The notes below the pieces were generated by a model, which was given only the letters and a program-made list of their open reading frames with translations, searched no databases and was not told the origin of the DNA. Shown here piece by piece: positions 1 through 64,000 of a stretch of DNA of 64,000 nt. How positions within the stretch are numbered: the stretch's first letter is position 1; every line of letters begins with the position of its first letter. Where the stretch lies: contig DASPXX010000144.1 in NCBI GenBank assembly GCA_035637095.1, forward strand, positions 7,578-71,577, given 5' to 3'. The translations under genes were made by a program, and so were the position numbers. This DNA comes from Thermoanaerobaculia bacterium. Lineage in GTDB: Bacteria > Acidobacteriota > Thermoanaerobaculia > Multivoradales > UBA5704.

Positions 1-801
1 GGCCGCGTCACCTTCCTCGACAAGGAGCTCCTGCCCGAAGACGGCCGCAGTGGGCGCCGCGAAGCAGACCTCGTGGCCCGGATTCCATTCCGGGACCGGG
101 GGACTCTGCTCGTCCACGTGGAGGTCGAAGCGCGGGCGCGCCGGTCGATGCCTCAGAGGCTCCGCGCCTATGCTCATCGGATCCAGACCCTCTACGAAGG
201 CCAGCTTCTCACCGTCCTGCTGAACCTCCGTGGCGGTCCGTCCGGAGTCCAGAGGGTCCGGCCCGATGGAGAAATCGCCGATCCCGAGTTGTCCAGCTTT
301 CAGTACATCGCCTTCGGCCTGGCCGGCTGCGCCGCGGCGGACTATCTGGAGAGACCCGAGCCCCTCGCCTGGGCTCTGGCCGCCGTCATGCGCCCCGGCT
401 CCATGAGTCGCGCAGAGCACAAGCTCGCCTGCCTGCGCCGGATCGCTGCCTCTCGGCTGAAGCAGGGCCGGGAGCTTCTTCTTGTCAATTTCGTGGAGGA
501 GTATCTCCCCTTGACCTCGGAGGAGACCGCGGAGTATAAAGTTCTCAACGCCCGCAACATGGGCGGGAAGGGGGAAGCCATGTGGATGCCTTGGTCGGAA
601 CGAATGAAGGAGGAGGGCCGGAAGGAAGGCGTCCGGCTCGGGCAGCGCAAGCTCTTGCTCCATCTTCTCGCCCAGCGGTTTGGGCCGCTGCCGGAGGCGG
701 TCCGCAGCCAAGTGGAGGCGATCACCTCGACACGTCGCCTGACCTCCCTGGCCGGCAAGGTCCTGACCGCCCGCTCCCTGGGCGATCTCGGTTTCTGCTG
801 A
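1..801 (+). CDS. Rpn family recombination-promoting nuclease/putative transposase-like protein with DUF4351-like C-terminus (5'-truncated by window edge)
   Basis: Frame 1 is open from base 1 (GRVTFLDKELLPEDGRSGRREADLVAR...). It has a D-LV...HVEVE PD-(D/E)xK-like motif and a C-terminal EEGRKEG...LLLHLLAQRFGPLPE tail typical of this family. Confidence 0.75.
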   Translation, partial: GRVTFLDKELLPEDGRSGRREADLVARIPFRDRGTLLVHVEVEARARRSMPQRLRAYAHRIQTLYEGQLLTVLLNLRGGPSGVQRVRPDGEIADPELSSFQYIAFGLAGCAAADYLERPEPLAWALAAVMRPGSMSRAEHKLACLRRIAASRLKQGRELLLVNFVEEYLPLTSEETAEYKVLNARNMGGKGEAMWMPWSERMKEEGRKEGVRLGQRKLLLHLLAQRFGPLPEAVRSQVEAITSTRRLTSLAGKVLTARSLGDLGFC

Positions 802-823
802 GAGGGGCCAGAAAGGCAATCTC

Positions 824-1783
824 TCAATCTGCCGCCTCGCTCTTCCTCCACCGCTCGCACAACTCCCGGGCCGCCGCCGGCCACTCCGGATACCTGAACG
901 AAAACCCGTCCTCGAGCAGCCGGCCTGGCACCACCCGGCGGCTCTTCAGGATCAACTCCGTCTCGGTTCTGAGGAAGATCGCTCCGATCTCCAGCATCCA
1001 CTTCGCCGCCGGCAGCCCGATGGGCGTGCCCCAGGCCCGCCGCAGAGCCGCCATGAACTCCTTGTTGGGCAGCGGGTCCGGAGCCGCCAGGTTCACCGCG
1101 CCGTTCAGGTGCTCGCGCTGGATGAGCCAGTAGACCGCGCGGATGAAGTCGACCTCGTGGATCCAGGAGACGTACTGACGGCCATCTCCGGCCGTGCCGC
1201 CGAGACCGCGGCGCACCAGTGTCAGCAGGGTGTCGAAGATGCCGCCGCGGTCGGGACTCATCACCACGGCTGAGCGGAGCTTCAACTTGCGCGTCCCGGG
1301 GGTCGGCTCCTCGTCGAGAGCCCGCTCCCAGGAGGTGGCGACGTCGATGCTGAAGCGCCACGTCTCGGGAGCGCCGGGCTCCGAGCCTCCGATCAGGCCG
1401 GACCTCTCGTCGTTGGGGGCATCGTAGCGATGGGCATAGATGGTGGCCGTGCTCGCCTGCAGCCAGACCGCCGGAGGGCGCTTCGCGCTCTGGATGGCCT
1501 TCCCGACAGCATGCACGCTCGCGACGCGCGACTGGAGGATCTCGTTCCGGTTCTTCTGCGTATACCGGCAGTTGACCGAGCGGCCCGCGAGGTTGATCAC
1601 CACGTCCGCCCCGTCGAGCTCCTCAGCCCATTCCCGCGGATCTGTCAGGTCCCACCGGACGACGCGCCAGGGTGCGGGCTTGGGATGGCGTCCGAGGACG
1701 ACGACCTCGTGGCCGTCTCCGTGAAACGCTCGGGCGAGCAGGGTTCCGACCTGCCCCGTGCCGCCTGGAATGACGATCTTCAT
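824..1783 (-). CDS. TIGR01777 family NAD-dependent epimerase/oxidoreductase (YfcH-like, DUF1731 C-terminus)
   Basis: N-terminal IPGGTGQVG Rossmann motif, VINLAG, G.QYVSWIH, and ILKSRRVVPGRLLEDGFSFRYP tail. Confidence 0.9.
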   Translation of the reverse strand: MKIVIPGGTGQVGTLLARAFHGDGHEVVVLGRHPKPAPWRVVRWDLTDPREWAEELDGADVVINLAGRSVNCRYTQKNRNEILQSRVASVHAVGKAIQSAKRPPAVWLQASTATIYAHRYDAPNDERSGLIGGSEPGAPETWRFSIDVATSWERALDEEPTPGTRKLKLRSAVVMSPDRGGIFDTLLTLVRRGLGGTAGDGRQYVSWIHEVDFIRAVYWLIQREHLNGAVNLAAPDPLPNKEFMAALRRAWGTPIGLPAAKWMLEIGAIFLRTETELILKSRRVVPGRLLEDGFSFRYPEWPAAARELCERWRKSEAAD

Positions 1784-1810
1784 CGTCTCGCCTCCTCTGC
1801 CGCGTTCGTT

Positions 1811-1879
1811 TTGAACGCGTTCAAGGAGAGGCTACGCCCCGCGCGCGGAGGATGTCAAGGTAGTTTTGAACGAGTTCAA
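1811..1879. promoter_or_regulatory. Pair of palindromic operator-like sites TTGAACG(C/A)GTTCAA in a divergent intergenic region
   Basis: TTGAACGCGTTCAA at 1811-1824 (perfect palindrome) and TTGAACGAGTTCAA at 1866-1879. Both are preceded by GTT and followed by G. Confidence 0.65.
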
Positions 1880-1925
1880 GTGCTTCGCCCGGAACCAGCA
1901 CCTGGGCGGCACGGTCCAAGGGGTG

Positions 1926-2399
1926 ATGAACCCCAGAGCACTCGTCGTGGCGGCTCTGGCGCTGGCTCTGGTGCAGTGCCGTCAGCCGCCCCAGGAAGAT
2001 CGCCGCCCGGCACCGCCGAAGCGGGAGCCTTCCACCGCGGCTGCACAGCACAAGGCGAAGCCGCCGGTGATCGACCCAAAGCCGGCGACAACCCCGCCAC
2101 GGGAGGGCGAGCCGATCTACCATGTCGGCGGCGCGGTGAGCCGCCCCCAGCTCATCCATCGCATCGACCTCGATGACGACCGTCTGAGCCACCTTCGACC
2201 CGCGGGTGCTCTGATCCTCGCGGCGGTGATCTCGAAGAGAGGTACGATCGAGAACGCAAGGATGCTCAAGCCGGCGGATCCGGAGGTCGAGGCGATGCTT
2301 CTCGGGGCTGTCCGGCAGTGGCGGTTCCGTCCCGCCATGAAAGACGGCAAACCCGTATCGGTCTACTACACGCTGACGCTCAACATCGATTGGCAATGA
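1926..2399 (+). CDS. TonB C-terminal domain protein (energy transducer TonB-like), possible lipoprotein
   Basis: ATG 1926; hydrophobic leader ending LVQC; Pro-rich linker; VISKRGTIENARMLK...AVRQWRFRPAMKDGKPVSV TonB-CTD motif. Confidence 0.8.
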   Translation: MNPRALVVAALALALVQCRQPPQEDRRPAPPKREPSTAAAQHKAKPPVIDPKPATTPPREGEPIYHVGGAVSRPQLIHRIDLDDDRLSHLRPAGALILAAVISKRGTIENARMLKPADPEVEAMLLGAVRQWRFRPAMKDGKPVSVYYTLTLNIDWQ

Positions 2400-3211
2400 C
2401 CATGGACATCTTCAAGGAGAAGGTCTGCCTCATCACCGGCGCCGCCTCAGGCGTCGGCCGGGGGCTGAGCGAGGCCCTGGCGCGGCACGGCGCGCGGGTC
2501 GTCGTGACCGACATCGACGGCGAGGGAGCCGGGCGGGTCGCCTCCGGCATCGGTGAGCGCGCCATGGCGCGCCGGCTCGATGTGGCCGATGCGGAAGCGG
2601 TCGAGGCCCTGGTGCGCGAGGTCGCGGCGTCGCACGGCCGGCTGGACTACATGTTCAACAACGCCGGGTTCGCCATTCTCGGCGAGACCCTCGACTCGAC
2701 CGTCGAGCAGTGGCGGCGGCTCGTGGACGTCAACCTGATGGGGGTGGTCTACGGCTCGCTGGCGGCCTACCGCGTCATGGCGGAGCAGGGGCACGGGCAT
2801 ATCGTGAACACCGCGTCGCTCGCCGGCCTGATCGGCTCGGTCTCGTTCTCCTCCTACGCGATGACCAAGGCCGGCGTGGTGATGCTCTCGAAGATGCTGC
2901 GGTACGAGGGCGCCGGCCGGGGCGTGCGGTTCACGGCCGTCTGCCCCGGCTTCATCAAGACGGGGATCTACGACAATGCCACGTACAACCGCGTCGACCA
3001 GAGGGACGCCTTCGCGCAGATCCCGTTTCCGCTGGTGGAGCTCGACACGGCCATCGAAAAGATCCTCCGCGGCGTGGCTCGCAACCGGGAGCTGATCGTC
3101 TTCCCCGCCTATGCGCGCATCCTCTGGTGGCTGACCCGCTTCGCTCCCGGGCTCACGTCTCCGCTCCACCGCAAGACGGTCCGCGATCTGCGGAAGATCC
3201 GCCAGAGCTGA
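2396..3211 (+). CDS. SDR family oxidoreductase
   Basis: ATGA overlap with the previous stop; TGAASGVG, NNAG and YAMTK (YxxxK) motifs. Confidence 0.92.
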   Translation: MTMDIFKEKVCLITGAASGVGRGLSEALARHGARVVVTDIDGEGAGRVASGIGERAMARRLDVADAEAVEALVREVAASHGRLDYMFNNAGFAILGETLDSTVEQWRRLVDVNLMGVVYGSLAAYRVMAEQGHGHIVNTASLAGLIGSVSFSSYAMTKAGVVMLSKMLRYEGAGRGVRFTAVCPGFIKTGIYDNATYNRVDQRDAFAQIPFPLVELDTAIEKILRGVARNRELIVFPAYARILWWLTRFAPGLTSPLHRKTVRDLRKIRQS

Positions 3212-3387
3212 GAGGAGATCTCGAAGTTGATTCTCCTTCTTGCTTTGCCAGCAACGCTGGTTTAGAGTCGCCGGTGTTATCGCCTTTCGTCAGTTGAAAG
3301 ATCACCCCAGGGGGTGGCGTCCTCGCGGCGGATGCCGGTTTCCCTTTCGGGATCCACGAAGCAGGTTTGGCTCAGGGAGGATCAGAG

Positions 3388-6300
3388 ATGAGAAGTTCTT
3401 GGTCCCTCGCCCGCAGACCGGCTGTATCGACCGCCTTCGCTCTGGCGGTGCTCGCGGCGCTGCCAGGACCGGCTCAGGGTGCCGCCTGCAGCCGGATCGT
3501 CACGGCGCACGTGGTGGCGCTCGACCAGGTCATTTCCTTGAACCGTATGGGCTCGCAGATCCCCGGCGGCATGATGTACGCCCTGGCCCGGGACGTCTTT
3601 CCCGCGGGCACTCCAGTGGACCAGCAGACGGACGCCAACAGCTGCCGCTGGAAGCCGGACCAGTGCAAGCCCGGCCAGGTCGAGCTCCGGCACGACAGGC
3701 GGCCCCGGCCACTGGTCCTGCGGGCCAACGAAGGCGACTGCCTGCAGATCGTCTTCACCAACCTGCTGGGTCCCCAGGAGTGCTTCGACATCAGCGGCAA
3801 GAAGGTCGACTGCAGTGCCACGGACGTCGCCATCAAGCAGCCCTCCACGCCTTGGGCCTCGCTCCACGTCCAGGGCATGCCCTGGGTGAACGGCCCGCAG
3901 GACGACGGCTCGTTCGTCAGCTCTCTGGGGACGAAGCCGCCGCAGGCGAGCAGCCTCGCGGCTTCCGCCCAGGCGACGGGCGCCTCCAGGACCTACGAGC
4001 TGTTCGCCGAGCACGAGGGCTCCTATCTCCTCTACAGCACGGCGGACGACTGGACCTCGAACCCCGCTGTCGCGGCGGGCACTGCGCCGGTCACTGCCGA
4101 CGGCGGCGCGCTCGCCGCCGGCCTCTTCGGTGCCGTCAACATCCAGCCCAGCGGCTTCGACGTCTCCAAGCGATTCCCGGCCGAGTGGTACCGCAGCCAG
4201 GTCACCGAGCAGGACCTCTGCCTGGCGAGCCAGGGCCACAGCAGCAGCGGCGGCCGCTGCCAGTGGGCCGATTCCCGCCAGCTCCCGGTCCTCGACTATC
4301 AGGCCAGGTACCCGGCGGGCCATCCGTACGCCGGGCTGCCGATCCTCAACATGCTCTGCACGGCGGCGACCCCCGGGGTCTGCGACGCGAACGAGCTGGT
4401 CTCGGCCGACCTCACGGCGGTGATCACCGGCCCCAAGGCCGGCCGCTTCCCGGATTTCCCGATCGCGCTCCAGCCGCCCGACCTGCGGCCGATCTATTCA
4501 TCGCCCGACCGGCTGCAGCCGTACCGCGAGTTCACGATCATCTACCACGAGAGCTTCCAGGTCGCGCAGGCCTTCCAGTCGATCTTTTCGACCAGCCCGG
4601 GCGGCCAAGTGCTGCAGGTGGCGCAGGACAACTTCGGGATCAACTACGGCATGGGCGCGCTCGCCCCCGAGCTGCTCTCCAACCGCCTCGGGGTCGGTCC
4701 GGCCGCCAAGTGCACGGACTGCAAATACGAGGAGTTCTTCCTGAGCTCCTGGGCCCTCGGCGACCCCGCGATGCCGGTCGACGAGCCGGCGTCGAGCTGC
4801 CTGGATACCACGACGAACCAGCCGAAGCCCGGCTGTCACGCGACGGCGGCGCTCTACCCGGACGATCCGTCGAACGTCTACCACAGCTACATCTCGGACC
4901 ACACCAAGTTCCGCATCCTCCACGCCGGGCCGGACCTCCACCACCTCCACCACCAGCACGCGCACCAGTGGCTCGGCACGCCCAACTCGCCGAACGGGGA
5001 TTACCTGGACAGCCAGTCGATCGGCCCCGGCTCCTCGTTCACCCTGGAGATGGTCTACAACGGCAGCGGCAACCTGAACCAGACGGTTGGCGACTCGATC
5101 TTCCACTGCCACTTCTACCCTCACTTCGGCTCCGGAATGTGGTCGATGTGGCGGGTGCATGACGTGCTGGAGCGGGGCACCGAGCTCGAGCCTTGCGGCG
5201 GAGCTCTGTGTCCGCGCCAGGGAGCCCGCGCGCTGCCGGACGGCGAGATCGCCCGCGGCACCCCGATCCCCGCGGTGGTGCCGATGCCGACGCTGCCGCT
5301 CGCGCCGGTGCCGGCCCGGGTCGAGCTGCAGAGCTTCTGCTCGAACGATCTGACGAAGACCTGCTCGGCCGATGGTGACTGCGGCGGCGGCAACACCTGC
5401 CAGCAGAGCTACTGCGTGGTCCAGACCGATGCCGTGACCGGCCAGGAGGGGGCGTGCGTGTCCTCCATCCAGGCGAGCCAGACCTCCTGGGAGGAGGAGA
5501 AGAAGTTCCGCAATCCGGGCTACCCCTTCTTCATCCCCGGCATCGCCGGCTCGCGGGCGCCCCATCCGCCGATGGACTTCGCCTATGCCTGCTCGACGAG
5601 CGGCAAGGTCTGCACGCCGGGGACCCCGGCGGGGCTCGGGACTCCCGAGTCGTGCGACGCGGGCGAGACCTGCGACGAGATCAACGGCGGCCTGCCGCGC
5701 CACCTGGTTGCCCGCGGCGGCTCCGTGACCTATCCCAATCCGGCCGGCGGCAACTACCAGCCGACCTTCGATCTCACCCCGACCGATTTCAGCAAGGTGA
5801 TCGCGACGGCCACCGCGGTGCGTCTGCCCGAAGAGGGGACCTGGGTCGAGAAGGTGGCCATGGGCACCCATTCCCAACGGTTCCATGACAGCCAGCTCCC
5901 CGACGGCACCAAGACCGGGGTCTGCTCCGACAACGGCGCCCCCTGCAGCGGGCCGGGCCTGTTGCAGAAGCAGCAGTGCGCCGACCCGCCGCGGGCGACC
6001 TGCGGCGCGACCGGCATCTGCTCGGACAACCGCGCGTTCTGCAGCGGCAATACGCTCGCGGGCAAGCAGCTGTGCGACAACCCGGTGCAGGCGACCTGCG
6101 ACCCGTACAACCGCATCAACTTCGTGCTCAACGGCCTGCCTCCCGAGCACGGCGCCCCCTACGCCGATCCCTGCATCCAGTTCCAGCGCGAAGGCGGCGC
6201 TCCCCAGAACATGCTGAGCCGCCGTTTCCTGGCCGCGGACATCCAGCTCGACGCCATCTTCAACAAGTCCGGCTGGCACTTCCCGCAGGAGAGGATCCTC

Positions 6301-9300
6301 AGCCTCTGGGGCGACGCCCAGGATCTGATCGACCGCAAGAAGCCGCCAGAGCCGTTCTTCATCCGCACCAACTCCGAAGACTGCATGGAGTACGTCTACG
6401 CCAACCTGGTGCCCAACGTGTACGAGCTGGACGACTTCCAGGTGCGCACGCCGACCGACATCCTGGGCCAGCACATCCACCTGGTGAAGTTCGACGTCAC
6501 CTCCTCGGACGGCTCGAGCAACGGCTGGAACTACGAGGACGGCACCTTCGCGCCCAACGAGGTCACCGAGCGCATCCACGCCCTCAACCACGGCGGCGGT
6601 CTGCTGCCTCCTCCGGGCAGCGCCACGACGACGCCCGACAAGGACCTCACGCCCACGTTCATCAAGTTCTTCGGCCCCGGACCGGGCGCCCAGCCGGACA
6701 ATCCGGAGAGCGGCGCCTGGATGGGGGCTCAGGCCACCATCCAGCGCTGGTACGCCGACCCCTTGTTCAACAACCAGGGCTTCTGCTCGACCAATCTCGA
6801 CGTGGCCTGCTCGCTCGACGAGATGAAGTTCGGCATCGCCAAGTGCCCGCGGCTGGGGCGTTGCATCCCGAGCGCCGGCGTCTGCTCGGACAACCAGGCC
6901 CGCTGCACCGACGACGACCGGAGCCGCTGCGGCAAACCGGCGCTGGCGGAGTGCAACTCGATCTACGACCGCACCATCCGGACGGTCTTTACCCACGATC
7001 ACTACGGACCTTCGACGCACCAGCAGGCCGGCCTCTACGCCGGCGTGATCGTGGAGCCCAAGGGCTCGATCTGGCGCGACAACCAGACCGGCGACCAGTT
7101 CGGCGGCTACCGTCCCTCGGTGGGCGCCAACGACGAGGGCCGCACCGCCCTGAGCGGCTACGAAGGCAGGCGCGTCCGGGACGGCGGACCCACGAGCTGG
7201 CAGGCCGTCATCGAGACCGCCAACAAGAACGACAGCTACCGCGAATTCCTGCTCCAGGTCCAGGACTCGACCCTGACCTACCAGGCGTTCGCCGTGGCCG
7301 GCAACCCGTTCGACAAGGAGCGCAAGGGCGTCTGCACCAGTCCAGAGAACAAGGATCAGCCGTGCGGCTTCTGCTCCTACAACGGGGTGTGCGTCGACGC
7401 CTCGACCGGCAATCCCACGCAGGAGCCGCCGCAGCAATGCACCCTGGCGCCGCCCGCGATGCTCAACCAGAACAAGCCGGTGACTTCGACGGGGTGCACC
7501 ACAGGGGTGTGCCGCCTCCACCGCGACTTCCTCACCGCTTGCACACCGGAGGATCTCTCGGCCTGCAAGGCGGGCGTCCTGACTCCCGCTCCGACTCCGC
7601 CGCTCAACCCGACCTATCTGATTGCAGCCGCTGCGCCTGCCCCTGCCTCCTGCAACTTCGTCACCGGCGTGCCGAGCACGAGTTGGGCCGCGGGCAACCC
7701 GATCAGCTCCTCCAACGTCGAGGCGATCACCTTCTACGGCGGCACCAACAACTTCTCGTTCAACTACCGCAACGAGCCGCTCTATGCGCGGACGACCAAC
7801 CCGGCGACCGGCGCCGTCCTCACGGGGAATACCGGCGACCTGGCCTATGCCTACAGCTCCGACCCGGGCCTGAAGCGCCCGAACCCGCGCGGCCAGGTGT
7901 GCTCGAACAACCTGGCCACGGCCTGCACCGCCGACGCGGGCTGCCCGGCCGCCACGGCGGGCTCCTGCGCCTGGGCCGGTTTCTGCTCGGACAACTCGGC
8001 CCTCTGTACCTCCGCCAACGTGACGCTCTGCAGCGATTCCACGAAGGCGACGTGCAAGGGAGCCTGCGACCCGCAGACCCAGGCCTCCTGCGACACCTCG
8101 TTCCCCTACCCCGAGCTGCCCCTGATTCCGGGGGTGCCGGTCGAGCCGGGCGACCCGTTCACGCCTCTCCTGCGCGCCTACGCGGGCGACGACATCCAGA
8201 TCCGGCCGCTCATCGGCGCCCACATCAACCCGCACAACTACACGATGAACGGGCTCAAGTGGCTGCTCGAGCCGTCGTTCGTCGACTCCGGCTGGCGCAA
8301 CAGCGAGGTGATGGGCATCTCGGAGCACTTCGAGCTGCTCACTCAGGTGGCGAAGCCTTTCTCGCCCGCCGCTTCCGGCCAGAAGCCCTGGGAGGACTAC
8401 CTGTACCAGCCGGGGTTCGCCATCATCGAGCAGGCGTCGGGCAACTGGGGCCTGCTGCGCGCCTACGACACCAAGCAAAACGAGCAAAATCCTCTCTACG
8501 CGCTGCCCCAGAACCAGCCTCCGGCGAACGCGCCGGGCTCGCGCGCCGTCTGCCCGAAGGGCGCGCCGCCCCAGTCGTACGAGGTGATGGCCGTCAACGC
8601 CGACCTGGTCTACAACCAGTCGAGCCCCCTGGGCCTCAAGAACGCGGACGGAATCGTGTTCGCCAAGAAGGGCGATCCCAACCTGGACTGCACCGTCACC
8701 AACGGCGTTGAAACGTGCTCGTACAAGGAAGGAGTCACTCCGCAACCGCTCGTGCTCCGCGCCGCGGCCGGGGACTGCATCGAGGTGACGCTGACCAACG
8801 CGATCGACGCGACCAAGCTGGCGGCGGGCACGTCGTCGACGCAGACCAACGCCAAGTCCAACACCTCCGCCGAGGTCGGCCTGCACCCGCAGCTCCTGAC
8901 CTACGACATGCGCGCGAGCGACGGCACCAACGCGGGCTTCAATCCGGTCCAGACCGCCGCTCCTGGCAAGTCGGTCCACTACGAGTGGTATGCCGGCAGC
9001 ATCGACACCTCCAAGAGCCCGGCGGTTTACATCCCCATCGAGCTCGGCGCCTCCAACCTGCTGCCGCCGGACCCGATCAACCACGCGATCAACGGCCTGT
9101 TCGCCGGCCTGATCATCGAGCCGAAGGGGGCGACCTGGAAGGAAGGCAATCCGCTGTCGGGCTCGACGGCGTCGACCGAGGCCGTGGTCACCGTGCACAA
9201 GCCCGGCGGCAAGACCGAGCAGTTCCGCGAGTTCGTGATGTTCACCCAGGACGGGCTCCCCAAGGCTTTGAGCGCCGATGTGGTGAACTACCGGACCGAG

Positions 9301-10065
9301 CTGCTGAACACCGGAGGTACGGTGCGGTTCTGTGATTCGAAGTGCGCCGACACGGCCGACTTCTCGTGCCTCTATACCGCGGCCGATGCCTGGTGCAACT
9401 ACTCAGGCTCCTCCTGCGAGCCCTGCACCGACTATTACACGACCAGCAAGATCCCCTTCCCCGAGACTCCGACCTTCGAGGCCTGCGCGGGCGAGCAGGT
9501 GCGGTTCCGCATGCTCCATCCGGGCGGCACCAACACCGACCAGGTGATCGAGATCTACGGCCACAACTTCTCCGAGGCGCCGTACATGACGCCCTACGCC
9601 AACCTGGCCGAGGCGCGGCGCAACTGCAAGGCGCCGATCACGCACACCAACCTCTACGCCTCGCAGGTTCAGGGGACCGAGAACCTCTGCGGCAGCATCG
9701 ACTTCCTGAGGGCCGGGTCCTCCTTGACCCGCGAGGGGCTGTGGAACGCCTCGCTCAACGAGTGGCGCGGCTCGCGCATGGGGCACGGTCCGGGCAACCA
9801 CTTCGACGCGCTGATCGGCCAGGCCGGCGGTCCGTTCAAGGTGCCCGGCGACTACCTCTACCGGAGCTTCCCGGCCTTCCACTTCAACTTCGGGATCTGG
9901 GGGATCTTCCGGGTGCGGAACCCCAACGACAAGGATGTGGCCAAGCAGTGCCTGGCGCCGTCCCCCGGCCCCGCCAGCAAGGAGTTCAACCTCAAGGGCC
10001 TGCCGACGTCGCCGGAGATCACCGGCATCCTGCCGACCGCGACCGGCACGCTCGACGAGCGTTGA
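3388..10065 (+). CDS. Giant secreted MnxG-like multicopper oxidase (multiple cupredoxin domains) with Cys-rich inserts
   Basis: RBS GGAGG before ATG 3388; signal-peptide-like N-terminus; Cu motifs HHLHHQHAHQW, FHCHFYPHFGSGMW, GQHIHLVKFD...NGWNYEDG and THDHYGPSTHQQAGL in C-D-A-B order; further degenerate cupredoxin repeats. Confidence 0.8.
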   Translation: MRSSWSLARRPAVSTAFALAVLAALPGPAQGAACSRIVTAHVVALDQVISLNRMGSQIPGGMMYALARDVFPAGTPVDQQTDANSCRWKPDQCKPGQVELRHDRRPRPLVLRANEGDCLQIVFTNLLGPQECFDISGKKVDCSATDVAIKQPSTPWASLHVQGMPWVNGPQDDGSFVSSLGTKPPQASSLAASAQATGASRTYELFAEHEGSYLLYSTADDWTSNPAVAAGTAPVTADGGALAAGLFGAVNIQPSGFDVSKRFPAEWYRSQVTEQDLCLASQGHSSSGGRCQWADSRQLPVLDYQARYPAGHPYAGLPILNMLCTAATPGVCDANELVSADLTAVITGPKAGRFPDFPIALQPPDLRPIYSSPDRLQPYREFTIIYHESFQVAQAFQSIFSTSPGGQVLQVAQDNFGINYGMGALAPELLSNRLGVGPAAKCTDCKYEEFFLSSWALGDPAMPVDEPASSCLDTTTNQPKPGCHATAALYPDDPSNVYHSYISDHTKFRILHAGPDLHHLHHQHAHQWLGTPNSPNGDYLDSQSIGPGSSFTLEMVYNGSGNLNQTVGDSIFHCHFYPHFGSGMWSMWRVHDVLERGTELEPCGGALCPRQGARALPDGEIARGTPIPAVVPMPTLPLAPVPARVELQSFCSNDLTKTCSADGDCGGGNTCQQSYCVVQTDAVTGQEGACVSSIQASQTSWEEEKKFRNPGYPFFIPGIAGSRAPHPPMDFAYACSTSGKVCTPGTPAGLGTPESCDAGETCDEINGGLPRHLVARGGSVTYPNPAGGNYQPTFDLTPTDFSKVIATATAVRLPEEGTWVEKVAMGTHSQRFHDSQLPDGTKTGVCSDNGAPCSGPGLLQKQQCADPPRATCGATGICSDNRAFCSGNTLAGKQLCDNPVQATCDPYNRINFVLNGLPPEHGAPYADPCIQFQREGGAPQNMLSRRFLAADIQLDAIFNKSGWHFPQERILSLWGDAQDLIDRKKPPEPFFIRTNSEDCMEYVYANLVPNVYELDDFQVRTPTDILGQHIHLVKFDVTSSDGSSNGWNYEDGTFAPNEVTERIHALNHGGGLLPPPGSATTTPDKDLTPTFIKFFGPGPGAQPDNPESGAWMGAQATIQRWYADPLFNNQGFCSTNLDVACSLDEMKFGIAKCPRLGRCIPSAGVCSDNQARCTDDDRSRCGKPALAECNSIYDRTIRTVFTHDHYGPSTHQQAGLYAGVIVEPKGSIWRDNQTGDQFGGYRPSVGANDEGRTALSGYEGRRVRDGGPTSWQAVIETANKNDSYREFLLQVQDSTLTYQAFAVAGNPFDKERKGVCTSPENKDQPCGFCSYNGVCVDASTGNPTQEPPQQCTLAPPAMLNQNKPVTSTGCTTGVCRLHRDFLTACTPEDLSACKAGVLTPAPTPPLNPTYLIAAAAPAPASCNFVTGVPSTSWAAGNPISSSNVEAITFYGGTNNFSFNYRNEPLYARTTNPATGAVLTGNTGDLAYAYSSDPGLKRPNPRGQVCSNNLATACTADAGCPAATAGSCAWAGFCSDNSALCTSANVTLCSDSTKATCKGACDPQTQASCDTSFPYPELPLIPGVPVEPGDPFTPLLRAYAGDDIQIRPLIGAHINPHNYTMNGLKWLLEPSFVDSGWRNSEVMGISEHFELLTQVAKPFSPAASGQKPWEDYLYQPGFAIIEQASGNWGLLRAYDTKQNEQNPLYALPQNQPPANAPGSRAVCPKGAPPQSYEVMAVNADLVYNQSSPLGLKNADGIVFAKKGDPNLDCTVTNGVETCSYKEGVTPQPLVLRAAAGDCIEVTLTNAIDATKLAAGTSSTQTNAKSNTSAEVGLHPQLLTYDMRASDGTNAGFNPVQTAAPGKSVHYEWYAGSIDTSKSPAVYIPIELGASNLLPPDPINHAINGLFAGLIIEPKGATWKEGNPLSGSTASTEAVVTVHKPGGKTEQFREFVMFTQDGLPKALSADVVNYRTELLNTGGTVRFCDSKCADTADFSCLYTAADAWCNYSGSSCEPCTDYYTTSKIPFPETPTFEACAGEQVRFRMLHPGGTNTDQVIEIYGHNFSEAPYMTPYANLAEARRNCKAPITHTNLYASQVQGTENLCGSIDFLRAGSSLTREGLWNASLNEWRGSRMGHGPGNHFDALIGQAGGPFKVPGDYLYRSFPAFHFNFGIWGIFRVRNPNDKDVAKQCLAPSPGPASKEFNLKGLPTSPEITGILPTATGTLDER

Positions 10066-10075
10066 AGAGGGCCGC

Positions 10076-12196
10076 ATGAGAGCTGTCCGGGACCGTCTCC
10101 GCCTCGCCCGCGGCCTGTCCGGCGCGGGCGCCGCCCTCCTTCTGGCGCTCGCGGCGCAGGCGGTCCCGGCGGCGGTCGACTCCATCCCGCCCTCTCCCTG
10201 GCGCACCGTCCAGCAGGGGATCGCCGTCGAGCTGGCCATCCAGCCGGTCGAGCCCGGCGGCGGCGCGCTGCGTGAAGGGCAGGACGTGGCGGTCCGCCTC
10301 TCCCTCTCCGACACCGCGACCGGACAGCCGCTCAGCCGCCTCGATCCCGCCGCCTGGATGGTCCTGCTCCCGGAGGGGAAGGCCGCCGGCCCCGACACGA
10401 CCTGCACCGAGCGGGTCGAGGAGCTCGTGAGCGGCGGCCTGCTGAGCCGGCCGGAGCTCGACTTGAACGTCTACTTCGTCCTGGCGATGAACCAGGACGC
10501 CACGGTCAGCGTCGTCGATCCGCTGTTCGGCTTCGGCGGCACCAAGCTCCTCGCCATGCTCAGCCTGCAGAGCCCCGGCGAGGACTGGGCCCTGACCGCC
10601 GATCAGAAGCGCCTCTTCATCTCGCAGCCGGACGCCGGCCGGGTGGCGGTGGCCGATACGGCCGGCTGGAAGGTGACGGACCAGCTCGACGCCGGACTCC
10701 GTCCCACCCGTCTCGCCCTGCAGCCGGACGGCGCCTATCTCTGGGCCGGCCTCGACGCCGCCGCGCCGGAGGGCTCCGGCGTGGCCGTGATCGACGCGCG
10801 GACCCTCGCCGTGGCGGCCCGCATCCCCACCGGCCGCGGCCACCACGAGATCGCCTTCACCGCCGACGACACCTTCGCCTTCGTCACCAACGCCGGCGAC
10901 GGCACGGTCTCGGTGATCGACGTGCGGCGGCTCGCCAAGGTCAAGGACGTGAAGACCGGCACGAAGCCGGTCTCGATCGACTACTCCTCGCTGGCCGACG
11001 CGGTCTACGTCACCGACGAGACCGAGGGGACCATCGTGGCGGTCGGCGGGCGCAGCCACGAGGTGATCGCCCGCATGACGGCGCGGCCGGGGCTCGGGCA
11101 GATCCGTTTCGCGCCGGGCTCCCGGTTCGGCTTCGCGGTCAATCCCGAGGCTGATGCCCTCTCGGTTGTCGACGCCTCCAGGAACCGCATCGTCCAGACC
11201 GGGGAGATGCTCGACGGTCCGGACCAGGTTTCCTTCTCCGACGACCTCGCCTACATCCGCCACCGCGGCAGCGAGACCGTCCTGATGGTCCCCTTGAAGG
11301 AGATCGGCGAGGAGGGGCGGACCGTGCCGGTGGTCGACTTCCCCGGCGGCGAGAAGCCGTTCGGCCGCGGTATCCGGCCCAGCCTCGCACCCGGCATCGT
11401 CCGCTCGCCCGAGACTTCAGCCGTGCTGGTGGCCAACCCCGCGGACCAGGTCATCTATTACTACAAGGAGGGGATGGCGGCCCCGATGGGCGCCTTCCGC
11501 AACTACGACCGGGAGCCGCGCGCCGTGCTGGTGGTCGACCGCAGCTTACGGGAAAGGGGCCGGCCCGGCACGTACGAAACGACCACGCAGCTCCGCCGCC
11601 CCGGCCGCTATCAGGTGGCGGTCTTCCTCGACGCGCCGCGCATCGTCCACTGCTTCGACGCGCAGGTGCTGGCCGACCCCGTGATGGAAGCCCGGCGCCG
11701 CGAGGTCCAACCGGCCGAGGTCACCTGGGTCGGCAGCGCCGCGGCGACCGCGGGCGACCCTGTCCTCCTGCGGGTCCGGCTCACCGATCCGCGCACCGGC
11801 AAGCCCGCCACCGGGCTCACCGACGTCGTGGTGATGACCTACCCGGCGTCGGGTCTCTGGCAGAAACGGCAGAGCGCCCGCGAGATCGGCGACGGGATCT
11901 ACGAGGTCTCCTTCGTCCCGCCGTCCGCGGACCTCTATTCCGCCCGCGTCGCCTGCCCGTCGCAGCACCTCGACTTCTACCAGGCGCGGCAGCTCAACTT
12001 CCAGGCCGCCGCGGGAGCACTCCCCCGCCCGACCCTCACCCCGACCCTCTCCCACCCGCACTCACGGTCCGCCCGGGAGAGGGCGCCCCCGCCCAGGGCA
12101 ACCCACAAGGTTGCACCCTACGCCAACTGGGCAGACCCTGTAGGGGCAGGCCTTGTGCCTGCCCTCTTCCGCTCCCCCTCTCCCGGGCGGGCGTGA
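10076..12196 (+). CDS. Secreted YVTN/cytochrome cd1-like beta-propeller protein with YtkA-like Ig domains
   Basis: ATG 10 bp after the oxidase stop; signal peptide; repeated FVTN..DGTVSVID and FAVNPEADALSVVD blades. The last ~55 codons read through a repeat element. Confidence 0.8.
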   Translation: MRAVRDRLRLARGLSGAGAALLLALAAQAVPAAVDSIPPSPWRTVQQGIAVELAIQPVEPGGGALREGQDVAVRLSLSDTATGQPLSRLDPAAWMVLLPEGKAAGPDTTCTERVEELVSGGLLSRPELDLNVYFVLAMNQDATVSVVDPLFGFGGTKLLAMLSLQSPGEDWALTADQKRLFISQPDAGRVAVADTAGWKVTDQLDAGLRPTRLALQPDGAYLWAGLDAAAPEGSGVAVIDARTLAVAARIPTGRGHHEIAFTADDTFAFVTNAGDGTVSVIDVRRLAKVKDVKTGTKPVSIDYSSLADAVYVTDETEGTIVAVGGRSHEVIARMTARPGLGQIRFAPGSRFGFAVNPEADALSVVDASRNRIVQTGEMLDGPDQVSFSDDLAYIRHRGSETVLMVPLKEIGEEGRTVPVVDFPGGEKPFGRGIRPSLAPGIVRSPETSAVLVANPADQVIYYYKEGMAAPMGAFRNYDREPRAVLVVDRSLRERGRPGTYETTTQLRRPGRYQVAVFLDAPRIVHCFDAQVLADPVMEARRREVQPAEVTWVGSAAATAGDPVLLRVRLTDPRTGKPATGLTDVVVMTYPASGLWQKRQSAREIGDGIYEVSFVPPSADLYSARVACPSQHLDFYQARQLNFQAAAGALPRPTLTPTLSHPHSRSARERAPPPRATHKVAPYANWADPVGAGLVPALFRSPSPGRA

Positions 12197-12231
12197 GTGC
12201 GGGTGGGAGAGGGGGCTGGGGGGTGAGGGTC
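12022..12231. repeat. Nested REP-like element: outer CCCTCACCCC..CTCTCCC..GGGAGAGGG inverted pair enclosing an inverted GTAG-type REP doublet
   Basis: 12031-12083 and 12176-12231 are near reverse complements. Inside, 12095-12121 (rc GTAGGGTGCAACCTTGTGGGTTGCCCT) faces 12140-12165 (GTAGGGGCAGGCCTTGTGCCTGCCCT). Confidence 0.85.
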
Positions 12232-12302
12232 TTTGGGCGGGGGAAGCTGCCGCCACCGCGCTCGCCGCGGAGTACAATGCCTCGTTCCTGAGCTGATCCG
12301 TC

Positions 12303-13805
12303 ATGGTCGAAGTCCTGCTGGCCCACTCCTTCTTCCTCGAGAACGATCCCAAGCAGATCGAGAAGATGCGGCCCTATCCGCCGCTGGGGACGCTCTTCGC
12401 CGCCTCCTGGCTGCGCGAGGCCGGATACGACGTCGCCCTGTTCGACGCCATGCTCTCCCGGGGCGAGGAGGAGCTCGCCGCGGCGCTGGAGCGCCACCGC
12501 CCGCGCTTCGTCGTCTTCTACGAGGACAGCTTCAACTTCCTCAACAAGATGTGCCTGGAGCACGCGCGCGCGGCCGCCTGCCGCATGACCCGCACGGCCC
12601 GCCGGACCGGCGCCACGGTCCTCGCTGCCGGGGCCGACGTCTCCGATCACCCTCTTCCTTATTTTGATGCGGGGATTCAGTACGGCCTGACCGGCGAGGC
12701 GGATCACACGCTGCGCGAGCTGCTGGACACGCTGACCGGCCGCCGCGACCAGCCGGTCGAGACGGTCGCCGGGCTGGCCCTCCCCGATCCGGCCGCGCCG
12801 GGCGGCGTACGCCGGACCGCCGAGCGTGCCTTCGAACGCCACCCCGACGTTTTCCCGCTCCCCGCCTGGGACTTGGTGGACGCCGAGCGCTACCGCCAGG
12901 CCTGGACCGAGGCCCACGGCTATTTCAGCGTCAACCTGGTGACCACCCGCGGCTGCCCGTTCCACTGCAACTGGTGCGCGAAGCCGATCTGGGGCCGGCG
13001 CTACGCCATGCGCTCGGCCGCCCGGGTGGCCGAGGAGATGGCCCTGGTCAAGCGCCTCCTCGAGCCCGACCACGTCTGGTTCTCCGACGACATCTTCGGC
13101 CTCCAGCCGAAGTGGGTGGCCGACTTCGCCCGCGAGGTGGAGGAGCGCCAGGCGCGCATCCCCTTCACCATCCAGACCCGGGCCGACCTGATGACCGGGG
13201 TGGCGGTGGCTGGCCTCGCCCGCGCCGGCTGCGTCGAGGTCTGGCTCGGCGCCGAGAGCGGCAGCCAGAAGGTCCTCGACGCGATGGACAAGGGGATCCG
13301 GGTCGAGGAGACGGTCGAGGCGACCTTCCGCCTGCGCGAGGCGGGCATCCGCGCCTGCTGGTTCCTCCAGTTCGGCTACCCCGGCGAGACCTGGGAGGAC
13401 ATCCAGGAGACCGTCCGCCTGGTGCGCGAGACCCTGCCGGACGACGTGGGGGTGAGCGTCTCCTATCCCCTCCCCGGCACCCGCTTCCACGCCATGGTGG
13501 CCGCCGAGATCGGAGACAAGACCCACTGGGCGGACAGCAACGACCTCGCCATGATGTTCCAGGGCACCTACCAGACCCCCTTCTACCGCAAGCTCCGTCA
13601 GGTGGTGCATCGCGACCTCGACCTGCGCCAAAGGCTGCGCCGGGGAGAGACCGGCAACGGCTTCGAAGGAGAGCTGAACGGCCTCGCCGAGGACTGGCTG
13701 GAGCTCGGCCGCCTGGAAGCCACCTGCCGGAGCGCCGCGCCGACCCACGTGACCCGGACGTACGGGCCGCTGGAGGCGCCGGACCTGAGCAAGCCGTGGA
13801 ATTGA
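12303..13805 (+). CDS. B12-binding domain radical SAM protein (1 of 3)
   Basis: N-terminal MRPYPPLG cobalamin-binding region; RGCPFHCNWC; GAESGSQ. Confidence 0.92.
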   Translation: MVEVLLAHSFFLENDPKQIEKMRPYPPLGTLFAASWLREAGYDVALFDAMLSRGEEELAAALERHRPRFVVFYEDSFNFLNKMCLEHARAAACRMTRTARRTGATVLAAGADVSDHPLPYFDAGIQYGLTGEADHTLRELLDTLTGRRDQPVETVAGLALPDPAAPGGVRRTAERAFERHPDVFPLPAWDLVDAERYRQAWTEAHGYFSVNLVTTRGCPFHCNWCAKPIWGRRYAMRSAARVAEEMALVKRLLEPDHVWFSDDIFGLQPKWVADFAREVEERQARIPFTIQTRADLMTGVAVAGLARAGCVEVWLGAESGSQKVLDAMDKGIRVEETVEATFRLREAGIRACWFLQFGYPGETWEDIQETVRLVRETLPDDVGVSVSYPLPGTRFHAMVAAEIGDKTHWADSNDLAMMFQGTYQTPFYRKLRQVVHRDLDLRQRLRRGETGNGFEGELNGLAEDWLELGRLEATCRSAAPTHVTRTYGPLEAPDLSKPWN

Positions 13806-13820
13806 GCCCCTACCCGCCCT

Positions 13821-14138
13821 GCGTAGCCGTTGTCCCCGCCGTGTAAGCGTTATCCCCGGCGTGTAACGCTTATCCCGGCGGTGTAAGCCTTATCCCTCGC
13901 GTGTAAGCGTTATCCCGGGCGTGTAAGCGCTATTTCCCTCGGTATAAGCCTTATACGCGCCGTGTAACGCTTATCCCGGGCGTGTAAGCGTTATTCCGGT
14001 CGGGATAAGCGTTATACGCGCCGTGTAGCCGCTATCCGGCGGGGATAAGCGTTATACGGCCGGGATAAGCGTTACACGGAGCGTGTAGCCACTATCCCGG
14101 CGGTGTAGCGGCAAACGCGGGCGGTTAGCGGCTAACGC
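13821..14138. repeat. Tandem array of ~16 units of 20-21 bp, each with a 6-3-6 quasi-palindromic core (G[TG][GA]TAA-NNN-TTA[TC][AC]C)
   Basis: Units start at 13841, 13861, 13881, 13901, 13921, 13942, 13962, 13982, 14003, 14023, 14043, 14063, 14083, 14103. Confidence 0.9.
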
Positions 14139-14163
14139 TTTCGGATATTCTTGAAGCCCAGCC

Positions 14164-17142
14164 ATGCCCGATCCCCAACTCCTCGCCGAGGCTCTGGTCC
14201 TCCTCCTCGCCAAGGCTCTCCCGACCCTTGTTGCCGCGGGAGAGAAAGCGGCCGGCAAGGCCGTCGAAGAGGTGGGCAAACAGGGTGGTGCGGCTGTCAC
14301 CGGCAAGGTCAAGGAGATCTGGGGACGCCTTCGCGGGAAGGTCGAGGAGAAGGCTGCCGCGCAGGACGCCGTCGTCGACCTCGCGGAGGACCCGGCCGAC
14401 GCGGATCGCCAGGCGACTCTCCGGCGCCAGCTCGTCAGGATCCTCACCGCCGATCCCGACCTCGCCGCGCTCCTGGAGCCTCTGGTCGCAGCCGCCCGCA
14501 TCGAGGTCAATACGACCCAGGTGCGGGCCGGAGATCAGGCGGTCGCTGTGGGGCGCGATGTGTACGGCGACATCAACATTCACAACGCCACTTCCACCGA
14601 CCGTACCGACCCCACCGCCCTCCGCAGGGCCTACCTGACGCGCCTCATGGAGCAGGTCGGCGTGCTCTCCCTGGCCGGCATCGATCCAGCGGCGGCGGGT
14701 GGCGAGGCGGAGGCCCGTTTGAGCCTCGATGCCGTGTACACGGCGCTACGGACCCGGACTCCAGAAGTCGACCCCCACGGCGGCAAGCTCCAGCGAACAG
14801 AGCGGCGCGCCTTGTCAGCCCTGGAGCAGCTCAACCACCATTCGCGTCTCATACTGCTCGGAGATCCGGGCAGCGGCAAGAGCACGTTCGTCCATTTCGT
14901 CGCCCTCTGCCACGCGGGCGAAGCGCTCGACCACCCCCAGATCAACCTCGAGCTCTTGCGGGCGCCCCTCCCTCAGGGGGAACCGCAACGTCCTGGCGAG
15001 AAGCCGGAGCCTCAACCCTGGAGCCACGGACCTCTGTTGCCGGTGCGTGTGGTGTTACGCGATTTTGCTGCGCGGGGCTTGCCTCCCTTGGATCATTTGG
15101 TGACGGCCCGCCACCTGGCCAACTTCCTGGAGAAGGATCTCGAGGAGGCGTGTCTGGGAGACTATGCCCCCATTTTGTTCAAAGAGCTTCAGGAGAAGGG
15201 CGGGCTCCTCCTCTTCGACGGCCTGGATGAGGTTCCGGAAGCGGAGCACTGCCGCGACCGGCTCCGGCAGGTGGTGGAAGAATTCGTCCGCACCTTCTGG
15301 AAGTGCCGCGTGCTCCTGACGAGCCGGACCTACGCCTATCGGAACCAGGGTTGGCAACTCGACCGTGTCATCTTCAAGGAGGCGGAGCTGGCGCCGTTCG
15401 ACGAGGCGCAGATCCGGACCTTCGTGGAGCGCTGGTACAGCCAAGTTGCGGCCACGGGCCGGCTCGGCCGCGAGGAAGCCCAGGGCCGGGCTCAGCTCCT
15501 GCTGAACGCCGTGCTCGGCAGCGACCGCCTCCAGGGATTGGCAGAGAGGCCGCTGCTGCTGACTCTGATGGCGAGCCTTCATGCCTGGCGCGGAGGGAGC
15601 CTTCCGGAGAAGCGCGAGCAGCTCTATGCGGACGCCGTGGAGCTTCTCCTGAATCTGTGGGAGAGCCAGCGGGTGATCCGTGATCCCGATGGGACGACGC
15701 GACTGATGCAGCCGAGCCTGGCCCAGTATCTGGACATCGGGAAGGATCAGGTGCGCCAGGTGCTGGAAGAGCTGGCTTTCGAGGTGCATTCCCGCGGGGA
15801 CCTGGCGGGCACGGCCGACGTCGCCGAGGGGGAGCTGGTCGCGCGCCTGATGCGGCTGGGGCGGAAGCCGGGCACCAATCCGGCCGAGCTCGTGGAGTAT
15901 CTCAGCCAGCGGGCGGGCCTTCTCGTGCCGCGAGGTGTCGAGGTCTACACCTTTCCTCACCGGACGTTTCAGGAGTATCTGGCGGCGTGCCATCTGACGG
16001 CGAAAGGATTCCCTCGGGAGCTTGCGGATCTCGGTCGCAAGGACCCCGGGCGCTGGCGCGAAGTCGTGCTTCTCGCCGGGGCCAAGGCGGCGCGAGGTGC
16101 CGCGTTCGCGACCTGGTCTCTGGTGGAACGGCTATGCCCTCACGAGCCGGCCGAGAGCGTTGGGGTGGAAGATGCGTGGGGAGCCCACCTGGCGGGCCAG
16201 GTGATCGCCGAGGTGGCGGATCTGGAGAACCTGGACGAGACGGATCGGAAAAAGCTGGAGCGTCTCCAACGCTGGCATGTCCACCTGTTGGCGACCGGTC
16301 TCCTCCCGGCACGGGAACGGGCCCTGGCAGGAAAGACGCTGGCGCGGCTCGGCGATCCGCGCCCGGAGGTGATGACTCTGGACGGCATGGAGTTTTGCCG
16401 TGTGCCGGCCGGGCGGTTCCGCATGGGGAGCGAGGCGGATGACGAGATGGCCTCCGAAAGCGAGCGGCCGGCTCACGACCTGGATCTCCCCTACGAGTAC
16501 CGGATGAGCCGATATCCGGTGACGGTGGCACAGCTCCAGGAGTACGTTGAGGAGAGCGGGAATCAACCTGGAGATCCCGACAGCCTCCGAGGGCCGGCGA
16601 ACGCACCGGTGGTCCGGGTGAGTTGGGACGAGGCTCTCGCGTTCTGCCGGTGGTTGACGGTTCGCTGGCGAGCCTGCGGAAAGATCGAGCCGGATTGGGA
16701 AGTGAGCCTGCCCTCGGAAGCGGAATGGGAGAAGGCGGCGCGCGGGGAGGACGGCCGGCGCTATCCGTGGGGAAAGGACGCCGATCCGGAGAAGGCCAAC
16801 TATCATGAAACGGGGATCTCGGAACCGAGCACGGTCGGTTGCTTTCCCTTGGGGGCGAGTCCTTGTGGCTGCGAGGAGATGAGCGGCAACGTGTGGGAGT
16901 GGACGCGGAGTCTTTGGGGAAAAGATGTGAGTGAGGCTTCCTACGTGTATCCCTACAAAGCAAAAGACGGCCGGGAAGATCTCGAAGCATCATCTGAAGC
17001 CCTCCGGGTGTTGCGTGGGGGCGCCTTCAACAGTGGCTACTGGTTCGTGCGCTGCGCCTTTCGCTACTGGTACTACCCGTGGTACCGCAGCTGGAATACG
17101 GGATTCCGGTTGGTGCTGCTTCCATTCTCCTCTGATCTCTGA
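14164..17142 (+). CDS. STAND/NACHT NTPase with N-terminal Bell-like helical domain and C-terminal FGE-sulfatase (SUMF1) domain
   Basis: Walker A LLGDPGSGKST, Walker B LLFDGLDEV, LLTSR, FPHRTFQEYLAA; FGE motifs RYPVTVAQ, LPSEAEWEKAARG, MSGNVWEW, RVLRGG, GFR. Confidence 0.9.
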   Translation: MPDPQLLAEALVLLLAKALPTLVAAGEKAAGKAVEEVGKQGGAAVTGKVKEIWGRLRGKVEEKAAAQDAVVDLAEDPADADRQATLRRQLVRILTADPDLAALLEPLVAAARIEVNTTQVRAGDQAVAVGRDVYGDINIHNATSTDRTDPTALRRAYLTRLMEQVGVLSLAGIDPAAAGGEAEARLSLDAVYTALRTRTPEVDPHGGKLQRTERRALSALEQLNHHSRLILLGDPGSGKSTFVHFVALCHAGEALDHPQINLELLRAPLPQGEPQRPGEKPEPQPWSHGPLLPVRVVLRDFAARGLPPLDHLVTARHLANFLEKDLEEACLGDYAPILFKELQEKGGLLLFDGLDEVPEAEHCRDRLRQVVEEFVRTFWKCRVLLTSRTYAYRNQGWQLDRVIFKEAELAPFDEAQIRTFVERWYSQVAATGRLGREEAQGRAQLLLNAVLGSDRLQGLAERPLLLTLMASLHAWRGGSLPEKREQLYADAVELLLNLWESQRVIRDPDGTTRLMQPSLAQYLDIGKDQVRQVLEELAFEVHSRGDLAGTADVAEGELVARLMRLGRKPGTNPAELVEYLSQRAGLLVPRGVEVYTFPHRTFQEYLAACHLTAKGFPRELADLGRKDPGRWREVVLLAGAKAARGAAFATWSLVERLCPHEPAESVGVEDAWGAHLAGQVIAEVADLENLDETDRKKLERLQRWHVHLLATGLLPARERALAGKTLARLGDPRPEVMTLDGMEFCRVPAGRFRMGSEADDEMASESERPAHDLDLPYEYRMSRYPVTVAQLQEYVEESGNQPGDPDSLRGPANAPVVRVSWDEALAFCRWLTVRWRACGKIEPDWEVSLPSEAEWEKAARGEDGRRYPWGKDADPEKANYHETGISEPSTVGCFPLGASPCGCEEMSGNVWEWTRSLWGKDVSEASYVYPYKAKDGREDLEASSEALRVLRGGAFNSGYWFVRCAFRYWYYPWYRSWNTGFRLVLLPFSSDL

Positions 17143-17189
17143 ACCTCTGGACTCTGAATCTCTGGACCATCAGGCTCGGAGGGGGGAGC

Positions 17190-17217
17190 CCCGAGGGGGG
17201 CTACTGCCCCCCTCGGG
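17190..17217. terminator. GC-rich hairpin (terminator-like or small REP) after the NACHT gene
   Basis: CCCGAGGGGGGC-TACT-GCCCCCCTCGGG, 12-bp stem; no U-tract follows. Confidence 0.4.
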
Positions 17218-17313
17218 ACACACGGGCTCGACATGGGCGGGTGAGTTGAAGTAGTCTCTTGGAGCGACACGAGTCAGAGGAAATGCCTATCTTCGCCTGG
17301 GCGAGCTTGGCCG

Positions 17314-17646
17314 ATGAAACTCCCCGGAGCCGACCGCGCCATCGTCGATGAGGCGAAGGTACGTGACTACCTTCTATCTCCTGAGCATCCAATCGGCAGA
17401 TTCAAAGCCGCATTTTTCGCAAGCGTTGGTTACACGAGGCAGGACTGGGAATGGCTCCGGCAGGAATTCGTATCGATCGCCGCGTCAGAGGACGCCACGC
17501 TGGGGCAGTCCAACGCCTTCGGCCAGAAGTACGAGGTGCGTGGTAGGATCGAAGGGCCAAAGGGGAGACGCTTTGAGATCGTCACCGTATGGATCGTCCT
17601 ACGAGGCGAAAGCGTTCCTCGTTTCGTTACAGCGTATCCAGGGTGA
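17314..17646 (+). CDS. DUF6883-like protein (putative toxin of a two-gene pair)
   Basis: MKLPGADRAIVDEAKVRDYLLSPEHPIGRFKAAFF..VGY...FGQKYEVRG...VTVWIV...PRFVTAYP pattern. Confidence 0.75.
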   Translation: MKLPGADRAIVDEAKVRDYLLSPEHPIGRFKAAFFASVGYTRQDWEWLRQEFVSIAASEDATLGQSNAFGQKYEVRGRIEGPKGRRFEIVTVWIVLRGESVPRFVTAYPG

Positions 17647-17651
17647 TCACG

Positions 17652-17888
17652 ATGAAGTTCAAGGATCTCGACACTGTGGTTCTGGATCGCGACCTGCCCG
17701 AACAGGGTCTGCGGCGTGGAGATCTCGGCGCTGTCGTACAAGTCTACGAGCCGGATAGCATCGAGGTTGAGTTCGTGACCGCAGCGGGCCGAACGCAGGC
17801 ATTGGTGACGCTGAGGCAAACCGATGTTCGAGCGGTCGGGGACGAGGATCTCGTCGCGGTTCGTACGCTCGCGCGGGGCGTTGCCTGA
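17652..17888 (+). CDS. DUF4926 domain protein (putative antitoxin/immunity partner)
   Basis: MKFKDLDTVVLDRDLPEQGLRRGDLGAVVQVYEPDSIEVEF...GRT signature; starts 5 bp after the DUF6883 stop. Confidence 0.85.
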   Translation: MKFKDLDTVVLDRDLPEQGLRRGDLGAVVQVYEPDSIEVEFVTAAGRTQALVTLRQTDVRAVGDEDLVAVRTLARGVA

Positions 17889-17916
17889 CCGGCGGGGCTC
17901 ATCGGAGATCCAAAAG

Positions 17917-18058
17917 CCCCCCGCGCGTGCTAGCTTGAGCAACCTGGCAAGCACGCCTGGAATTCAGGACTCCTCATCATGCCGGACCTCCTGCTGACCC
18001 ACGGCTACTTTCTCGCAGAGGACGAGAAGGAGCGGGAGATCATGAAGCCCTATCCACC
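17917..18058 (+). repeat. Direct-repeat copy 1 (142 bp): duplicate of the upstream region and first 26 codons of the radical SAM gene at 18820
   Basis: Matches 18758-18899 at offset 841 with about 6 mismatches by eye; encodes MPDLLLTHGYFLAEDEKEREIMKPYP, then diverges and stops at 18116. Confidence 0.92.
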
Positions 18059-18475
18059 TTTCATATCCCCGATCCAGACAAGCTCGAAGTCCGGCGCTGT
18101 CCGGAGGGCATTGTAGAGACGGCGATCGGCTGTGACGAGAGGACAGGCATCGCTCACCGCCAAGGCGAGATACAGGCTGTCGTAAAAACTCCGGTCGAAC
18201 CGATGCGCGACATCCCAGGCGAGATCGCAGAGAGGCTCGGACGGGAGTATCCGTACGGGGAATCGCCGCAGGTCGGGAAGGAGCTCCACCACCTGCTCGG
18301 AGGTGAGCTCCTTCCTCCTCCACTTCTTCCACAGAATGTTCCCTGATTCGGCCCAGAGGAGGTCTGGCGACTGCAGATCAAGACCATGCCCGAGGAGGCT
18401 GTGCGCTGCCTCGGAATGCTCTTCGGGAAGCAGCCACTTGATCGCGACGTTCGCATCGACGACGATGCGCGTCAA
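18050..18475 (-). CDS. vapC: VapC/PIN domain toxin
   Basis: TTG start overlapping the antitoxin stop; IVVDANVAIKW, AESGNILW, YDSLYLALA, LVTADRRL PIN motifs. Confidence 0.9.
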   Translation of the reverse strand: MTRIVVDANVAIKWLLPEEHSEAAHSLLGHGLDLQSPDLLWAESGNILWKKWRRKELTSEQVVELLPDLRRFPVRILPSEPLCDLAWDVAHRFDRSFYDSLYLALAVSDACPLVTADRRLYNALRTAPDFELVWIGDMKGG

Positions 18476-18702
18476 CGGTCGCGGTCCTCGCGGAGCAAGT
18501 CGGCGCTGTCGCTCGTCATCTGGCCCGCCAGCCGCCGTCGCCACCGCTCGCTCGTCGCACGCGCTTCGTCCACGGAGAAGAGGGCGGCAGACTCCAGGAT
18601 GACCTTGAGCTCACCCTGTAGGGAGCGGCCATGCATCCGCGCACGGCTCTTCAGATGCTCCAGCACCTCAGGAGCGAGATCTCTGACCAGGACTTGAGAC
18701 AT
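18472..18702 (-). CDS. FitA-like ribbon-helix-helix antitoxin
   Basis: MSQVLVRDLAPEVLEHLKSRARMHGRSLQGELKVIL; RBS AGGAGGT upstream. Confidence 0.85.
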   Translation of the reverse strand: MSQVLVRDLAPEVLEHLKSRARMHGRSLQGELKVILESAALFSVDEARATSERWRRRLAGQMTSDSADLLREDRDR

Positions 18703-18819
18703 CAGGACACCTCCTTCGCTAGCGGAATGATAGCAGAAACTCTCAGCATTGCCCCCACCCCCCGCGCGTGCTAGGTTGAGCAACCTGGCAAGCACGCCCG
18801 GAATTCAGGACTTCTCATC

Positions 18820-20208
18820 ATGCCGGATCTCCTGCTGACCCACGGCTACTTTCTCGCGGAGGACGAGAAGGAGCAGGAGATCATGAAGCCCTATCCACCC
18901 TTGGGGCTCCTCTCCGTCTCCTCGTTCCTGCGCCGCGCCGGCTTCGACGTCGAGATTTTCGATACGACGTTCTCCCGGCGGGAGGACTTGCTGGCGCGCT
19001 TCGCGGAAGGGCCGGGAGTGGTGGGGATCTACACGAATCTGATGACCCGCCGGCCGGTGCTCGATCTGATGGGCGCGGCCCGGGCGCACGGCTGGACCGT
19101 GGTCCTCGGCGGTCCGGAGTCGGCGGGGTATCCGGAGGAGTACCTGGCGCGGGGAGCGGACGTGGTGGTGGTCGGCGAAGGGGAGGAGACGCTGGCCGAG
19201 CTTCTCCCGGCCCTGGCCCGCTCGGGGCCGCTCCGGCTCCACGGCGTGGAGGGCACGATCTTCCGGGACGAGACCGGCGCCGTCGTCCACAATCCCGAAC
19301 GGACGCAGATCCCCGACCTGGACGCGCTTCCCTGGCCCGACCGCGAGCGGATCGACCTGGAGCGGTATGTCGATGTCTGGCGGACGCACCACGGGATGGG
19401 GAGCGTCAACCTGATCACCGCGCGCGGCTGTCCTTATAAATGCCGCTGGTGCTCGCATGCGGTGTTCGGCTTCAGCCACCGGCGGCGGAGCGGGAAGGAC
19501 GTGGCCGACGAGGTCGAGCACATCCGCGACCGCTGGCGGCCGGACCAGCTCTGGTATGCGGACGACGTCTTCACGATCAGCCACCGCTGGCTCTTCGACT
19601 ACGCGGCCGAGCTCAAGCGGCGCGGCCTTCGCCTCCCCTTCGAGACCATCTCGCGGGCCGACCGCATGATGCGCGAGGAGGTGCTCTCGACGCTCGCGGA
19701 GATGGGGTGCTACCGCATCTGGATTGGCTCGGAGAGCGGCAGCCAGCGCATCCTCGACGCCATGGAGCGCGGCGTCACCGCCGAGCAGGTGCAGTGGGCC
19801 ACCCGCGCGGCCCAGCGCCACGGCATGCAGGTCGGCATGTTCCTCATGTGGGGGTACGACGGGGAGACGGAGGAGGACATGGAGGCGACCATCGAGCACG
19901 TGAAGAAGAGCAATCCGGACGTCTTCTTCACCACGGTCGCCTATCCGATCAAGGACACGGGGTACTACCAGGACGTGAAGGAGCGGGTGGTCTCCGCGCT
20001 CGACTGGGAGGAAGCGACCGACCGCGACTCCAAGGTCCGAGGCCGTCACTCGCGGGCCTACTACAAGCAGGCCGACCGCTGGCTGCGCGGCGAGGTCGCC
20101 GCCTTCCGGCTGGAGGGAGAAGATCCTGCGGAGGCCGAGGTCCAGCGGGAGGCGGCGCGGATGGCGCGGGCGGCGATGGTGGGGGTGGCGGGGGAGGTGG
20201 AGGCGTGA
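18820..20208 (+). CDS. B12-binding domain radical SAM protein (2 of 3)
   Basis: MKPYPPLG; RGCPYKCRWC; GSESGSQ. Confidence 0.92.
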   Translation: MPDLLLTHGYFLAEDEKEQEIMKPYPPLGLLSVSSFLRRAGFDVEIFDTTFSRREDLLARFAEGPGVVGIYTNLMTRRPVLDLMGAARAHGWTVVLGGPESAGYPEEYLARGADVVVVGEGEETLAELLPALARSGPLRLHGVEGTIFRDETGAVVHNPERTQIPDLDALPWPDRERIDLERYVDVWRTHHGMGSVNLITARGCPYKCRWCSHAVFGFSHRRRSGKDVADEVEHIRDRWRPDQLWYADDVFTISHRWLFDYAAELKRRGLRLPFETISRADRMMREEVLSTLAEMGCYRIWIGSESGSQRILDAMERGVTAEQVQWATRAAQRHGMQVGMFLMWGYDGETEEDMEATIEHVKKSNPDVFFTTVAYPIKDTGYYQDVKERVVSALDWEEATDRDSKVRGRHSRAYYKQADRWLRGEVAAFRLEGEDPAEAEVQREAARMARAAMVGVAGEVEA

Positions 20209-21155
20209 GGGCCTTCGACGCTCTGGCGGCCGACTACGACGCCTCCTTCACCGCCACCCCTCTCGGCACCCTGCTGCGCGAAGCCGTCTGGCGCCGTCTG
20301 GACGCCCGCTTCTCCCCCGGCGACCGGGTGCTGGAGTTGGCCTGCGGCACGGGGGAGGATGCGGTCCACCTGGCGCGGCGAGGCGTGCGGATCACGGCGA
20401 CCGACGCCTCGCCGGCTATGGTCGAGACGGCCCTCCGCAAGGTCGCGGCGGCCGGGTTGGAGGGGCTGGTCGAGGTCCATCAAGTGGATGTGGAGGATCT
20501 GGCGGCGGATCCCGGCAAACTCACACGGATGCGGAGCCTTCCCCCGCCCGACCTCACCCCCGACCCCTCTCCCATCTCCCACCCGACCCCCGGGAGAGGG
20601 GCGCCCCCGCCCGGCCCTCGCGAGCACGAGCCAGACAAGCTCCCCCCTCTCCCGGTGGAAGGGTGGGAGATGGGAGAGGGGGGCCGGGGGGGTGAGGTCT
20701 TCGACGGCGCCTTCTCCGATTTCGGCGGGCTCAACTGCGTGGCCGACCTGCGAGCCGTGGCCGAAGCCCTCGCTCTTCGGCTGCGCCCGGGCGCGCCGGT
20801 CCTCCTCTGCATGATGGGACCTTTCGTCCCCTGGGAGTGGGCCTGGTATCTGGGACGGGGGGATCTCAAGCGGGCGTTCCGGCGGTTGCGTCCGGGTGGG
20901 GTGGCTTGGCGCGGGATGACCGTGCGGTATCCGTCGATCCGTTCCCTGCGGCGGGCGTTCGCTCCGGAGTTCCGAGTTCTGCGGACCGGTGCGGTCGGGG
21001 CTCTTCTGCCGCCGACCTATATAAAGGAATGGGGGGAGCGCCATCCGCGCCTGCTGGCGGCCCTGGCCCGCTGGGAGCGGCGCCTCGAACGGATGCCTCC
21101 TCTCCCGTGGCTGGCGGACCACTATCTGATCGAGCTGGAACGGAGGGCGGCGTGA
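20205..21155 (+). CDS. Class I SAM-dependent methyltransferase carrying an in-frame repeat insertion
   Basis: GTGA overlap start; VLELACGTGED motif I; FDGAFSDFGGLNC motif preceded by ~50 codons of repeat-derived Pro/Gly-rich sequence. Confidence 0.85.
   Translation: MRAFDALAADYDASFTATPLGTLLREAVWRRLDARFSPGDRVLELACGTGEDAVHLARRGVRITATDASPAMVETALRKVAAAGLEGLVEVHQVDVEDLAADPGKLTRMRSLPPPDLTPDPSPISHPTPGRGAPPPGPREHEPDKLPPLPVEGWEMGEGGRGGEVFDGAFSDFGGLNCVADLRAVAEALALRLRPGAPVLLCMMGPFVPWEWAWYLGRGDLKRAFRRLRPGGVAWRGMTVRYPSIRSLRRAFAPEFRVLRTGAVGALLPPTYIKEWGERHPRLLAALARWERRLERMPPLPWLADHYLIELERRAA
20541..20699. repeat. REP-like inverted doublet of the same family as 12022-12231, inside the methyltransferase CDS
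   Basis: GACCTCACCCCCGACCCCTCTCCC... (20550) and ...GGGAGAGGGGGGCCGGGGGGGTGAGGTC (ends 20699); span 150 bp; the left flank CCCCCGCCCGAC and internal GGGAGAGGG..GCGCCCCCGCCC are shared with the 12 kb copy. Confidence 0.88.
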
Positions 21156-22216
21156 CGGCGCTGGCTCCTGCACCGCGTCCGGAGACCGCCGGCTCGATCG
21201 CTTCGGACCCGCTGCCTCGTGTCGATCCGATCGAGCGGCTGCCGATCCTCATCCTCTATCCGCACAGCCGCTGCAACTGCCGGTGCCTGATGTGCGACAT
21301 CTGGCGGGCTCGCGGCAAGGGCGAGCTGTCGGTGGAGGACGTGGCCGGCTGGCTCTCGGAATGGCGGGCGCTGGGAGTGCGGCGGATCGTCCTCTCGGGC
21401 GGAGAGGCTCTGCTGCATTCGGATCTCGACGCCTTCTGCGCGCCTCTCCACGCGGCGGGGATCGGGATCACGCTCCTCTCGACCGGGCTCCTGCTGCGGC
21501 GGGATGCAGTCCGCCTGGTCCGCTGGTGCGACGATGTCATCGTCAGCCTGGACGGTCCGCGTCCGGTGCACGACCGCATCCGCAACGTGGTACGGGCGTA
21601 CGAGAAGCTCGCCGAGGGGGTGGCCGCGGTGCGCGCCGCCGACCCCAAAGTCGCCGTCTCCGGCCGCTGTACGGTGCAGCGGGAGAACTTCCGGGATCTC
21701 CGCGCGACCGTCCAGGCCTCCCGCGAGCTGGGGCTCGACCGCATCAGCTTCCTCGCCGCGGACGTGACCAGCGAGGCGTTCAACCGCCCGGGGGGTTGGG
21801 CGCCGGAGCAGGCCGCCGCGGTGGCCCTGGAAGCGGACGACCTGCCGCTCCTCGCCGCCGAGCTCGACGCCCTGGAGGTTGAGCACGCCGCCGACTTCGC
21901 AGCCGGGTTCATCGCCGAGAGCCCGGAGAAGCTCCGCCGGCGCCTCCTCCGCCATTTCGCCGCCCTCTTGGGCCGCGGCGACTTCGCTCCGGTCGAATGC
22001 AATGCTCCCTGGGTCTCCGCCGTCATCGAGGCGGACGGCATGGTGCGCCCGTGCTTCTTCCAGCCGGCGCTGGGCAACCTCCGGAGCGCCGGGAGCCTCA
22101 AGGCCGTGCTCAACTCGCCGGAGGCCGTGGCTTGGCGCCAGGGGCTCGACATGGCGCGGGACGAGATCTGCCGCCGCTGCGTCTGCTCGCTGGCGCTGCG
22201 GGAGGACGCCTCATGA
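21152..22216 (+). CDS. Radical SAM protein with SPASM/twitch-type C-terminal domain
   Basis: GTGA overlap; RCNCRCLMC, LSGGEAL; C-terminal CNAPW...GMVRPC...CRRC. Confidence 0.88.
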   Translation: MTALAPAPRPETAGSIASDPLPRVDPIERLPILILYPHSRCNCRCLMCDIWRARGKGELSVEDVAGWLSEWRALGVRRIVLSGGEALLHSDLDAFCAPLHAAGIGITLLSTGLLLRRDAVRLVRWCDDVIVSLDGPRPVHDRIRNVVRAYEKLAEGVAAVRAADPKVAVSGRCTVQRENFRDLRATVQASRELGLDRISFLAADVTSEAFNRPGGWAPEQAAAVALEADDLPLLAAELDALEVEHAADFAAGFIAESPEKLRRRLLRHFAALLGRGDFAPVECNAPWVSAVIEADGMVRPCFFQPALGNLRSAGSLKAVLNSPEAVAWRQGLDMARDEICRRCVCSLALREDAS

Positions 22217-23634
22217 GAACCAAGGTCGTCCTGTACAACCCGCGGGCGGTCTTCTACACCATGCCCCTCGCCCTCCTGGCCGTGGGCTCGCACCTCGATC
22301 CGGAGCGCTACGAGGTCGTGATCGTCGACGGCCGGCTGGAGGACGATCCGGAAGGCGCGGTGCTCCGGCAGCTCGACGGCGCCCTCTGCCTGGGGGTGAG
22401 CGTTTTGACCGGCGGTCCGATCGAGGACGCGGTACGGATCTCGCGCGCGGCCAAGGCGCGGCGGCCCGAGCTGCCGGTGGTCTGGGGCGGCTGGCACCCC
22501 TCGCTCTTCGGCCGCGAGTGCCTGGACGAGCCGGGCGTGGACGTGAGCGTCCAGGCGCAGGGGGAAGCCACGTTCCAGGAGATCTGCGACCGGCTGGTCG
22601 GCGGGGAGAGCGTCCGCGAGCTCGAAGGGTGCCTGGGCTGCGCGTACCGTACGGTGGACGGCGAGGTCCGGCAGAACCCGGCGCGCCCGCTCCTCGATTT
22701 GAACCAGCTGCGCCCGCACGACTACCGGCTGCTGCCGGTCGAGCGCTACTACGCGCTCAAGGGGAAGCGGCAGCTCGACTACATCTCGTCGCAGGGCTGC
22801 GCCTTCCGCTGCACCTTCTGCGCCGATCCGTTCGTCTACAACCGCAAATGGGTGGGATTGGCGCCGGAGCGCATGGGAGAGGAGATCGAGACGCTCTGGC
22901 GCCGCTACGGCTTCGACGACGTCTCGTTCCAGGACGAGACCTACTTCACCTACGCGCCGCGGGTGGCGGCGGTGGCGGAGGAGATCCTGCGGCGCGGCGT
23001 GCGCACGACCTGGGCCGCCACCATGCGCGCCGACCAGGGGGCGCGCCTGCCCGAGGAGATCATGGCGACCTGCCGGCGCTCCGGTCTGCGGCGGGTGATC
23101 ATCGGGGTCGAGGCGGGCTCGCAGGAGATGATCGACCGCATCAAGAAGGACATCAAGCTGGAGCAGGTCTTCGTCAGCGCCGAGAAGTGCCGGCGCCATG
23201 GCGTGAAGGTGATCTTCCCGTTCATCGTCGGCTTCCCCGGAGAGACGGCGGAGAGCATCCGGGCCTCGCTGGACGTGGCCAAGCGCCTGCGCTCCCTGTC
23301 GCCCGACTTCGAGACGCCGATCTTCTATTTCAAGCCGTATCCCGGCTCGCCGCTGACCGACGAGGCGGTGCGCGACGGCTACTCGCTGCCGTGCACGCTC
23401 GACGAGTGGGCGCGCTTCGACTTCATCGGCTCGGCCGGTCCCTGGGTGAGCCCCGAGGTGCACCGCCGGGTCGAGCGCTTCAAGTTCTACCAGCGCATCG
23501 CCTGGGTGCCGGGGAGCCCCTGGAGCCGGCCGGTCCGCGCCCTGGCCCGCTGGCGCCTGCGGCGGGACGCCTACGGGCTGCCGATCGAGAAGACGGTCGG
23601 CGAGTGGCTCTGGCCGCAGCCCGAGCTGTCGTGA
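22213..23634 (+). CDS. B12-binding domain radical SAM protein (3 of 3)
   Basis: ATGA overlap; MPLALLAVGS, VWGGWHPS B12 domain; QGCAFRCTFC. Confidence 0.92.
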   Translation: MRTKVVLYNPRAVFYTMPLALLAVGSHLDPERYEVVIVDGRLEDDPEGAVLRQLDGALCLGVSVLTGGPIEDAVRISRAAKARRPELPVVWGGWHPSLFGRECLDEPGVDVSVQAQGEATFQEICDRLVGGESVRELEGCLGCAYRTVDGEVRQNPARPLLDLNQLRPHDYRLLPVERYYALKGKRQLDYISSQGCAFRCTFCADPFVYNRKWVGLAPERMGEEIETLWRRYGFDDVSFQDETYFTYAPRVAAVAEEILRRGVRTTWAATMRADQGARLPEEIMATCRRSGLRRVIIGVEAGSQEMIDRIKKDIKLEQVFVSAEKCRRHGVKVIFPFIVGFPGETAESIRASLDVAKRLRSLSPDFETPIFYFKPYPGSPLTDEAVRDGYSLPCTLDEWARFDFIGSAGPWVSPEVHRRVERFKFYQRIAWVPGSPWSRPVRALARWRLRRDAYGLPIEKTVGEWLWPQPELS

Positions 23635-23676
23635 CGGTTTTCTGCTATCCTGTGCGCCTTCCGAGAGAGGCCCAGG

Positions 23677-24189
23677 ATGTTGCAGTTGTCTGTCCGCCGT
23701 TCCGTCTGTGTCGTTCTATCCCTGATCGCTTTTGTGCTCGCGGCCCCCGGCCATGCCCTGGAGGATGTCCGCGCCTCCCTGTCGGGCATCCCCTGGTTGC
23801 AGCGGGTGGTCCGTGACGGGATCTCCCTCCAGGTGGACCTCGAGTCGCTGGCCAGGCGGGGGGACGGTGCGTTTCGGGAGAAGGACCGCGTGGCCGTGCG
23901 CCTGCGCATCTCCGATGTGAACACGGGACTGCCGCTGGACGGCCTCGATCCGGTCGCCTGGCTGGGCGCGGCGCCTGCCGGAGGCGGGATGGACCCGGAG
24001 AGGTGCCCCGCCGAGGCGCAGGAGGTCGCGGCAGAAGGCACGCCGGAGTCGTTGCGGGAGACAAGCCAGCCGGGCACCTACGAGACCATCGCCCGCCTCG
24101 GCCGCCCCGGCCGCTACGAGCTCGTCTTCTTCGTCGGCACGCCGCGCCTGATCCACTGCTTCCAGGTCGAGGTGCAGCCGCGCGGCTAA
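23677..24189 (+). CDS. Small secreted protein; propeller-less paralog of the 10076-12196 protein
   Basis: Signal peptide; two segments align by eye with the sequences flanking the beta-propeller of 10076-12196. Confidence 0.75.
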   Translation: MLQLSVRRSVCVVLSLIAFVLAAPGHALEDVRASLSGIPWLQRVVRDGISLQVDLESLARRGDGAFREKDRVAVRLRISDVNTGLPLDGLDPVAWLGAAPAGGGMDPERCPAEAQEVAAEGTPESLRETSQPGTYETIARLGRPGRYELVFFVGTPRLIHCFQVEVQPRG

Positions 24190-24860
24190 CCCGCCCGCCG
24201 CACCGCGTGCACCGTCACCACCTCGTTCCCGAAGTCCCGCCTGGCGGCAGACTCGATCGCGAAGCCCTGGTGCTCGAGCGCTTCGAGGAGGGCGGGGCCG
24301 TCGCCGTCGGTGGAGAGGAGGAGGAGAGCGAGGCCTCCCGGAGCCAGGGCGGTTGAGAGCCCGGCGGCGAAGCGGTCCAGGACGTCGGTGCCGCGCCAGG
24401 CCAGGTCGGACCGGCTCTTCGGGGTTCCCCGGAAGAAGGGGGGATTGAAGAGGACCAGGTCGAACGTTGCGCCGGCCACGGGTGCGAAGAGGTCTCCCTC
24501 CCGGACCTCGATCCGGTCCTCCAGACCGTTCAGGAGCGCGTTCAGCCGCGCGCAGCGCACCGCCTCGGGATTGATGTCGACGGCCACGACCCGATAGCCG
24601 CAGCGGGCCGCGAACACCGCTCCCACGCCGGAGCCGGTCCCCAGGTCGAGGGCCGTCGCCCCGTTCCCCGGCGGCGCCGAGGCGACCGCGCGGGCGAGGA
24701 CCGTCCCGGTGCGGAAGAGGACGGGGTTGAACACCTCGGGCAGGACGATCAGCGGCACGCCGTCCAGCTCCTCCAGGACGGTCCGCCCCAGGCGGCGGCG
24801 GAGGAACGGACGGTGGAGGCTGTGGCCGAGGAGGGCCAGCCGCCGGGTGAGCGCGTTCAT
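24186..24860 (-). CDS. HemK/PrmC-like class I SAM methyltransferase
   Basis: ALDLGTGSG, AVDINP, EGDLF and LFNPPF motifs. Confidence 0.85.
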   Translation of the reverse strand: MNALTRRLALLGHSLHRPFLRRRLGRTVLEELDGVPLIVLPEVFNPVLFRTGTVLARAVASAPPGNGATALDLGTGSGVGAVFAARCGYRVVAVDINPEAVRCARLNALLNGLEDRIEVREGDLFAPVAGATFDLVLFNPPFFRGTPKSRSDLAWRGTDVLDRFAAGLSTALAPGGLALLLLSTDGDGPALLEALEHQGFAIESAARRDFGNEVVTVHAVRRAG

Positions 24861-24873
24861 CAGGCCGGCGGCG

Positions 24874-26613
24874 CTACCCGGCCTTGTCGGACAGCACCGC
24901 CCCGTCCCGCAGCTTCGCGGCGGCGGGGGAGAGCGGCGCGTGGGTGAGGATCTTGTTGATCCGGTCCATGACCTTCACCGAGTCGCCCATGCCCTGGTAG
25001 AGCACCACCTCGGCGTAGAGATTGTCGGCGAGCACGTTCAGGCGGTCCAGCACCTCGGGAGCGTGCGACCCTTCGGGATAGCGGCGCAGGTACTCGGCGC
25101 CGTTGGCCACGTCGTCGTAGCTCTTGGCCATGGTGGTCAGGCGCTCGCCGGCGATCTTCCTGATCTCGGGGTCGCGGTCCTGCTCGGTGAGCTTCTGCAG
25201 GGCCGACAGCTCCTTCAAGTTCGGCGCGAGGAGGCGCAGGCCCGCGCCCGCGCGCTTGCCGTCGGGGCTGTCGGGGGCCGCCTCCCAGGCGGTCATGTAG
25301 CGGCTCACGGCTTCCGTCTGGTTGCCCAGGCGGCTGTAGGCGTCTCCCAGGGCGAGCCCCACCTCGGGAGCCTGGGCCGCGTCCGGATAGTTGCTCAGGA
25401 AGCTCTCCAGGAACGACGTCTCGTAGATCCCGCCCCCCAGGACCTCGACCGCCCGCGGATAGGAGTCCTTGCGCTGCTTCTCGAGATCCGTGATCTCGGT
25501 CTCCAGCGTGGCGACGAGATTGCTCTTCGCGTCCACCTCGCGGACCGCGGAGATCTCGTCCCGGTAGTGCTTGACGAGGGCTCCATAGTCGCGCGACAGG
25601 ACGGGCCGGGACATCTCGGCTTCGCGGAGGCCGTGCAGCTTCTCGAGGCGGAGGTTCTCGGCCACCTTCCCCTGCGGCCAGGTGCCGAGAGCGGCGGTCT
25701 TGAGATAGGCCTTCTCTTTCTCCTTCGGCCGGTTGTGCTCCATCCAGGTCATGAGGACCGCCTGGGTGCGCTGCCGGTATTCGTCAGCGGGCTTGCGCGT
25801 CTGGATCTTCCAGGTCCCCTTGCGCGCCTCGGCCGCCCGGCTGCGCTCCTCGGCGAACGGATGGGTCTGCAGATAGCCGAACTCGCGCAGCTGCGGCGCC
25901 CGCTGGATCATCTTCTCCCAGACCTTCTGGGCTCCCGCGGGATCGTAACCGGCGAGGGCGGACAGGCGCTGCCCTTCGGCGTCCGCCTCGTCCTCGTGCT
26001 CGCGGCTGTAGCTGCGCAGCAGGAGCTCGCCGAGGATCAGGCTCGCCGCCGCGGCGCCCTCGACCCGGCTCGGCCCGTAGCCCACCCGCGGATCGTAGGG
26101 GACTCCGTCCTCGGTCCGGTTGCTGCGGTCGCCGACCATGACGCCGACCACGAGCAGGCTGCCGAGCACGTTGAGCAGCGTCGACTTGCGCTGCATCCGC
26201 TTGTAGTGCTCCAGGACCACGTGGCCGATCTCGTGCCCGAGGACCGCGGCCAGCATGTCGTCGTCGAGGCCGAGGTCGAGCATCCCGCGGGTGATGAAGA
26301 TCTGGCCGCCCGGGAGGGTGAAGGCGTTGGGGACCGGCATGTCCACCAGGTCGAACGTGAACGGGAACCTCTGGTAGTCCGACTGCTGCGCCAGCTCGTA
26401 GCCGATGCGGTTGATCCGCGCCACCTCGGCGGGGTTGTCGTACGCGCCGTAGACGGTGGTCGCCTCCGCGGCCGCCTCGAGGCTCTTGGCGAAGAGATCG
26501 GGATCGGCGATGGCCTGGGCGGCGGCGGGTCGGGGGACGGCGGGAAGGGCCGTCAGCAGGACCAGGAGGACGACCTGGCTCAGGGATACGTGGCGGCGGA
26601 ATCCTTGCTTCAT
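24874..26613 (-). CDS. M48 family zinc metalloprotease with C-terminal TPR-like helical region
   Basis: Probable ATG 26613 with signal peptide; VPNAFTLPGG, GHEIGH, YSREHEDEAD, THP motifs. Confidence 0.88.
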   Translation of the reverse strand: MKQGFRRHVSLSQVVLLVLLTALPAVPRPAAAQAIADPDLFAKSLEAAAEATTVYGAYDNPAEVARINRIGYELAQQSDYQRFPFTFDLVDMPVPNAFTLPGGQIFITRGMLDLGLDDDMLAAVLGHEIGHVVLEHYKRMQRKSTLLNVLGSLLVVGVMVGDRSNRTEDGVPYDPRVGYGPSRVEGAAAASLILGELLLRSYSREHEDEADAEGQRLSALAGYDPAGAQKVWEKMIQRAPQLREFGYLQTHPFAEERSRAAEARKGTWKIQTRKPADEYRQRTQAVLMTWMEHNRPKEKEKAYLKTAALGTWPQGKVAENLRLEKLHGLREAEMSRPVLSRDYGALVKHYRDEISAVREVDAKSNLVATLETEITDLEKQRKDSYPRAVEVLGGGIYETSFLESFLSNYPDAAQAPEVGLALGDAYSRLGNQTEAVSRYMTAWEAAPDSPDGKRAGAGLRLLAPNLKELSALQKLTEQDRDPEIRKIAGERLTTMAKSYDDVANGAEYLRRYPEGSHAPEVLDRLNVLADNLYAEVVLYQGMGDSVKVMDRINKILTHAPLSPAAAKLRDGAVLSDKAG

Positions 26614-26760
26614 CGGGTGTGCCTCAGCGTTCGGACATGGCTTCAGGCGGTGCAACAGGGCCATCCGCGACAAAACTCCCAGGAGTCGCGGCACAGGCCT
26701 GGATTTACAGATCTTACATCCCGCCGGGGCGGGTATGGCTTGTGGTAGGGTTCCGCCGCA

Positions 26761-27039
26761 ATGAGCGCGCTGACGATCGAAGTACCGACCGCCAAGAGCT
26801 CGATGGAGGATCTGCGCCCGGTCCTGGACGCGGCTCTCAAGGAGGAGTTTCCAGGAGGAATGCTCAAGTGGCGCTGGGAAGGGGACGTGATGCACCTCTC
26901 GGGACCGGGAGCCAAGGCGACGATCGTCCTGGAGGAGGGGCAGCTGGTGGGCCGCGCCGAGCTGGGACCGCCGGCCAGCCTGATGCGACCGGTCATCGAG
27001 CAGAAGATTTCACAGGCGCTCCGGAAGGCCGCGGCCTGA
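26761..27039 (+). CDS. Small protein resembling the putative polyhydroxyalkanoate-system (PHA_gran_rgn) family
   Basis: 92 aa; W.WEGDVMHL..G..ATI.....L.G.AEL...IEQKI pattern recalled for this family. Confidence 0.5.
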   Translation: MSALTIEVPTAKSSMEDLRPVLDAALKEEFPGGMLKWRWEGDVMHLSGPGAKATIVLEEGQLVGRAELGPPASLMRPVIEQKISQALRKAAA

Positions 27040-27821
27040 CCTCCCCGCCCGCGGCCCTCTTCCGCCACGCCGCCCGCGATCCCGAAGATCCCTGGCTGTT
27101 CCGCCGGGAGGGCTGGGACTGGCGCTGGCTCTCCTTCCGCCGGGCCGCCGCCACCGCCGCCGGCTGGGCCGCTCCTCTCGCCCGGTTTCCGGCAGGCTCG
27201 AAAGCTTCCTTTTTCTATTGGCCTCACCCCTGGTCTGTCGTGCTCGACCTGGCGGTGCAGGCGGCCGGGTTGGTGGGGGTCCCCCGCCCCCCAGGACAGC
27301 AGGAACAGCAAGGACGGCAAGGCCCACGGGTGGAGGTGGCCGGGGAGACCGTGGTGCTTCCCTCCTGGGAGGAGGCGGAGAGGACCGGGGCTCCCGTGCC
27401 GGACGCGGAGCGCTTCGCCGAGGGGGAGGCCGGGGCGAATCTCCTGGAGCGGCAGATCCCGGCGTTGCCCGGGGGACGGCGCCACATCCTGGTCCTGGGC
27501 GGCTTCGCCGGAGACCGGGCCGAGCGCCTCCTGCTCAGCTGGGCGACGGTGGCGGGAGCGGCCCTCCTCCTGGAACCGGAGCCGGCCCACCTGGTCCCGA
27601 CCGCGGTCTGGGCGCGCCCCACGCTCTTCGCCGGCACGGCGGCCGACCTCGCCCGGCTGCGCGCCGCCGTCGAGGAGGACGAGGCCGGCTTCAAGCTCTT
27701 CAAACGCCGCCGGCGCCTCCCCTTCGGCCGGCTGCGGTCGGTGCTGGGAACCGAAGGCGAGCTGTCAGTTGAAGCGAGAGCGTTCTGGGAAGAGCGCGGG
27801 GTGGGGGTGCGTGGTATATAA
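27036..27821 (+). CDS. Short degenerate AMP-binding (acyl-CoA synthetase-like) protein; start uncertain
   Basis: Resembles ANL N-terminal segments (LFRHAARDPEDPWLFRREGWDWRWLSF..., V..RPTLFAG); no P-loop TSGTTG..K seen; ~260 aa. Confidence 0.5.
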   Translation: MTSPPAALFRHAARDPEDPWLFRREGWDWRWLSFRRAAATAAGWAAPLARFPAGSKASFFYWPHPWSVVLDLAVQAAGLVGVPRPPGQQEQQGRQGPRVEVAGETVVLPSWEEAERTGAPVPDAERFAEGEAGANLLERQIPALPGGRRHILVLGGFAGDRAERLLLSWATVAGAALLLEPEPAHLVPTAVWARPTLFAGTAADLARLRAAVEEDEAGFKLFKRRRRLPFGRLRSVLGTEGELSVEARAFWEERGVGVRGI

Positions 27822-27843
27822 GCCGGGAGAGAGGAGAGAGACC

Positions 27844-29295
27844 ATGGCAGAGAATCTGGAGACCCAGGAGCCGCAGCCGCCGGCGCCGCTTCGTCCCCCC
27901 AACACGGCTTCGGCTCTGGAAGAGGTCGCCGAGCGGGCCGACACGGTGTGGACCCGGGGTGGAGGCCGCCCCGTCTCCGTCAAGACCAGCGAGCGGCGCG
28001 ACCTCAAGGGGCCGCGCGGCCGGGTCGCGATCATCGATGGCTGCCGCACCCCCTTCGTCAAGTCCGGGACCGACTTCCAGAACATGGACGTGGTCGACCT
28101 GGCGAGCGCCGCCGCGGCGGAGCTCCTGGCGCGCACCGGGATCGATCCCGAGGTGATCGACCTCTCGGTCTTCGGCGTGGTGGTGCCGGCTCTCCACGCT
28201 CCCAACCTCGGCCGCGAGGTGGTGTTCCGCACCTCGATGCCGATGCGGATCCCGGGGGTGACGGTCAACCTCGCCTGCGCCTCCTCGACGCGCGCCCTCA
28301 CCTTCGGAGCCGGCGCGATCCTCTCGGGCGAGTGCGAGGTCGTCCTCGCCGGCGGCGCCGAATCGCTGTCCAACGTGCCGATCCAGTTCTCGCGCAAGGC
28401 GGCGCACGTCTTCATGGAGCTCAGCAAGGCGAAGACCCTGCCACAGCGCGCCGGGGCGATCAGCAAGCTCCGTCCGGCGGACCTCGCGCCGGTCGCTCCG
28501 GCGATCGCCGAGTACACCACCGGGATGTCCATGGGAGAGTCGGCGGAGAAGATGGCGAAGGAGAACGACATCTCGCGCCGCGCCCAGGACGAGATCGCCC
28601 TCCTGTCGCACCAGCGCTCCGCCGCGGCCACCGCAGACGGCCGCCTGACCGCGCAGATCGCTCCGGTCTTCCCGCCGCCGCGCTACGACAAGGCGGTGAC
28701 AGAGGACAATGGTGTCCGGGCCGACTCCTCGATGGAAGCTCTGGCCAAGCTCAAGCCCGTGTTCGATCGCCGCTACGGCAGCCTGACCGCCGGCAACTCG
28801 AGCCCGCTGACCGACGGCGGCTCGGCGGTCCTCCTGATGAGCGAGGAGCGGGCGAAGTCGCTCGGCTACGAGCCGCTGGGCTATCTCCGTTCCTATTCGT
28901 TCACCGCGCTCAATCCGGGAGACCAGCTGCTGCAGGGTCCGGCCTACGCCGCGCCGGCCGCCCTCGACGCCGCCGGCCTCGAGCTGCCGGACATCGATCT
29001 GGTGGAGATGCACGAGGCCTTCGCCTCGCAGATCCTGTCCAACCTGAAGGCCTTCGCCTCGGCGAAGTTCGCGCGCGAGGAGCTGGGCCGGAGCGAGCCG
29101 CTGGGCGTCGTCGACTTCGACCGGTTCAACGTCACCGGCGGCTCGATCGCCATCGGCCATCCGTTCGGCGCCACCGGCGCCCGCGTGGTCACGCAGCTCC
29201 TCTACGAGCTGCGCCGCCGCGGCCAGAACCTGGGCCTGGCCACCATCTGCGCGGCCGGCGGCGTCGGCTTCGCGATGGTCGTCGAGCGGGAGTGA
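27844..29295 (+). CDS. fadI: Acetyl-CoA C-acyltransferase (thiolase), FadI-type
   Basis: CRTPFVK, NLACASS, GNSSPLTDG, MHEAFASQ, GHPFGATG, ICAAGG. Confidence 0.88.
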   Translation: MAENLETQEPQPPAPLRPPNTASALEEVAERADTVWTRGGGRPVSVKTSERRDLKGPRGRVAIIDGCRTPFVKSGTDFQNMDVVDLASAAAAELLARTGIDPEVIDLSVFGVVVPALHAPNLGREVVFRTSMPMRIPGVTVNLACASSTRALTFGAGAILSGECEVVLAGGAESLSNVPIQFSRKAAHVFMELSKAKTLPQRAGAISKLRPADLAPVAPAIAEYTTGMSMGESAEKMAKENDISRRAQDEIALLSHQRSAAATADGRLTAQIAPVFPPPRYDKAVTEDNGVRADSSMEALAKLKPVFDRRYGSLTAGNSSPLTDGGSAVLLMSEERAKSLGYEPLGYLRSYSFTALNPGDQLLQGPAYAAPAALDAAGLELPDIDLVEMHEAFASQILSNLKAFASAKFAREELGRSEPLGVVDFDRFNVTGGSIAIGHPFGATGARVVTQLLYELRRRGQNLGLATICAAGGVGFAMVVERE

Positions 29296-30467
29296 GCGCC
29301 TCCCCTCTGGCGGGGACTCTGGTCGTCGATCTCTCCCGCCTTCTCCCGGGGCCGCTGACGACGCGCCTCCTCGCCGACCTGGGGGCGCGGGTGATCAAGG
29401 TCGAGGAGCCGGAGGTCGGCGATCCGGTGCGGCTGGCTCCGCCGCTGCGCGACGGCACCGGAGCCCTGGCCGCCATCCTCCTCGCCGGGGTCGAGAGCGT
29501 GGCCCTCGACCTCAAGGAAACGTCGGGGCGCACGGTCCTGGAGGCGCTGCTCGACCGGGCGGACGTGCTGGTCGAGAGCTTCCGCCCGGGGACCCTGGCG
29601 CGCCTGGGGTTTCCGCCGGAGCGGCTGCGCGAGCGCTGGCCGCGGCTGGTCGTCTGCTCGATCTCCGGATGGGGCGCCGACGGCCCGTACGCCGCCCGGG
29701 CCGGTCATGACCTCACCTACCAGGCGCTCGCCGGGACCCTCGCCTCCACAGCTGCCATGCCCGCCGCGCCCGTGGCCGACCTGACCGGCGCCTGGAGCGC
29801 GGTGTCGGCCGTGCTCGCCGCTCTCCTCGAACGGGAGAGGACGGGACGCGGGAGCCATGTGGATGCCGCGCTATTCGACGCCGGGGTCCACGCCAACCTG
29901 ACGGCCTGGGCCGCCGAGGCGGGAGGCAAGCGGAAAAAGGTCGGCGAGAGACTGCCGCTGACCGGAGCGCTCCCCTGCTACGACCTCTACACGACGGCCG
30001 AGGGGGACGTCCTGGCGCTGGCCGCGCTGGAGACCCACTTCTGGCGCCGCTTCTGCGAGGCGGCTGGACGCAAGGACCTGATCTCCAAGCAGTACAGCCC
30101 GTCGCGCCGCGTCCACCGCAAGGTCGCGGCCCTGATCCGCGGCCGGACGCGGGCCGAATGGCTGGAGCTGCTGGCGCGGGAGGACATCCCGGCCGCGATG
30201 ATCCTCTCCGCCGCCGAAGCGCGCGAGCACCCGCAGATGAAGGCGCGGGGCGTCCTGTCCGAGGGTCCCGACGCCCTGCCGCGCCTCGCCTTCCCGGCCC
30301 GGCTCGACGGCGAGCGCCCTCGCGCCGCGCCCCGGGTCCCCGGCCACGGCGAGCACACCCGCGCCATCCTGGAGGAGCTCGGCCTCCACGGTTACGAGGT
30401 GGCCTACGGCGTCGGCCGGCGCTTCAGCTGGAAACGGCTGCTGGCGCGGTGGCGGCCCCGGGGGTGA
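29292..30467 (+). CDS. CaiB/BaiF family III CoA-transferase
   Basis: GTGA overlap; VVDLSRLLPGP, LADLGARVIKVE, ESFRPG, AGHDLTY. Confidence 0.9.
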   Translation: MSASPLAGTLVVDLSRLLPGPLTTRLLADLGARVIKVEEPEVGDPVRLAPPLRDGTGALAAILLAGVESVALDLKETSGRTVLEALLDRADVLVESFRPGTLARLGFPPERLRERWPRLVVCSISGWGADGPYAARAGHDLTYQALAGTLASTAAMPAAPVADLTGAWSAVSAVLAALLERERTGRGSHVDAALFDAGVHANLTAWAAEAGGKRKKVGERLPLTGALPCYDLYTTAEGDVLALAALETHFWRRFCEAAGRKDLISKQYSPSRRVHRKVAALIRGRTRAEWLELLAREDIPAAMILSAAEAREHPQMKARGVLSEGPDALPRLAFPARLDGERPRAAPRVPGHGEHTRAILEELGLHGYEVAYGVGRRFSWKRLLARWRPRG

Positions 30468-31617
30468 GCGCCACCGGCACCGGCGGCAGCCGCAACATCA
30501 CCATCAGGGTCAAGTCGTCGCGCAGGGGCTCGTCGCGGGTGTGGCGGTCGAACGAGGCGAGGATCTGGTCGTGGACCGCCCAGGGAGCGCCTCCTTCCCC
30601 CAGGATCTGGGCGATCCGGTCGTAGCCGAAGGCGCGGCCGGCGGTGTCGATGGCCTCGGCGAGACCGTCCGTATAGAAGGCCAGGAGATCGCCCGGCTGC
30701 AGATCGACCGTCCGCGCTTCCAGGGGGAGGCTCTCGCGCATCCCCAAGGGCAGGCCGCCAGATCCCAGCTCCTCGATCCGGCCGTCCTCTCTCCGAATGA
30801 ATGGGAAGGGATGGCCGGCGCTGACGTACTCCAGGACGCCGGTCCGCGGATCGAGCACCGCGTAGAAGATGCTCATGAAGGTGCGCTTGGTGCCGATCCG
30901 CCAGATCGCGCGGTTGAGCAGCGCGGCGACCCGCTCGGGTGCCGGATCGAGGTCGAGAGCGGTCTTGAGGGTCGTATTGGCGATCGCCATGACCAGCCCG
31001 GCCGCCATGCCGTGCCCCGAGGCATCCCCCACGATCAGACCGACCCTGCCGTCCGCCAGGATCATCAGGTCGTAATAGTCGCCGCCGACCTCGTTGGCGG
31101 TGCGGTAGGAGTGGGCGAACGACCAGCCGGGGACGACCGGCATGTCCTGCGGCAGCAGGGCGGCCTGGAGCTCGCGGGCCACCTCGAGCTCGTCGCGCAC
31201 GCGGATCCTGTCGACCAGCTCGAGGGCGAGCAGGTAGACCAGAGCGAGGAAGCTCAGGGTGAACCAGAACGGCGAGAAGTCGATGAGGATGCGGACCTTC
31301 TGGTTGTCGAATGCGACCTCCAGGTCGCCGGTGAAGCCGAGGAGCAGGAAGAGGAGCGCCAGGGCGAACACCAGGCGGCGCGCCGGGCTGAGCTTGTAGG
31401 AGAGGCCGAGAAAGGCGAGCCGGGCACGGTGGAGCACCCGCCTGAGCCTGCGCTTCGGCTCGGGCTCCTGGGCATGGTCGCGGGTGAGCACCGCGTAGGC
31501 GTTGGCCGCATCGCGCTGGAACAGCCGCTGCAGGTCGCGGCTGTTCATCCCCGCCGTGTAGTTGCGGATGAACTCCCGGATGCGGGCGAAGGAGCCTTGT
31601 CTGCGGGCGCGGGCCAT
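30424..31617 (-). CDS. Membrane-anchored PP2C/SpoIIE (RsbU-like) phosphatase
   Basis: Two TM helices; EVGGDYYD, VGDASGHG, FYTDGLAE and DDLTL motifs; start uncertain. Confidence 0.9.
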   Translation of the reverse strand: MARARRQGSFARIREFIRNYTAGMNSRDLQRLFQRDAANAYAVLTRDHAQEPEPKRRLRRVLHRARLAFLGLSYKLSPARRLVFALALLFLLLGFTGDLEVAFDNQKVRILIDFSPFWFTLSFLALVYLLALELVDRIRVRDELEVARELQAALLPQDMPVVPGWSFAHSYRTANEVGGDYYDLMILADGRVGLIVGDASGHGMAAGLVMAIANTTLKTALDLDPAPERVAALLNRAIWRIGTKRTFMSIFYAVLDPRTGVLEYVSAGHPFPFIRREDGRIEELGSGGLPLGMRESLPLEARTVDLQPGDLLAFYTDGLAEAIDTAGRAFGYDRIAQILGEGGAPWAVHDQILASFDRHTRDEPLRDDLTLMVMLRLPPVPVALTPGAATAPAAVSS

Positions 31618-31790
31618 TCCAATCACTGAATACGCAAGCGCGGCGAGGGAGTTTCCGGGGGCCTTTCTTGAAACGCCTCCTGGCATTGGCTACACTCCCG
31701 TGTGGATCGAGCGGCGAAGAGGTGTCCGGAAGCTGAGCGAGGCTCTCGCTCGCGGGGACCCGCTCGGCGGACAAACCGTGGGAGAGCGTC

Positions 31791-32150
31791 TTGCAGCCAA
31801 GAAAAGTGCTCGTCGCCGACGACTCGAAGCTGATGCACAAGATGTATGAGGTCATGCTCCGCCAGTACCCGCTGGTGTATGCCCTGGACGGCCGGCAGGC
31901 TCTCGACCGCCTCGAGGAGCATAGGGACATCGACCTCGTCCTGCTCGACATCAACATGCCCAACATGAACGGGCTGGAGTTCCTGGAGCAGATCCGGTCG
32001 AGCGAAGAGCACAAGGACCTGCGGGTAATCATCATCAGCACCGAGGGGCGGGACGAGGACACCCAACGCGGCCTGGAGGCGGGAGCGACCGCCTACATCA
32101 AGAAGCCGTTCCACAGCGAGGAAATCCTCGAGAAGATCGCTCAGCTGTAA
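31791..32150 (+). CDS. Single-domain response regulator (REC)
   Basis: VLVADDS, LLDINMPNMNG, IST, YIKKP. Confidence 0.92.
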   Translation: MQPRKVLVADDSKLMHKMYEVMLRQYPLVYALDGRQALDRLEEHRDIDLVLLDINMPNMNGLEFLEQIRSSEEHKDLRVIIISTEGRDEDTQRGLEAGATAYIKKPFHSEEILEKIAQL

Positions 32151-32162
32151 AGGACCCACGAT

Positions 32163-32942
32163 TTGAACGAACGGAGCACCACGGAGGCCGATCCGCGGAC
32201 CAAGCCCGCCATGCCGGGCCTGGAGCTGGTGGCGGAGCTGCGCTCGACCCTGGAGCGCGTCGGCGAGCTGGCGCGCGTCGTCGAGGTGAGCCTGCGCGAG
32301 ACCTCCGAGCGCGCCGTGGCGGCCTCGGCGGACGAGCGGGTCCAGGAGCTGGAGCGGCGTCTGTCTACCGCCGAGTCCGACGTCAAGGAGCTGGCCTCCC
32401 GCCTGGTCGACTCGGAGCACCAGGGCGGCCGGCTGATGAACCTCTACGTGGCCACCTACCAGCTCCACGCCACCCTCGATCCCGCCGAGGTGCAGGCGAC
32501 CATCGCCGAGATCGCCATCAACCTGCTCGGCGCCGAGCAGTTCGTCCTGCTGCTGCGCAAGGACGACGGCCCCGGCTACGAGATCGCCCTCCTCGAAGGG
32601 ATGTACGACGGTCCTGTCCCGCCCTACGATGGAGAGTCCTATCTGGAGGGCGATCCGATGGTGGATGCGACGCTCCGGGACGGTGTGCTGCGCCTGGGAC
32701 CGTCGGCGGAGTCGCAGGCGCTGGCCGCCGTGCCCCTGCGCGTCCAGAACGACATCGTGGGCGCCCTGGTCCTGATCAAGCTGCTCGACCACAAACCGAT
32801 CCTGCGGGCCGAGGACCGCGACCTTCTCGACCTGCTGTCGGCGCACGCCGCCTCCGCGATGTTCGCCGCCCGGCTTTTCGCCACGAAAGACCGCAAGCTC
32901 CGCACCCTGGAGAGCCTGGTCAAGCTGGCGCGGGGCGAGTAA
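32163..32942 (+). CDS. Coiled-coil + GAF domain protein
   Basis: N-terminal heptad helix; LHATLDPAEV...LAAVPLRVQNDIVGALVL...EDRDLLDLLSAHAASA GAF pattern. Confidence 0.8.
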   Translation: MNERSTTEADPRTKPAMPGLELVAELRSTLERVGELARVVEVSLRETSERAVAASADERVQELERRLSTAESDVKELASRLVDSEHQGGRLMNLYVATYQLHATLDPAEVQATIAEIAINLLGAEQFVLLLRKDDGPGYEIALLEGMYDGPVPPYDGESYLEGDPMVDATLRDGVLRLGPSAESQALAAVPLRVQNDIVGALVLIKLLDHKPILRAEDRDLLDLLSAHAASAMFAARLFATKDRKLRTLESLVKLARGE

Positions 32943-32963
32943 TACCGCCCACAAGGTCCAGCG

Positions 32964-34520
32964 ATGGGAATCTCCGGCAGCCTCAAAGACGTCTCCGTCG
33001 CCGATGTGATGCAGTTCATCCATCTCGGCCGCCGGACGGGCACGCTGCTCCTCAACCGCGGTGTGCAGAGGGCGATGATCGGCTTCCACCTGGGCCGCCT
33101 GGTGAGCGCCCAGGCGCCGCAGACCCCCAAGCTGGGCGACCTCCTGGTCTCCTCCGGGATGATCGACCGGGGCATCCTGGCGCGGGCGATCCAGAGCCAG
33201 CGCGACGCCCTCGAGCACCGCTCCCTCGGACAGATCCTGATCTCCTCGGGCTCGATCGATCCCGAAGGGCTCCGCCAGGTCATCGCGCAGCAGATCGAGC
33301 AGGCGGTCTCCGAGGTGATGGTCTGGGACAACGGCACCTTCGAGTTCGCCATCGACGACCTGCGGCCGATCGACGACATCGCCCTCTATCCGAGCGACGT
33401 CCTGCCCGACGCCGACATCAACACGCAGATGGTGTTGCTGGAGGCGGCGCGCATCTTCGACGAGCGCAACCGCGACCGCGCCGAAGGGCGCAGCGGGGAG
33501 GTGGACGGAGACGCGACGAATCCCACGATGGTGCTGAACGCGGCCTCCTCGCGCTCCGCCATGGCGCTCCCCGGAGCGCCCGAGGACGAGGCCGGCGATG
33601 GGCCGAAGCACGCCGCCGAGCTGCTCAAGCTGCACGTCGTGTCGAGCGACCAGGAGCTCGTCCAGAAGCTCGCCGAGGCGCTGCAGCACGAGATCGCGGC
33701 GGTGGAGATCCGGGGGCTCGGCCAGGCGGGCCTGCCGGAGCTCGGCGAGCCCCATCCGATCGTGCTGGTGGACTTGCGGCAGGGCCAGGTGAGCGTCGAG
33801 GAGACGGCGGCGCTCCACCGCTCCCGTCCCCGCGCGTCGGTCATCGCGCTGGTCGATCCCGGCGCCTCGTTCGTGAAGGCCTACGAGGCCGGTGTGCTCG
33901 CCGCGCTCCCGGGCGAGGTCGAGACCGTGGTGGCCTGCGTGGAGAACATCATCGAGAGCCGGCGCGACCTCGTCCGCGGCGTGCCGCGCGAGGAGCCGTC
34001 GCGCTCCGGTGTGGAGCGCCTGCGCCGCGTCTATGGCGACCTGCGCTCCGGGTTGATCTCGGCCACCGTGGCGCTCAATCTCATGCACATCATCTCGGAG
34101 TCGGTGGAGCGCGCGGTGCTCTTCCTGGTCAAGCGCGACCACCTGGTGGCGCTCGGCGCCTTCGGCACCGACACCAAGGGGCGCCCGCTGGCCGAATCGA
34201 CCCGCACGCTGCGCCTCGACCTGGTGGAGACCGAGGGCGCCCTGATGCACAGCCTGGAATCCGGCGAAGTGCAATCCACGGCGTTCGAGGAAGCCGGGCT
34301 CCCCGAGGTCCTGCGCAATGTCCTGGGCCGTCCCCGCACCGGCCAGATCGTGGTCTTCCCGGTCCTCGGCGCCCAGCGGGTCATCTCCGTCATCTACACC
34401 GACAACGGCGACCGCGACCAGCCGATCGAGGACATCGACATCCTCGAGCTGGCGACCGCCCAGGTGGGCATGGCCTTCGAGAACGAGCTGCTGCGCCGCC
34501 AGATCTCGCAGATCCGCTGA
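32964..34520 (+). CDS. DUF4388 (PatA-N) + MshEN-like + pseudo-receiver + GAF signalling protein
   Basis: GSLKDVSVADVMQFIHLGRRTGTL...W..GTFEF; KLGDLLVSSGMI...RSLGQILISSGSI; C-terminal VFPVLGAQRVISVIYTDN. Confidence 0.8.
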   Translation: MGISGSLKDVSVADVMQFIHLGRRTGTLLLNRGVQRAMIGFHLGRLVSAQAPQTPKLGDLLVSSGMIDRGILARAIQSQRDALEHRSLGQILISSGSIDPEGLRQVIAQQIEQAVSEVMVWDNGTFEFAIDDLRPIDDIALYPSDVLPDADINTQMVLLEAARIFDERNRDRAEGRSGEVDGDATNPTMVLNAASSRSAMALPGAPEDEAGDGPKHAAELLKLHVVSSDQELVQKLAEALQHEIAAVEIRGLGQAGLPELGEPHPIVLVDLRQGQVSVEETAALHRSRPRASVIALVDPGASFVKAYEAGVLAALPGEVETVVACVENIIESRRDLVRGVPREEPSRSGVERLRRVYGDLRSGLISATVALNLMHIISESVERAVLFLVKRDHLVALGAFGTDTKGRPLAESTRTLRLDLVETEGALMHSLESGEVQSTAFEEAGLPEVLRNVLGRPRTGQIVVFPVLGAQRVISVIYTDNGDRDQPIEDIDILELATAQVGMAFENELLRRQISQIR

Positions 34521-34611
34521 CCTCCCGCCTCTGCTGGGCTCGCCAACCGGAGAGGGGCAACCCCGCCGAATGGAGAGGGCGCGGCGGGCCGCGAGGTAGG
34601 ATAGTGGGGCC

Positions 34612-36387
34612 ATGCGACTGCTCTACTCCTACCTGCGACGCTACTGGGGCCTCGTTGTCCTGGCCCTCGTGCTGGCGGCGGTCAACCAGGTCTTCTCGCT
34701 CCTCGACCCGTTGATCTTCCGCCATGTCATCGACGAGTACGCCACCCGCTACCGCGAGTACACCACCGGGCAGTTCTTCCGCGGCGTGAGCCTGCTGCTC
34801 GCCGCCGCGGTCGGGGTCGCGTTCGTCTCGCGGGTGGCCAAGAACTTCCAGGACTACTTCGTCAACGTCATCACCCAGCGGCTGGGGGCCCAGCTCTACT
34901 CGGACGGCGTCCGCCACTCCCTGGAGCTGCCCTACGCCCGGTTCGAGGACCAGCGGAGCGGCGAGACGCTCGGTAAGCTCCAGAAGGTCCGCAACGACGT
35001 CGAGAAGCTGATCAGCACGGCGGTCAACACCCTGTTCACGACCCTGGTGGGGGTCATCTTCGTGATGATCTATGCCCTCACCGTGCACTGGATCATCGCG
35101 CCGGTCTTCTTCCTGACCGTCCCTCTCCTCGGCGTCCTGAGCTCCGTGCTGTCCAAGCGGATCAAGAAGATCCAGAAGGTCATCGTGGCCGAGACCACGG
35201 CCCTCGCCGGAGCGACCACCGAGTCGCTGCGCAACATCGAGCTGGTGAAGAGCCTCGGGCTCGCCCGCCAGGAGATCGACCGGCTCAACTCGACGACCGA
35301 CAAGATCCTGCGCTTAGAGCTCCGGAAGGTGCGCTCGCTGCGCCTCCTGAGCTTCATCCAGGGCACGGCGGTGAATGCGCTCCGCACCTCCATCCTCTTC
35401 CTGATGCTCTACCTGATCTATACGCAGCAGATCACGGTCGGACAGTTCTTCTCCCTGTTCATCTATTCCTTCTTCATCTTCGGGCCGCTCCAGGACCTCG
35501 GGACGGTGATCAACAGCTACCGCGAGACCGAGGCGTCGCTGGAGACCTTCCAGGCCATCCTCGACATGCCGGTCGAGACGAAGCCGGAGCGCCCGTTGCC
35601 CTTGGGCGAGCTCGGCGCCCTGGATTTCGAGGATGTCGGCTTCACCCACCAGACCGCCTCCTCCCCGGCCTTGACCGGCGTCTCCTTCGGGGCCGAGCGG
35701 GGTGAGACCCTGGCCTTCGTCGGCCCGTCGGGCTCGGGCAAGACGACGCTGGTCAAGCTGCTCGTCGGCCTCTACGCGCCGAAGCACGGGCGCATCCTCT
35801 ACAACGGCAAGCCGAGCACGGATTTGGATCTCGACGAGCTGCGGGCGCAGATCGGCTTCGTGACGCAGGACACGCAGCTCTTCTCCGGCTCGATCCGCGA
35901 GAACCTGCTCTTCGTCAACCCCGGCGCCAGCGACGCCGAGTGCCTGGAAGTGCTCAAGAAGGCCGCGTGCGACAGCCTGCTGGAGCGGGCCGACCGCGGC
36001 CTCGACACGGTGATCGGCGAGGGAGGCGTCAAGGTCTCGGGAGGAGAGAAGCAGCGGCTGTCGATCGCCCGCGCGCTGCTGCGCCGGCCGCGCCTCCTGG
36101 TGTTCGATGAAGCGACCTCGTCCCTCGATTCGCTCACCGAGGAGGAGATCACCGAGACGATTCGCGAGGTGGCGTCGAGCCAGGTGATCACCATCCTCAT
36201 CGCGCACCGTCTGTCGACGATCCTCCACGCCGACCGCATCCACGTCTTGGAGCGCGGCCGCATCGTCGAGTCCGGCCGCCACACAGAGCTGCTGGATCAG
36301 AAAGGTCTCTATTACGCCATGTGGCGCCAGCAGATCGGCGAGCGCCGGCCCACCCCGGCGGCGCGGCGCCTGGCGTCAGTGGGGTGA
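34612..36387 (+). CDS. ABC exporter, fused permease + ATPase
   Basis: TM domain; GPSGSGKTT, VSGGEKQR, LVFDEATS, AHRLS. Confidence 0.95.
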   Translation: MRLLYSYLRRYWGLVVLALVLAAVNQVFSLLDPLIFRHVIDEYATRYREYTTGQFFRGVSLLLAAAVGVAFVSRVAKNFQDYFVNVITQRLGAQLYSDGVRHSLELPYARFEDQRSGETLGKLQKVRNDVEKLISTAVNTLFTTLVGVIFVMIYALTVHWIIAPVFFLTVPLLGVLSSVLSKRIKKIQKVIVAETTALAGATTESLRNIELVKSLGLARQEIDRLNSTTDKILRLELRKVRSLRLLSFIQGTAVNALRTSILFLMLYLIYTQQITVGQFFSLFIYSFFIFGPLQDLGTVINSYRETEASLETFQAILDMPVETKPERPLPLGELGALDFEDVGFTHQTASSPALTGVSFGAERGETLAFVGPSGSGKTTLVKLLVGLYAPKHGRILYNGKPSTDLDLDELRAQIGFVTQDTQLFSGSIRENLLFVNPGASDAECLEVLKKAACDSLLERADRGLDTVIGEGGVKVSGGEKQRLSIARALLRRPRLLVFDEATSSLDSLTEEEITETIREVASSQVITILIAHRLSTILHADRIHVLERGRIVESGRHTELLDQKGLYYAMWRQQIGERRPTPAARRLASVG

Positions 36388-36516
36388 TCCTCACCCCCGG
36401 CCCCTCTCCCGCGAGCGGGAGAGGGGTGTAGGTTAGTCAGTTCTCGGGATTTCGAGGCTTGCGCGAGCTAACCCTCTCCCCTCTCCCACTTGTGGGAGAG
36501 GGGCCGGGGGTGAGGG
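36388..36516. repeat. Short REP-like inverted pair of the CCTCACCCCCGGCCCCTCTCCC...GGGAGAGGGG family
   Basis: 36388-36426 and 36472-36516 are near reverse complements; same core as the 12 kb and 20.5 kb elements. Confidence 0.85.
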
Positions 36517-36717
36517 CTCGCGCGGCGCAAAAAGATCCCGCAGCACCTGTTGCTCTTCGCCGCGGTAGATCGTGGCATGTTTCAGGTCCGGCCTGGGCTT
36601 GTACTGCCAGCGCAGCCCGGCGGGTGCGTTCGCGCGGAGCACGTCCGCCAACTGTGCGATCGGCTCGATGATGTCGTCCGAGGCCGGGAAGACGTCGTAG
36701 GTGAAATCGTCGGCCAT
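36433..36717 (-). pseudogene. Chimeric 94-aa remnant (TIR-like start fused to an esterase-like C-terminus, ending in repeat-derived codons)
   Basis: MADDFTYDVF resembles bacterial TIR starts; GLRWQY.P.PD.KHATIY resembles alpha/beta-hydrolase C-termini; neither domain is complete. Confidence 0.4.
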
Positions 36718-36723
36718 GGCTCA

Positions 36724-37071
36724 CTATCCCTGATCAATCCACTCGCCGACCATGGGCTCGCAGAACCTGATCAACTCGGGCACATGGCGCTCGCAGATGT
36801 TCCAGACGACTGCGAAGTCGATCTCATCGTATTCGTGGACCACGAAGTTGCGCAGCGCGATCACCTGCTTCCAGGGGATCTCCGGGTGTTCTGCGCGGAA
36901 TTCCTCAGAGAGCCGCCGGCTGGCCTCGCCGATGATCACCAGTTGGTGGAGTATGGCTGCGCGGAGGAGCTTGCTGCCCAAGAAATCCTCCCGGGTTGCA
37001 CCCTGCCTGAACTCCATGAGGTCGCGAGCCGCGATCAGGATGTCGACGAGGATGCCGATGTCACGATCCAT
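36724..37071 (-). CDS. hepT: HepT-like (DUF86/HEPN) ribonuclease toxin
   Basis: IIGEASRRLS...PEIPWKQVIALRNFVVHEYDEID (RX4HXY). Confidence 0.9.
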   Translation of the reverse strand: MDRDIGILVDILIAARDLMEFRQGATREDFLGSKLLRAAILHQLVIIGEASRRLSEEFRAEHPEIPWKQVIALRNFVVHEYDEIDFAVVWNICERHVPELIRFCEPMVGEWIDQG

Positions 37072-37390
37072 GAACCGTGGTGGCCTCGCGGAGGATGTGC
37101 TGCCGTCGGTACAGGTTGCGACTGTGCTCTACAACCCGCCGATCGAGGACGTCCACCCTGCGGCCGACGAGGCGGGCCAACTCGTCTTTGATCTGGAACC
37201 AGTCCATGCCCGTTGGACCCCCTTCGGGCTCGAAGCTGACCAGGAAGTCAATGTCACTGGAGGTATCGAAGTCTTCGCGCAGGACAGAGCCAAAAACTTC
37301 GAGCCTGGCAATGTGCCACCTTTGGCAGAAGTCTTCCAACACCTCTGGCCCGACCTCCAGCCGCTCGCTGATCTGCGTCTGGGTGGTCAT
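37061..37390 (-). CDS. mntA: MntA-like minimal nucleotidyltransferase antitoxin
   Basis: VFGSVLREDF...SDIDFLV (GSX10DXD), RRVDVL; overlaps the hepT start. Confidence 0.9.
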   Translation of the reverse strand: MTTQTQISERLEVGPEVLEDFCQRWHIARLEVFGSVLREDFDTSSDIDFLVSFEPEGGPTGMDWFQIKDELARLVGRRVDVLDRRVVEHSRNLYRRQHILREATTVHGS

Positions 37391-37473
37391 ATCTTGGAGA
37401 TTATAGCCGCTTGAGGAGTCTCAGCGTGGTCTTCAGCCAGGGTTTACCCTGAGCACCGGGGTCCCCACACCCC

Positions 37474-37539
37474 CGAGGCTGCGAGGGTCTGACGCTCGAT
37501 CTCGACGCGCTGTGGGCGGCGATCGACAGCCTGGAGTGA
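37474..37539 (+). pseudogene. Isolated 3' remnant resembling a Uma2-family endonuclease C-terminus
   Basis: Reads RGCEGLTLDLDALWAAIDSLE* with an in-frame stop at 37450 and no start codon. Confidence 0.35.
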
Positions 37540-37773
37540 GGCCCTCCCCCCATGCCCCGCCGACAGGTGCCACCGAAAAGAGTAGAGGTCGCTAAAAAGT
37601 TCCCTGTTCGGGGCTGCGGAGCCCATTGCCAGCCACCGTGGTCGCGGGAGTGTGGGCCGGCGAGACGCCAGCGGTCCCAGGGGGTGATGCTCGGCCCTCG
37701 TGCCGGACCATCGGTTCGCGGCGCGGATGAAATAGTGCTTGGCGGCAAGCTCTTCCCTGCGCCAGCGAGGCGC

Positions 37774-38270
37774 TCCTGAGGCTCGGTAGATCCTACCCGA
37801 CTGTTGGGAGGCTCCTCCCGAGGTCCGGGAGCCTCTTCTCGATCATTGAGACGGTCCTCCCGAGGTCCGGGACGCTCATCCCGACCTACGGGAGGCTCCG
37901 TCCGAACATTGGGACGCTCATCCCGACCATTGGGAGGCTCATCCCCACCATTGGCACGCTCGTCCCAATCATTGGGACGCTTGTCCCGAGGTCCGGGAGG
38001 CTCGTCCCAATGGTTGGGAGGCGCTTCCCAATGGTTGGGAGACGCTTCCCAATGGTTGGGAGAGCCTTCCCAATGGTCGGGACGCTCGTCCCAATGGTCG
38101 GGACGCTCGTCCCAATGTGCGGGTCGCTCGTCCCAATGTGAGGGAGACGCCTCCCAATGTGCGGGAGACTCGCTCCGAGGTCCGGGATGCTCGTCTGAAA
38201 GCACGGATGGACCTTCCGGGGAGTCGGGAGGCTCGTCCCGATGATCGGCGAAGGCTTCCCAAGAGACGCG
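37774..38270. repeat. Strictly phased 21-bp tandem array, ~23 units, consensus TCCC-N7-GGGA-N6
   Basis: Units at 37795, 37816, 37837 ... 38257 with no indels; central units TCCCAA-TGG-TTGGGA. Confidence 0.92.
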
Positions 38271-38338
38271 CCAGGGGCCGCAACGCGCGGGGAGAGCGTG
38301 CCGCGGCCCGGGAGAGGCTTCCGGATGCTCGTTGCGCC

Positions 38339-38818
38339 TCACTCTTTGGACGGGACTTCGGCCGGATCGTTCTTCGCGTAGACCGTAGCCCTCTGGCCGG
38401 CTCCGCGCTCCGCGGTGCGGATGTAGCCTTCGTGAACCAACTCCCGGAGAATCCGGAAGAGAATGCCGCGATCCGGCTCGTAGCCGATCACCTTGCACAC
38501 GTCGTTGCGCGTGAACGTGTCGGGCAGGCGGTCGAGCGACGCGTAGATTTCGTCGCGCGCCTCATAGGTTCTCTGGCCGTGAGGCTGCGGCTGGCTTCTG
38601 GCGAGTGGCTGCTCCTGCGAAGCAGGAGCGGGTGCGCCCGGTGCCGGGAGAGAGGAGAAGGCCATCTCCACCCTGGCGCCAGACTCCTCGGCCTGGAGCA
38701 TCCACACCAGATCCAGGGCCCGGACCTGGGCCAGGTAGGCAGACTCCAACAGTTGAATGCCGGCGCGGAGCTGTTCCTCCAGCCGCTGCTTGCGCTGTTC
38801 GTATTGAGTTTTTGTCAT
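38339..38818 (-). CDS. Hypothetical protein: N-terminal coiled coil, Pro/Gln linker, C-terminal winged HTH
   Basis: MTKTQYEQRKQRLEEQLRAGIQLLE helix; FTRNDVCKVIGYEPDRGILFRILRELVHEGYIRTAERG wHTH-like pattern. Confidence 0.7.
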   Translation of the reverse strand: MTKTQYEQRKQRLEEQLRAGIQLLESAYLAQVRALDLVWMLQAEESGARVEMAFSSLPAPGAPAPASQEQPLARSQPQPHGQRTYEARDEIYASLDRLPDTFTRNDVCKVIGYEPDRGILFRILRELVHEGYIRTAERGAGQRATVYAKNDPAEVPSKE

Positions 38819-38878
38819 AGTGGGTGCATTGCACCACAACGCGGGTGGAAGGGGCAAGTGAACCGACGCCCGGCGTGA

Positions 38879-40093
38879 TTACTGGCGCCGCGGCTCCCAG
38901 CGGTGCAGGTGGCGGACCAGGAAGTCGAGCGGGAAGACGTGGGCCGTCCCGTCGTCGCGCCGGAAGACGACCTGGGACCAGCCGCGGACGTTGACCGGCG
39001 TGTACCAGCACCCGCCGAGGTGCAGCTTGTGGCCGGACACGGCGCGGATGAGGACCTGCTCGTAGCGCGAGCGGCTGAGCAGGCGCTCCGGGAAGAGATC
39101 GTCCCAGGTGCACAGCCGCCCGACGTCCTCGTAGGCCTCCGGCCGGTCGGCGAGGTCGAGCAGCGACGGCGCACGGCCGCGCATCACGCCGCCGATGAGA
39201 CGCAGGCTGAACGGACCGGTGAGACGGCGGATCGAAGGCCAGAAGCGGTGGGTGATGGTCCCCGCGAGCTCGCGCATGCTCACCTCGCGTCCGTCGCGGA
39301 GCGGCCACGACGGGTGGTCGACGTCGCAGGTGAACGGGTTCACCGGGAAGCAGTCGAACCGCGCGACCCAACCCTGGCGGCTGGCGTGCTTGACCGGGGC
39401 GAAGCCGGCGACGACCGGGATCTCCATCCGCTCGAGCATGCCCAGGTCATAGGACGGCCAGCGCATCACCGCGCGCACGATGCCGAGGATGAGCGATCCG
39501 GTGGCGATCGAGAGCGCCGGCTCCGGCGTGAAGTCGACGGTCACTTCCAGCCGGTTGCCGCGCGGCCGGACGCCGACGCCGCTCGACGAGCGGCGGTTGG
39601 TGGCCAGGAGCATCACCGGGAAGGGCAGGATGTAGGTGAGCAGCAGCGCGAGCTTGCGCACCGTGCGCTCCCGCCCCTGCTCGGCGAGCGGCAGCTCGAA
39701 GGAGACGTTGTAGTGCATGCTGTAGCCGACCAGCCGCGCCGGCTCACCGCCGCTCTGCTCCCAGGCGTCGAGCTCTCCGCGGACGAAGCGGATCGACTCC
39801 CACAGCTGGCGGCCGGCGCGCGCCGCCGCGCCGCGCTCGATCTCGATCGCCGGCGTCGCCACCTCGATGACGCCGGTGTCGAAGTAGACGGCGGCGCCGG
39901 TCGGCAGGTGGTAGGACGTGCCCTCGCGGTGCATCAGCGCGCCGCGGACGAAGGCGGTGGGAGTGCCGAAAATGTCCTCCGGCTGGCGGCGCCGGCCGGC
40001 GATCCACAGCTCGAGCTCGGCCTCCATGCCGGTGGCGGCGAGCGCCAATGGGACGTCGGGCGCCTCGGCGAGCGCCTTGACCGGACCCTTCAT
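38879..40093 (-). CDS. PafA/Dop (Pup ligase/deamidase)-like carboxylate-amine ligase fold protein
   Basis: GMEAELE, LPTGAAVYFDTGVIEVATP, GYSMHYN and RLEV parallel PafA GIETEFG, LRNGARLYLDVG..EYAT, YGCHENY and RLH; ATGA overlap with the upstream gene. Confidence 0.7.
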   Translation of the reverse strand: MKGPVKALAEAPDVPLALAATGMEAELELWIAGRRRQPEDIFGTPTAFVRGALMHREGTSYHLPTGAAVYFDTGVIEVATPAIEIERGAAARAGRQLWESIRFVRGELDAWEQSGGEPARLVGYSMHYNVSFELPLAEQGRERTVRKLALLLTYILPFPVMLLATNRRSSSGVGVRPRGNRLEVTVDFTPEPALSIATGSLILGIVRAVMRWPSYDLGMLERMEIPVVAGFAPVKHASRQGWVARFDCFPVNPFTCDVDHPSWPLRDGREVSMRELAGTITHRFWPSIRRLTGPFSLRLIGGVMRGRAPSLLDLADRPEAYEDVGRLCTWDDLFPERLLSRSRYEQVLIRAVSGHKLHLGGCWYTPVNVRGWSQVVFRRDDGTAHVFPLDFLVRHLHRWEPRRQ

Positions 40094-40722
40094 GGCGGCT
40101 CGCCTTGCGCAGCGCTGTCGCCGTCCTCCGACCCAGCGCCATGTGGGACCAGGGTGACGAAGCCGAGGTCGAGGTGGATCTGGTCGTCGACGAAGCCGCG
40201 GCCGGTGCCGTAGGGCCGCGCCCGGACGCCGCTCATCGTCTCGCCGGCGATGCGGTTGTAGCGCTCGATCGTCTCCGGCGTGTCGAGCCAGTCGTCGCCG
40301 ATGCGGTAGATGTTGACCGCCGTGCCCCAAGAGTGCGGTGTCGCCACCGTCGACAGCCGGTGCGCCGGCGAGCGGTAGCCGCCGTTGGCGGCGACGTGCA
40401 CGTAGGTGCCGACCGCGGCGCGGAAAGGCTCGAGCGCCGCCGCCATCAGCATCACGGCGCAGGGCGCGTAGCGTGGGAAGGTCCGCAGCAGCTCCGCCTC
40501 GCGGACGTCGACGCCGATCAGCTCCCAGAGCATGAAGTGCGGCGACAGCGGTGTTTCGAGCGCAGTTTTCCAGGAGTCGATCTCATAGAAGAAGCGCGGC
40601 AGCCGTCGCCCGCGGCCTTCGGCGTCGCGCAGGATGCCGCCCGGGCGCAGCGCCTCGCGGTACGCCCGGGCGAGCTGCAGGCCGTCGACGACCGGCAGCG
40701 GCGGTGCTCCCGGCTCAGACAC
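40090..40722 (-). CDS. Peptidase M15A-like (D-Ala-D-Ala carboxypeptidase fold) protein
   Basis: LSPHF..WEL, GGYRS, PHSWGTAVNI and IHLDLG motifs; no signal peptide. Confidence 0.65.
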   Translation of the reverse strand: MSEPGAPPLPVVDGLQLARAYREALRPGGILRDAEGRGRRLPRFFYEIDSWKTALETPLSPHFMLWELIGVDVREAELLRTFPRYAPCAVMLMAAALEPFRAAVGTYVHVAANGGYRSPAHRLSTVATPHSWGTAVNIYRIGDDWLDTPETIERYNRIAGETMSGVRARPYGTGRGFVDDQIHLDLGFVTLVPHGAGSEDGDSAAQGEPP

Positions 40723-41560
40723 GCTCTTCCTCCCAGGCCTGCAGATGCTCGAAGATGCTCTGCGAGATGCCGGCGATCACCTCGCGCCGCCGACCGGCGT
40801 CGGGCGGCCATTGCGTCAGGACCGCCAGCACGTAGGGCTCGCGGTCGGGCAGGAAGACGATCCCGGCGTCGTGGGCGGCGGTCGAGATCTCGCCGGTCTT
40901 GTGCGCCACCCGCGCGCCCTCCGGCAGGCCCGCCGGAATGCCCTTCCTGAACTGCTGCTGGTGCAGGATGTCGAGCATCCGCCGGCTGACGGCCGCCGAC
41001 CAGGCCCGCTCCTCGACGATCAGACGCAGCGCCTGGAGCAGCCCGTTCGCCGTCACCTGGTTGTTGATGCCGGCCTGCCACGCCAGCTCGTCCTCGACCC
41101 CCCGCCGCAGCTCGACGCCATCGAGATGCAGCGGCGCCAGGATGCGCTGCATCTCCTCGAGGCCGATGACGTCGATCAGCAGATTGGTCGCCAGGTTGCT
41201 GCTGGTGGCGATCATGTGGTGCGCCAGCTCCTTGACCTTCATCGTGCGGCCGATCGCCCGCGGCACGTCGGGGTTGGCGTCGCGGCTCGCGTCGATGCGG
41301 AAGCGCGAGCCGTCGGCCAGGCTGAAGAAGCGGTTGCGCACGTGGACCGGGGACTCCTCGCTCAGGAGACCTTCCTGGATTGCTCCGTAGACGCCGAGCA
41401 GCACCGGCACCTTGATGGTGCTGGCGGCGTGGAACCAGAGATCGCCGTGCCAGCTCCAGCCCTGGTGCGTCTCATAGTCGTGGAAGGCGACCCCGACCTG
41501 CTCGGCCCCCGCGTCATGGGCGAGCTTCTCGATCTGCATTCGCAGGCTGCTGACCGTCAT
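40715..41560 (-). CDS. Class A beta-lactamase-like serine hydrolase
   Basis: AASTIK (SxxK), SSN (SxN), HKTG; no signal peptide. Confidence 0.88.
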   Translation of the reverse strand: MTVSSLRMQIEKLAHDAGAEQVGVAFHDYETHQGWSWHGDLWFHAASTIKVPVLLGVYGAIQEGLLSEESPVHVRNRFFSLADGSRFRIDASRDANPDVPRAIGRTMKVKELAHHMIATSSNLATNLLIDVIGLEEMQRILAPLHLDGVELRRGVEDELAWQAGINNQVTANGLLQALRLIVEERAWSAAVSRRMLDILHQQQFRKGIPAGLPEGARVAHKTGEISTAAHDAGIVFLPDREPYVLAVLTQWPPDAGRRREVIAGISQSIFEHLQAWEEERV

Positions 41561-41649
41561 GGGCTCTCCGGCGCCTGGTTCAGTGTCACGGGGGCGTTCC
41601 CTCGCCCGCTCCGCTCCACCCTGCACGTTTGGGGCCGGCGGGACGTGCT

Positions 41650-41678
41650 TTGACAAACCGGAGGCGACCGCTTAGCAT
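41650..41678 (+). promoter_or_regulatory. Sigma70-type promoter of the tRNA-His gene
   Basis: TTGACA (41650-55), 17-bp spacer, TAGCAT (41673-78), 13 bp upstream of the tRNA. Confidence 0.8.
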
Positions 41679-41691
41679 TTTCCGCCTCTGG

Positions 41692-41768
41692 GCCGGTGTA
41701 GCTCAGTTGGTTAGAGCGCCTGACTGTGGATCAGGAGGTCTCCGGTTCAACTCCGGACACCGGTACCA
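41692..41768 (+). tRNA. tRNA-His (GTG), CCA encoded, G1.U72 and A73
   Basis: GCCGGTG-TA-GCTC-AGTTGGTTA-GAGC-G-CCTGA-CTGTGGA-TCAGG-AGGTC-TCCGG-TTCAACT-CCGGA-CACCGGT-A-CCA; anticodon at 41726-41728. Confidence 0.95.
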
Positions 41769-41803
41769 AAACTTTCCTGGCTCGCGGCGTATTATCCTCG
41801 TCG

Positions 41804-42379
41804 ATGACCGTCAAGCTCCGCGCCTGCATGGCACTCATCACCGTGGGTTGGCTCCTGCCAGCTGCGGCCGGCTGCGTTGCACCGAACCCACCGAGCGACA
41901 GCTCTCTCACCCTGACCGCGGCAGGCGAGCCCGGCACCAAGCTGTTGATCAGCGGCACCGTCACCGACCAGAGCGGACGGCCCGTCGCGGGCGCCGGTCT
42001 CCACGTCTATCAGACCGACGCGAGTGGTCGCTACACCCTGGAGAGGTCGATGGATGAGGCTCACGCTCGCCTCTCCGGCCGGATCCGGACAGATGACGGC
42101 GGCCACTTCGTGCTTCGCACGATCCGTCCGGGCGGATACCCCAAGCCACTCAAGCTGGGAGACCGCGAACGGAAGATCCCCGCTCACATTCACATCGACA
42201 TCACCGCTGCCGGACATGCTGAGCGACGCCTTCAAGTCGTGTTTGCCGATGATCCGCTCCTCTCAGACCCGTACTGGACCGATTGGGTGCGGCGCCTGCA
42301 TCAGTCGGTGCTCAAGGTCGACCCGGCCACAGGCGCAGCGAACCTGGTCGTCATCCTCGATCCTCCCGGCAGCGATTGA
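41804..42379 (+). CDS. Intradiol ring-cleavage dioxygenase-like lipoprotein
   Basis: Lipobox-like LLPAAAGC; QTDASGRY, TIRPGGYP and PAHIH carry the expected Tyr/Tyr/His/His ligand positions. Confidence 0.75.
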   Translation: MTVKLRACMALITVGWLLPAAAGCVAPNPPSDSSLTLTAAGEPGTKLLISGTVTDQSGRPVAGAGLHVYQTDASGRYTLERSMDEAHARLSGRIRTDDGGHFVLRTIRPGGYPKPLKLGDRERKIPAHIHIDITAAGHAERRLQVVFADDPLLSDPYWTDWVRRLHQSVLKVDPATGAANLVVILDPPGSD

Positions 42380-42401
42380 CCAGGGCAGCTCCACCACCCC
42401 G

Positions 42402-43766
42402 CTATGCCGATCGCGGCTGAACCTCGAACAGAACGCCTTCGCTGGCGCCTCGGGCGGAATTGATGACTTCATCCCCCATTCCCCGTGGGATCATTCGCAG
42501 GAACCCTCCGCCGTAGCTTTCGCCGAAGCAGAAGGTCCCCCACACCACGTCGTAGTCCCCATATCCCTGCTCCCCGCGCTGGTAGATATAAGGTCTCGAG
42601 TCGACCCGCTCCTGCGCCAACCATTCCCCTTGTGTAACCGCCTCGGCCACGAGCCGCGCCCATACGTCCGGTGGAGTCGATCGCCCGAAGGTCACTCCGC
42701 GACCTTGGTAGCCAAAGGAGGGCTTGAGCACGAAATCCTCGCGATGAGCGAGCAACAGGTCGGGCAGGGATCTCGTGACTCCGCGATAGGTCGCTGCGCC
42801 GGGCCCGACCGCGCGTGTCCAGGGCAGGTATCTCTCGATGACTTCCCGTTCCTCCGCTGTGAACAGAGCGGAATCCGCCCGCTCGGAAAGCAAAGCGAGA
42901 ATCCGCTTGTCGCTGAGAAGCTGGGTGATCGGGCCGTTGTAGAGGCTCAAATGGCCCGCCTTGAAAGACCGGAACACGGCTCGCGGAAGCGCCTCCGAGC
43001 TCATCAGCACGACGGTGTGGATCGGCCGCCCGTCCCGATGCCAGATCTGGTTTTGCAGACCGGATAGATCGGCACAGGAGCAGAGCACCACCTCACCTGT
43101 CAGCCCTGTGCCGCTCGCGCTCAGCAAGTTGCGATAGGTTCGGCTGAGGCTCTCGGCCTCGCCCGGCGGTGGAGCGCTCATGGCGATCGCGATGTTGAGC
43201 ACTCCACTCGCCGCGGTGGGCTGACCGAGGTTGTGGTCGATGATGAACTGCATCATCATCGCCAGAGAGTCCCGGTAGTGCGGGGTGATCCCTTCTTCCT
43301 TGAGGAACCGGGCGATTACTGGGTTGGTCAGAACGCGCTGCTCGAAGTAGCGGTGCTGCCAACCACCGATCATCCCGGCGTTGACCTCCAGGCACTTGAA
43401 GCCGCCAGGTGTATCGATGTAGTCGTTGCGGACCAGCACGGCATCGAGGCCGCTGGGCGGTTCGAGGAGAATGGCGGTCAGCGCCTCGTCCCGGATTCCA
43501 TAGTAGGCAGCTACCCTGCGGGGATCATTTCCGAAGAAACGCTCCGGGATGCTCTTGACCAGACGCGTCAGCTCGATCGTGGCGCGGCGTATTTCGGCGA
43601 GCTTCTCGCCATCCACGAAGGTGGGCCATGATTGCAGCGGGGCGAGGTACGGAGCGGAAGCGAGGTGGTCCAACCGCCGCGTCAGCTCGGGATCGCTGGT
43701 TATGTATTCGAGGAATCGCTGTGCCGCTCGCGAGAGATGGAGTGCAGCTTGGCTCACTGGCTTCAC
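42402..43766 (-). CDS. Circularly permuted ATP-grasp / glutathionylspermidine-synthase-like ligase; start approximate
   Basis: RNDYI...FKCLEVN, FVLKPSFGYQGRGV..G, WLAQERV motifs. The longer ORF-track start at 44357 is antisense to the NRPS remnant. Confidence 0.75.
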   Translation of the reverse strand: MKPVSQAALHLSRAAQRFLEYITSDPELTRRLDHLASAPYLAPLQSWPTFVDGEKLAEIRRATIELTRLVKSIPERFFGNDPRRVAAYYGIRDEALTAILLEPPSGLDAVLVRNDYIDTPGGFKCLEVNAGMIGGWQHRYFEQRVLTNPVIARFLKEEGITPHYRDSLAMMMQFIIDHNLGQPTAASGVLNIAIAMSAPPPGEAESLSRTYRNLLSASGTGLTGEVVLCSCADLSGLQNQIWHRDGRPIHTVVLMSSEALPRAVFRSFKAGHLSLYNGPITQLLSDKRILALLSERADSALFTAEEREVIERYLPWTRAVGPGAATYRGVTRSLPDLLLAHREDFVLKPSFGYQGRGVTFGRSTPPDVWARLVAEAVTQGEWLAQERVDSRPYIYQRGEQGYGDYDVVWGTFCFGESYGGGFLRMIPRGMGDEVINSARGASEGVLFEVQPRSA

Positions 43767-43898
43767 GCGAGACTCCGCTTCAGGTCCTAGGTAGGGCTTA
43801 GTATAGTCGAGGCTACCTTTGGGTGTCGGCCTGGAACGTTGTCTCGGATTGTAGAGGTGTGCCGCACTATCCGTTGGTGGACGGGGTTTCAGGAGGAG

Positions 43899-44721
43899 TT
43901 GCTGAATCTGGACAGTGAACGAGCACGATCGCTGGTTCCGCAGAAGGGGGAGGACCTCCTCGATCTCTTCGCGCGGATCTGCCATGCGGTCCCGGATGCG
44001 CCGGCCGTCGAGGGGAGAGGCACCAGCCTTTCCTACAGGGAGTTGGACCGGACCGCCCGCCGTCTGGCGGCGCGCCTCGCCGCAGCGGGGATCGCCCCGG
44101 CGGACCCGGTCGCTCTCTACTGCCCCGATCCCATCGCCTGGATCGTCTCGATCCTCGCCTGTCTCCGGACGGGCGCGGCGTTCGTACCCCTCGATCCGGA
44201 ATGGCCCGGCGAGCGGCTGCGCGAGGTGCTGGCCGACCTCGCGCCGGCGGCGTTGCTCGCCGATGCGGGCGCGGGAGAGGACGTGGAGGAGCTGGCCCGC
44301 AGACCCCGGGATGCGGCAGCGGCTGGCCGCGATGCCCCGGCCCGAGGTCGTCTTCAACTATCTGGGCCAGCTCGACGCGGCGCTCTCCGCGGAGTCGTGG
44401 CTGCGCCCGGCGCCCGAGTCGCCGGGACCAGGCCGCAGCCCGCGGCAGCCGCGCGCGCACCTCCTGGAGATCAACGCCAGCATCGTCGCAGGGCGGCTGG
44501 AGGCGGTCTGGACCTGGGGCACGGAGATCCACCGGCGCGCCACCGTGGAGCGCCTGGCCGCCGGATTCCTGGCGCGGTTGCGCGAGCTTCTCGCGCTCGG
44601 CCGCTCCGAAGGCGCGGCCGGCTTCACGCCGTCCGACTTTCCCGAGATGGGGTTCGTGCAGGACGATCTGGACGATCTCCTGGCGGACCTCGACCGGACC
44701 ATTCGGGAGGGAGAGCGGTGA
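43899..44721 (+). pseudogene. Chimeric NRPS remnant: adenylation-domain N-terminus joined out of frame to an epimerization-domain C-terminus
   Basis: ~43899-44300 reads KGEDLLDLFARIC...AFVPLDPEWP; ~44299-44721, in another frame, reads PRPEVVFNYLGQLD...LLEINASIVAGRL...GFTPSDFP* and ends in a GTGA overlap with the NRPS start. Confidence 0.75.
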
Positions 44722-47700
44722 CGGGATCGTGCCGGGGCGGTGAGCGCACCCTTGAAGATGTGAGCCTCCAATCGAACCGGCCCGCCGGGCCGTGGACGCT
44801 GGTCGAGCTGCTGGAGAGCCGGGCCGGCATCCACCCGGACCGTGGCTACGAGATCCTGCCGGACGGCGAGCCCGGCGCCGCGCTGCGGCTGACCTATGCC
44901 GAGCTCGCGCACCGGGCGCGCCTCATCGCCGCGCACCTGCGCGAGGCGGGAGCGGCGGGGGAGCGGGTCCTCCTGCTCTTCCCGCCGGGGCTGGACTTCA
45001 TCGCCGGGTTCTTCGGGTGCCTCTACGCCGGGGCGGTGGCCGTGCCGGCCTATCCGCCGCGGCCCAGGCGGAGCGATCCGCGGCTCGCCTCGATCGCGGC
45101 CGACTGCCGTCCGCGGGCGGTCCTGACCATCTCCTCGATCCTGGCCCGCGCGGCGTCCCTGGCGGAGGCGGTGCCGCCGCTCGCCGCGGCCCGCTGGATC
45201 GCCACCGACGAGCTGCCGGACGACGCCGGATCGGACCCCGTCCCGGCGCCGGCCCCCTCGGCGCCCGCCTTCCTCCAGTACACCTCGGGCTCGACCGGCA
45301 CACCCAAGGGCGTCGTGGTGACCCACGCCAACCTGGTGCACAACGAGGAGATGATCCGGCGCGCCTTCCGGCAGTCGGAGAGCTCGGTCGTGGTGGGCTG
45401 GCTGCCGCTCTACCACGACATGGGGCTGATCGGGAACGTGCTGCAGCCCCTGTGGGTGGGGTGCGAGTGCGTGCTGATGCCGCCGGTCGCCTTTCTCCAG
45501 AAGCCGCTGCGCTGGCTCGCGGCGATCGACCGCTGCCGGGCGACGACGAGCGGCGGCCCGAACTTCGCCTACGACCTCTGCGTGCGGAAGATCGCGCCCG
45601 CGGAGCGTGAGACGCTCGACCTCTCGACCTGGGAGGTGGCGTTCAACGGCGCCGAGCCGGTGCGCGCCGAGACGCTGGAGCGCTTCGCCGAGGCGTTCGC
45701 GCCCTGCGGCTTCCGCCGCGAGGCCTTCGTCCCCTGCTATGGCCTGGCCGAGGCGACGCTCCTGGTCACCGCGGCATCGGGCCGAGCGGACCGATCCTCT
45801 CCAGGACCGGTGAGCTGCGGCGCCATTCCCTCGGGCGGCGAGGTCCGGCTGGTCGATCCCGAGTCGGGCTCCGATCTGCCGCCGGGCGAGGTCGGCGAGA
45901 TCTGGGTGGCGGGGCCGAGCGTGGCCGCCGGCTACTGGGACAGGCCGGAGGAGACGGAGCGGATGTTCCGCGCCGCGCTCGCCAGCGGCGAGGGACCCTT
46001 CCTGCGCACCGGAGACCTCGGGTTCCTCTCCGGCGGCGAGCTGTTCGTGGCCGGCCGGCTCAAGGACCTGATCATCCTGCGGGGGCGCAACCACTACCCG
46101 CAGGACGTCGAGCGGACGGCCGAGGCGGGGAGCCCGGCGCTCCGCCCCGGCTGCACGGCGGCGTTCTCCGTGGACGCGGGGGACGAGGAGCGCCTGGTGG
46201 TCGTCGCCGAGGTCGAGCGCCACGCCGATGCCGCGGCGGCCGTGGAGGCGGTCCGCCGGGCGGTCGCCGAGGAGCACGAGGTCCAGGTCCACGAGGTGGT
46301 CCTGGTGCGCACGGGCACAATCCCCAGGACCTCCAGCGGCAAGATCCGCCGCCAGGCCTGCCGGGAGGGCTACCTGGGCGGCGGGCTCTCGGTGGTGACG
46401 CGGGGCGGGGTCGGAGGCGACGACTGGGAGGCCGGCCTGGAGGCGGGGAGCTCCGACCTCCTCGCCTGGCTCCGCGGTGAGATCGCTCGGCTCGTCCGCG
46501 GCCGTCCGGAGAGCGTGGACCCGGCCCTCCCGCTGATCTCCCTGGGTGTCGACTCGCTCGCCGCCGTCGAGCTCCAGCATGCGGTGGAATCGGCCCTGGG
46601 TGTCGCCGTCTCCATGCCCGAGCTGCTGGAGGGCACCACTCTGGCGGAGCTCGCCGGAGTCCTGGAGAAGCGGCTCGCGGAGGTGCCGCGCCGGTGGACA
46701 CAGACCGCCGCGCTCCTGGAAGGAGAGCAGCCGCTATCCTTCGGCCAGCGGGGTCTCTGGTTCCTCCACCGCCTGGCGCCCGAGGAAGGCGCCTACAACC
46801 TGGTGGCCGCGGCGCGCACCGAGGACCTCGATCCGGAGGCGCTGCGCCGCGCCCTCGCCGCGCTCTGCGTGCGCCACGCGTCGCTCCGCTCGGTCTTCGT
46901 CGAGACGGGCGGCGAGCCGGCCCGGCGGGTGCTCGCGGCTCCCGATCTCGATTTCGCCGTCGCGGACGCCCCGGCCTGGGACGAGGCCTGGCGCCCCTTC
47001 GAGCTGGCGGAGCGGCCTCCGGTGCGGGTGCGCCTCTGGCGGTCGTCCGGCGGGTCCGAGGGCGCCTGGATCGTCCTCCTCGCGGTGCACCACCTGGTGG
47101 CCGACTTCTGGTCCCTCGCCCTGATGCTGGAGGAGCTGGGAGCGCTCTACGCGGCGGAGAAGACGGGAGTGCCGGCCGTCCTCCCGGAGCCGGCGGCCGG
47201 CTATGGCGACTACGTCCGCTGGCAGCGCGAGCGGCTGGCCGGCGCCGAGGGGGAGCGTCTCTGGGCCTATTGGCGCGAGCGGCTGGCCGGCGACCTGCCG
47301 CACCTCGATCTCCCCACCGACCGGCCGCGGCCGGCCGTCCAGAGCTTCCGCGGCGTCTCGCGCGCCCGGCTCCTGCCGCCCGATCTGGCCGGCGGCCTGG
47401 AGCGGCTGGGGCGGGAGCGAGGGGCGACCCTGTTCATGGTCCTGGCGACGGCGTTCCACGCCCTGCTGCACCGCGCCTCCGGTCAGGAGACGATCCTGGT
47501 GGGCTCGCCCACGGCGGGCCGCGAGGCGCCGGAGCTGGCCGGCGTGGTCGGCTACTTCGCCAACCCGGTGGTGCTGCGCGCCGACTTCCCCGAGAACGGC
47601 CTCGGCTTCGCCGGCCTGCTGAAGGCCGTGCGGCGCGACGCCCTGGGCGCCTTCGCCCATGCCGCCTTGCCGTTCCCCCTGCTCACCGAGCGGCTGCACC

Positions 47701-50700
47701 CGGAGCGCGACGCCAGCCGCAACCCGCTGTTCCAGGCCATGCTCGTGCTGCAGAAGGCGCACCGGGCCGGCGTGCCGGGCCTCGCCGCGTTCGCCCTGGG
47801 AGAGGAGGGACCCGCGGTGCGCCTGGGTCCGCTGTCCCTCGCCCCGGTGGCGCTCGCCGAGCGCCGCTCGCCGTTCGATCTGATGCTCATGCTCGCCGCG
47901 GTGGACGGCGGTCTGGCCGCCGGGCTCCAGGTCGCGGCCGACCTCTTCGACCCCGCCACCGCGGCCCGCCTCCTCGGGCACTTCGAGGTCCTCCTGCGCG
48001 AGATCGTCGCCGATCCGGAGCAGCGGGTGGAGGAGATCGCGCTGCTCACCGCCGCCGAGCGCGAGGAGGTCCTGGTCCGCTGGAACGATACGGCCCTGGA
48101 CGTGCCGGGAGGCCTGACGCTGGTGGATCTGGTGGAAGCCCAGGCCGAGCGCACACCGGAGGCGCCGGCAGTGATCCACGGCGAAGAGGCGCTGACCTAC
48201 CGGGAGCTGATGGAGCGGGCGGACCAGCTCGCCGCGACTCTCCGGGAGCGGGGCGTGGGTCCCGAGGTGCGGGTCGGCGTCTGCCGGGAGCGCGACCTCG
48301 ATCTGGTGGTGAGTCTGTTCGGCGTGCTCAAGGCCGGCGGCGCCTATGTGCCGCTCGATCCGGCCTACCCGGCCGAGCGGCTGCGGTTCATGACGGAGGA
48401 CTCCGGAGCGCAGGTGATCCTGGATCGGACCGATCGGTCCGATGTCCCGCGCTCGCCCCGCGCCGTGCCGCGGTCGCTCGCCTACCTTATTTATACCTCC
48501 GGTTCCACGGGCCGGCCCAAGGCGGTGGCGATCGAGCACCGCAGCGCGGTGGCGCTGGTGGCGTGGGCGCGGGAGGTGTTCTCCGCCGAAGACCTGGCGG
48601 GCGTGCTCTTCGCCACCTCGGTCTGCTTCGACCTGTCGGTCTTCGAGCTGTTCGTCCCCCTCTCGCTGGGCGGCACGGTGATCCTGGCTCCGGATGCCCT
48701 GGCTCTCCCGGAGCTGCCCGCGGCGGGGCGGGTCACCCTGATCAACACGGTTCCCTCGGCGATGGAGCAGCTGGTGGCGGGTCCGCTGCCGGCGTCGCTG
48801 CGGGTGGTCAACCTGGCGGGCGAGCCCCTCCCGGGCGACCTGGTGCGGCGGATTCACGAGCGGCGGCCGGAGGTGCGGGTCTACAACCTCTACGGTCCCT
48901 CGGAGGACACCACGTATTCGACGGGCGGGCCGGTCCCTCCGGGTGAGCGCGTCCCCTCGATCGGGCGCCCGGTCGCCAACGCGCGGGTCTATCTGCTGGA
49001 CCGGCGGGGCGGTCCGGTGCCGGTGGGCGTACCCGGGGAGCTGTGGATCGGCGGTGCGGGGCTCGCGCGCGGCTATCTGGGGCGGCCGGACCTCACGGCC
49101 GAGCGCTTCCGCCCTGATCCTCTCTCGGGCCGGCCGGGCGAGCGGCTCTACCGCACCGGCGACCTGGCGTGCTGGCGGGCCGGGGGCGAGATCGATTTCC
49201 TGGGCCGCGTCGACCACCAGGTCAAGATCCGCGGCTTCCGCATCGAGCTCGGCGAGGTCGAGGCCGCCCTGCGCGAGCATCCGGCGGTGCGCGAGGCCGT
49301 GGTGGTGGCGCGCGATCACCGAGCGGGCCGGCGGTTGGTGGCCTATGTTGCGGGCGATCTGCCGCCGGCGGGGGTTACGGGCGCGCTTCAGAGCTTCCTG
49401 CGCGAGAGGCTTCCCGCCTCGATGGTGCCGGCGGCGGTGGTGGTGCTCGACGCCCTGCCGCGCACGCCGAACGGCAAGGTGGACCGCAAGGCCCTGCCGG
49501 AGCCCGCCACACCGGACCGGACCGCCGGGTACGCGCCGCCGCGCGATGCGCGGGAGGAGGCCCTGGCCGCGATCTGGGCGCGGACTCTCGGCGTCGAGCA
49601 GGTGGGAATCGGCGACAACTTCTTCGCGCTGGGCGGCGACTCGATCCTCAGCCTGCAGGTGGTGGCCCGCGCCCGCGAGGCCGGGCTGCGGCTGACCGCG
49701 CAGCAGGTGTTCCAGCACCAGACGCTGGCCGAGCTGGCCGCGGCGGCCGGGGAGGGCGCGGCCGTCGCGAGCCAGGCGGAGGTGACCGGCCCGGTGCCGC
49801 TGACGCCGATCCAGCGGTGGTTCTTTTCCCTGGACCCCGAGGAGCCCTGGCATTTCAATCAGGCCGTCCGGGTGCGCGCCCGCCGTGCCCTGGAGCCGCG
49901 GGTCCTGGAGGGAGCCCTGGAGGCCCTGCTCCGGCACCACGACGCCCTGCGCCTCCGCTTCACGCGGGACGCGGACGGCGCTTGGCACCAGGAGGGGGAG
50001 GCCTGGCGCCAGTCCTCGCCGTTGACGGTTGTGGACCTGGCCGCTCTCCCCGGCGCGACGCGGGAGGCGGCGCGCGCCGCGGCGGAGGCCGCGGTCCAGG
50101 CGGGCTTCGACCTGGCGCGCGGGCCGCTCTTCCGCGGTCTCCTGTTCACCGGAGAGGAGACGTCCACCCTTCTCCTCACGGCACATCACCTGGTCGTCGA
50201 CGGCGTCTCCTGGCGCATCCTTCTCGAAGACCTGCACACGGCGTACACCCACCTGAAGCTTCCCGCCAAGACCGCCTCCTTCCGCGAGCACGCCGAACGC
50301 GTGGCGACGCGCGCAGACCTGCCGGTCGCCGAGGGCACCGGCAAGGCCGGCGAGGTCCGGCGTGCGACCTTCACCCTGCCAGCCCCGCGAGGGTCCGGCG
50401 TCGAGCTGGAGGACGCCCTGCTGTCTGCCGTGGTGGAGGCGTTCGCCCGCCGCACGGGAGAGAGCGCGCCGCGTCTCGACCTGGAACGGCATGGCCGCGA
50501 CTCTGATCTGGACCTCTCCCGGACCGTGGGCTGGCTGACCGAGATCCAGGGGGCGGGAGGAGGCGCGGTGGTCGTCAACTATCTGGGGCGCCTCGACGGG
50601 GTCTTCCCGGCGGCGTCGCCGTTCGCCACCGCCGAGATCGCTGACCTGCCGGTGCACGGGCCGCGCAACCGGCGGGGCCATGCCCTGGCGATCGATGCGT

Positions 50701-53700
50701 GGGTGCTGGACGGCGAGCTGACGGTCCGCTGGGAGCACGCGGCGGGACCCGAGGGGGACGCGGCCGTCCGCGAGCTGGCCGAGGCGTGCCTCGACGCGCT
50801 GCGGGAGATCGTGGACCGCGATGCCGGGTTGGAAGACGCCTATTCCGTGACGCCGCTCCAGGCCGGCATCCTGATGCACGCCCTGGCGAGCCCGGGGTCC
50901 GGCGCCTACGTCCAGCAGCTCTCCTGCGCGCTCAGCGGGGAGCTGGACGAAGCCGCCTTCCTTTCCGCCTGGCAGCGGTTGGTGGACCGCCACACGGTCC
51001 TCCGTACCCGCTTCCGGGCGCGCGGGCTGGATGAGCCGGTCCAGGAGGTGCTGCGCGAAGCCCGGCTGCCCGTCGAACGGGAGGATTGGAGCGCCATGGC
51101 ACCCGAGGAGCGCGCGCGGCGGCTCGCGGCCTATCTGGAGGAAGACCGGGCGCGCGGCTTCGCGCTCGATCGGGCGCCTCTCGCACGCCTCTTCCTGGCG
51201 CGCACGAGCGCTGCCTCCTGGCACCTGGTGCTGACCTATCACCATCTGCTGCTCGACGGTTGGTCCCTGGTCCTCCTGCTGGAGGAGCTGCTCTCCGGCG
51301 CTGGCGACACGCCCCCCCCGGCCCCGTTCCGCGAGTACGTCGACTGGCTGCGCCGGTGGGACGGCGCGCCGGCCGAGGCATTCTGGCGGCGGGTGGTGGG
51401 CGACTTTTCCGCTCCCACCCCTCTCGCCGCCGACCGGCCGGTCCCTCCTCCCGAGGAGCGGATGCGGCACGGCGAGGCGCGCGCGCAGCTCCCGGCCGCG
51501 GCCACCGCCGCCCTGGCCGCCGCGGCGCGCCGCCACCAGCTCACGCAAGGCACGCTGGTCGCCGCCGCCTGGGCGCTCCTCCTCGGCCATCTGAGCGGCG
51601 AGGAGGACCTGGTCTTCGGCACCGTGACCTCGGGCCGCTCCGCCGGCCTGCCCGGCATGGAGCGCCGGGTCGGCCTGTTCATCAACACCCTGCCCCTGCG
51701 CCTGCGGGCCGGCCTGGACGCGGCGCTCCTCCCCTGGCTGCGCGACGTCCAGGCGCGGTCGGCCGCGGCGCTGCGCCACGAGCACACACCGCTGGTGGAC
51801 GTCCAGGCCTGGAGCGGCGTGCCGCCCGGCCGGCGGCTGTTCGACAGCATCCTGGCGTTCGAGAACTATCCCGTCGACGCGGCGCTCCACCGGGGGATCG
51901 GCGGCCTGGCGGTCTCCGGCGTCCATTTCGTGGAGCGGATCGACTATCCGACGGCCGTCGTGGTGACCCCCGGCGAGGGCCTGGGGCTCCAGATGATCTA
52001 CGACCGCCGCATGTTCCAACCGGCCACGGTGGCGCGCCGGCTGGAGCAGCTGCGCCGGCTCCTGGAAGGGATCGCGGAGCGGTTGGGCTTCCCCGGCGTC
52101 CGCCTCGGCGACCTCCCCTGGCTGGCCGAGGCCGAGCGGCACCAGATCCTCCTCGAATGGAACGACACGCGCCTTCCGGTGGCCTCCGGGGGGAGGCTGA
52201 TCCACCAGCTCTTCGAGGAGCGGGCCGCGCTCGAACCCGCGGCGGTGGCGGTGGTCTCCGGCGGCGAGGTCCTCACCTACGGCGAGCTCGACCTCCGGGC
52301 CAACCGGCTCGCCCGGCGCCTGCGCGCTTCAGGCGTTGGCCGCGGCTCGCTGGTGGCGGTCCACCTCGGCCGCTCGGCCGGCATGGTGGTGGCGGTGCTG
52401 GGCATCCTCAAGGCCGGCGGCGCCTACGTGCCCGTCGAGGTGACCCTGCCGCCGGTGCGGGTGCGCTGGATCGCCGGTTTCCTGGGCCTCCGCTGGGTGG
52501 TCACCGAGACCGCCCGCCTGGACGCCCTGCGCGCCGCGCTCGGCGATCCGGATCTCCCGCACCTGGTCGCCGTGGATCGCGAGACGCCGGATGTCTCCGA
52601 GGCGCCCCTCGCTCCCGTCGCCGCGCCGGACGACCTCGCCTACATCATCTTCACCTCGGGCTCCACCGGCACGCCCAAGGGCGTCATGGTTCAGCACCGC
52701 CCCGTGCTCAACCTGATCGAGTGGGTCAACGGCACGTTCGGCGTCGGCCCGGACGACCGGGTGCTGTTCATCACCGCGCTCAGCTTCGACCTCTCGGTCT
52801 ACGACATCTTCGGCCTGCTCGCCGCGGGAGGGTCGATCCACGTCGCCGCGGAGCGCGATGTGCGGGAACCGGCGCGCCTGGTGCGGCTCCTGGCCGGGGA
52901 GCCGGTCACCTTCTGGGATTCGGCGCCCGCCGCCCTGCAGCAGCTCGTGCCGTTCCTGCCGGCGGAGCCCCAGGAGGCGGCGAGGCTCCGGCTGGCCTTC
53001 CTCTCGGGTGACTGGATCCCCTTGGGGCTCAAGGACGAGGTGGCCGCCGCCTTCCCGCGGGTCCGCTGCGTTGGCCTGGGCGGCGCCACCGAGGCCACCG
53101 TCTGGTCCAACGTCCACCGCATCGAGACGGTCGAGCGCGAGTGGCGGAGCATCCCCTACGGCCGGCCGATCCGCAACGCGCGCTACCACGTGCTCGACGC
53201 GGCCATCGAGCCGGTGGCCGTGGGGGTGGCCGGCGACCTCTACATCGGCGGCCCCGTGCTCGCCCGGGGGTACGCCGGCGAGCCGGAGCTCACCGCCGGC
53301 AAATTCGTCCCCGACCCATTCGCGGACGAGCCGGGCGCCGTCCTCTACCGCACGGGCGACCGGGCGCGCTACTTCGCGGACGGCAAGCTGGAGTTCCTCG
53401 GGAGGCTGGACCATCAGGTCAAGATCCGCGGGTTCCGCATCGAGCTGGGGGAGATCGAGGCGGCCCTGGGCGATCACCCCGGGGTCCGGGAGGCCCTGGT
53501 CCTGGTGCGCGAGGACACGCCGGGGGATCGCCGGCTGGTGGCCTACGTGGTGCCGGCGGCCGGGCCGGCTCCAGATCCGCGGGAGCTGCGCACCTGGGTG
53601 GCGGACCGCCTCCCCGCCTACATGGTGCCCGCGGCCTGCGTCGTCCTCGACGCCCTGCCGGTCACGGCCAACGGCAAGGTGGACCGCAAGGCCCTGCCGA

Positions 53701-56700
53701 CGCCGGAGAGCGCGGGCGCCGCGGCAACGGTGGAGGAGCGGCCGGCCTCGCTCGTCGAGGAGCTGGTGGCCGCCCAGTGGGCGCAGGTGCTGCACCTTCC
53801 CGATCCCGCGGCCGTCTCCCTCGACCAGAGCTTCTTCGAGCTGGGCGGGCAGTCTCTCCTCGCCACCCGGCTGGTGGCGCGTCTGCGCGAGGCGCTGGAC
53901 GTCGAGCTGTCGCTCCAGGACCTCTTCGAGGCGCCCACGGTGGCCGGGCTCGCCGAGCGGGTGGAGGCCGCGCTGCGCGGCGGCCAAGCGGGGGCTCCCA
54001 TCGAGCGGATCCCCCGCGACGGCGACCTTCCCCTCTCCTCCGGCCAGCAGCGGCTCTGGTTCCTCGACCGCCTGGAGCCGGGTACCGCGACCTGGAACAT
54101 CCCGGCCGCGGTACGCCTGCGCGGCGACCTCGACGTCGCGGCCCTGACGGCGGCCCTGCGCGCCGTGGTCGCCCGCCACGAGGCGCTGCGCACCACGTTC
54201 ACCGCGGTGGGGGAGCTGGCCGTGCAGGTCATCGCGCCGGCCCTGGAGCTGGCTGTGCCGCGCGTCGATCTGGCGGCCCTGCCCGCGGCAATCCGCGACG
54301 CCGAGGCGCTCCGGCTCGCCGCCGCGGAGGCGGGGCGGCCGTTCGACCTGGCTGCCGGGCCGCTCGTCCGCATGACCCTGGTGCGGACGGAGAGCTGCGA
54401 GCATCTGGCGCTCGTCACCCTGCACCACATCATCGCGGACGGCGCCTCGGTGGAGGTCTTGCTGCGCGAGCTGGCCGCCCTCTACCCGGACGGCAAGTCG
54501 ACCGCGCTGCCCGAGCTGCCCATCCAGCCCGTGGACGTCGCGGCCTGGCAGGCGGCGCACCTGGCCTCCGTGGCGGAGGCGCGGCTCGCCTGGTGGCGCG
54601 AGCGTCTGGACGGCGCGCCGCCGCTCCTCGAGCTCCCCACGGACCGTCCGCGGCCGGCCCTCCAGAGCTTCCGCGGCGCCTCGCGCTCCTCCCTCCTGCC
54701 GCCCGCCCTGGCTGCCGGGGTCCGCGAGCTGGCGCTCGGCGAGAGCGCAACCCCGTACATGGTGCTCCTCGCCGCCTTCGCCGCCCTGCTCGGGCGCGAC
54801 TCCGGCCAGGACGACCTGCTGATCGGTACGCCGGCGGCCAACCGCCAGAGGATTGAGATCGAGCCGCTCATCGGGTTCTTCGTCAACACCCTGGTGGTGC
54901 GGGCCGCGGTGCCGCGCGCGGACGGCTTCCGCGCGCTGCTCAAACGCGTCCGCGCCGCCGCCCTGGGCGCCTGGGCGCACCAGGACCTCCCCTTTGAGCG
55001 GATCGTCGAGGAGCTGCGGCCGGAGCGCAGCCTGGGCCACCACCCTCTCTTCCAGGTGATGTTCACCCTGGAGCGGGACCCGGAGCGCATCCTGGAGCTC
55101 CCCGGCCTCGCCCTGAGCCTTCTCTCCACGGGTGTGGTCGCCGGCAAGTTCGATCTGGCGCTCTCCCTGTTCGAGACGTCCGCAGGCCTGCGCGCCGTGG
55201 TGGACTACCGGACCGACCTCTTCGACGGCGTCACGATCGACCGCCTGCTCGGCCGTTTCGAGCGGCTCCTCGCAGCCGCGCTGTCCGGTCCGGAGCGGCC
55301 GCTGGCGAGCCTCGATCTCCTCGCCGCGGGGGAGCGGCAGCAGCTTCTCGAATGGAGCGAGGGGCCGCCTCTGCCCGCGGCGGGGCTCGCCCACCGGCTC
55401 GTCGAGGAAAGCGCCGGCCGGGCGTCCGGCCGCGTGGCCCTGGTCTGCGGCGCGGAGGAGATCACCTACGGCGAGCTGGAGGCGCGGGCGAACCGGCTGG
55501 CCCGCCTCCTCCGCCGTCTGGGCGCGGCGTCCGGCGCGCGGGTCGGCGTGTCCCTCGGCCGGACGGTGTGGCTGCCGGTCTCGGTGCTGGCCGTCTTCAA
55601 GGCGGGGGGCGTCTGGGTGCCGCTGGACCCGGCGAGCCCGCCGGCGCGGCGGCGCTTCGTGGCCGAGGATGCGGGCGTCTCCTTCGTCCTCACCGACGAG
55701 CGCCTGCGGGAGCTGGAGGGGGAGATCGCGGCCGAGAGCCCGGCGCCGCTGGCGACCGGGCCGCGGGCCGGCGATCTGGCCTACCTCATCTACACCTCCG
55801 GATCGACCGGCCGGCCCAAAGGGGTGGCGGTGGAGCACGGCAGCCTGGCGGCCCTCCTCGGCGCCTGCCGTGCCGGGCTCGGCTGGACGGCGGACGACCG
55901 CCTGCCGTGCGTCGCGCCGTACTCGTTCGACATCTTCCTGTTCGAGCTCCTCGCGCCGCTCGCCGCGGGCGGCACCGTGGAGCTCCTGGAGACCCGTCCG
56001 GCGCTGGACCTGCGCGATCTCCTGGCGGCCCTCGCGCGGGCCACCCGGATGCACGCGGTGCCTGCGCTCATGCGCCAGGTCGTCGACGCCGCGGCCGAGG
56101 CGCCCGCCGGCCGCTTCGCCGCGCTGCGCACCCTGTGCGTGGGCGGCGACCGCGTGCCCCCCGAGCTGCTGGCCGACATGGCCCGGGTCTTCCCGCGGGC
56201 GGAGGTCCGGGTGCTCTACGGTCCCACCGAGGCCACGGTCCTCTGCGCCAGCCACCGTGCGGGCTCCTCCGCGGGTTCTTCCGCGGTATGGGACGAGCGG
56301 GCGTGGATCGGTCGGCCGCTGCCGGGGATGGCGCTGCGGCTGTGCGATGCGGACGGGGAGCCGGTCCCGATCGGCATCCCCGGCGAGATCTGGATCGGCG
56401 GCCCGGGGGTGGCCCGCGGCTACTGGAACCGTCCGGATCTCACGGCCGGGCGCTTCGTGGCGGCGGACGGCGGGCGCTGGGTGCGCAGCGGCGACCGGGC
56501 GCGCCGCCTGGCCGACGGCGCGCTGGAGTTCCTCGGCCGGGTGGACGAGCAGGTGAAGGTGCGCGGGTTCCGCGTCGATCCGCGAGAGATCGAGGCCGTG
56601 CTGCGCGAGCACCCGTTGGTCTTCGAGGCGGCGGTGCAGGCCGTCCCTGATGGCGCGGACGACCGCCGCCTGGTGGCCTGGGTGGTGGCGGAGGAGACGG

Positions 56701-59700
56701 AGGAGGCCCTGCGGTCGTGGCTGGCGGAGCGGCTGCCGGAATACATGATGCCCGCCGCGCTCGTCCTCCTGCCGGCCCTCCCCCTGACCGCGCACGGCAA
56801 GCTCGACCGCGCGGCGCTGCCGGTGCCCGTGGCCGGCGGTGGCGCGCGCCATGCCGCCTGGACGGCGCCGCGCACGCCCACCGAGCGCGAGCTGGCGGCG
56901 ATCTGGAGCGAGGTCCTGGAGGTGTCGCGGGTGGGGGCGGCCGACGACTTCTTCGCGCTGGGTGGCCATTCGCTCCTCGCCACCCGCATGATGGCGCGGG
57001 TGCGGGCGCGGCTCGGTGTCGAGCTGCCGCTGCGCGTCCTGTTCGAGGCGCCGGCCCTGGGGGCGTTCGCGGCCGCCGTGGACGCGGTCCGCGGCCGGGC
57101 CGCCGCGGCGGCCCACCTCGCGCCGGTGCCGCGCGGCGGCCCCCTGCCGGCCTCGCTCGCGCAGCGGCGGCTCTGGGTCCTCGACCAGCTGGAGCCCGGC
57201 GATCCGACCTACAACATGCCGCTGCCTGTGCGTCTCGCCGGCCGCCTCGATCCCGCGGCCCTCGGCGCGGCCCTGGCGGCGGTCGTGCGCCGCCACGAGA
57301 GCCTGCGCACGCGCTTCGCCGTGGGAGAGGACGGGCCGGTCCAGGAGATCCTGCCGCCGGAGGGCGAGGTCCCCCTGCCCCTGGTGGACCTGTCGGCTCT
57401 GCCGGCCGGGCGGCGCGAGGCGGCGGCCCGCGGGCTGGCGCGCCGGGAGGGGATGCTCCCCTTCGAGCTGAGGCGGGGGCCTCTGGTGCGCTTCACCCTC
57501 CTGCGGCTCGCCCCGCGGGAGCACGTGCTGCTCGCCACCCTGCACCACATGGTGGGAGACGGCTGGTCCATGGGCGTGGTGGTCCGCGAGATCGCCCGGC
57601 TCCTGGCCGGAGAGGGGAGCGCGGCGCTCCCCCCCCTCCCGGTCCAGTATGCCGACTGGGTGGCCTGGCAGCAGCGTCTGGTGGCGGCGGGAGAGCTCGA
57701 GGCCAGCCTCGGCTGGTGGCGGCAGCGGCTCGCCGGCGCCTCCGTCCCCGAGCTCCCGAAGGACCGCCCCTGGCGGCTGCCGGTCCGGCGGCCGGGCGGT
57801 CTGGTGAGCCTGGAGCTGCCCGACGGCCTGGCGGACGGGCTGCGCGGGATCGCTCGCGAGGTGGGAGCGACCCTCCACATGGTTCTGCTGTCCGGCTACC
57901 TGGCTCTCCTCGCGCGCTCCACCGGCCAGGAGGACCTGGTCCTCGGCACACCCCTGGTGAACCGCCGCAGCCCCGAGCTGGAGGGCGTGGTCGGCTTCTT
58001 CGTCAATACGCTGCCGCTGCGCTGCGACCTCTCGGGAGATCCGGCCTGTCGCGAGCTGCTGGTCCGGCTGCGCGAGGCGTGGCTCGATCTCCAGGCGCAC
58101 CAGGACGTGCCGCTCGAGCGACTCGTCCAGGAGCTGCGACCGGACCGCGGCTGGGGCGAGGTCCCGTTCTTCCGCACCGTCTTCTCCCTGGAGCGCTCGC
58201 CCCTGGCGGATCTCGCGGTTCCCGGCCTTCGGCTCGCGCCGTTCCCTGCGCACAACGGCACCGCCAAGTTCGATCTCATGGTCACCGTGGTCGAGACGGG
58301 GACGCGCCTCGCCGCCTGGGTCGAGCATGCCGCCGACGTCTTCGACCGCACCCGCGCGGAGCGGCTGCTGGCGCAGTACGCCACGCTCCTCGCCGCGGCC
58401 CGGGACGACCCGGCGCGGCCCCTGTCGCTCCTCGCCCTGCTGAGCGAGGCCGAGCGCCACCAGATCGCGGTCGAGTGGAACGACACGCGCACGGCCTTTC
58501 CGGACGACGCCTGTCTCCACGAGCTCTTCGCCCGCATGGTGGAGCGCTTCCCGGACCGCGTGGCCCTGCGCTTCGGCGAGCTCGCGATGACCTATGCCGA
58601 GCTGGGCCGGCGCGTCCGGCGGCTGGCGCACGCTCTCTCCGCCCGGGGCGTCGGGCCGGAAACGCCGGTGGCCCTCTTCCTGGAGCGCTCGCCGGAGCTG
58701 ATCGTGGCCCTGGTCGCGACGCTCCAGGCGGGCGGCGCCTGCCTGCCGGTCGACGCCGGGTACCCGCCGGAGCGCGTGGCCTGGATGCTGGACGACGCCG
58801 GGGTCCGCGTCGTCCTGACGCGCAGCGGGCTGGTGCCGCGCCTGCCGGAGATGGAGCGGCCGCTCGCGGTGGTGCGACTGGCTGCCGGCGCCTGGGACCG
58901 CGAGGAGGAGCTCCCGCCCGTCCCGGTGCATCCGGAGACCATGGCGGCGATCTTCTACACCTCGGGCTCCTCGGGGCGGCCCAAGGGGGTGGTGGCCACC
59001 CACCGCGGCACCGTCCGCCTCGTCCTCGAAGCCGGGTACGTCCATCTCGGACCGGAGGAGCGCCTCTGGCACGGATCGAACGTGTCGTTCGACGCCGCGA
59101 CCTTCGAGATCTGGGGCGCGCTGCTCCACGGTGGCTGCCTGATCGGGATCTCCCGCGACGACACCCTGGCGCCGGAGAGCCTGGAGCGGGCGATCCTGGA
59201 GAACGGGATCAGCGTCGCGTTTCTCACCACCGCCCTGTTCCACCAGGTCGCGGCGGTCCGGCCGGGCGCCTTCAGCACCCTGCGCGACCTCCTGGTGGGC
59301 GGCGAGGCGCTCGATCCGCGCAGCCTGGAGGCCGTGCTCGCGGCGGGCGGGCCGGGGCGGCTCGCCAACATCTACGGCCCCACCGAGGGCACGACCTATT
59401 CCACCTGGCACCCGGTCGGCGCCCTCGCCCCCGGCAGCTCCGGGGTGCCCATCGGCCGGCCGATCTCCAACGCCACGGCCTGGATCGTCGACCGCTGCGG
59501 CCGGCCGGTGCCGATCGGCGTCCACGGGGAGCTGTGGATCGGCGGCGCCGGTCTGTCCCGCGGCTACCTCGGGCGGCCGGACCTGACCGCCGGGCGCTTC
59601 CTGCCCGACGGGCTGTCCGGCGCGCCGGGCGCGCGCCTCTACCGCACCGGCGATCTGGTGACCTGCCGGCCCGACGGCGCCATCGAGTTCCTCGGGAGGA

Positions 59701-61706
59701 CGGATCACCAGGTCAAGATCCGCGGTTTTCGGATCGAGCCCGGGGAGATCGAGAAGGTGCTCGGGGACCATCCCTCGGTGCAGACCTCGATCGTGGTGAC
59801 CTGGGAGCCGGCGCCCGGCGACAAGCGGCTGGCCGCGTATGTGGCGGGCCGGGGAGGGATCCCGCCCGATCCCGCGCGGCTGCGCGAGCACCTGCGGGCG
59901 CGCCTGCCCGAGTTCATGGTGCCGGCGGCGATCGTGCCGATGGCGGTGCTGCCGCTCAACGCCAACGGCAAGGTGGACCGCCACGCCCTGCCCGATCCGC
60001 AGTCGGCCGCGCCCGCGCCGGGCTCCACCGCGGCATCCGCGCCGGTCTCGCCGGTGGCGGAGATCGTGGCCGGGATCTGGGCCGAGGTGCTGCGCGCCGA
60101 CCGGGTGGGACCGGACGATGATTTCTACACCCTGGGCGGGCATTCGCTGCTCGCCACCCTGGTGGTGTCGCGGGTGCGCCAGGCCTTCGGCCGGGAGGTG
60201 CCGCTGCGCGCCCTGCTCGAGGCGCCGGACCTGGCGGGCTTCGCGCGCGCGGTAGAGGAGGAGGTCGAGCGCGGCCGGTGGACCGCCGCGGCGCCGCCGA
60301 TCGCCCCGGTGCCGCGAGGTCCGGAGGATACCGGAGCCCCCCTCTCGCTCGCGCAGCGCCGCCTCTGGTACATGGACCGGCTGGAGCCGGGCGATCCCGC
60401 GTACAACATCCCCGCAGCCCTGCGGATCGCCGGCGATCTCGACCCCTCCCTCCTCGCGGCCAGCCTGAGCGAGATCGTCCGCCGGCACGAGACGCTGCGC
60501 TCCAGCTTTCCCGACGCGGCCGGCGTGCCGCAGCAGCGCATCGCTCCCCCCGCGCCGGTCCCCGTGCCGCGGGTCGACCTTGCGGCCCTGCCGGCGGCGC
60601 GGCGCGCCGTCCTCGCCGGGGAGCTCCTGGAGGCGGAGAACCGCCGTCCCTTCGACCTGGCGCGCGGACCTCTGCTGCGCGCCCTGCTGCTCTGCCTCGA
60701 CACGCGCGAGCACCTGGCGATCCTCACCGTGCACCACATCGTCAGCGACGGATGGTCGATGGAGATCCTCGTCCGCGAGTTGGGAGACCTCTATGCGGCG
60801 TTCGCCGCGGGCCGCCCCTCTCCCCTCCCCGGGCTGCCGTGCCAGTACTCCGACTTCGCCGTCTGGCAGCAGGAGTGGCTGGAGGAGGAGATCCGGCGGC
60901 AGCAGCTGCCGTACTGGCGGGACCGGCTGGCCGGCGCGCCCGCCGCCCTCGACCTGCCCATCGCCCGCCCGCGCACGGGGAGCCCGCTCGGCCGGTTCCG
61001 CAGCGGGCTCGGCACGGCCGTCCTGCCGGCCGCGCTCTGCCGCGAGCTGCGCGCCGTGGCCCGCCGCCACAACGCCACGCTCTTCATGGTCCTCCTCGCC
61101 GGTTGGAAGGCGCTGCTCCACCTCGTCTCGGGGCAGACCGACCTCCTGGTCGGCACGCCGATCGCCAACCGCCACCGCCGCGAGGTCGAAGAGCTCATCG
61201 GATTCTTCGTCAACACCCTCGTGCTGCGCACCGACCTGGCGGGCAATCCGAGCTTCGCCGAGCTGCTCTCCCGGGTCCGCCAGCGGACCCTGGAAGCCCA
61301 TGCGCACCAGGACCTCCCCTTCGACCGGCTCGTCGAGGAGCTGGAGCCGCCGCGCCTGCCGGGGCGCAACCCCTTCTTCCAGATCCTGTTCGACATGCTG
61401 AGCTTCCGGGGCGCCGAGGTCGACCTGCCGGGCGTCCACGTCGAGGTCCTCCCCCTCGTCGAGACCTCGGCCAAATTCGACATGACCCTCTATGTGGCGG
61501 AGGGGAGGGAGTCCATCGGGCTGCGCCTGGCCTTCAACGCGGACCGCTTCGAGGCCGCCGCCGTCGACCGCCTGCTCGCCGACTACGGCGCGCTGCTCGC
61601 CGAGGCGGTGCGCGATCCCGGGTTGCCGCTGTCCGCCCTGCTGCGCCCCCACGAGCACGAGGCCGGCCTGGTCGCCGCCTTCAACGAGGACTTCCAGGAG
61701 ATCTGA
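44718..61706 (+). CDS. Lipopeptide NRPS: FAAL-ACP-C-A-PCP-E-C-A-PCP-C-A-PCP-C-A-PCP-C (~5660 aa)
   Basis: FAAL LQYTSGSTG, WLPLYHDMGLI, LRTGDLG; carrier Ser motifs GVDS (~46554), GGDS (~49641), GGQS (~53853), GGHS (~56970, ~60144); HHxxxD motifs in the C/E domains; four A domains with YTSG/FTSG loops. Confidence 0.92.
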   Translation: MTGSCRGGERTLEDVSLQSNRPAGPWTLVELLESRAGIHPDRGYEILPDGEPGAALRLTYAELAHRARLIAAHLREAGAAGERVLLLFPPGLDFIAGFFGCLYAGAVAVPAYPPRPRRSDPRLASIAADCRPRAVLTISSILARAASLAEAVPPLAAARWIATDELPDDAGSDPVPAPAPSAPAFLQYTSGSTGTPKGVVVTHANLVHNEEMIRRAFRQSESSVVVGWLPLYHDMGLIGNVLQPLWVGCECVLMPPVAFLQKPLRWLAAIDRCRATTSGGPNFAYDLCVRKIAPAERETLDLSTWEVAFNGAEPVRAETLERFAEAFAPCGFRREAFVPCYGLAEATLLVTAASGRADRSSPGPVSCGAIPSGGEVRLVDPESGSDLPPGEVGEIWVAGPSVAAGYWDRPEETERMFRAALASGEGPFLRTGDLGFLSGGELFVAGRLKDLIILRGRNHYPQDVERTAEAGSPALRPGCTAAFSVDAGDEERLVVVAEVERHADAAAAVEAVRRAVAEEHEVQVHEVVLVRTGTIPRTSSGKIRRQACREGYLGGGLSVVTRGGVGGDDWEAGLEAGSSDLLAWLRGEIARLVRGRPESVDPALPLISLGVDSLAAVELQHAVESALGVAVSMPELLEGTTLAELAGVLEKRLAEVPRRWTQTAALLEGEQPLSFGQRGLWFLHRLAPEEGAYNLVAAARTEDLDPEALRRALAALCVRHASLRSVFVETGGEPARRVLAAPDLDFAVADAPAWDEAWRPFELAERPPVRVRLWRSSGGSEGAWIVLLAVHHLVADFWSLALMLEELGALYAAEKTGVPAVLPEPAAGYGDYVRWQRERLAGAEGERLWAYWRERLAGDLPHLDLPTDRPRPAVQSFRGVSRARLLPPDLAGGLERLGRERGATLFMVLATAFHALLHRASGQETILVGSPTAGREAPELAGVVGYFANPVVLRADFPENGLGFAGLLKAVRRDALGAFAHAALPFPLLTERLHPERDASRNPLFQAMLVLQKAHRAGVPGLAAFALGEEGPAVRLGPLSLAPVALAERRSPFDLMLMLAAVDGGLAAGLQVAADLFDPATAARLLGHFEVLLREIVADPEQRVEEIALLTAAEREEVLVRWNDTALDVPGGLTLVDLVEAQAERTPEAPAVIHGEEALTYRELMERADQLAATLRERGVGPEVRVGVCRERDLDLVVSLFGVLKAGGAYVPLDPAYPAERLRFMTEDSGAQVILDRTDRSDVPRSPRAVPRSLAYLIYTSGSTGRPKAVAIEHRSAVALVAWAREVFSAEDLAGVLFATSVCFDLSVFELFVPLSLGGTVILAPDALALPELPAAGRVTLINTVPSAMEQLVAGPLPASLRVVNLAGEPLPGDLVRRIHERRPEVRVYNLYGPSEDTTYSTGGPVPPGERVPSIGRPVANARVYLLDRRGGPVPVGVPGELWIGGAGLARGYLGRPDLTAERFRPDPLSGRPGERLYRTGDLACWRAGGEIDFLGRVDHQVKIRGFRIELGEVEAALREHPAVREAVVVARDHRAGRRLVAYVAGDLPPAGVTGALQSFLRERLPASMVPAAVVVLDALPRTPNGKVDRKALPEPATPDRTAGYAPPRDAREEALAAIWARTLGVEQVGIGDNFFALGGDSILSLQVVARAREAGLRLTAQQVFQHQTLAELAAAAGEGAAVASQAEVTGPVPLTPIQRWFFSLDPEEPWHFNQAVRVRARRALEPRVLEGALEALLRHHDALRLRFTRDADGAWHQEGEAWRQSSPLTVVDLAALPGATREAARAAAEAAVQAGFDLARGPLFRGLLFTGEETSTLLLTAHHLVVDGVSWRILLEDLHTAYTHLKLPAKTASFREHAERVATRADLPVAEGTGKAGEVRRATFTLPAPRGSGVELEDALLSAVVEAFARRTGESAPRLDLERHGRDSDLDLSRTVGWLTEIQGAGGGAVVVNYLGRLDGVFPAASPFATAEIADLPVHGPRNRRGHALAIDAWVLDGELTVRWEHAAGPEGDAAVRELAEACLDALREIVDRDAGLEDAYSVTPLQAGILMHALASPGSGAYVQQLSCALSGELDEAAFLSAWQRLVDRHTVLRTRFRARGLDEPVQEVLREARLPVEREDWSAMAPEERARRLAAYLEEDRARGFALDRAPLARLFLARTSAASWHLVLTYHHLLLDGWSLVLLLEELLSGAGDTPPPAPFREYVDWLRRWDGAPAEAFWRRVVGDFSAPTPLAADRPVPPPEERMRHGEARAQLPAAATAALAAAARRHQLTQGTLVAAAWALLLGHLSGEEDLVFGTVTSGRSAGLPGMERRVGLFINTLPLRLRAGLDAALLPWLRDVQARSAAALRHEHTPLVDVQAWSGVPPGRRLFDSILAFENYPVDAALHRGIGGLAVSGVHFVERIDYPTAVVVTPGEGLGLQMIYDRRMFQPATVARRLEQLRRLLEGIAERLGFPGVRLGDLPWLAEAERHQILLEWNDTRLPVASGGRLIHQLFEERAALEPAAVAVVSGGEVLTYGELDLRANRLARRLRASGVGRGSLVAVHLGRSAGMVVAVLGILKAGGAYVPVEVTLPPVRVRWIAGFLGLRWVVTETARLDALRAALGDPDLPHLVAVDRETPDVSEAPLAPVAAPDDLAYIIFTSGSTGTPKGVMVQHRPVLNLIEWVNGTFGVGPDDRVLFITALSFDLSVYDIFGLLAAGGSIHVAAERDVREPARLVRLLAGEPVTFWDSAPAALQQLVPFLPAEPQEAARLRLAFLSGDWIPLGLKDEVAAAFPRVRCVGLGGATEATVWSNVHRIETVEREWRSIPYGRPIRNARYHVLDAAIEPVAVGVAGDLYIGGPVLARGYAGEPELTAGKFVPDPFADEPGAVLYRTGDRARYFADGKLEFLGRLDHQVKIRGFRIELGEIEAALGDHPGVREALVLVREDTPGDRRLVAYVVPAAGPAPDPRELRTWVADRLPAYMVPAACVVLDALPVTANGKVDRKALPTPESAGAAATVEERPASLVEELVAAQWAQVLHLPDPAAVSLDQSFFELGGQSLLATRLVARLREALDVELSLQDLFEAPTVAGLAERVEAALRGGQAGAPIERIPRDGDLPLSSGQQRLWFLDRLEPGTATWNIPAAVRLRGDLDVAALTAALRAVVARHEALRTTFTAVGELAVQVIAPALELAVPRVDLAALPAAIRDAEALRLAAAEAGRPFDLAAGPLVRMTLVRTESCEHLALVTLHHIIADGASVEVLLRELAALYPDGKSTALPELPIQPVDVAAWQAAHLASVAEARLAWWRERLDGAPPLLELPTDRPRPALQSFRGASRSSLLPPALAAGVRELALGESATPYMVLLAAFAALLGRDSGQDDLLIGTPAANRQRIEIEPLIGFFVNTLVVRAAVPRADGFRALLKRVRAAALGAWAHQDLPFERIVEELRPERSLGHHPLFQVMFTLERDPERILELPGLALSLLSTGVVAGKFDLALSLFETSAGLRAVVDYRTDLFDGVTIDRLLGRFERLLAAALSGPERPLASLDLLAAGERQQLLEWSEGPPLPAAGLAHRLVEESAGRASGRVALVCGAEEITYGELEARANRLARLLRRLGAASGARVGVSLGRTVWLPVSVLAVFKAGGVWVPLDPASPPARRRFVAEDAGVSFVLTDERLRELEGEIAAESPAPLATGPRAGDLAYLIYTSGSTGRPKGVAVEHGSLAALLGACRAGLGWTADDRLPCVAPYSFDIFLFELLAPLAAGGTVELLETRPALDLRDLLAALARATRMHAVPALMRQVVDAAAEAPAGRFAALRTLCVGGDRVPPELLADMARVFPRAEVRVLYGPTEATVLCASHRAGSSAGSSAVWDERAWIGRPLPGMALRLCDADGEPVPIGIPGEIWIGGPGVARGYWNRPDLTAGRFVAADGGRWVRSGDRARRLADGALEFLGRVDEQVKVRGFRVDPREIEAVLREHPLVFEAAVQAVPDGADDRRLVAWVVAEETEEALRSWLAERLPEYMMPAALVLLPALPLTAHGKLDRAALPVPVAGGGARHAAWTAPRTPTERELAAIWSEVLEVSRVGAADDFFALGGHSLLATRMMARVRARLGVELPLRVLFEAPALGAFAAAVDAVRGRAAAAAHLAPVPRGGPLPASLAQRRLWVLDQLEPGDPTYNMPLPVRLAGRLDPAALGAALAAVVRRHESLRTRFAVGEDGPVQEILPPEGEVPLPLVDLSALPAGRREAAARGLARREGMLPFELRRGPLVRFTLLRLAPREHVLLATLHHMVGDGWSMGVVVREIARLLAGEGSAALPPLPVQYADWVAWQQRLVAAGELEASLGWWRQRLAGASVPELPKDRPWRLPVRRPGGLVSLELPDGLADGLRGIAREVGATLHMVLLSGYLALLARSTGQEDLVLGTPLVNRRSPELEGVVGFFVNTLPLRCDLSGDPACRELLVRLREAWLDLQAHQDVPLERLVQELRPDRGWGEVPFFRTVFSLERSPLADLAVPGLRLAPFPAHNGTAKFDLMVTVVETGTRLAAWVEHAADVFDRTRAERLLAQYATLLAAARDDPARPLSLLALLSEAERHQIAVEWNDTRTAFPDDACLHELFARMVERFPDRVALRFGELAMTYAELGRRVRRLAHALSARGVGPETPVALFLERSPELIVALVATLQAGGACLPVDAGYPPERVAWMLDDAGVRVVLTRSGLVPRLPEMERPLAVVRLAAGAWDREEELPPVPVHPETMAAIFYTSGSSGRPKGVVATHRGTVRLVLEAGYVHLGPEERLWHGSNVSFDAATFEIWGALLHGGCLIGISRDDTLAPESLERAILENGISVAFLTTALFHQVAAVRPGAFSTLRDLLVGGEALDPRSLEAVLAAGGPGRLANIYGPTEGTTYSTWHPVGALAPGSSGVPIGRPISNATAWIVDRCGRPVPIGVHGELWIGGAGLSRGYLGRPDLTAGRFLPDGLSGAPGARLYRTGDLVTCRPDGAIEFLGRTDHQVKIRGFRIEPGEIEKVLGDHPSVQTSIVVTWEPAPGDKRLAAYVAGRGGIPPDPARLREHLRARLPEFMVPAAIVPMAVLPLNANGKVDRHALPDPQSAAPAPGSTAASAPVSPVAEIVAGIWAEVLRADRVGPDDDFYTLGGHSLLATLVVSRVRQAFGREVPLRALLEAPDLAGFARAVEEEVERGRWTAAAPPIAPVPRGPEDTGAPLSLAQRRLWYMDRLEPGDPAYNIPAALRIAGDLDPSLLAASLSEIVRRHETLRSSFPDAAGVPQQRIAPPAPVPVPRVDLAALPAARRAVLAGELLEAENRRPFDLARGPLLRALLLCLDTREHLAILTVHHIVSDGWSMEILVRELGDLYAAFAAGRPSPLPGLPCQYSDFAVWQQEWLEEEIRRQQLPYWRDRLAGAPAALDLPIARPRTGSPLGRFRSGLGTAVLPAALCRELRAVARRHNATLFMVLLAGWKALLHLVSGQTDLLVGTPIANRHRREVEELIGFFVNTLVLRTDLAGNPSFAELLSRVRQRTLEAHAHQDLPFDRLVEELEPPRLPGRNPFFQILFDMLSFRGAEVDLPGVHVEVLPLVETSAKFDMTLYVAEGRESIGLRLAFNADRFEAAAVDRLLADYGALLAEAVRDPGLPLSALLRPHEHEAGLVAAFNEDFQEI

Positions 61707-61712
61707 CGCGGC

Positions 61713-62834
61713 ATGGACTTCGGGATCATGTTCTTCGCGAGCGCCGGTCAGGAGACGGGCGGGTCGAAGTACAGGCTGCTGCTGGACGCCGTCCGCTTCG
61801 CCGATCAGCGGGGATTCCGCTGCGTCTGGACGCCGGAGCGGCACTTCCACCCGTTCGGCGGGCTCTACCCCAACCCCGCGGTGCTGAGCGCCGCCCTCGC
61901 CACGATCACCGAACGCCTGGAGCTGCGCGCCGGCAGCCTGATCTCGCCGCTCCATCACGCCGTGCGCATCGCCGAGGAGTGGTCGGTGGTGGACAACCTG
62001 TCGGGTGGCCGCGTCGCCCTCTCCTTCGGCTCGGGGTGGAACGTCGACGACTTCATCTTCTTTCCCGACCGCTACGCCGGGCGGCAGGCCTTCATGTACC
62101 GGCAGATCGAGACCGTCCGCCACCTCTGGCGCGGGGGTACGGTCCGCGAGCGCAACAGCTTCGGCCGCGAGGTGGAGATCCGCATCTACCCGCGCCCGGT
62201 GCGGCCGGAGCTGCCGGTCTGGATCACCTCCTCGGGGAACGCGGAGACCTTCGCCAGCGCCGGGAAGCTCGGCGCCAACCTGCTCACCCACCTGATCGGC
62301 CAGGACCTCGCGACCCTCGCGGGCAAGATCGAGCGCTACCGCGACGCCCGCGAGGAGGCCGGCCACGCCCGCCGTACGGGCACGGTCACGCTCATGCTCC
62401 ACACGTTCGTGGGAGGCGACATGGAGCGTGTGCGGGCCACGGTCCGCGCGCCGTTCCGCGAGTACCTCCGCGTGGCGATCAGCCTGGAGGAGAAGGCGGC
62501 GATCGGCGGCGGCGTGATCAGCGGCGGCCACCGCATCGAGGCGCACCAGATTTCTGAAACGGTGATGGAGGACCTGCTGGACGCCACGTTCGAGCGCTAC
62601 TTCCAGACCGGGGCCTTGATGGGGACGCCGGCGCGGCTCGCGCCGTTCGTGCGGCGCCTCGAAGAGATCGGCGTCGACGAGATCGCCTGTCTGATCGACT
62701 TCGGCGTCGGCGAGGAGCAGGTGCTCGCCGCGCTGGAGCCGCTGGACGCGCTCCGCCGCCTCTTCTCGGAGGAGACCGCGGCGGCGCTCGCGGAGCAGGC
62801 CCTGGCCGGCTTTCTGGAGGATCTCGAAGAGTGA
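61713..62834 (+). CDS. Luciferase-like (LLM) flavin monooxygenase, MupA/Atu3671 natural-product family
   Basis: MDFGIMFFAS, VWTPERHFHPFGGLYPNPAV, AEEWSVVDNLSGGRV, GANLLTHLIGQ. Confidence 0.9.
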   Translation: MDFGIMFFASAGQETGGSKYRLLLDAVRFADQRGFRCVWTPERHFHPFGGLYPNPAVLSAALATITERLELRAGSLISPLHHAVRIAEEWSVVDNLSGGRVALSFGSGWNVDDFIFFPDRYAGRQAFMYRQIETVRHLWRGGTVRERNSFGREVEIRIYPRPVRPELPVWITSSGNAETFASAGKLGANLLTHLIGQDLATLAGKIERYRDAREEAGHARRTGTVTLMLHTFVGGDMERVRATVRAPFREYLRVAISLEEKAAIGGGVISGGHRIEAHQISETVMEDLLDATFERYFQTGALMGTPARLAPFVRRLEEIGVDEIACLIDFGVGEEQVLAALEPLDALRRLFSEETAAALAEQALAGFLEDLEE

Positions 62835-64000
62835 CCGTACGGCCGGATAAGGGCGAGGACGTCGTCGATCTCTTCGACCGCGTCTGCCGGCTGCACAACG
62901 GCGACGTCGCGGTGGAATGGCGCGGGCGCGCCCTTTCCTACGCGGAGATCGACCGGGACGCGCGGCGCCTGGCCGCCCGGCTCGCCGCGTCCGGGCTGGG
63001 GGAGGGTGCGGTCGTGGCCCTCTGGCTGGAGGACCGCGCGCTCTGGATCGCGGCGCTCCTGGCCTGCCTGCGCTGCGGCTGCGCCTTCGCGCCCCTCGAC
63101 CCCGACTGGCCGCGGGAGCGCCTGCGCTCCGTCCTGGAAGATCTGGAGCCCGCCCTCGCTCTGGTCGACGGGAGCGCTCCCGACCTGCCGGTGGCGCGCG
63201 CCGTCCGCCTCGGCGGCGAGCCCGGGGGGGAGATCTGGGAAGGCCCGCGCGCAGCGGTCGATCCCGACGCCCTCTGCTACGTCTACTTCACCTCGGGCTC
63301 GACCGGCCGGCCCAAGGGGATCGCCGGCCGGCGCAAGGGTCTGTCCCACTTCATCCGCTGGGAGATCGAGGAGCTCGCTCTGCCCTCCGGCATCCGCGGA
63401 ACGCAGCTTGCCTCCCCGGCGTTCGACGCCTCGCTGCGCGATGTTCTGGTGCCGCTCTGCGCCGGGGGCCGCGTGTGCGTTCCGCCGCTGCCGCCGGCGT
63501 CCCTCGACGCGGCGCGCCTGGTGCGCTGGATGGAGGAGAGCGGCGTTCAGCTCGTCCACTGCGTCCCTTCCCTCTTCCGCGCCCTGGCGCAGGCCCCGGC
63601 CGCAGCCGGCGAGCTGGCCTCGGTGCGCTTCGTCCTGCTGGCCGGCGAGGAGCTGCGGGTGCCCGACGTGGCGGCCTGGCGCGAGCGGTTCGGCCGTGGC
63701 GCCACCCTGGTCAACCTCTATGGCGCGACCGAGACCACGATGGTCAAGCTCTTCCACGTCGTCCGCGACGAGGACCTGGAGCGCGGCTTCATCCCGATCG
63801 GCAAGCCGATGGCGGGCGCGCGCGCCCTCCTCCTCCAGGAGGACCTGACGGTCACCCGCCCGGGCGCCGTGGGCGAGATCTACCTGCGCAGCCCCTACAT
63901 GACCCTCGGCTACTACCGCCAGCCCGGGAAGACGCGGGAGGTGTTCCTCCCCAACCCCTTCATGCAGGACCCCCGCGACCTGATCTTCCGCACCGGCGAC
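62831..64000 (+). CDS. NRPS protein starting with an adenylation domain (3'-truncated by window edge)
   Basis: GTGA overlap at 62831; frame reads VTVRPDKGEDVVDLFDRVC...YVYFTSGSTGRPKG...FDASLRD...NLYGATETT...FRTGD to the edge; missing from the ORF track because it has no stop. Confidence 0.88.
   Translation, partial: MTVRPDKGEDVVDLFDRVCRLHNGDVAVEWRGRALSYAEIDRDARRLAARLAASGLGEGAVVALWLEDRALWIAALLACLRCGCAFAPLDPDWPRERLRSVLEDLEPALALVDGSAPDLPVARAVRLGGEPGGEIWEGPRAAVDPDALCYVYFTSGSTGRPKGIAGRRKGLSHFIRWEIEELALPSGIRGTQLASPAFDASLRDVLVPLCAGGRVCVPPLPPASLDAARLVRWMEESGVQLVHCVPSLFRALAQAPAAAGELASVRFVLLAGEELRVPDVAAWRERFGRGATLVNLYGATETTMVKLFHVVRDEDLERGFIPIGKPMAGARALLLQEDLTVTRPGAVGEIYLRSPYMTLGYYRQPGKTREVFLPNPFMQDPRDLIFRTGD

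Follow-up and report, generated by a model that had tools for sequence, protein, structure and literature searches.

A winged-helix protein gene beside a 21-bp-phased array in Thermoanaerobaculia: an apparently undescribed chromosomal module with a putative binding array

A small gene for a winged helix-turn-helix (wHTH) protein ends beside a long array of short, regularly spaced palindromes in the analysed stretch of Thermoanaerobaculia DNA (64 kb, hereafter the window). The locus raises the question of whether protein and array form one system and, if so, of what kind.

The array and its neighbouring gene

The core array (37784-38262) consists of approximately 23 indel-free units of exactly 21 bp, with the pattern GGGA-N6-TCCC-N7, in non-coding DNA. 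Tandem Repeats Finder reported a period of 21 (also 42 and 63) over 37791-38195, and a repeat search recovered 24 repeat copies at 37784-38262, with a start-to-start spacing of exactly 21 across 21 successive steps. The motif TCCC-N7-GGGA had 13 matches in the window, all inside the array and in a single phase, against 3.06 expected per 64-kb window; 13 matches were reached in 0 of 100 shuffles. The period and the single phase of the matches establish that the 21-bp array beside the wHTH gene, noted in the preliminary description, is real.

The array has two arms of opposite polarity. In the gene-proximal arm (37994-38166) the + strand units read TCCCAATG, equivalent to CATTGGGA on the gene's strand. 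The gene-distal arm (37889-37993) has the motif the other way round: its + strand units read CATTGGGA, equivalent to TCCCAATG on the gene's strand. An inverted repeat in the array, I1, has 119-nt arms with 71% complementarity.

Between the regular array and the stop codon lies a tail of degenerate gene-proximal units (38263-38338), in which the GAGACATTCGC unit typical of the family in relatives is changed to GGCGAAGGCTTC (+ strand) in the window. In a collinear alignment the tail was kept in all seven homologous arrays, including four orphans (arrays without the wHTH gene), and homology between the array copies stopped at about the position of the stop codon. The distance of ~70 bp described earlier between gene and array was reproduced, with the last well-formed unit ending at 38262-38266 and the stop codon at 38339-38341. 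It is not a neutral spacer, being filled with degenerate conserved units, and the periodicity of the homologues begins at the stop codon. Just past the array, a weak terminator-like hairpin on the - strand (37737-37750; GCTTGCCGCCAAGC and then a T-rich tail) may mark where a transcript spanning both gene and array ends; this hairpin alone is not significant, since one site was found against 1.5 expected in shuffles.

The wHTH protein of 159 aa is encoded on the - strand (38339-38818), as supported by the open reading frame, the homologue alignment and the AlphaFold2 model. Its start ATG at 38818 agrees with the starts of homologues (MT[RK]xQYE). The AlphaFold2 model, built with a 46-sequence alignment (mean pLDDT 79.5), comprises a long N-terminal helix (residues 3-52, pLDDT 95-98), a disordered Pro/Ala-rich linker (residues 53-79) and a C-terminal winged helix (residues 80-149; helix 80-97, strand 101-103, helices 104-111 and 117-130, strands 133-137 and 146-149). 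The wHTH part of the original "coiled-coil/wHTH" assignment is confirmed by the winged helix of the model; the coiled coil stays putative, being read from the long amphipathic helix. The architecture of highly conserved N-terminal helix, flexible linker and winged helix is constant in the family, and the recognition helix (residues 115-125, EPDRGxL[YF]RxL) is nearly invariant. The N-terminal helix bears invariant polar residues, a hint of a conserved host partner.

At least 174 homologues were found, with 482 cluster representatives among 1.84 × 10^9 proteins, and the family is restricted to Thermoanaerobaculia/Holophagales. The protein had no family match in Pfam, NCBIfam, PHROGs, PADLOC or PDB sequences: the best Pfam match, AbiEi_4 (E = 0.07), was below its cut-off, and PDB profile matches had E values of 0.03 or worse. 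Foldseek searches against the PDB returned only generic wHTH fold matches, all with E > 1e-3. Regulators of the MarR, PadR and Fur types gave no significant match, either to family profiles or to solved members. No Rep family matched, and no transposase or catalytic domains were found.

Gene-array linkage and conservation

Linkage was assessed in 49 homologous loci with enough downstream sequence, drawn from Thermoanaerobaculia/Holophagales MAGs and including two paralogues of the source genome. The expectation that homologues would be enriched beside 20-21-bp arrays was borne out: a 21/42-bp periodic array lay downstream in 49/49 loci, beginning at or near the stop codon. Lag-21 identity of at least 0.5 was observed downstream in 39 of 49 loci, in the upstream 600 bp in 0 of 48 and in far flanks in 1 of 49; the median of the maximum lag-21 identity was 0.58 downstream versus 0.33 upstream. 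No upstream array occurred in any of the 49 loci. One distant subfamily carries its array immediately upstream instead (L061 and L062), and another distant member, L063, has it downstream. The linked arrays are non-coding, 100-700 bp long and composed of 15-33 units. Each family member is encoded directly beside a 21-bp-phased array.

The pair has no other constant companion: among the genes up to 3 kb away on both sides, every recurring protein family is confined to at most 4 of the 49 loci, and these neighbours reflect orthologous synteny or are sigma-54 activators. In the window, the wHTH gene is flanked by an unannotated 483-aa gene and an MntA/HepT pair, and toxin-antitoxin genes and a tRNA-His gene lie near the locus. 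The upstream 483-aa gene was rejected as a partner, being syntenic solely in the close relative L009. Synteny with this relative also indicates that the wHTH locus has not recently moved. Genomes carry 0-9 wHTH/array loci, some on long chromosomal contigs, including two contigs labelled as whole chromosomes, OY969112 (7.05 Mb) and OY970330 (8.78 Mb).

Within the window's array type, seven homologous copies share 87% identity in the GGGA/TCCC cores versus 60% in the spacers, which points to selection on core and phase. Apart from single 1-bp slips and one deletion of exactly 21 bp, the seven collinear copies have no indels. What is conserved is the phase and a core of 8-10 nt (GGGA, TCCC, positions 9 and 16), while the spacers have drifted almost to saturation.

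The family-wide array core is CATT(C)/(G)AATG, running in opposite directions in the gene-proximal and distal arms. CATTC, ACATT and TCATT are 9-11 fold enriched relative to flanks; across the family, CATT is enriched 0-250 bp and AATG 200-500 bp after the stop codon. Core density per kb is 13-22 in linked arrays, compared to 3.4 in the other arrays of the source genome and 1.7 genome-wide. The palindromic units of the preliminary description hold for the window's clade and fail as a family trait, many clades having non-palindromic units. Array motifs track protein clades, a relationship confounded by shared descent, and the recognition helix is nearly invariant though array flanks differ widely.

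A putative coat on the array and competing readings

We put at even chances the reading in which the wHTH protein forms a phased nucleoprotein filament along its own array. On its simplest form, a putative dimer held by the coiled coil would coat one face of the DNA. The protein would be the cognate binder of its own array, with the recognition helix (residues 115-125) reading the shared core in successive major grooves, where the presumptive half-sites in the window are spaced alternately by 10 and 11 bp. Because 21 bp make two helical turns, every copy would lie on one DNA face, and neighbouring subunits may be paired or zipped by their N-terminal helices into a filament. The position of the gene beside the array would favour loading in cis, and the four orphan arrays of the window's type in the source genome (C27, 8330-9000; C116, 23240-23870; C169, 32380-32960; and C189, 10200-10720) would be bound in trans. 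The complex would most likely act as a local chromatin-like block at gene ends, that is, a roadblock, an insulator or a self-titrating sink.

Comparative sequence evidence favours a putative binder. An array accompanies the gene in every locus with enough sequence despite the low base rate of such arrays (~113 in 6.65 Mb), and remote members of the family are still paired with one, even where it lies on the gene's other side. The selection on core and phase, the core and polarity shared across the family, the tracking of motifs with protein clades, the lack of a conserved partner gene, the evidence against hairpins and coding, and the winged-helix fold with its long helix point the same way. 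Against it, only 3 of the ~113 arrays of the source genome adjoin a family gene, four of the five same-type arrays are orphans, similar arrays exist in genomes with no detectable homologue, and the recognition helix hardly varies although array flanks do. A test for one protein gene per array family in the source genome was not significant (10 families among 11 protein-adjacent arrays, 8.3 expected, P = 0.17). The binders could be a general host factor or other proteins.

A reading that we regard as rather unlikely makes the arrays intergenic repeats in their own right, an autonomous class found across the lineage and comparable to REP/BIME, which would serve as structural DNA or be occupied by a general host factor such as gyrase or a nucleoid protein. 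The wHTH linkage would then stem from something other than binding, for example from control of the gene's expression by the array. Consistent with this, the ~113 arrays of the source genome belong to at least 16 sequence families, mostly lie beside unrelated genes and share the 21-bp period whatever their motif, and 72 of the 101 ORF ends adjoining them are 3' ends. In addition, GGGA-N6-TCCC and CATT-phased arrays are present in genomes of another genus without a detectable homologue. The proposal that CATT-phased arrays are confined to protein-bearing genomes was accordingly rejected (G011, G028 and G034 have arrays and no homologue), and since such arrays occur without a homologue, period and core are not exclusive to the wHTH protein. 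However, autonomous repeats fail to explain why an array stands at every member of the wHTH family, compared to ~2% of genes generally. They also leave unexplained the distant subfamily's pairing with an array on the other side and the common core of the linked arrays, which the genome's remaining arrays seldom contain.

Less probable still is a selfish or symbiont-like gene-array pair resembling RAYT and REPIN, in which the protein would help to maintain or spread the array and the orphans would be its non-autonomous descendants. The array families do comprise 2-24 dispersed copies with non-homologous flanks, and the orphans retain the tail in full, down to and including the stop-codon position. 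Another small protein family, 'RSEKL', helical and basic, likewise adjoins arrays of different families. Yet the wHTH protein lacks a catalytic domain, the locus is syntenic with L009, the copies are old, with spacers near saturation, and the aligned ends revealed no target-site duplications or terminal features.

An equally doubtful reading has the array work as RNA: transcribed together with the wHTH gene, it would form a long structured UTR with a role in message stability or regulation, or as a source of small RNAs, and the protein might bind it. The array begins at the stop codon in most loci, with no intrinsic terminator between the two and the weak one just past the array, and RNA of the gene's strand folds far better than shuffles (z = -12). 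The fold, however, has no unique long-range register, and a single long hairpin or cruciform was rejected because registers (diagonals) 21 bp apart score alike. Covariation is absent beyond the 4-bp cores: pairs flanking the cores showed no excess of complementarity over shuffles, so unit hairpins kept by covariation were discarded, and candidate compensatory changes (GGGAGG/CCTCCC versus GGGACG/CGTCCC) failed a shuffle test on 105-136 units. Units are non-palindromic in many clades, orphan copies have no upstream wHTH gene and some sit between convergent genes, and the array lies upstream of the gene in one subfamily. At the gathering threshold, the only Rfam match in the window was a tRNA (41692-41765).

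It is highly improbable that the locus serves an integrated plasmid or phage as its centromere, with a type II/III partition adaptor, or as its origin, with iterons and a Rep protein. Such a reading draws on a gene that adjoins iterated sites, on TubR and AspA among the weak fold matches, and on the nearby toxin-antitoxin and tRNA-His genes. Across the 49 loci, however, no NTPase, replicase, integrase or other gene is conserved beside the pair, and the copy number of 0-9 per genome, with some loci on whole-chromosome contigs, is against it as well. So are the single winged helix of the 159-aa protein, unlike the two-domain Rep proteins, and the array's GC content of 64%, with no AT-rich stretch seen beside it in the sequence.

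Hardly credible, finally, is a coding array that specifies a heptad-repeat protein. One candidate is the 365-aa ORF 37401-38498, in a frame that begins with a GTG across the stop codon of the wHTH gene; the other is the G-[KRT]-x-[VILF]-P-x-x frame. In favour, 21 is divisible by 3, the stop codon is overlapped by GTG, ATG or TTG in 35 of 49 loci, and long ORFs that gene callers annotate span the array, but frames, stops, phase slips and codon-position conservation led to the rejection of this reading. The overlapping frame has a median open length of only 64 codons, which does not set it apart from the other two (median 52-64 codons in every forward frame), and closes early in L008, L009, C27 and C116; 1-bp phase slips occur in C169, C189 and L009, and two stops interrupt the window's + strand G-x-x-[VILF]-P frame. 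The bases that do not vary sit at third codon positions, whereas the first and second positions change; GGG and CCA are the fixed codons in a 68% GC genome, and the codon-position GC of the 365-aa ORF is not gene-like.

Known systems and significance

The putative coat recalls several described systems. In TubR-tubC (type III), ParR-parC (type II) and AspA (pNOB8), a small dimeric DNA-binding protein, with a winged helix in TubR and AspA, is encoded beside its own short binding sites, arranged in tandem, and coats them cooperatively to build a filament or superhelix. The likeness to the partition systems (type II ParMRC, type Ib and type III TubZRC) is that the array abuts the gene in 49/49 loci. 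The partition-like complex suggested in the preliminary description fails on the absence of a linked NTPase motor gene (ParM, ParA or TubZ), none being conserved within 3 kb across the 49 loci. Besides lacking this motor gene, the wHTH module is chromosomal, in 0-9 copies per genome, rather than on a plasmid or prophage replicon; its arrays are much longer (15-33 units) and lie downstream of the gene, not over its promoter. It also has orphan arrays, and its protein has no sequence relationship to the adaptors.

Iteron systems offer a second comparison. In P1 repA-incA, F repE-incC and R1 repA-CIS-oriR, arrays of 19-22-bp units phased at about two helical turns directly follow the gene whose winged-helix product binds them; this product prefers to act in cis and is titrated by the array. 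In iteron origins, direct repeats of 17-22 bp adjoin an AT-rich unwinding element and DnaA boxes. The phase of two helical turns is alike in the wHTH array. In contrast, the wHTH protein has one winged helix in 159 aa, compared to two in tandem in Rep proteins of ~250-350 aa, its locus lacks a replicon context, the motif orientation flips halfway along the array, and the sequence is GC-rich with no unwinding element seen. We do not regard the module as a canonical partition or replication system.

The proteobacterial REP/BIME and REPIN-RAYT elements are families of short palindromic units, dispersed, intergenic and mostly at gene 3' ends, each family tied to a repeat-flanked gene and accompanied by many orphan copies. 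The gene of the wHTH module encodes a non-catalytic winged helix instead of an HUH (Y1) transposase, and its units form long, strictly 21-bp-phased tandem arrays without hairpin covariation. The combination of oligomerising helix, flexible linker and small DNA-binding domain is known from RacA-ram, MatP-matS and H-NS/Lsr2, whose sites are scattered on the chromosome. These proteins target isolated, dispersed sites or AT-rich tracts rather than phased arrays beside their own gene, and the domain order of RacA differs; no homology of RacA, MatP or H-NS/Lsr2 to the wHTH protein was detected with Pfam, PDB profiles or Foldseek. Full-text literature searches returned nothing on such arrays in Acidobacteria. 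Taken with its array, the wHTH protein looks like an undescribed chromosomal module of a protein and its putative binding array.

Tentatively, and at well below even chances, we propose a 'satellite chromatin' in Thermoanaerobaculia. More than 100 phased 21-bp arrays per genome, in many families, would be served by at least two unrelated small protein families (the winged-helix proteins and 'RSEKL') as orthogonal, sequence-addressed coats. Each coat would be encoded beside a master array copy, with the orphans bound in trans, and the resulting filaments could serve as marks or insulators at gene ends or could organise the chromosome by bridging sites far apart. To our knowledge, such a genome architecture has no described bacterial counterpart.

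The arrays also matter for annotation. Gene callers routinely annotate them as proteins (93-258 aa in the loci seen), and recognising the array class would therefore allow spurious genes to be removed from MAG annotations. If the protein binds its array, the pair would be a self-contained two-part module of ~1.1 kb that assembles a long nucleoprotein filament, in phase with the helix, on a bacterial chromosome and needs no motor, replicase or recombinase. Diverged protein-array pairs could serve as natural orthogonal DNA-address parts. Binding, if true, would also provide the first molecular handle on the reason for which these soil Acidobacteria retain more than 100 21-bp-phased arrays per genome.

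The winged-helix protein and its linkage to the array

The wHTH gene (38339–38818, minus strand) encodes a 159-aa protein starting from an ATG at 38818, the same start as in its homologues. In the AlphaFold2 model (46-sequence alignment, mean pLDDT 79.5), a single helix (residues 3–52, pLDDT 95–98) is followed by a disordered Pro/Ala-rich linker (residues 53–79) and a canonical winged helix (H80–97, strand, H104–111, H117–130, two-strand wing), the fold proposed in the preliminary description. No family was assigned in Pfam, NCBIfam, PHROGs or PADLOC, the sole trace being a sub-threshold match to AbiEi_4 (E = 0.07). A profile search against the PDB gave E-values of 0.03 at best, to Fur/Zur and replication terminator protein, and Foldseek returned generic winged helices only, all with E above 1e-3. 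At least 174 relatives were present among 90%-identity clusters, and the family comprised 482 cluster representatives at E ≤ 1e-3 among 1.84 billion proteins. All 49 genome loci carrying the gene were labelled Acidobacteriota, mostly Thermoanaerobaculia or Holophagales. The wHTH copy number varied between 0 and 9 per genome.

The predicted recognition helix, EPDRGxL[YF]RxL (residues 114–124), is nearly invariant within the close family, which would fit a recognition mode in which conserved residues contact the common core and variable residues the flanks. The N-terminal helix carries invariant polar residues (K10, R12, Q16, E25, Q31, R33, W39), which suggest an additional conserved partner.

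Linkage was surveyed at 49 genome loci, three metagenome loci and two paralogues in the window's own genome (contigs C208 and C329). A 21/42-bp periodic array started at the stop codon or within ~190 bp of it in every locus with enough downstream sequence, bearing out the proposed enrichment of wHTH homologues beside 20–21-bp arrays. Maximum lag-21 identity in 210-bp windows, a measure of 21-bp periodicity, had a median of 0.58 and a minimum of 0.40 downstream of the gene, reaching at least 0.5 in 39 of 49 loci. The corresponding medians were 0.33 for the 600 bp upstream (0 of 48 loci at 0.5 or more) and 0.40 for the far flanks (1 of 49). At the ten loci below 0.5 downstream, lag 21 still exceeded the other lags (z 3.9–7.5), and the period was visible by eye in the three of these that were inspected (L012, L043, L045).

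Distant family members retain the array, downstream of the gene at locus L063 and directly upstream at L061 and L062; the module therefore exists in two gene–array orders. The L061 array (1935–2460) consists of CGGACGGT units, then ACCGTCCGC units. In this subfamily the upstream array was annotated by the gene caller as a 191-aa protein, and genes of 97 aa and 656 aa come after array and wHTH gene. No other gene was conserved among the neighbours of the pair. Gene and array form an obligatory, self-contained pairing.

Synteny of the 483-aa ORF (38879–40330) upstream of the window's wHTH gene is limited to the close relative L009, a metagenome locus, where the 483-aa protein is 89% identical and the wHTH protein only ~72%. 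This ORF adjoins tRNA-His (41692–41768) together with ORFs of 210 aa (40090–40722) and 313 aa (40715–41656), the position of the last being taken in L009 by a Beta-lactamase2-domain gene. Neither Pfam nor NCBIfam matched the 210-aa or the 483-aa protein, and PHROGs and PADLOC likewise gave no match to the 483-aa protein. A toxin–antitoxin pair, MntA (nucleotidyltransferase, 37061–37390) and HepT (HEPN RNase, 36724–37071), lies ~390 bp past the array on the same, minus strand; it is not conserved beside the module in other loci.

Array structure, motifs and selection

In the repeat listing, the core array (37784–38262) contains 24 copies of the unit GGGA-N6-TCCC-N7 at a start-to-start spacing of exactly 21 bp. 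Tandem Repeats Finder reported period 21 (also 42 and 63) over 37791–38195. All 13 matches to TCCC-N7-GGGA in the 64-kb window fall inside the array in a single phase, against 3.06 expected for the whole window, and 13 or more occurred in 0 of 100 shuffles. The 21-bp array first noticed by inspection is thus real. The ~75 bp separating the last regular unit from the stop codon are not spacer: they hold degenerate units, kept in every homologous array of the collinear alignment.

Five homologous arrays of ~550–630 bp, with unrelated flanks, are present in the genome (contigs C27, C116, C144, which is the window's, C169 and C189), and these align collinearly with the arrays of L008 and L009. Mean pairwise identity between copies was 87% at the eight core positions versus 60% at spacers; unit positions 5, 10, 19 and 20 were near saturation (35–47%). 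Indels were limited to single slips of 1 bp and one deletion of exactly 21 bp. Judged from this alignment, the 8–10-nt pattern and the exact two-turn spacing are therefore under purifying selection.

Array motifs vary by wHTH protein clade, with GGGA-N6-TCCC units in the window's clade, GGGGGAATGTTCC units at L014 and L020, and AGCTGTGATGCC units at L046 and L056. A core is nonetheless common to these motifs: CATTC/GAATG, ACATT/AATGT and TCATT/AATGA were 9–11 fold enriched in arrays versus their flanks. Its polarity does not change between arrays. Read on the strand of the gene, CATT prevails over the first ~250 bp and AATG over ~200–500 bp, an order the window array obeys, its proximal units being CATTGGGA and its distal units TCCCAATG. 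The density of CATT/AATG per kb was 13.3 in 46 linked arrays of other genomes, 22.4 in the window's array type, 3.4 in the other 107 arrays of its genome and 1.7 in that genome as a whole.

Arrays elsewhere and alternative explanations

Across the window's genome, lag-21 identity of at least 0.55 was found in 113–114 windows, against 0–7 at lags 18, 19, 22, 23 and 24 (examples are C17:35271–36142, C26:4968–5764 and C66:21356–22287). These arrays form at least 16 sequence families of 2–24 copies each. Among adjoining ORF ends, 72 of 101 were 3' ends, mostly of unrelated genes; the adjoining genes were often toxin–antitoxin, sigma-factor or Uma2-like. Only three arrays lie beside wHTH family genes, and the window's own array type has five members in this genome, four of them orphans. 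Another phased array in the window (13828–14138; ~15 units of 20–21 bp, CGTGTAAGCGTTATCCCGG, with a higher-order 61-bp period) belongs to a different motif family and occupies the interval that separates the 3' end of a 500-aa gene (12303–13805, plus strand) from the start of a 992-aa gene (14164–17142, plus strand).

A second protein family, termed RSEKL, has nine small, helical, basic paralogues in this genome (C316:12678–13082, C331:23546–23950, C303:28–471, C111:396–839 and five more). They carry the motif G-x-RSEKL-x-EF-x(4)-[FL]R and match nothing in Pfam above threshold; each adjoins a 21-bp array, mostly of different array families. A test in this genome for one protein gene per array family was not significant (P = 0.17).

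Three sister-genus genomes without a wHTH homologue (G011, G028, G034) also carry many 21-bp arrays, CATT-phased in all three and GGGA-N6-TCCC in G011 and G028, with units such as CATTCGCCCGCAGACCCAGCC (G011:C1:2593428–2593578; G028:C53:21969–22098, C56:56848–56998 and C75:72829–72958). Neither period nor core is therefore exclusive to the wHTH protein. An RSEKL-like 88-aa gene (L068:2629–2895) adjoins a CATT-phased array in a wHTH-less genome; other array neighbours in the sister-genus genomes are unrelated genes, including a uvrA-looking 725-aa ORF, a dnaE-looking 628-aa ORF and toxin genes.

That the array is a REP-like repeat of a general kind, occupied by a host factor, is unlikely, though credible. 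REP/BIME and REPIN–RAYT elements resemble the module in genomic distribution, but it has neither a transposase nor hairpin covariation, and a selfish pair of the RAYT/REPIN kind is improbable. A structured UTR also has little probability. Array RNA is predicted to fold strongly (z = −12) because of the palindromic unit alone. Complementarity of base pairs flanking the GGGA/TCCC cores was not above shuffles, and shifting the register by 21 bp left self-complementarity just as good, so that no one hairpin is singled out; a defined hairpin was rejected on both grounds.

That the array is a coding repeat is very improbable. Since the 21-bp unit is free of stop codons, long ORFs span the array on both strands, and one frame, a 365-aa ORF (37401–38498, minus strand), may begin at a GTG that overlaps the stop codon of the wHTH gene. 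However, across 49 related loci the median open length of this frame is 64 codons, versus 56 and 52 in the other two forward frames, and stops cut it short in L008 and L009, the closest relatives, as well as in the C27 and C116 paralogous arrays. The arrays of C169, C189 and L009 contain 1-bp phase slips, and it is at third codon positions that invariant bases such as T11 lie, the first and second being variable. With frames no longer than others, early closure, phase slips and third-position conservation, the coding reading was rejected. Spurious gene-caller or ORF-list "proteins" of 93–365 aa arise from arrays (window 37401–38498, minus strand; L010:5305–6081; L008:637–918; L061:1895–2470) since the unit lacks stops in several frames.

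Possible mechanism and relation to known systems

There is about an even chance that the wHTH protein binds its own array. Half-sites in the window alternate at 10 and 11 bp, so that successive major grooves on a single DNA face could each take one winged helix. Neighbouring subunits would be joined into a filament by pairing or zipping of their N-terminal helices. The position of the gene beside the array would favour loading in cis, and orphan arrays would be bound in trans. We favour a local role at gene ends, where the complex would serve as a roadblock, as an insulator or for titration.

The closest working likenesses of the module include adaptor–centromere pairs (TubR–tubC, ParR–parC) and the iteron control arrays that follow rep genes (P1 incA, F incC). 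Unlike these systems, of which it is not a member, the module has no linked motor or replicase, is chromosomal and multi-copy, and encodes a protein with a single winged helix. That the locus is a plasmid centromere or origin is highly improbable. The preliminary view of an undescribed protein-plus-array pair gained from the invariable linkage, but its "partition-like" element was not retained, as no motor gene is linked. A literature search found no description of such a module. It may be classed as an undescribed form, chromosomal, multi-copy and partner-less, of the arrangement in which a putative DNA-binding protein is encoded next to its iterated sites. What is new here is the invariable linkage of this wHTH family to 21-bp arrays.

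Follow-up and report, generated by a model that had tools for sequence, protein, structure and literature searches.

A conserved three-gene cassette joining a PafA/Dop/GCS2-like protein to two peptidoglycan-type hydrolase folds in soil bacteria: a candidate module for cell-wall-type peptides

The locus and its three proteins

The stretch of DNA analyzed here (64,000 nucleotides from a Thermoanaerobaculia bacterium, called the window below) carries on its minus strand, at positions 38879-41560, three translationally coupled genes whose start and stop codons overlap. The features are as follows, in the order in which the genes would be transcribed.

41561..41691, no strand: upstream spacer of 131 bp between gene 1 and a divergent tRNA-His gene
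40715..41560, minus strand: gene 1, PBP-A/class-A-beta-lactamase-like serine hydrolase, 281 aa, ATG at 41560
40090..40722, minus strand: gene 2, LAS/M15-like protein, 210 aa, GTG start, 8-nt overlap with the stop of gene 1
38879..40093, minus strand: gene 3, carboxylate-amine-ligase-fold protein (PafA/Dop/GCS2-like), 404 aa, ATGA overlap with the stop of gene 2

The first-pass annotation of this DNA described three overlapping genes encoding proteins without signal peptides, and it had both the coordinates and the gene structure right: a signal peptide is absent from all three products. The spacer is presumed to be the promoter region of the cassette. A promoter scan of these 131 bp gave no sigma-70-like site for the minus strand; the sole promoter-like match (positions 41650-41678) lies on the plus strand and faces the tRNA. 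The best explanation of this arrangement is that the three genes form one self-contained cytoplasmic operon, of which we found no published description in the literature.

The product of gene 1 matches the Pfam family Beta-lactamase2 (PF13354) at 164.7 bits (cut-off, 22; E = 2.6e-48), and the elements of its triad, S47-T-I-K50, S120-S-N122 and K221-T-G223, are each at least 95% conserved among 49 relatives, which bears out the earlier reading of an SxxK/SxN/KTG serine hydrolase. The NCBIfam model for class A beta-lactamases (bla_class_A, NF033103) scores 110 bits, below its curated equivalog cut-off of 200, and the protein is therefore not a curated beta-lactamase. Its closest solved structure is that of PBP-A TLL2115 (PDB 2j7v; E = 4.6e-21), with SxxK, SxN and KTG all aligned; PBP-A of Thermosynechococcus is a DD-peptidase related to class A beta-lactamases. 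Across the 49 relatives, the N termini are hydrophilic and without a signal peptide, and the gene 1 product is predicted to be cytoplasmic.

The product of gene 2 has no match above threshold to Pfam, NCBIfam or PDB sequences, either as a single sequence or as a profile. Sub-threshold matches to the Pfam family Peptidase_M15_3 (PF08291; 13-15 bits; gathering threshold, 23.2) recur at one position in 9 of 24 relatives, and a profile-profile alignment with real M15_3/DUF882 proteins (hhalign) gives a probability of 95.2% and an E value of 2.8e-8 over 137 columns. This alignment matches the motifs SPHF..E(F/L), GYRxP, HxxGxAx(D->N137) and H183-x-D185. H130 and H183 are kept and D-x-x-H-x-D is conserved, but the His-Asp-His zinc triad is not complete: it reads His-Asn-His, with Asn137 at the position of the Asp metal ligand. 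The M15-like assignment, and the Asp-to-Asn change that had been noted with it, are thus both upheld, the latter by an Asn in 116 of 118 relatives. With Asn at the metal site, the protein may not be a normal zinc peptidase; a nearly universal replacement of Asp by Asn at the metal site of a LAS fold is an enzymological question in its own right. The structural model is moderate (pLDDT, 72.9), with a poorly predicted active-site loop, and a Foldseek search with it against the PDB and BFVD returned nothing significant. The marginal matches were a Hedgehog N-domain (E = 2.1) and a phage “Peptidase” (E = 0.088).

The product of gene 3 likewise has no match above threshold to Pfam, NCBIfam or PDB sequences, whether searched as a single sequence or as a profile. 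More than 3,600 close homologues exist, all unnamed; at 50% identity they collapse into just 360 clusters, the mark of a compact and isolated family. The confident AlphaFold model (pLDDT, 89.7; pTM, 0.90) places the protein structurally: the best 13 Foldseek matches are all PafA, Dop or YbdK, and the best 9 of these are PafA or Dop, with E values of 1.7e-9 to 5.6e-6 at TM scores of only 0.35-0.50. For the PafA/Dop structures 4bjr, 7oyh, 5lrt and 4b0r, the E values are 1.7e-9 to 4e-8, with a probability of 1.00 and TM scores of 0.42-0.50. By these matches, a fold of the PafA/GS type is present. Residues invariant among 24 sequences are those of GhExE (G22-M-E24-A-E26), Y70-F-D72, E77, H127, R176/R178/R181 and E183, and the GhExE and Y-x-D motifs are found in at least 134 of 145 relatives. 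By motif position, these invariant residues belong to motifs with active-site roles in PafA, Dop and GS, among them GhExE, through which the superfamily binds ATP (PMC7947786).

How far does the likeness to PafA and Dop extend? The Y-F-D of gene 3 is set by hhalign against the Y-V-D of PafA/Dop, at an overall probability of just 3.9% against real PafA/Dop proteins, and the PF03136 (Pup ligase/Dop) HMM finds no match in gene 3 and 24 relatives, even at E values of up to 10. Gene 3 is outside the Pup_ligase Pfam family; the likeness is one of fold and motifs only. Where PafA/Dop proteins read R207-x-H209-x-I211-x-G213-D214, gene 3 reads R181-L-E183-V-T185-V-D187. By motif order, Glu183 occupies the position of a PafA/Dop His that is the phosphate-contacting H241 of Dop (PMC8599861). 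No Dop-loop was seen in gene 3. The earlier claim that the protein keeps the PafA/Dop motifs thus stands for GhExE and YxD, with a qualification at R-x-H-x-I-x-G-D, which is replaced by R-x-E-x-T-x-D. By analogy with its structural relatives, the enzyme would use acyl-phosphate chemistry on a carboxylate or an amide.

Conservation and genomic neighborhood

Wherever a related locus extends upstream of the ligase gene (81 loci), gene order and strand are the same, and this strict order spans Thermoanaerobaculia, Blastocatellia, Gemmatimonadaceae and Longimicrobiales. The linkage of the triplet is far beyond chance, and the minority of soil bacteria that carry the cassette have it as an invariant unit. 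Several longer homologues (P0136, P0214 and others) at first sight resemble fusions that would link the genes functionally; they are frameshifted read-throughs in poor assemblies and were set aside as evidence. Also rejected was a housekeeping role in the Gemmatimonadota, where 4 of 81 sampled genomes carry the cassette.

The neighborhood is most telling in the Gemmatimonadota. A bona fide mpl gene (TIGR01081; 464 bits; cut-off, 388.7) lies within the fetched flanks of 39 of 84 loci, and in this phylum it stands near the cassette in at least two orientations. In the first, mpl is convergent and downstream, either adjoining the ligase gene or separated from it by a DUF1697 gene (28 of the 54 loci whose downstream sequence runs to 3 kb or more); in the second, found in a separate clade of seven loci, it is divergent and about 115 bp upstream. 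Genes for an Opp/Dpp-type binding protein and a permease lie directly upstream of the cassette, on the same strand, in the main Gemmatimonadaceae clade. An even sample of 81 Gemmatimonadota genomes contains Mpl or an Mpl-like protein in 6 and the cassette in 4, and all 4 are among the 6; that is, Mpl or an Mpl-like protein occurs in 4 of 4 cassette genomes versus 2 of 77 others (Fisher p = 9e-6, not corrected for phylogeny). The association in this phylum may in part reflect shared ancestry, as the ligase tree mostly tracks taxonomy there.

Outside the Gemmatimonadota, the picture differs. No mpl, opp or other cell-wall gene was found near the cassette in the window or at the other Thermoanaerobaculia and Blastocatellia loci. 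The source genome has an Mpl-like gene on another contig (344 bits, below the cut-off), and an Mpl or Mpl-like gene is present in 12 of 12 cassette-bearing genomes tested, those of Gemmatimonadota included. In the order of the source genome, such co-occurrence says little, because 38 of 41 genomes have an Mpl-like gene and only 3 of 41 have the cassette.

In E. coli, murein peptides are salvaged or catabolized through MppA/Opp import, LdcA, Mpl and MpaA. Could the cassette stand in for LdcA? We rejected this idea, given that 20 of 22 genomes encode LdcA-type S66 peptidases irrespective of the cassette. Since LdcA is there regardless, no evident gap is left for the cassette to close, and it adds a step. 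Among the sampled genomes that lack the cassette, one (G104) has mpl adjoining an S66 LdcA gene.

Possible function and competing explanations

Given that all cassette carriers tested have Mpl or a close relative of it, the cassette probably represents an undescribed form of cytoplasmic handling of cell-wall-type peptides. Our leading reading, held tentatively (a probability of roughly 0.45), is that the cassette works in the cytoplasm, where it shortens D-amino-acid peptides of the murein type and either forms or breaks a single amide bond via acyl-phosphate chemistry; both its substrate and the direction of the amide step are inferred. In this proposed mechanism, the substrates would be small D-amino-acid peptides, most likely peptidoglycan stem peptides that are imported or released in the cell. 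The PBP-A-like hydrolase would remove or cleave at a C-terminal D-Ala-D-Ala-type bond, and the M15/LAS-like protein, with His-Asn-His for His-Asp-His, would cut another bond next to a D-center. Gene 3 would phosphorylate a carboxylate, for example, the gamma-carboxyl of D-Glu (or activate an amide, as Dop does), and would then form or hydrolyze one amide bond. The product might feed Mpl, the murein tripeptide ligase, or catabolism, and the cassette would supplement the usual LdcA/Mpl route as an accessory trait without replacing it. Weighing against this reading are the lack of cell-wall neighbors at the Thermoanaerobaculia and Blastocatellia loci, the weak information from co-occurrence in the order of the source genome, the possible part of shared ancestry in the Gemmatimonadota association, the presence of LdcA irrespective of the cassette, and the Asn at the metal site of gene 2. 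The first-pass annotation had inferred a cytoplasmic ligase/hydrolase system for a non-Pup substrate, and this holds up: nothing in the fold, the triplet or the Pup checks speaks against it; among the options that it offered, the cell-wall-peptide one has gained the most support, from the mpl and opp neighbors.

A broader use, which we consider rather unlikely, is the catabolism or detoxification of other environmental D-amino-acid or gamma-linked peptides (e.g., nonribosomal peptide antibiotics, beta-lactam-type or glutamate-analogue inhibitors, or necromass peptides) with no specific tie to the cell's own wall. Such a use would be expected to spread as an accessory trait, and the cassette is indeed accessory, with a patchy distribution (3 of 41 relatives in the order of the source genome and 4 of 81 sampled Gemmatimonadota). 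In the ligase tree, which largely follows taxonomy within the Gemmatimonadota, a Blastocatellia copy (L068) is nested among Longimicrobia copies, which indicates transfer across phyla. The Thermoanaerobaculia copies have differing flanks, and three of six lie beside tRNA genes; in a genome of the same genus that lacks the cassette, an ABC exporter gene is the only gene shared with the source region, and therefore no empty site can be defined. The peptide-type binding protein and permease upstream in one clade would suit this use as well, and both hydrolase folds also act on antibiotics. Against it, the very high sequence conservation (63-68% identity between phyla) and the fixed composition argue for one defined, common substrate, and the repeated adjacency of mpl in different orientations points to murein peptides specifically. 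Gene 1, moreover, is far under the curated beta-lactamase cut-off and closest to PBP-A, and a link to the NRPS that neighbors the cassette in the window was rejected, as that NRPS does not recur at other loci.

Might the cassette instead be biosynthetic? In this account, which we judge to be improbable, the GS-fold enzyme would act in the manner of GCS2/EgtA-like ligases and produce a small amide of the gamma-glutamyl type, which the hydrolases would mature or recycle. The structural matches of gene 3 do extend to YbdK/GCS2 (1tt4 and 1r8g; E values of 1.6e-5 to 1e-4, with TM scores of up to 0.48 on the target), its R-x-E-x-T-x-D is of the GS/GCS2 type and not the PafA/Dop type, and ligation is the usual direction in the GS/PafA-Dop superfamily (PMC7947786). 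However, gene 3 has no Pfam GCS2 match, and the make-up would be odd for a biosynthetic operon: there are two peptidase-type partners and no other biosynthetic gene, and no exporter or tailoring gene is conserved with the cassette.

The first-pass annotation had also reported neither Pup nor a proteasome with the operon. No Pup, Pup_ligase (PafA/Dop) or proteasome genes were found in the source genome (82% complete), and no Pup scored above the cut-off in 11 cassette genomes (the source and ten others), so that the claim stands and no cognate Pup-like modifier turned up elsewhere in these genomes. The PF03136 HMM recovers true PafA/Dop proteins at 290-539 bits in 15 of 301 Acidobacteriota; genuine pairs are thus easily detected, and the search would have found one in the source genome. 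Although PafA and Dop are its closest structural relatives and the YxD catalytic-Asp motif aligns, it is therefore very improbable that gene 3 is a true protein-tagging ligase or de-tagging enzyme for a Pup/UBact-like modifier encoded elsewhere, all the more so because no conserved small ORF travels with the triplet in the related loci and the partners are peptidoglycan-type peptidases.

Returning to murein-type peptides, we speculate further, as a possibility that we rate clearly below the leading reading, that gene 3 defines a new branch within the GS/PafA-Dop superfamily, one that would apply acyl-phosphate chemistry (ATP- or phosphate-driven) at the gamma-D-glutamyl position of free stem peptides, with the PBP-A-like and LAS proteins preparing the peptide. 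Would such an enzyme rebuild the gamma-D-Glu-mDAP bond from fragments and thereby yield a substrate for Mpl, or would it cleave or deamidate this protease-resistant bond, as Dop does? If this proposal were true, it would add a third type of murein-peptide processing in the cytoplasm, next to those of LdcA/Mpl and MpaA, and would be the first small-molecule role for a PafA/Dop-like enzyme.

To our knowledge, the only roles of PafA and Dop known so far are the attachment and removal of the Pup tag, in Actinobacteria and some further phyla. In the cassette, a protein of related fold, whose active site looks intact, is tied to two peptidases of cell-wall type in Gram-negative soil phyla whose tested cassette carriers yielded no Pup, and this would extend the known uses of PafA/Dop chemistry. 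If the link to Mpl is real, soil bacteria that are abundant but poorly cultured would possess an unrecognized branch of the salvage or scavenging of peptidoglycan peptides. The cassette is directly testable, as it comprises three small soluble proteins with defined peptide substrates.

Comparison with known systems

Gene 3 resembles PafA/Dop in its closest structures and in the succession of GhExE, Tyr-x-Asp and then a Glu on the next strand; it differs in having no PF03136 match, in having Glu183 for His by motif order, and in its two peptidase partners. The cassette also differs from the Pup system in that our searches turned up neither Pup nor Mpa nor proteasome genes. With GCS2/YbdK, gene 3 shares second-tier structural matches, a similar size and an R-x-E-x-x-x-D of the GS/GCS2 type, whereas it lacks a Pfam or NCBIfam match and sits in a different operon context; its conserved C-terminal half has motifs of its own that the YbdK match does not explain.

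Gene 1 is like PBP-A (2j7v) in its aligned SxxK/SxN/KTG motifs and in that both belong to Pfam Beta-lactamase2, but it has no signal peptide, is predicted to be cytoplasmic, and is always in an operon with the M15-like and ligase-like genes. Gene 2 aligns by its motifs, profile to profile, with the LAS-type M15 peptidases (PF08291; DUF882/YcbK-MepK type) and departs from them in its Asn for the Asp ligand, its scores below the gathering threshold, and its lack of a signal peptide. Finally, although the cassette enzymes are not homologous to E. coli LdcA (S66) or MpaA (M14), the way in which mpl clusters in Gemmatimonadota with cytoplasmic peptidases and with genes for a permease and a peptide-binding protein resembles the logic of the E. 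coli mppA-mpaA and ldcA/mpl systems.

Architecture and flanks of the cassette

In the window, three consecutive minus-strand reading frames, GC-rich at third codon positions, overlap at their stop and start codons, and their re-derived boundaries coincide exactly with the interval 38879-41560 marked in the first-pass annotation:

41560-40715, minus strand: gene 1, serine hydrolase (ATG at 41560; 281 aa, a size that matches relatives)
40722-40090, minus strand: gene 2, M15/LAS-like protein (GTG start within the final codons of gene 1)
40093-38879, minus strand: gene 3, PafA/Dop-like protein (ATG overlapping the gene 2 stop codon TGA)
41692-41768, plus strand: tRNA-His (GTG), diverging from the cassette

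We infer co-transcription of the trio from the overlapping codons only. A 131-bp spacer upstream of gene 1 separates the cassette from the tRNA-His gene on the opposite strand, which is faced by a sigma-70-like site (41650-41678, plus strand). Across 84 related loci (4 from metagenome or genome contigs and 80 from species-representative genomes), the order and strand of the three genes are the same in 81 of the 81 whose contig reaches upstream, a conservation that the annotation had left to a neighborhood survey; in the other three, contig ends cut the trio off. The three proteins are signal-less, have the folds described below, and are encoded by one fixed operon with translational coupling. 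Apparent fusion homologues were frameshift artefacts. No other flanking gene cluster is common across lineages.

Flanks vary among the six Thermoanaerobaculia copies, three of which sit beside a tRNA gene; in two Thermoanaerobaculia copies other than the window's, a tRNA-Leu gene lies ~1.1 kb from the cassette. In a same-genus genome that does not carry the cassette, the ABC exporter gene is the only part of this region that can be recognized. The window's cassette is bordered by tRNA-His on one side and, on the other, by a lower-GC stretch with a tandem array and by a toxin-antitoxin pair, beyond which lies the ABC exporter gene. The features on the two sides are as follows:

36724-37390, minus strand: overlapping genes for a HepT-like RNase (PF01934) and a nucleotidyltransferase (PF01909), a HEPN/MNT-type toxin-antitoxin pair
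37791-38195: ~15-19 imperfect 21-bp tandem repeats (periods of 42 and 63 bp also read) in the lower-GC stretch just downstream of the cassette, yielding long repetitive ORFs on both strands
41726-42379, plus strand: small protein with a hydrophobic N-terminus, an intradiol-dioxygenase C-terminal domain (PF00775), and a CarboxypepD_reg-like domain, directly after tRNA-His
42402-44357, minus strand: long ORF of up to 651 aa, or 469 aa if an internal start is used
43839-61706, plus strand: NRPS, a single 5955-aa reading frame (GC ~0.75)
61707-62834, plus strand: luciferase-like monooxygenase gene (PF00296), after the NRPS

The long ORF, divergent from the giant NRPS gene and in a segment of lower GC (0.63), matches nothing in Pfam, NCBIfam, or PDB sequences; by eye it bears an unconfirmed resemblance to ATP-grasp enzymes or glutathionylspermidine synthase. 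The NRPS was not seen adjoining the cassette at other loci.

Folds and motifs of the three proteins

Gene 1 matches Pfam Beta-lactamase2 (E 2.6e-48) and scores 110 bits on the NCBI class A beta-lactamase model, for which the cut-off is 200. Its closest solved structure is PBP-A (TLL2115), a Thermosynechococcus DD-peptidase, with SxxK, SxN, and KTG aligned; a set of 49 relatives shows ≥95% conservation of these motifs and has hydrophilic N-termini. These results make gene 1 a cytoplasmic penicillin-binding-protein-like hydrolase that is probably active, as opposed to a secreted beta-lactamase.

Gene 2 itself has no match in Pfam, NCBIfam, or PDB sequences; 9 of 24 relatives carry sub-threshold Peptidase_M15_3 matches at the same position. 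Profile-profile alignment with true M15_3/DUF882 proteins drawn from related genomes (95.2% probability, E 2.8e-8) pairs its GYRxP, H-x2-G-x-A-x-D, and H-x-D motifs. The annotation had read the Asp of the His-Asp-His zinc triad as Asn in HSWGTAVNI, and correctly so: the residue is Asn137, and Asn in 116 of 118 relatives makes it a family hallmark. The AlphaFold model is moderate (pLDDT 72.9, active-site loop <50), and fold searches with it returned nothing significant.

For gene 3, neither single-sequence nor profile searches gave a match in Pfam, NCBIfam, or PDB sequences. Its close homologues number >3600, all called hypothetical, and the family is compact and isolated, since an exhaustive search yields only 360 clusters at 50% identity. 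The structure was modeled with high confidence (pLDDT 89.7, pTM 0.90), and all 13 Foldseek PDB matches at E ≤0.001 (TM 0.35-0.50) are PafA or Dop (E 1.7e-9 to 5.8e-4) or YbdK/GCS2 (1.6e-5 to 1.1e-4), which bears out the predicted PafA/Dop-like fold. The motifs first noted by eye likewise hold, with G22-x-E24-x-E26 (GhExE, the ATP-binding motif of the superfamily; PMC7947786) and Y70-x-D72 invariant, along with E77, H127/N129, R176/R178/R181, and E183. Against real PafA/Dop sequences from Acidobacteriota, hhalign gave a probability of only 3.9%, and the Y-x-D stretch nonetheless aligned. Where PafA and Dop carry R-x-H-x-I-x-G-D, its His being the phosphate-contacting H241 of Dop (PMC8599861), the gene 3 family shows R-x-E-x-T-x-D, the form found in GS and GCS2, residues being matched by motif order and one short hhalign segment rather than by structural superposition. 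Gene 3 thus founds a new family within the carboxylate-amine ligase superfamily, closest in structure to PafA and Dop yet outside their Pfam family.

Mpl context and candidate functions

In Gemmatimonadota, the fetched flanks include a bona fide gene for the murein tripeptide ligase Mpl (TIGR01081, 464 bits versus a cut-off of 388.7) at 39 of the 84 loci. Of the 54 loci whose downstream sequence extends for 3 kb or more, 28 carry it there in convergent orientation, directly behind the ligase gene (gene 3) or behind an intervening DUF1697 gene. A separate clade of seven loci has it in divergent orientation, ~115 bp upstream of gene 1. The DUF1697 gene (PF08002), found between the ligase gene and mpl at 7222-7863 of locus L036 and at 23 further loci of Gemmatimonadaceae, might be part of the module in that clade. 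Directly upstream of the cassette, on the same strand, the main Gemmatimonadaceae clade carries an Opp/Dpp-type substrate-binding protein and permease. An Mpl or Mpl-like gene (E ≤1e-100) occurs in 6 of 81 Gemmatimonadota genomes, including all 4 with the cassette (Fisher p = 9e-6, uncorrected for phylogeny).

We tentatively propose, at a probability of about 0.45, that the three enzymes process murein stem peptides in the cytoplasm and pass the product to Mpl. The substrate, a stem peptide or fragment, would be imported or released in the cytoplasm, as the gene context suggests. By family, gene 1 would hydrolyze a D-Ala-D-Ala-type bond, gene 2 would cleave a second bond beside a D-center or at least bind such a peptide, and gene 3 would activate a carboxylate or amide with ATP, or with ADP and Pi as Dop does, and then make or break one amide bond. 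Mpl would consume the product.

It is less likely, though the strongest competitor, that the cassette is an accessory trait for processing antibiotics or D-amino-acid peptides of other kinds. Its distribution is that of an accessory element: it occurs in 4 genomes of the even Gemmatimonadota sample and, among 41 relatives searched, in the window genome, one of five same-genus genomes, and one other genome. Nearly all genomes of the window's order (38/41) have an Mpl-like gene (315-368 bits); the cassette is a rare addition in that order. The ligase tree unites the Thermoanaerobaculia copies in a single clade (support 100/100); its branching within Gemmatimonadota largely tracks families, and one Blastocatellia copy is nested among Longimicrobia copies, which implies one or more transfers between phyla. 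That the cassette makes a small compound of gamma-glutamyl type seems unlikely.

Pup search and comparison with known systems

That gene 3 serves a hidden protein tag is very improbable, its PafA/Dop-like fold standing beside a search that found no Pup_ligase or proteasome-family gene in the window genome (82% complete) and no Pup match above cut-off in 11 cassette-bearing genomes. Applied to 301 sampled Acidobacteriota, the same method detected genuine PafA/Dop pairs in 15, so Pup-type systems exist in the phylum, though not found in the window genome. At loci L085-L096, from other Acidobacteriota genomes, such pairs score 290-539 bits to PF03136, and some copies have a Dop-loop-like insert. 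The absence of Pup and proteasome from the window, noted at first reading, extends on these searches to the window genome and, for Pup, to the other cassette-bearing genomes; the idea of a cytoplasmic ligase/hydrolase system for a non-Pup substrate stands.

A literature search returned no description of the cassette or of a PafA/Dop-like enzyme in such a context. Replacement of LdcA by the cassette is ruled out because 20 of the 22 genomes tested encode an S66 LdcA-type peptidase, irrespective of whether they carry the cassette. In G104, a sampled Gemmatimonadota genome that does not carry the cassette, mpl directly adjoins an S66 LdcA-type gene (C1:3232782-3234637); this pairing is the classical one, in contrast to the pairing of mpl with the cassette elsewhere in Gemmatimonadota.
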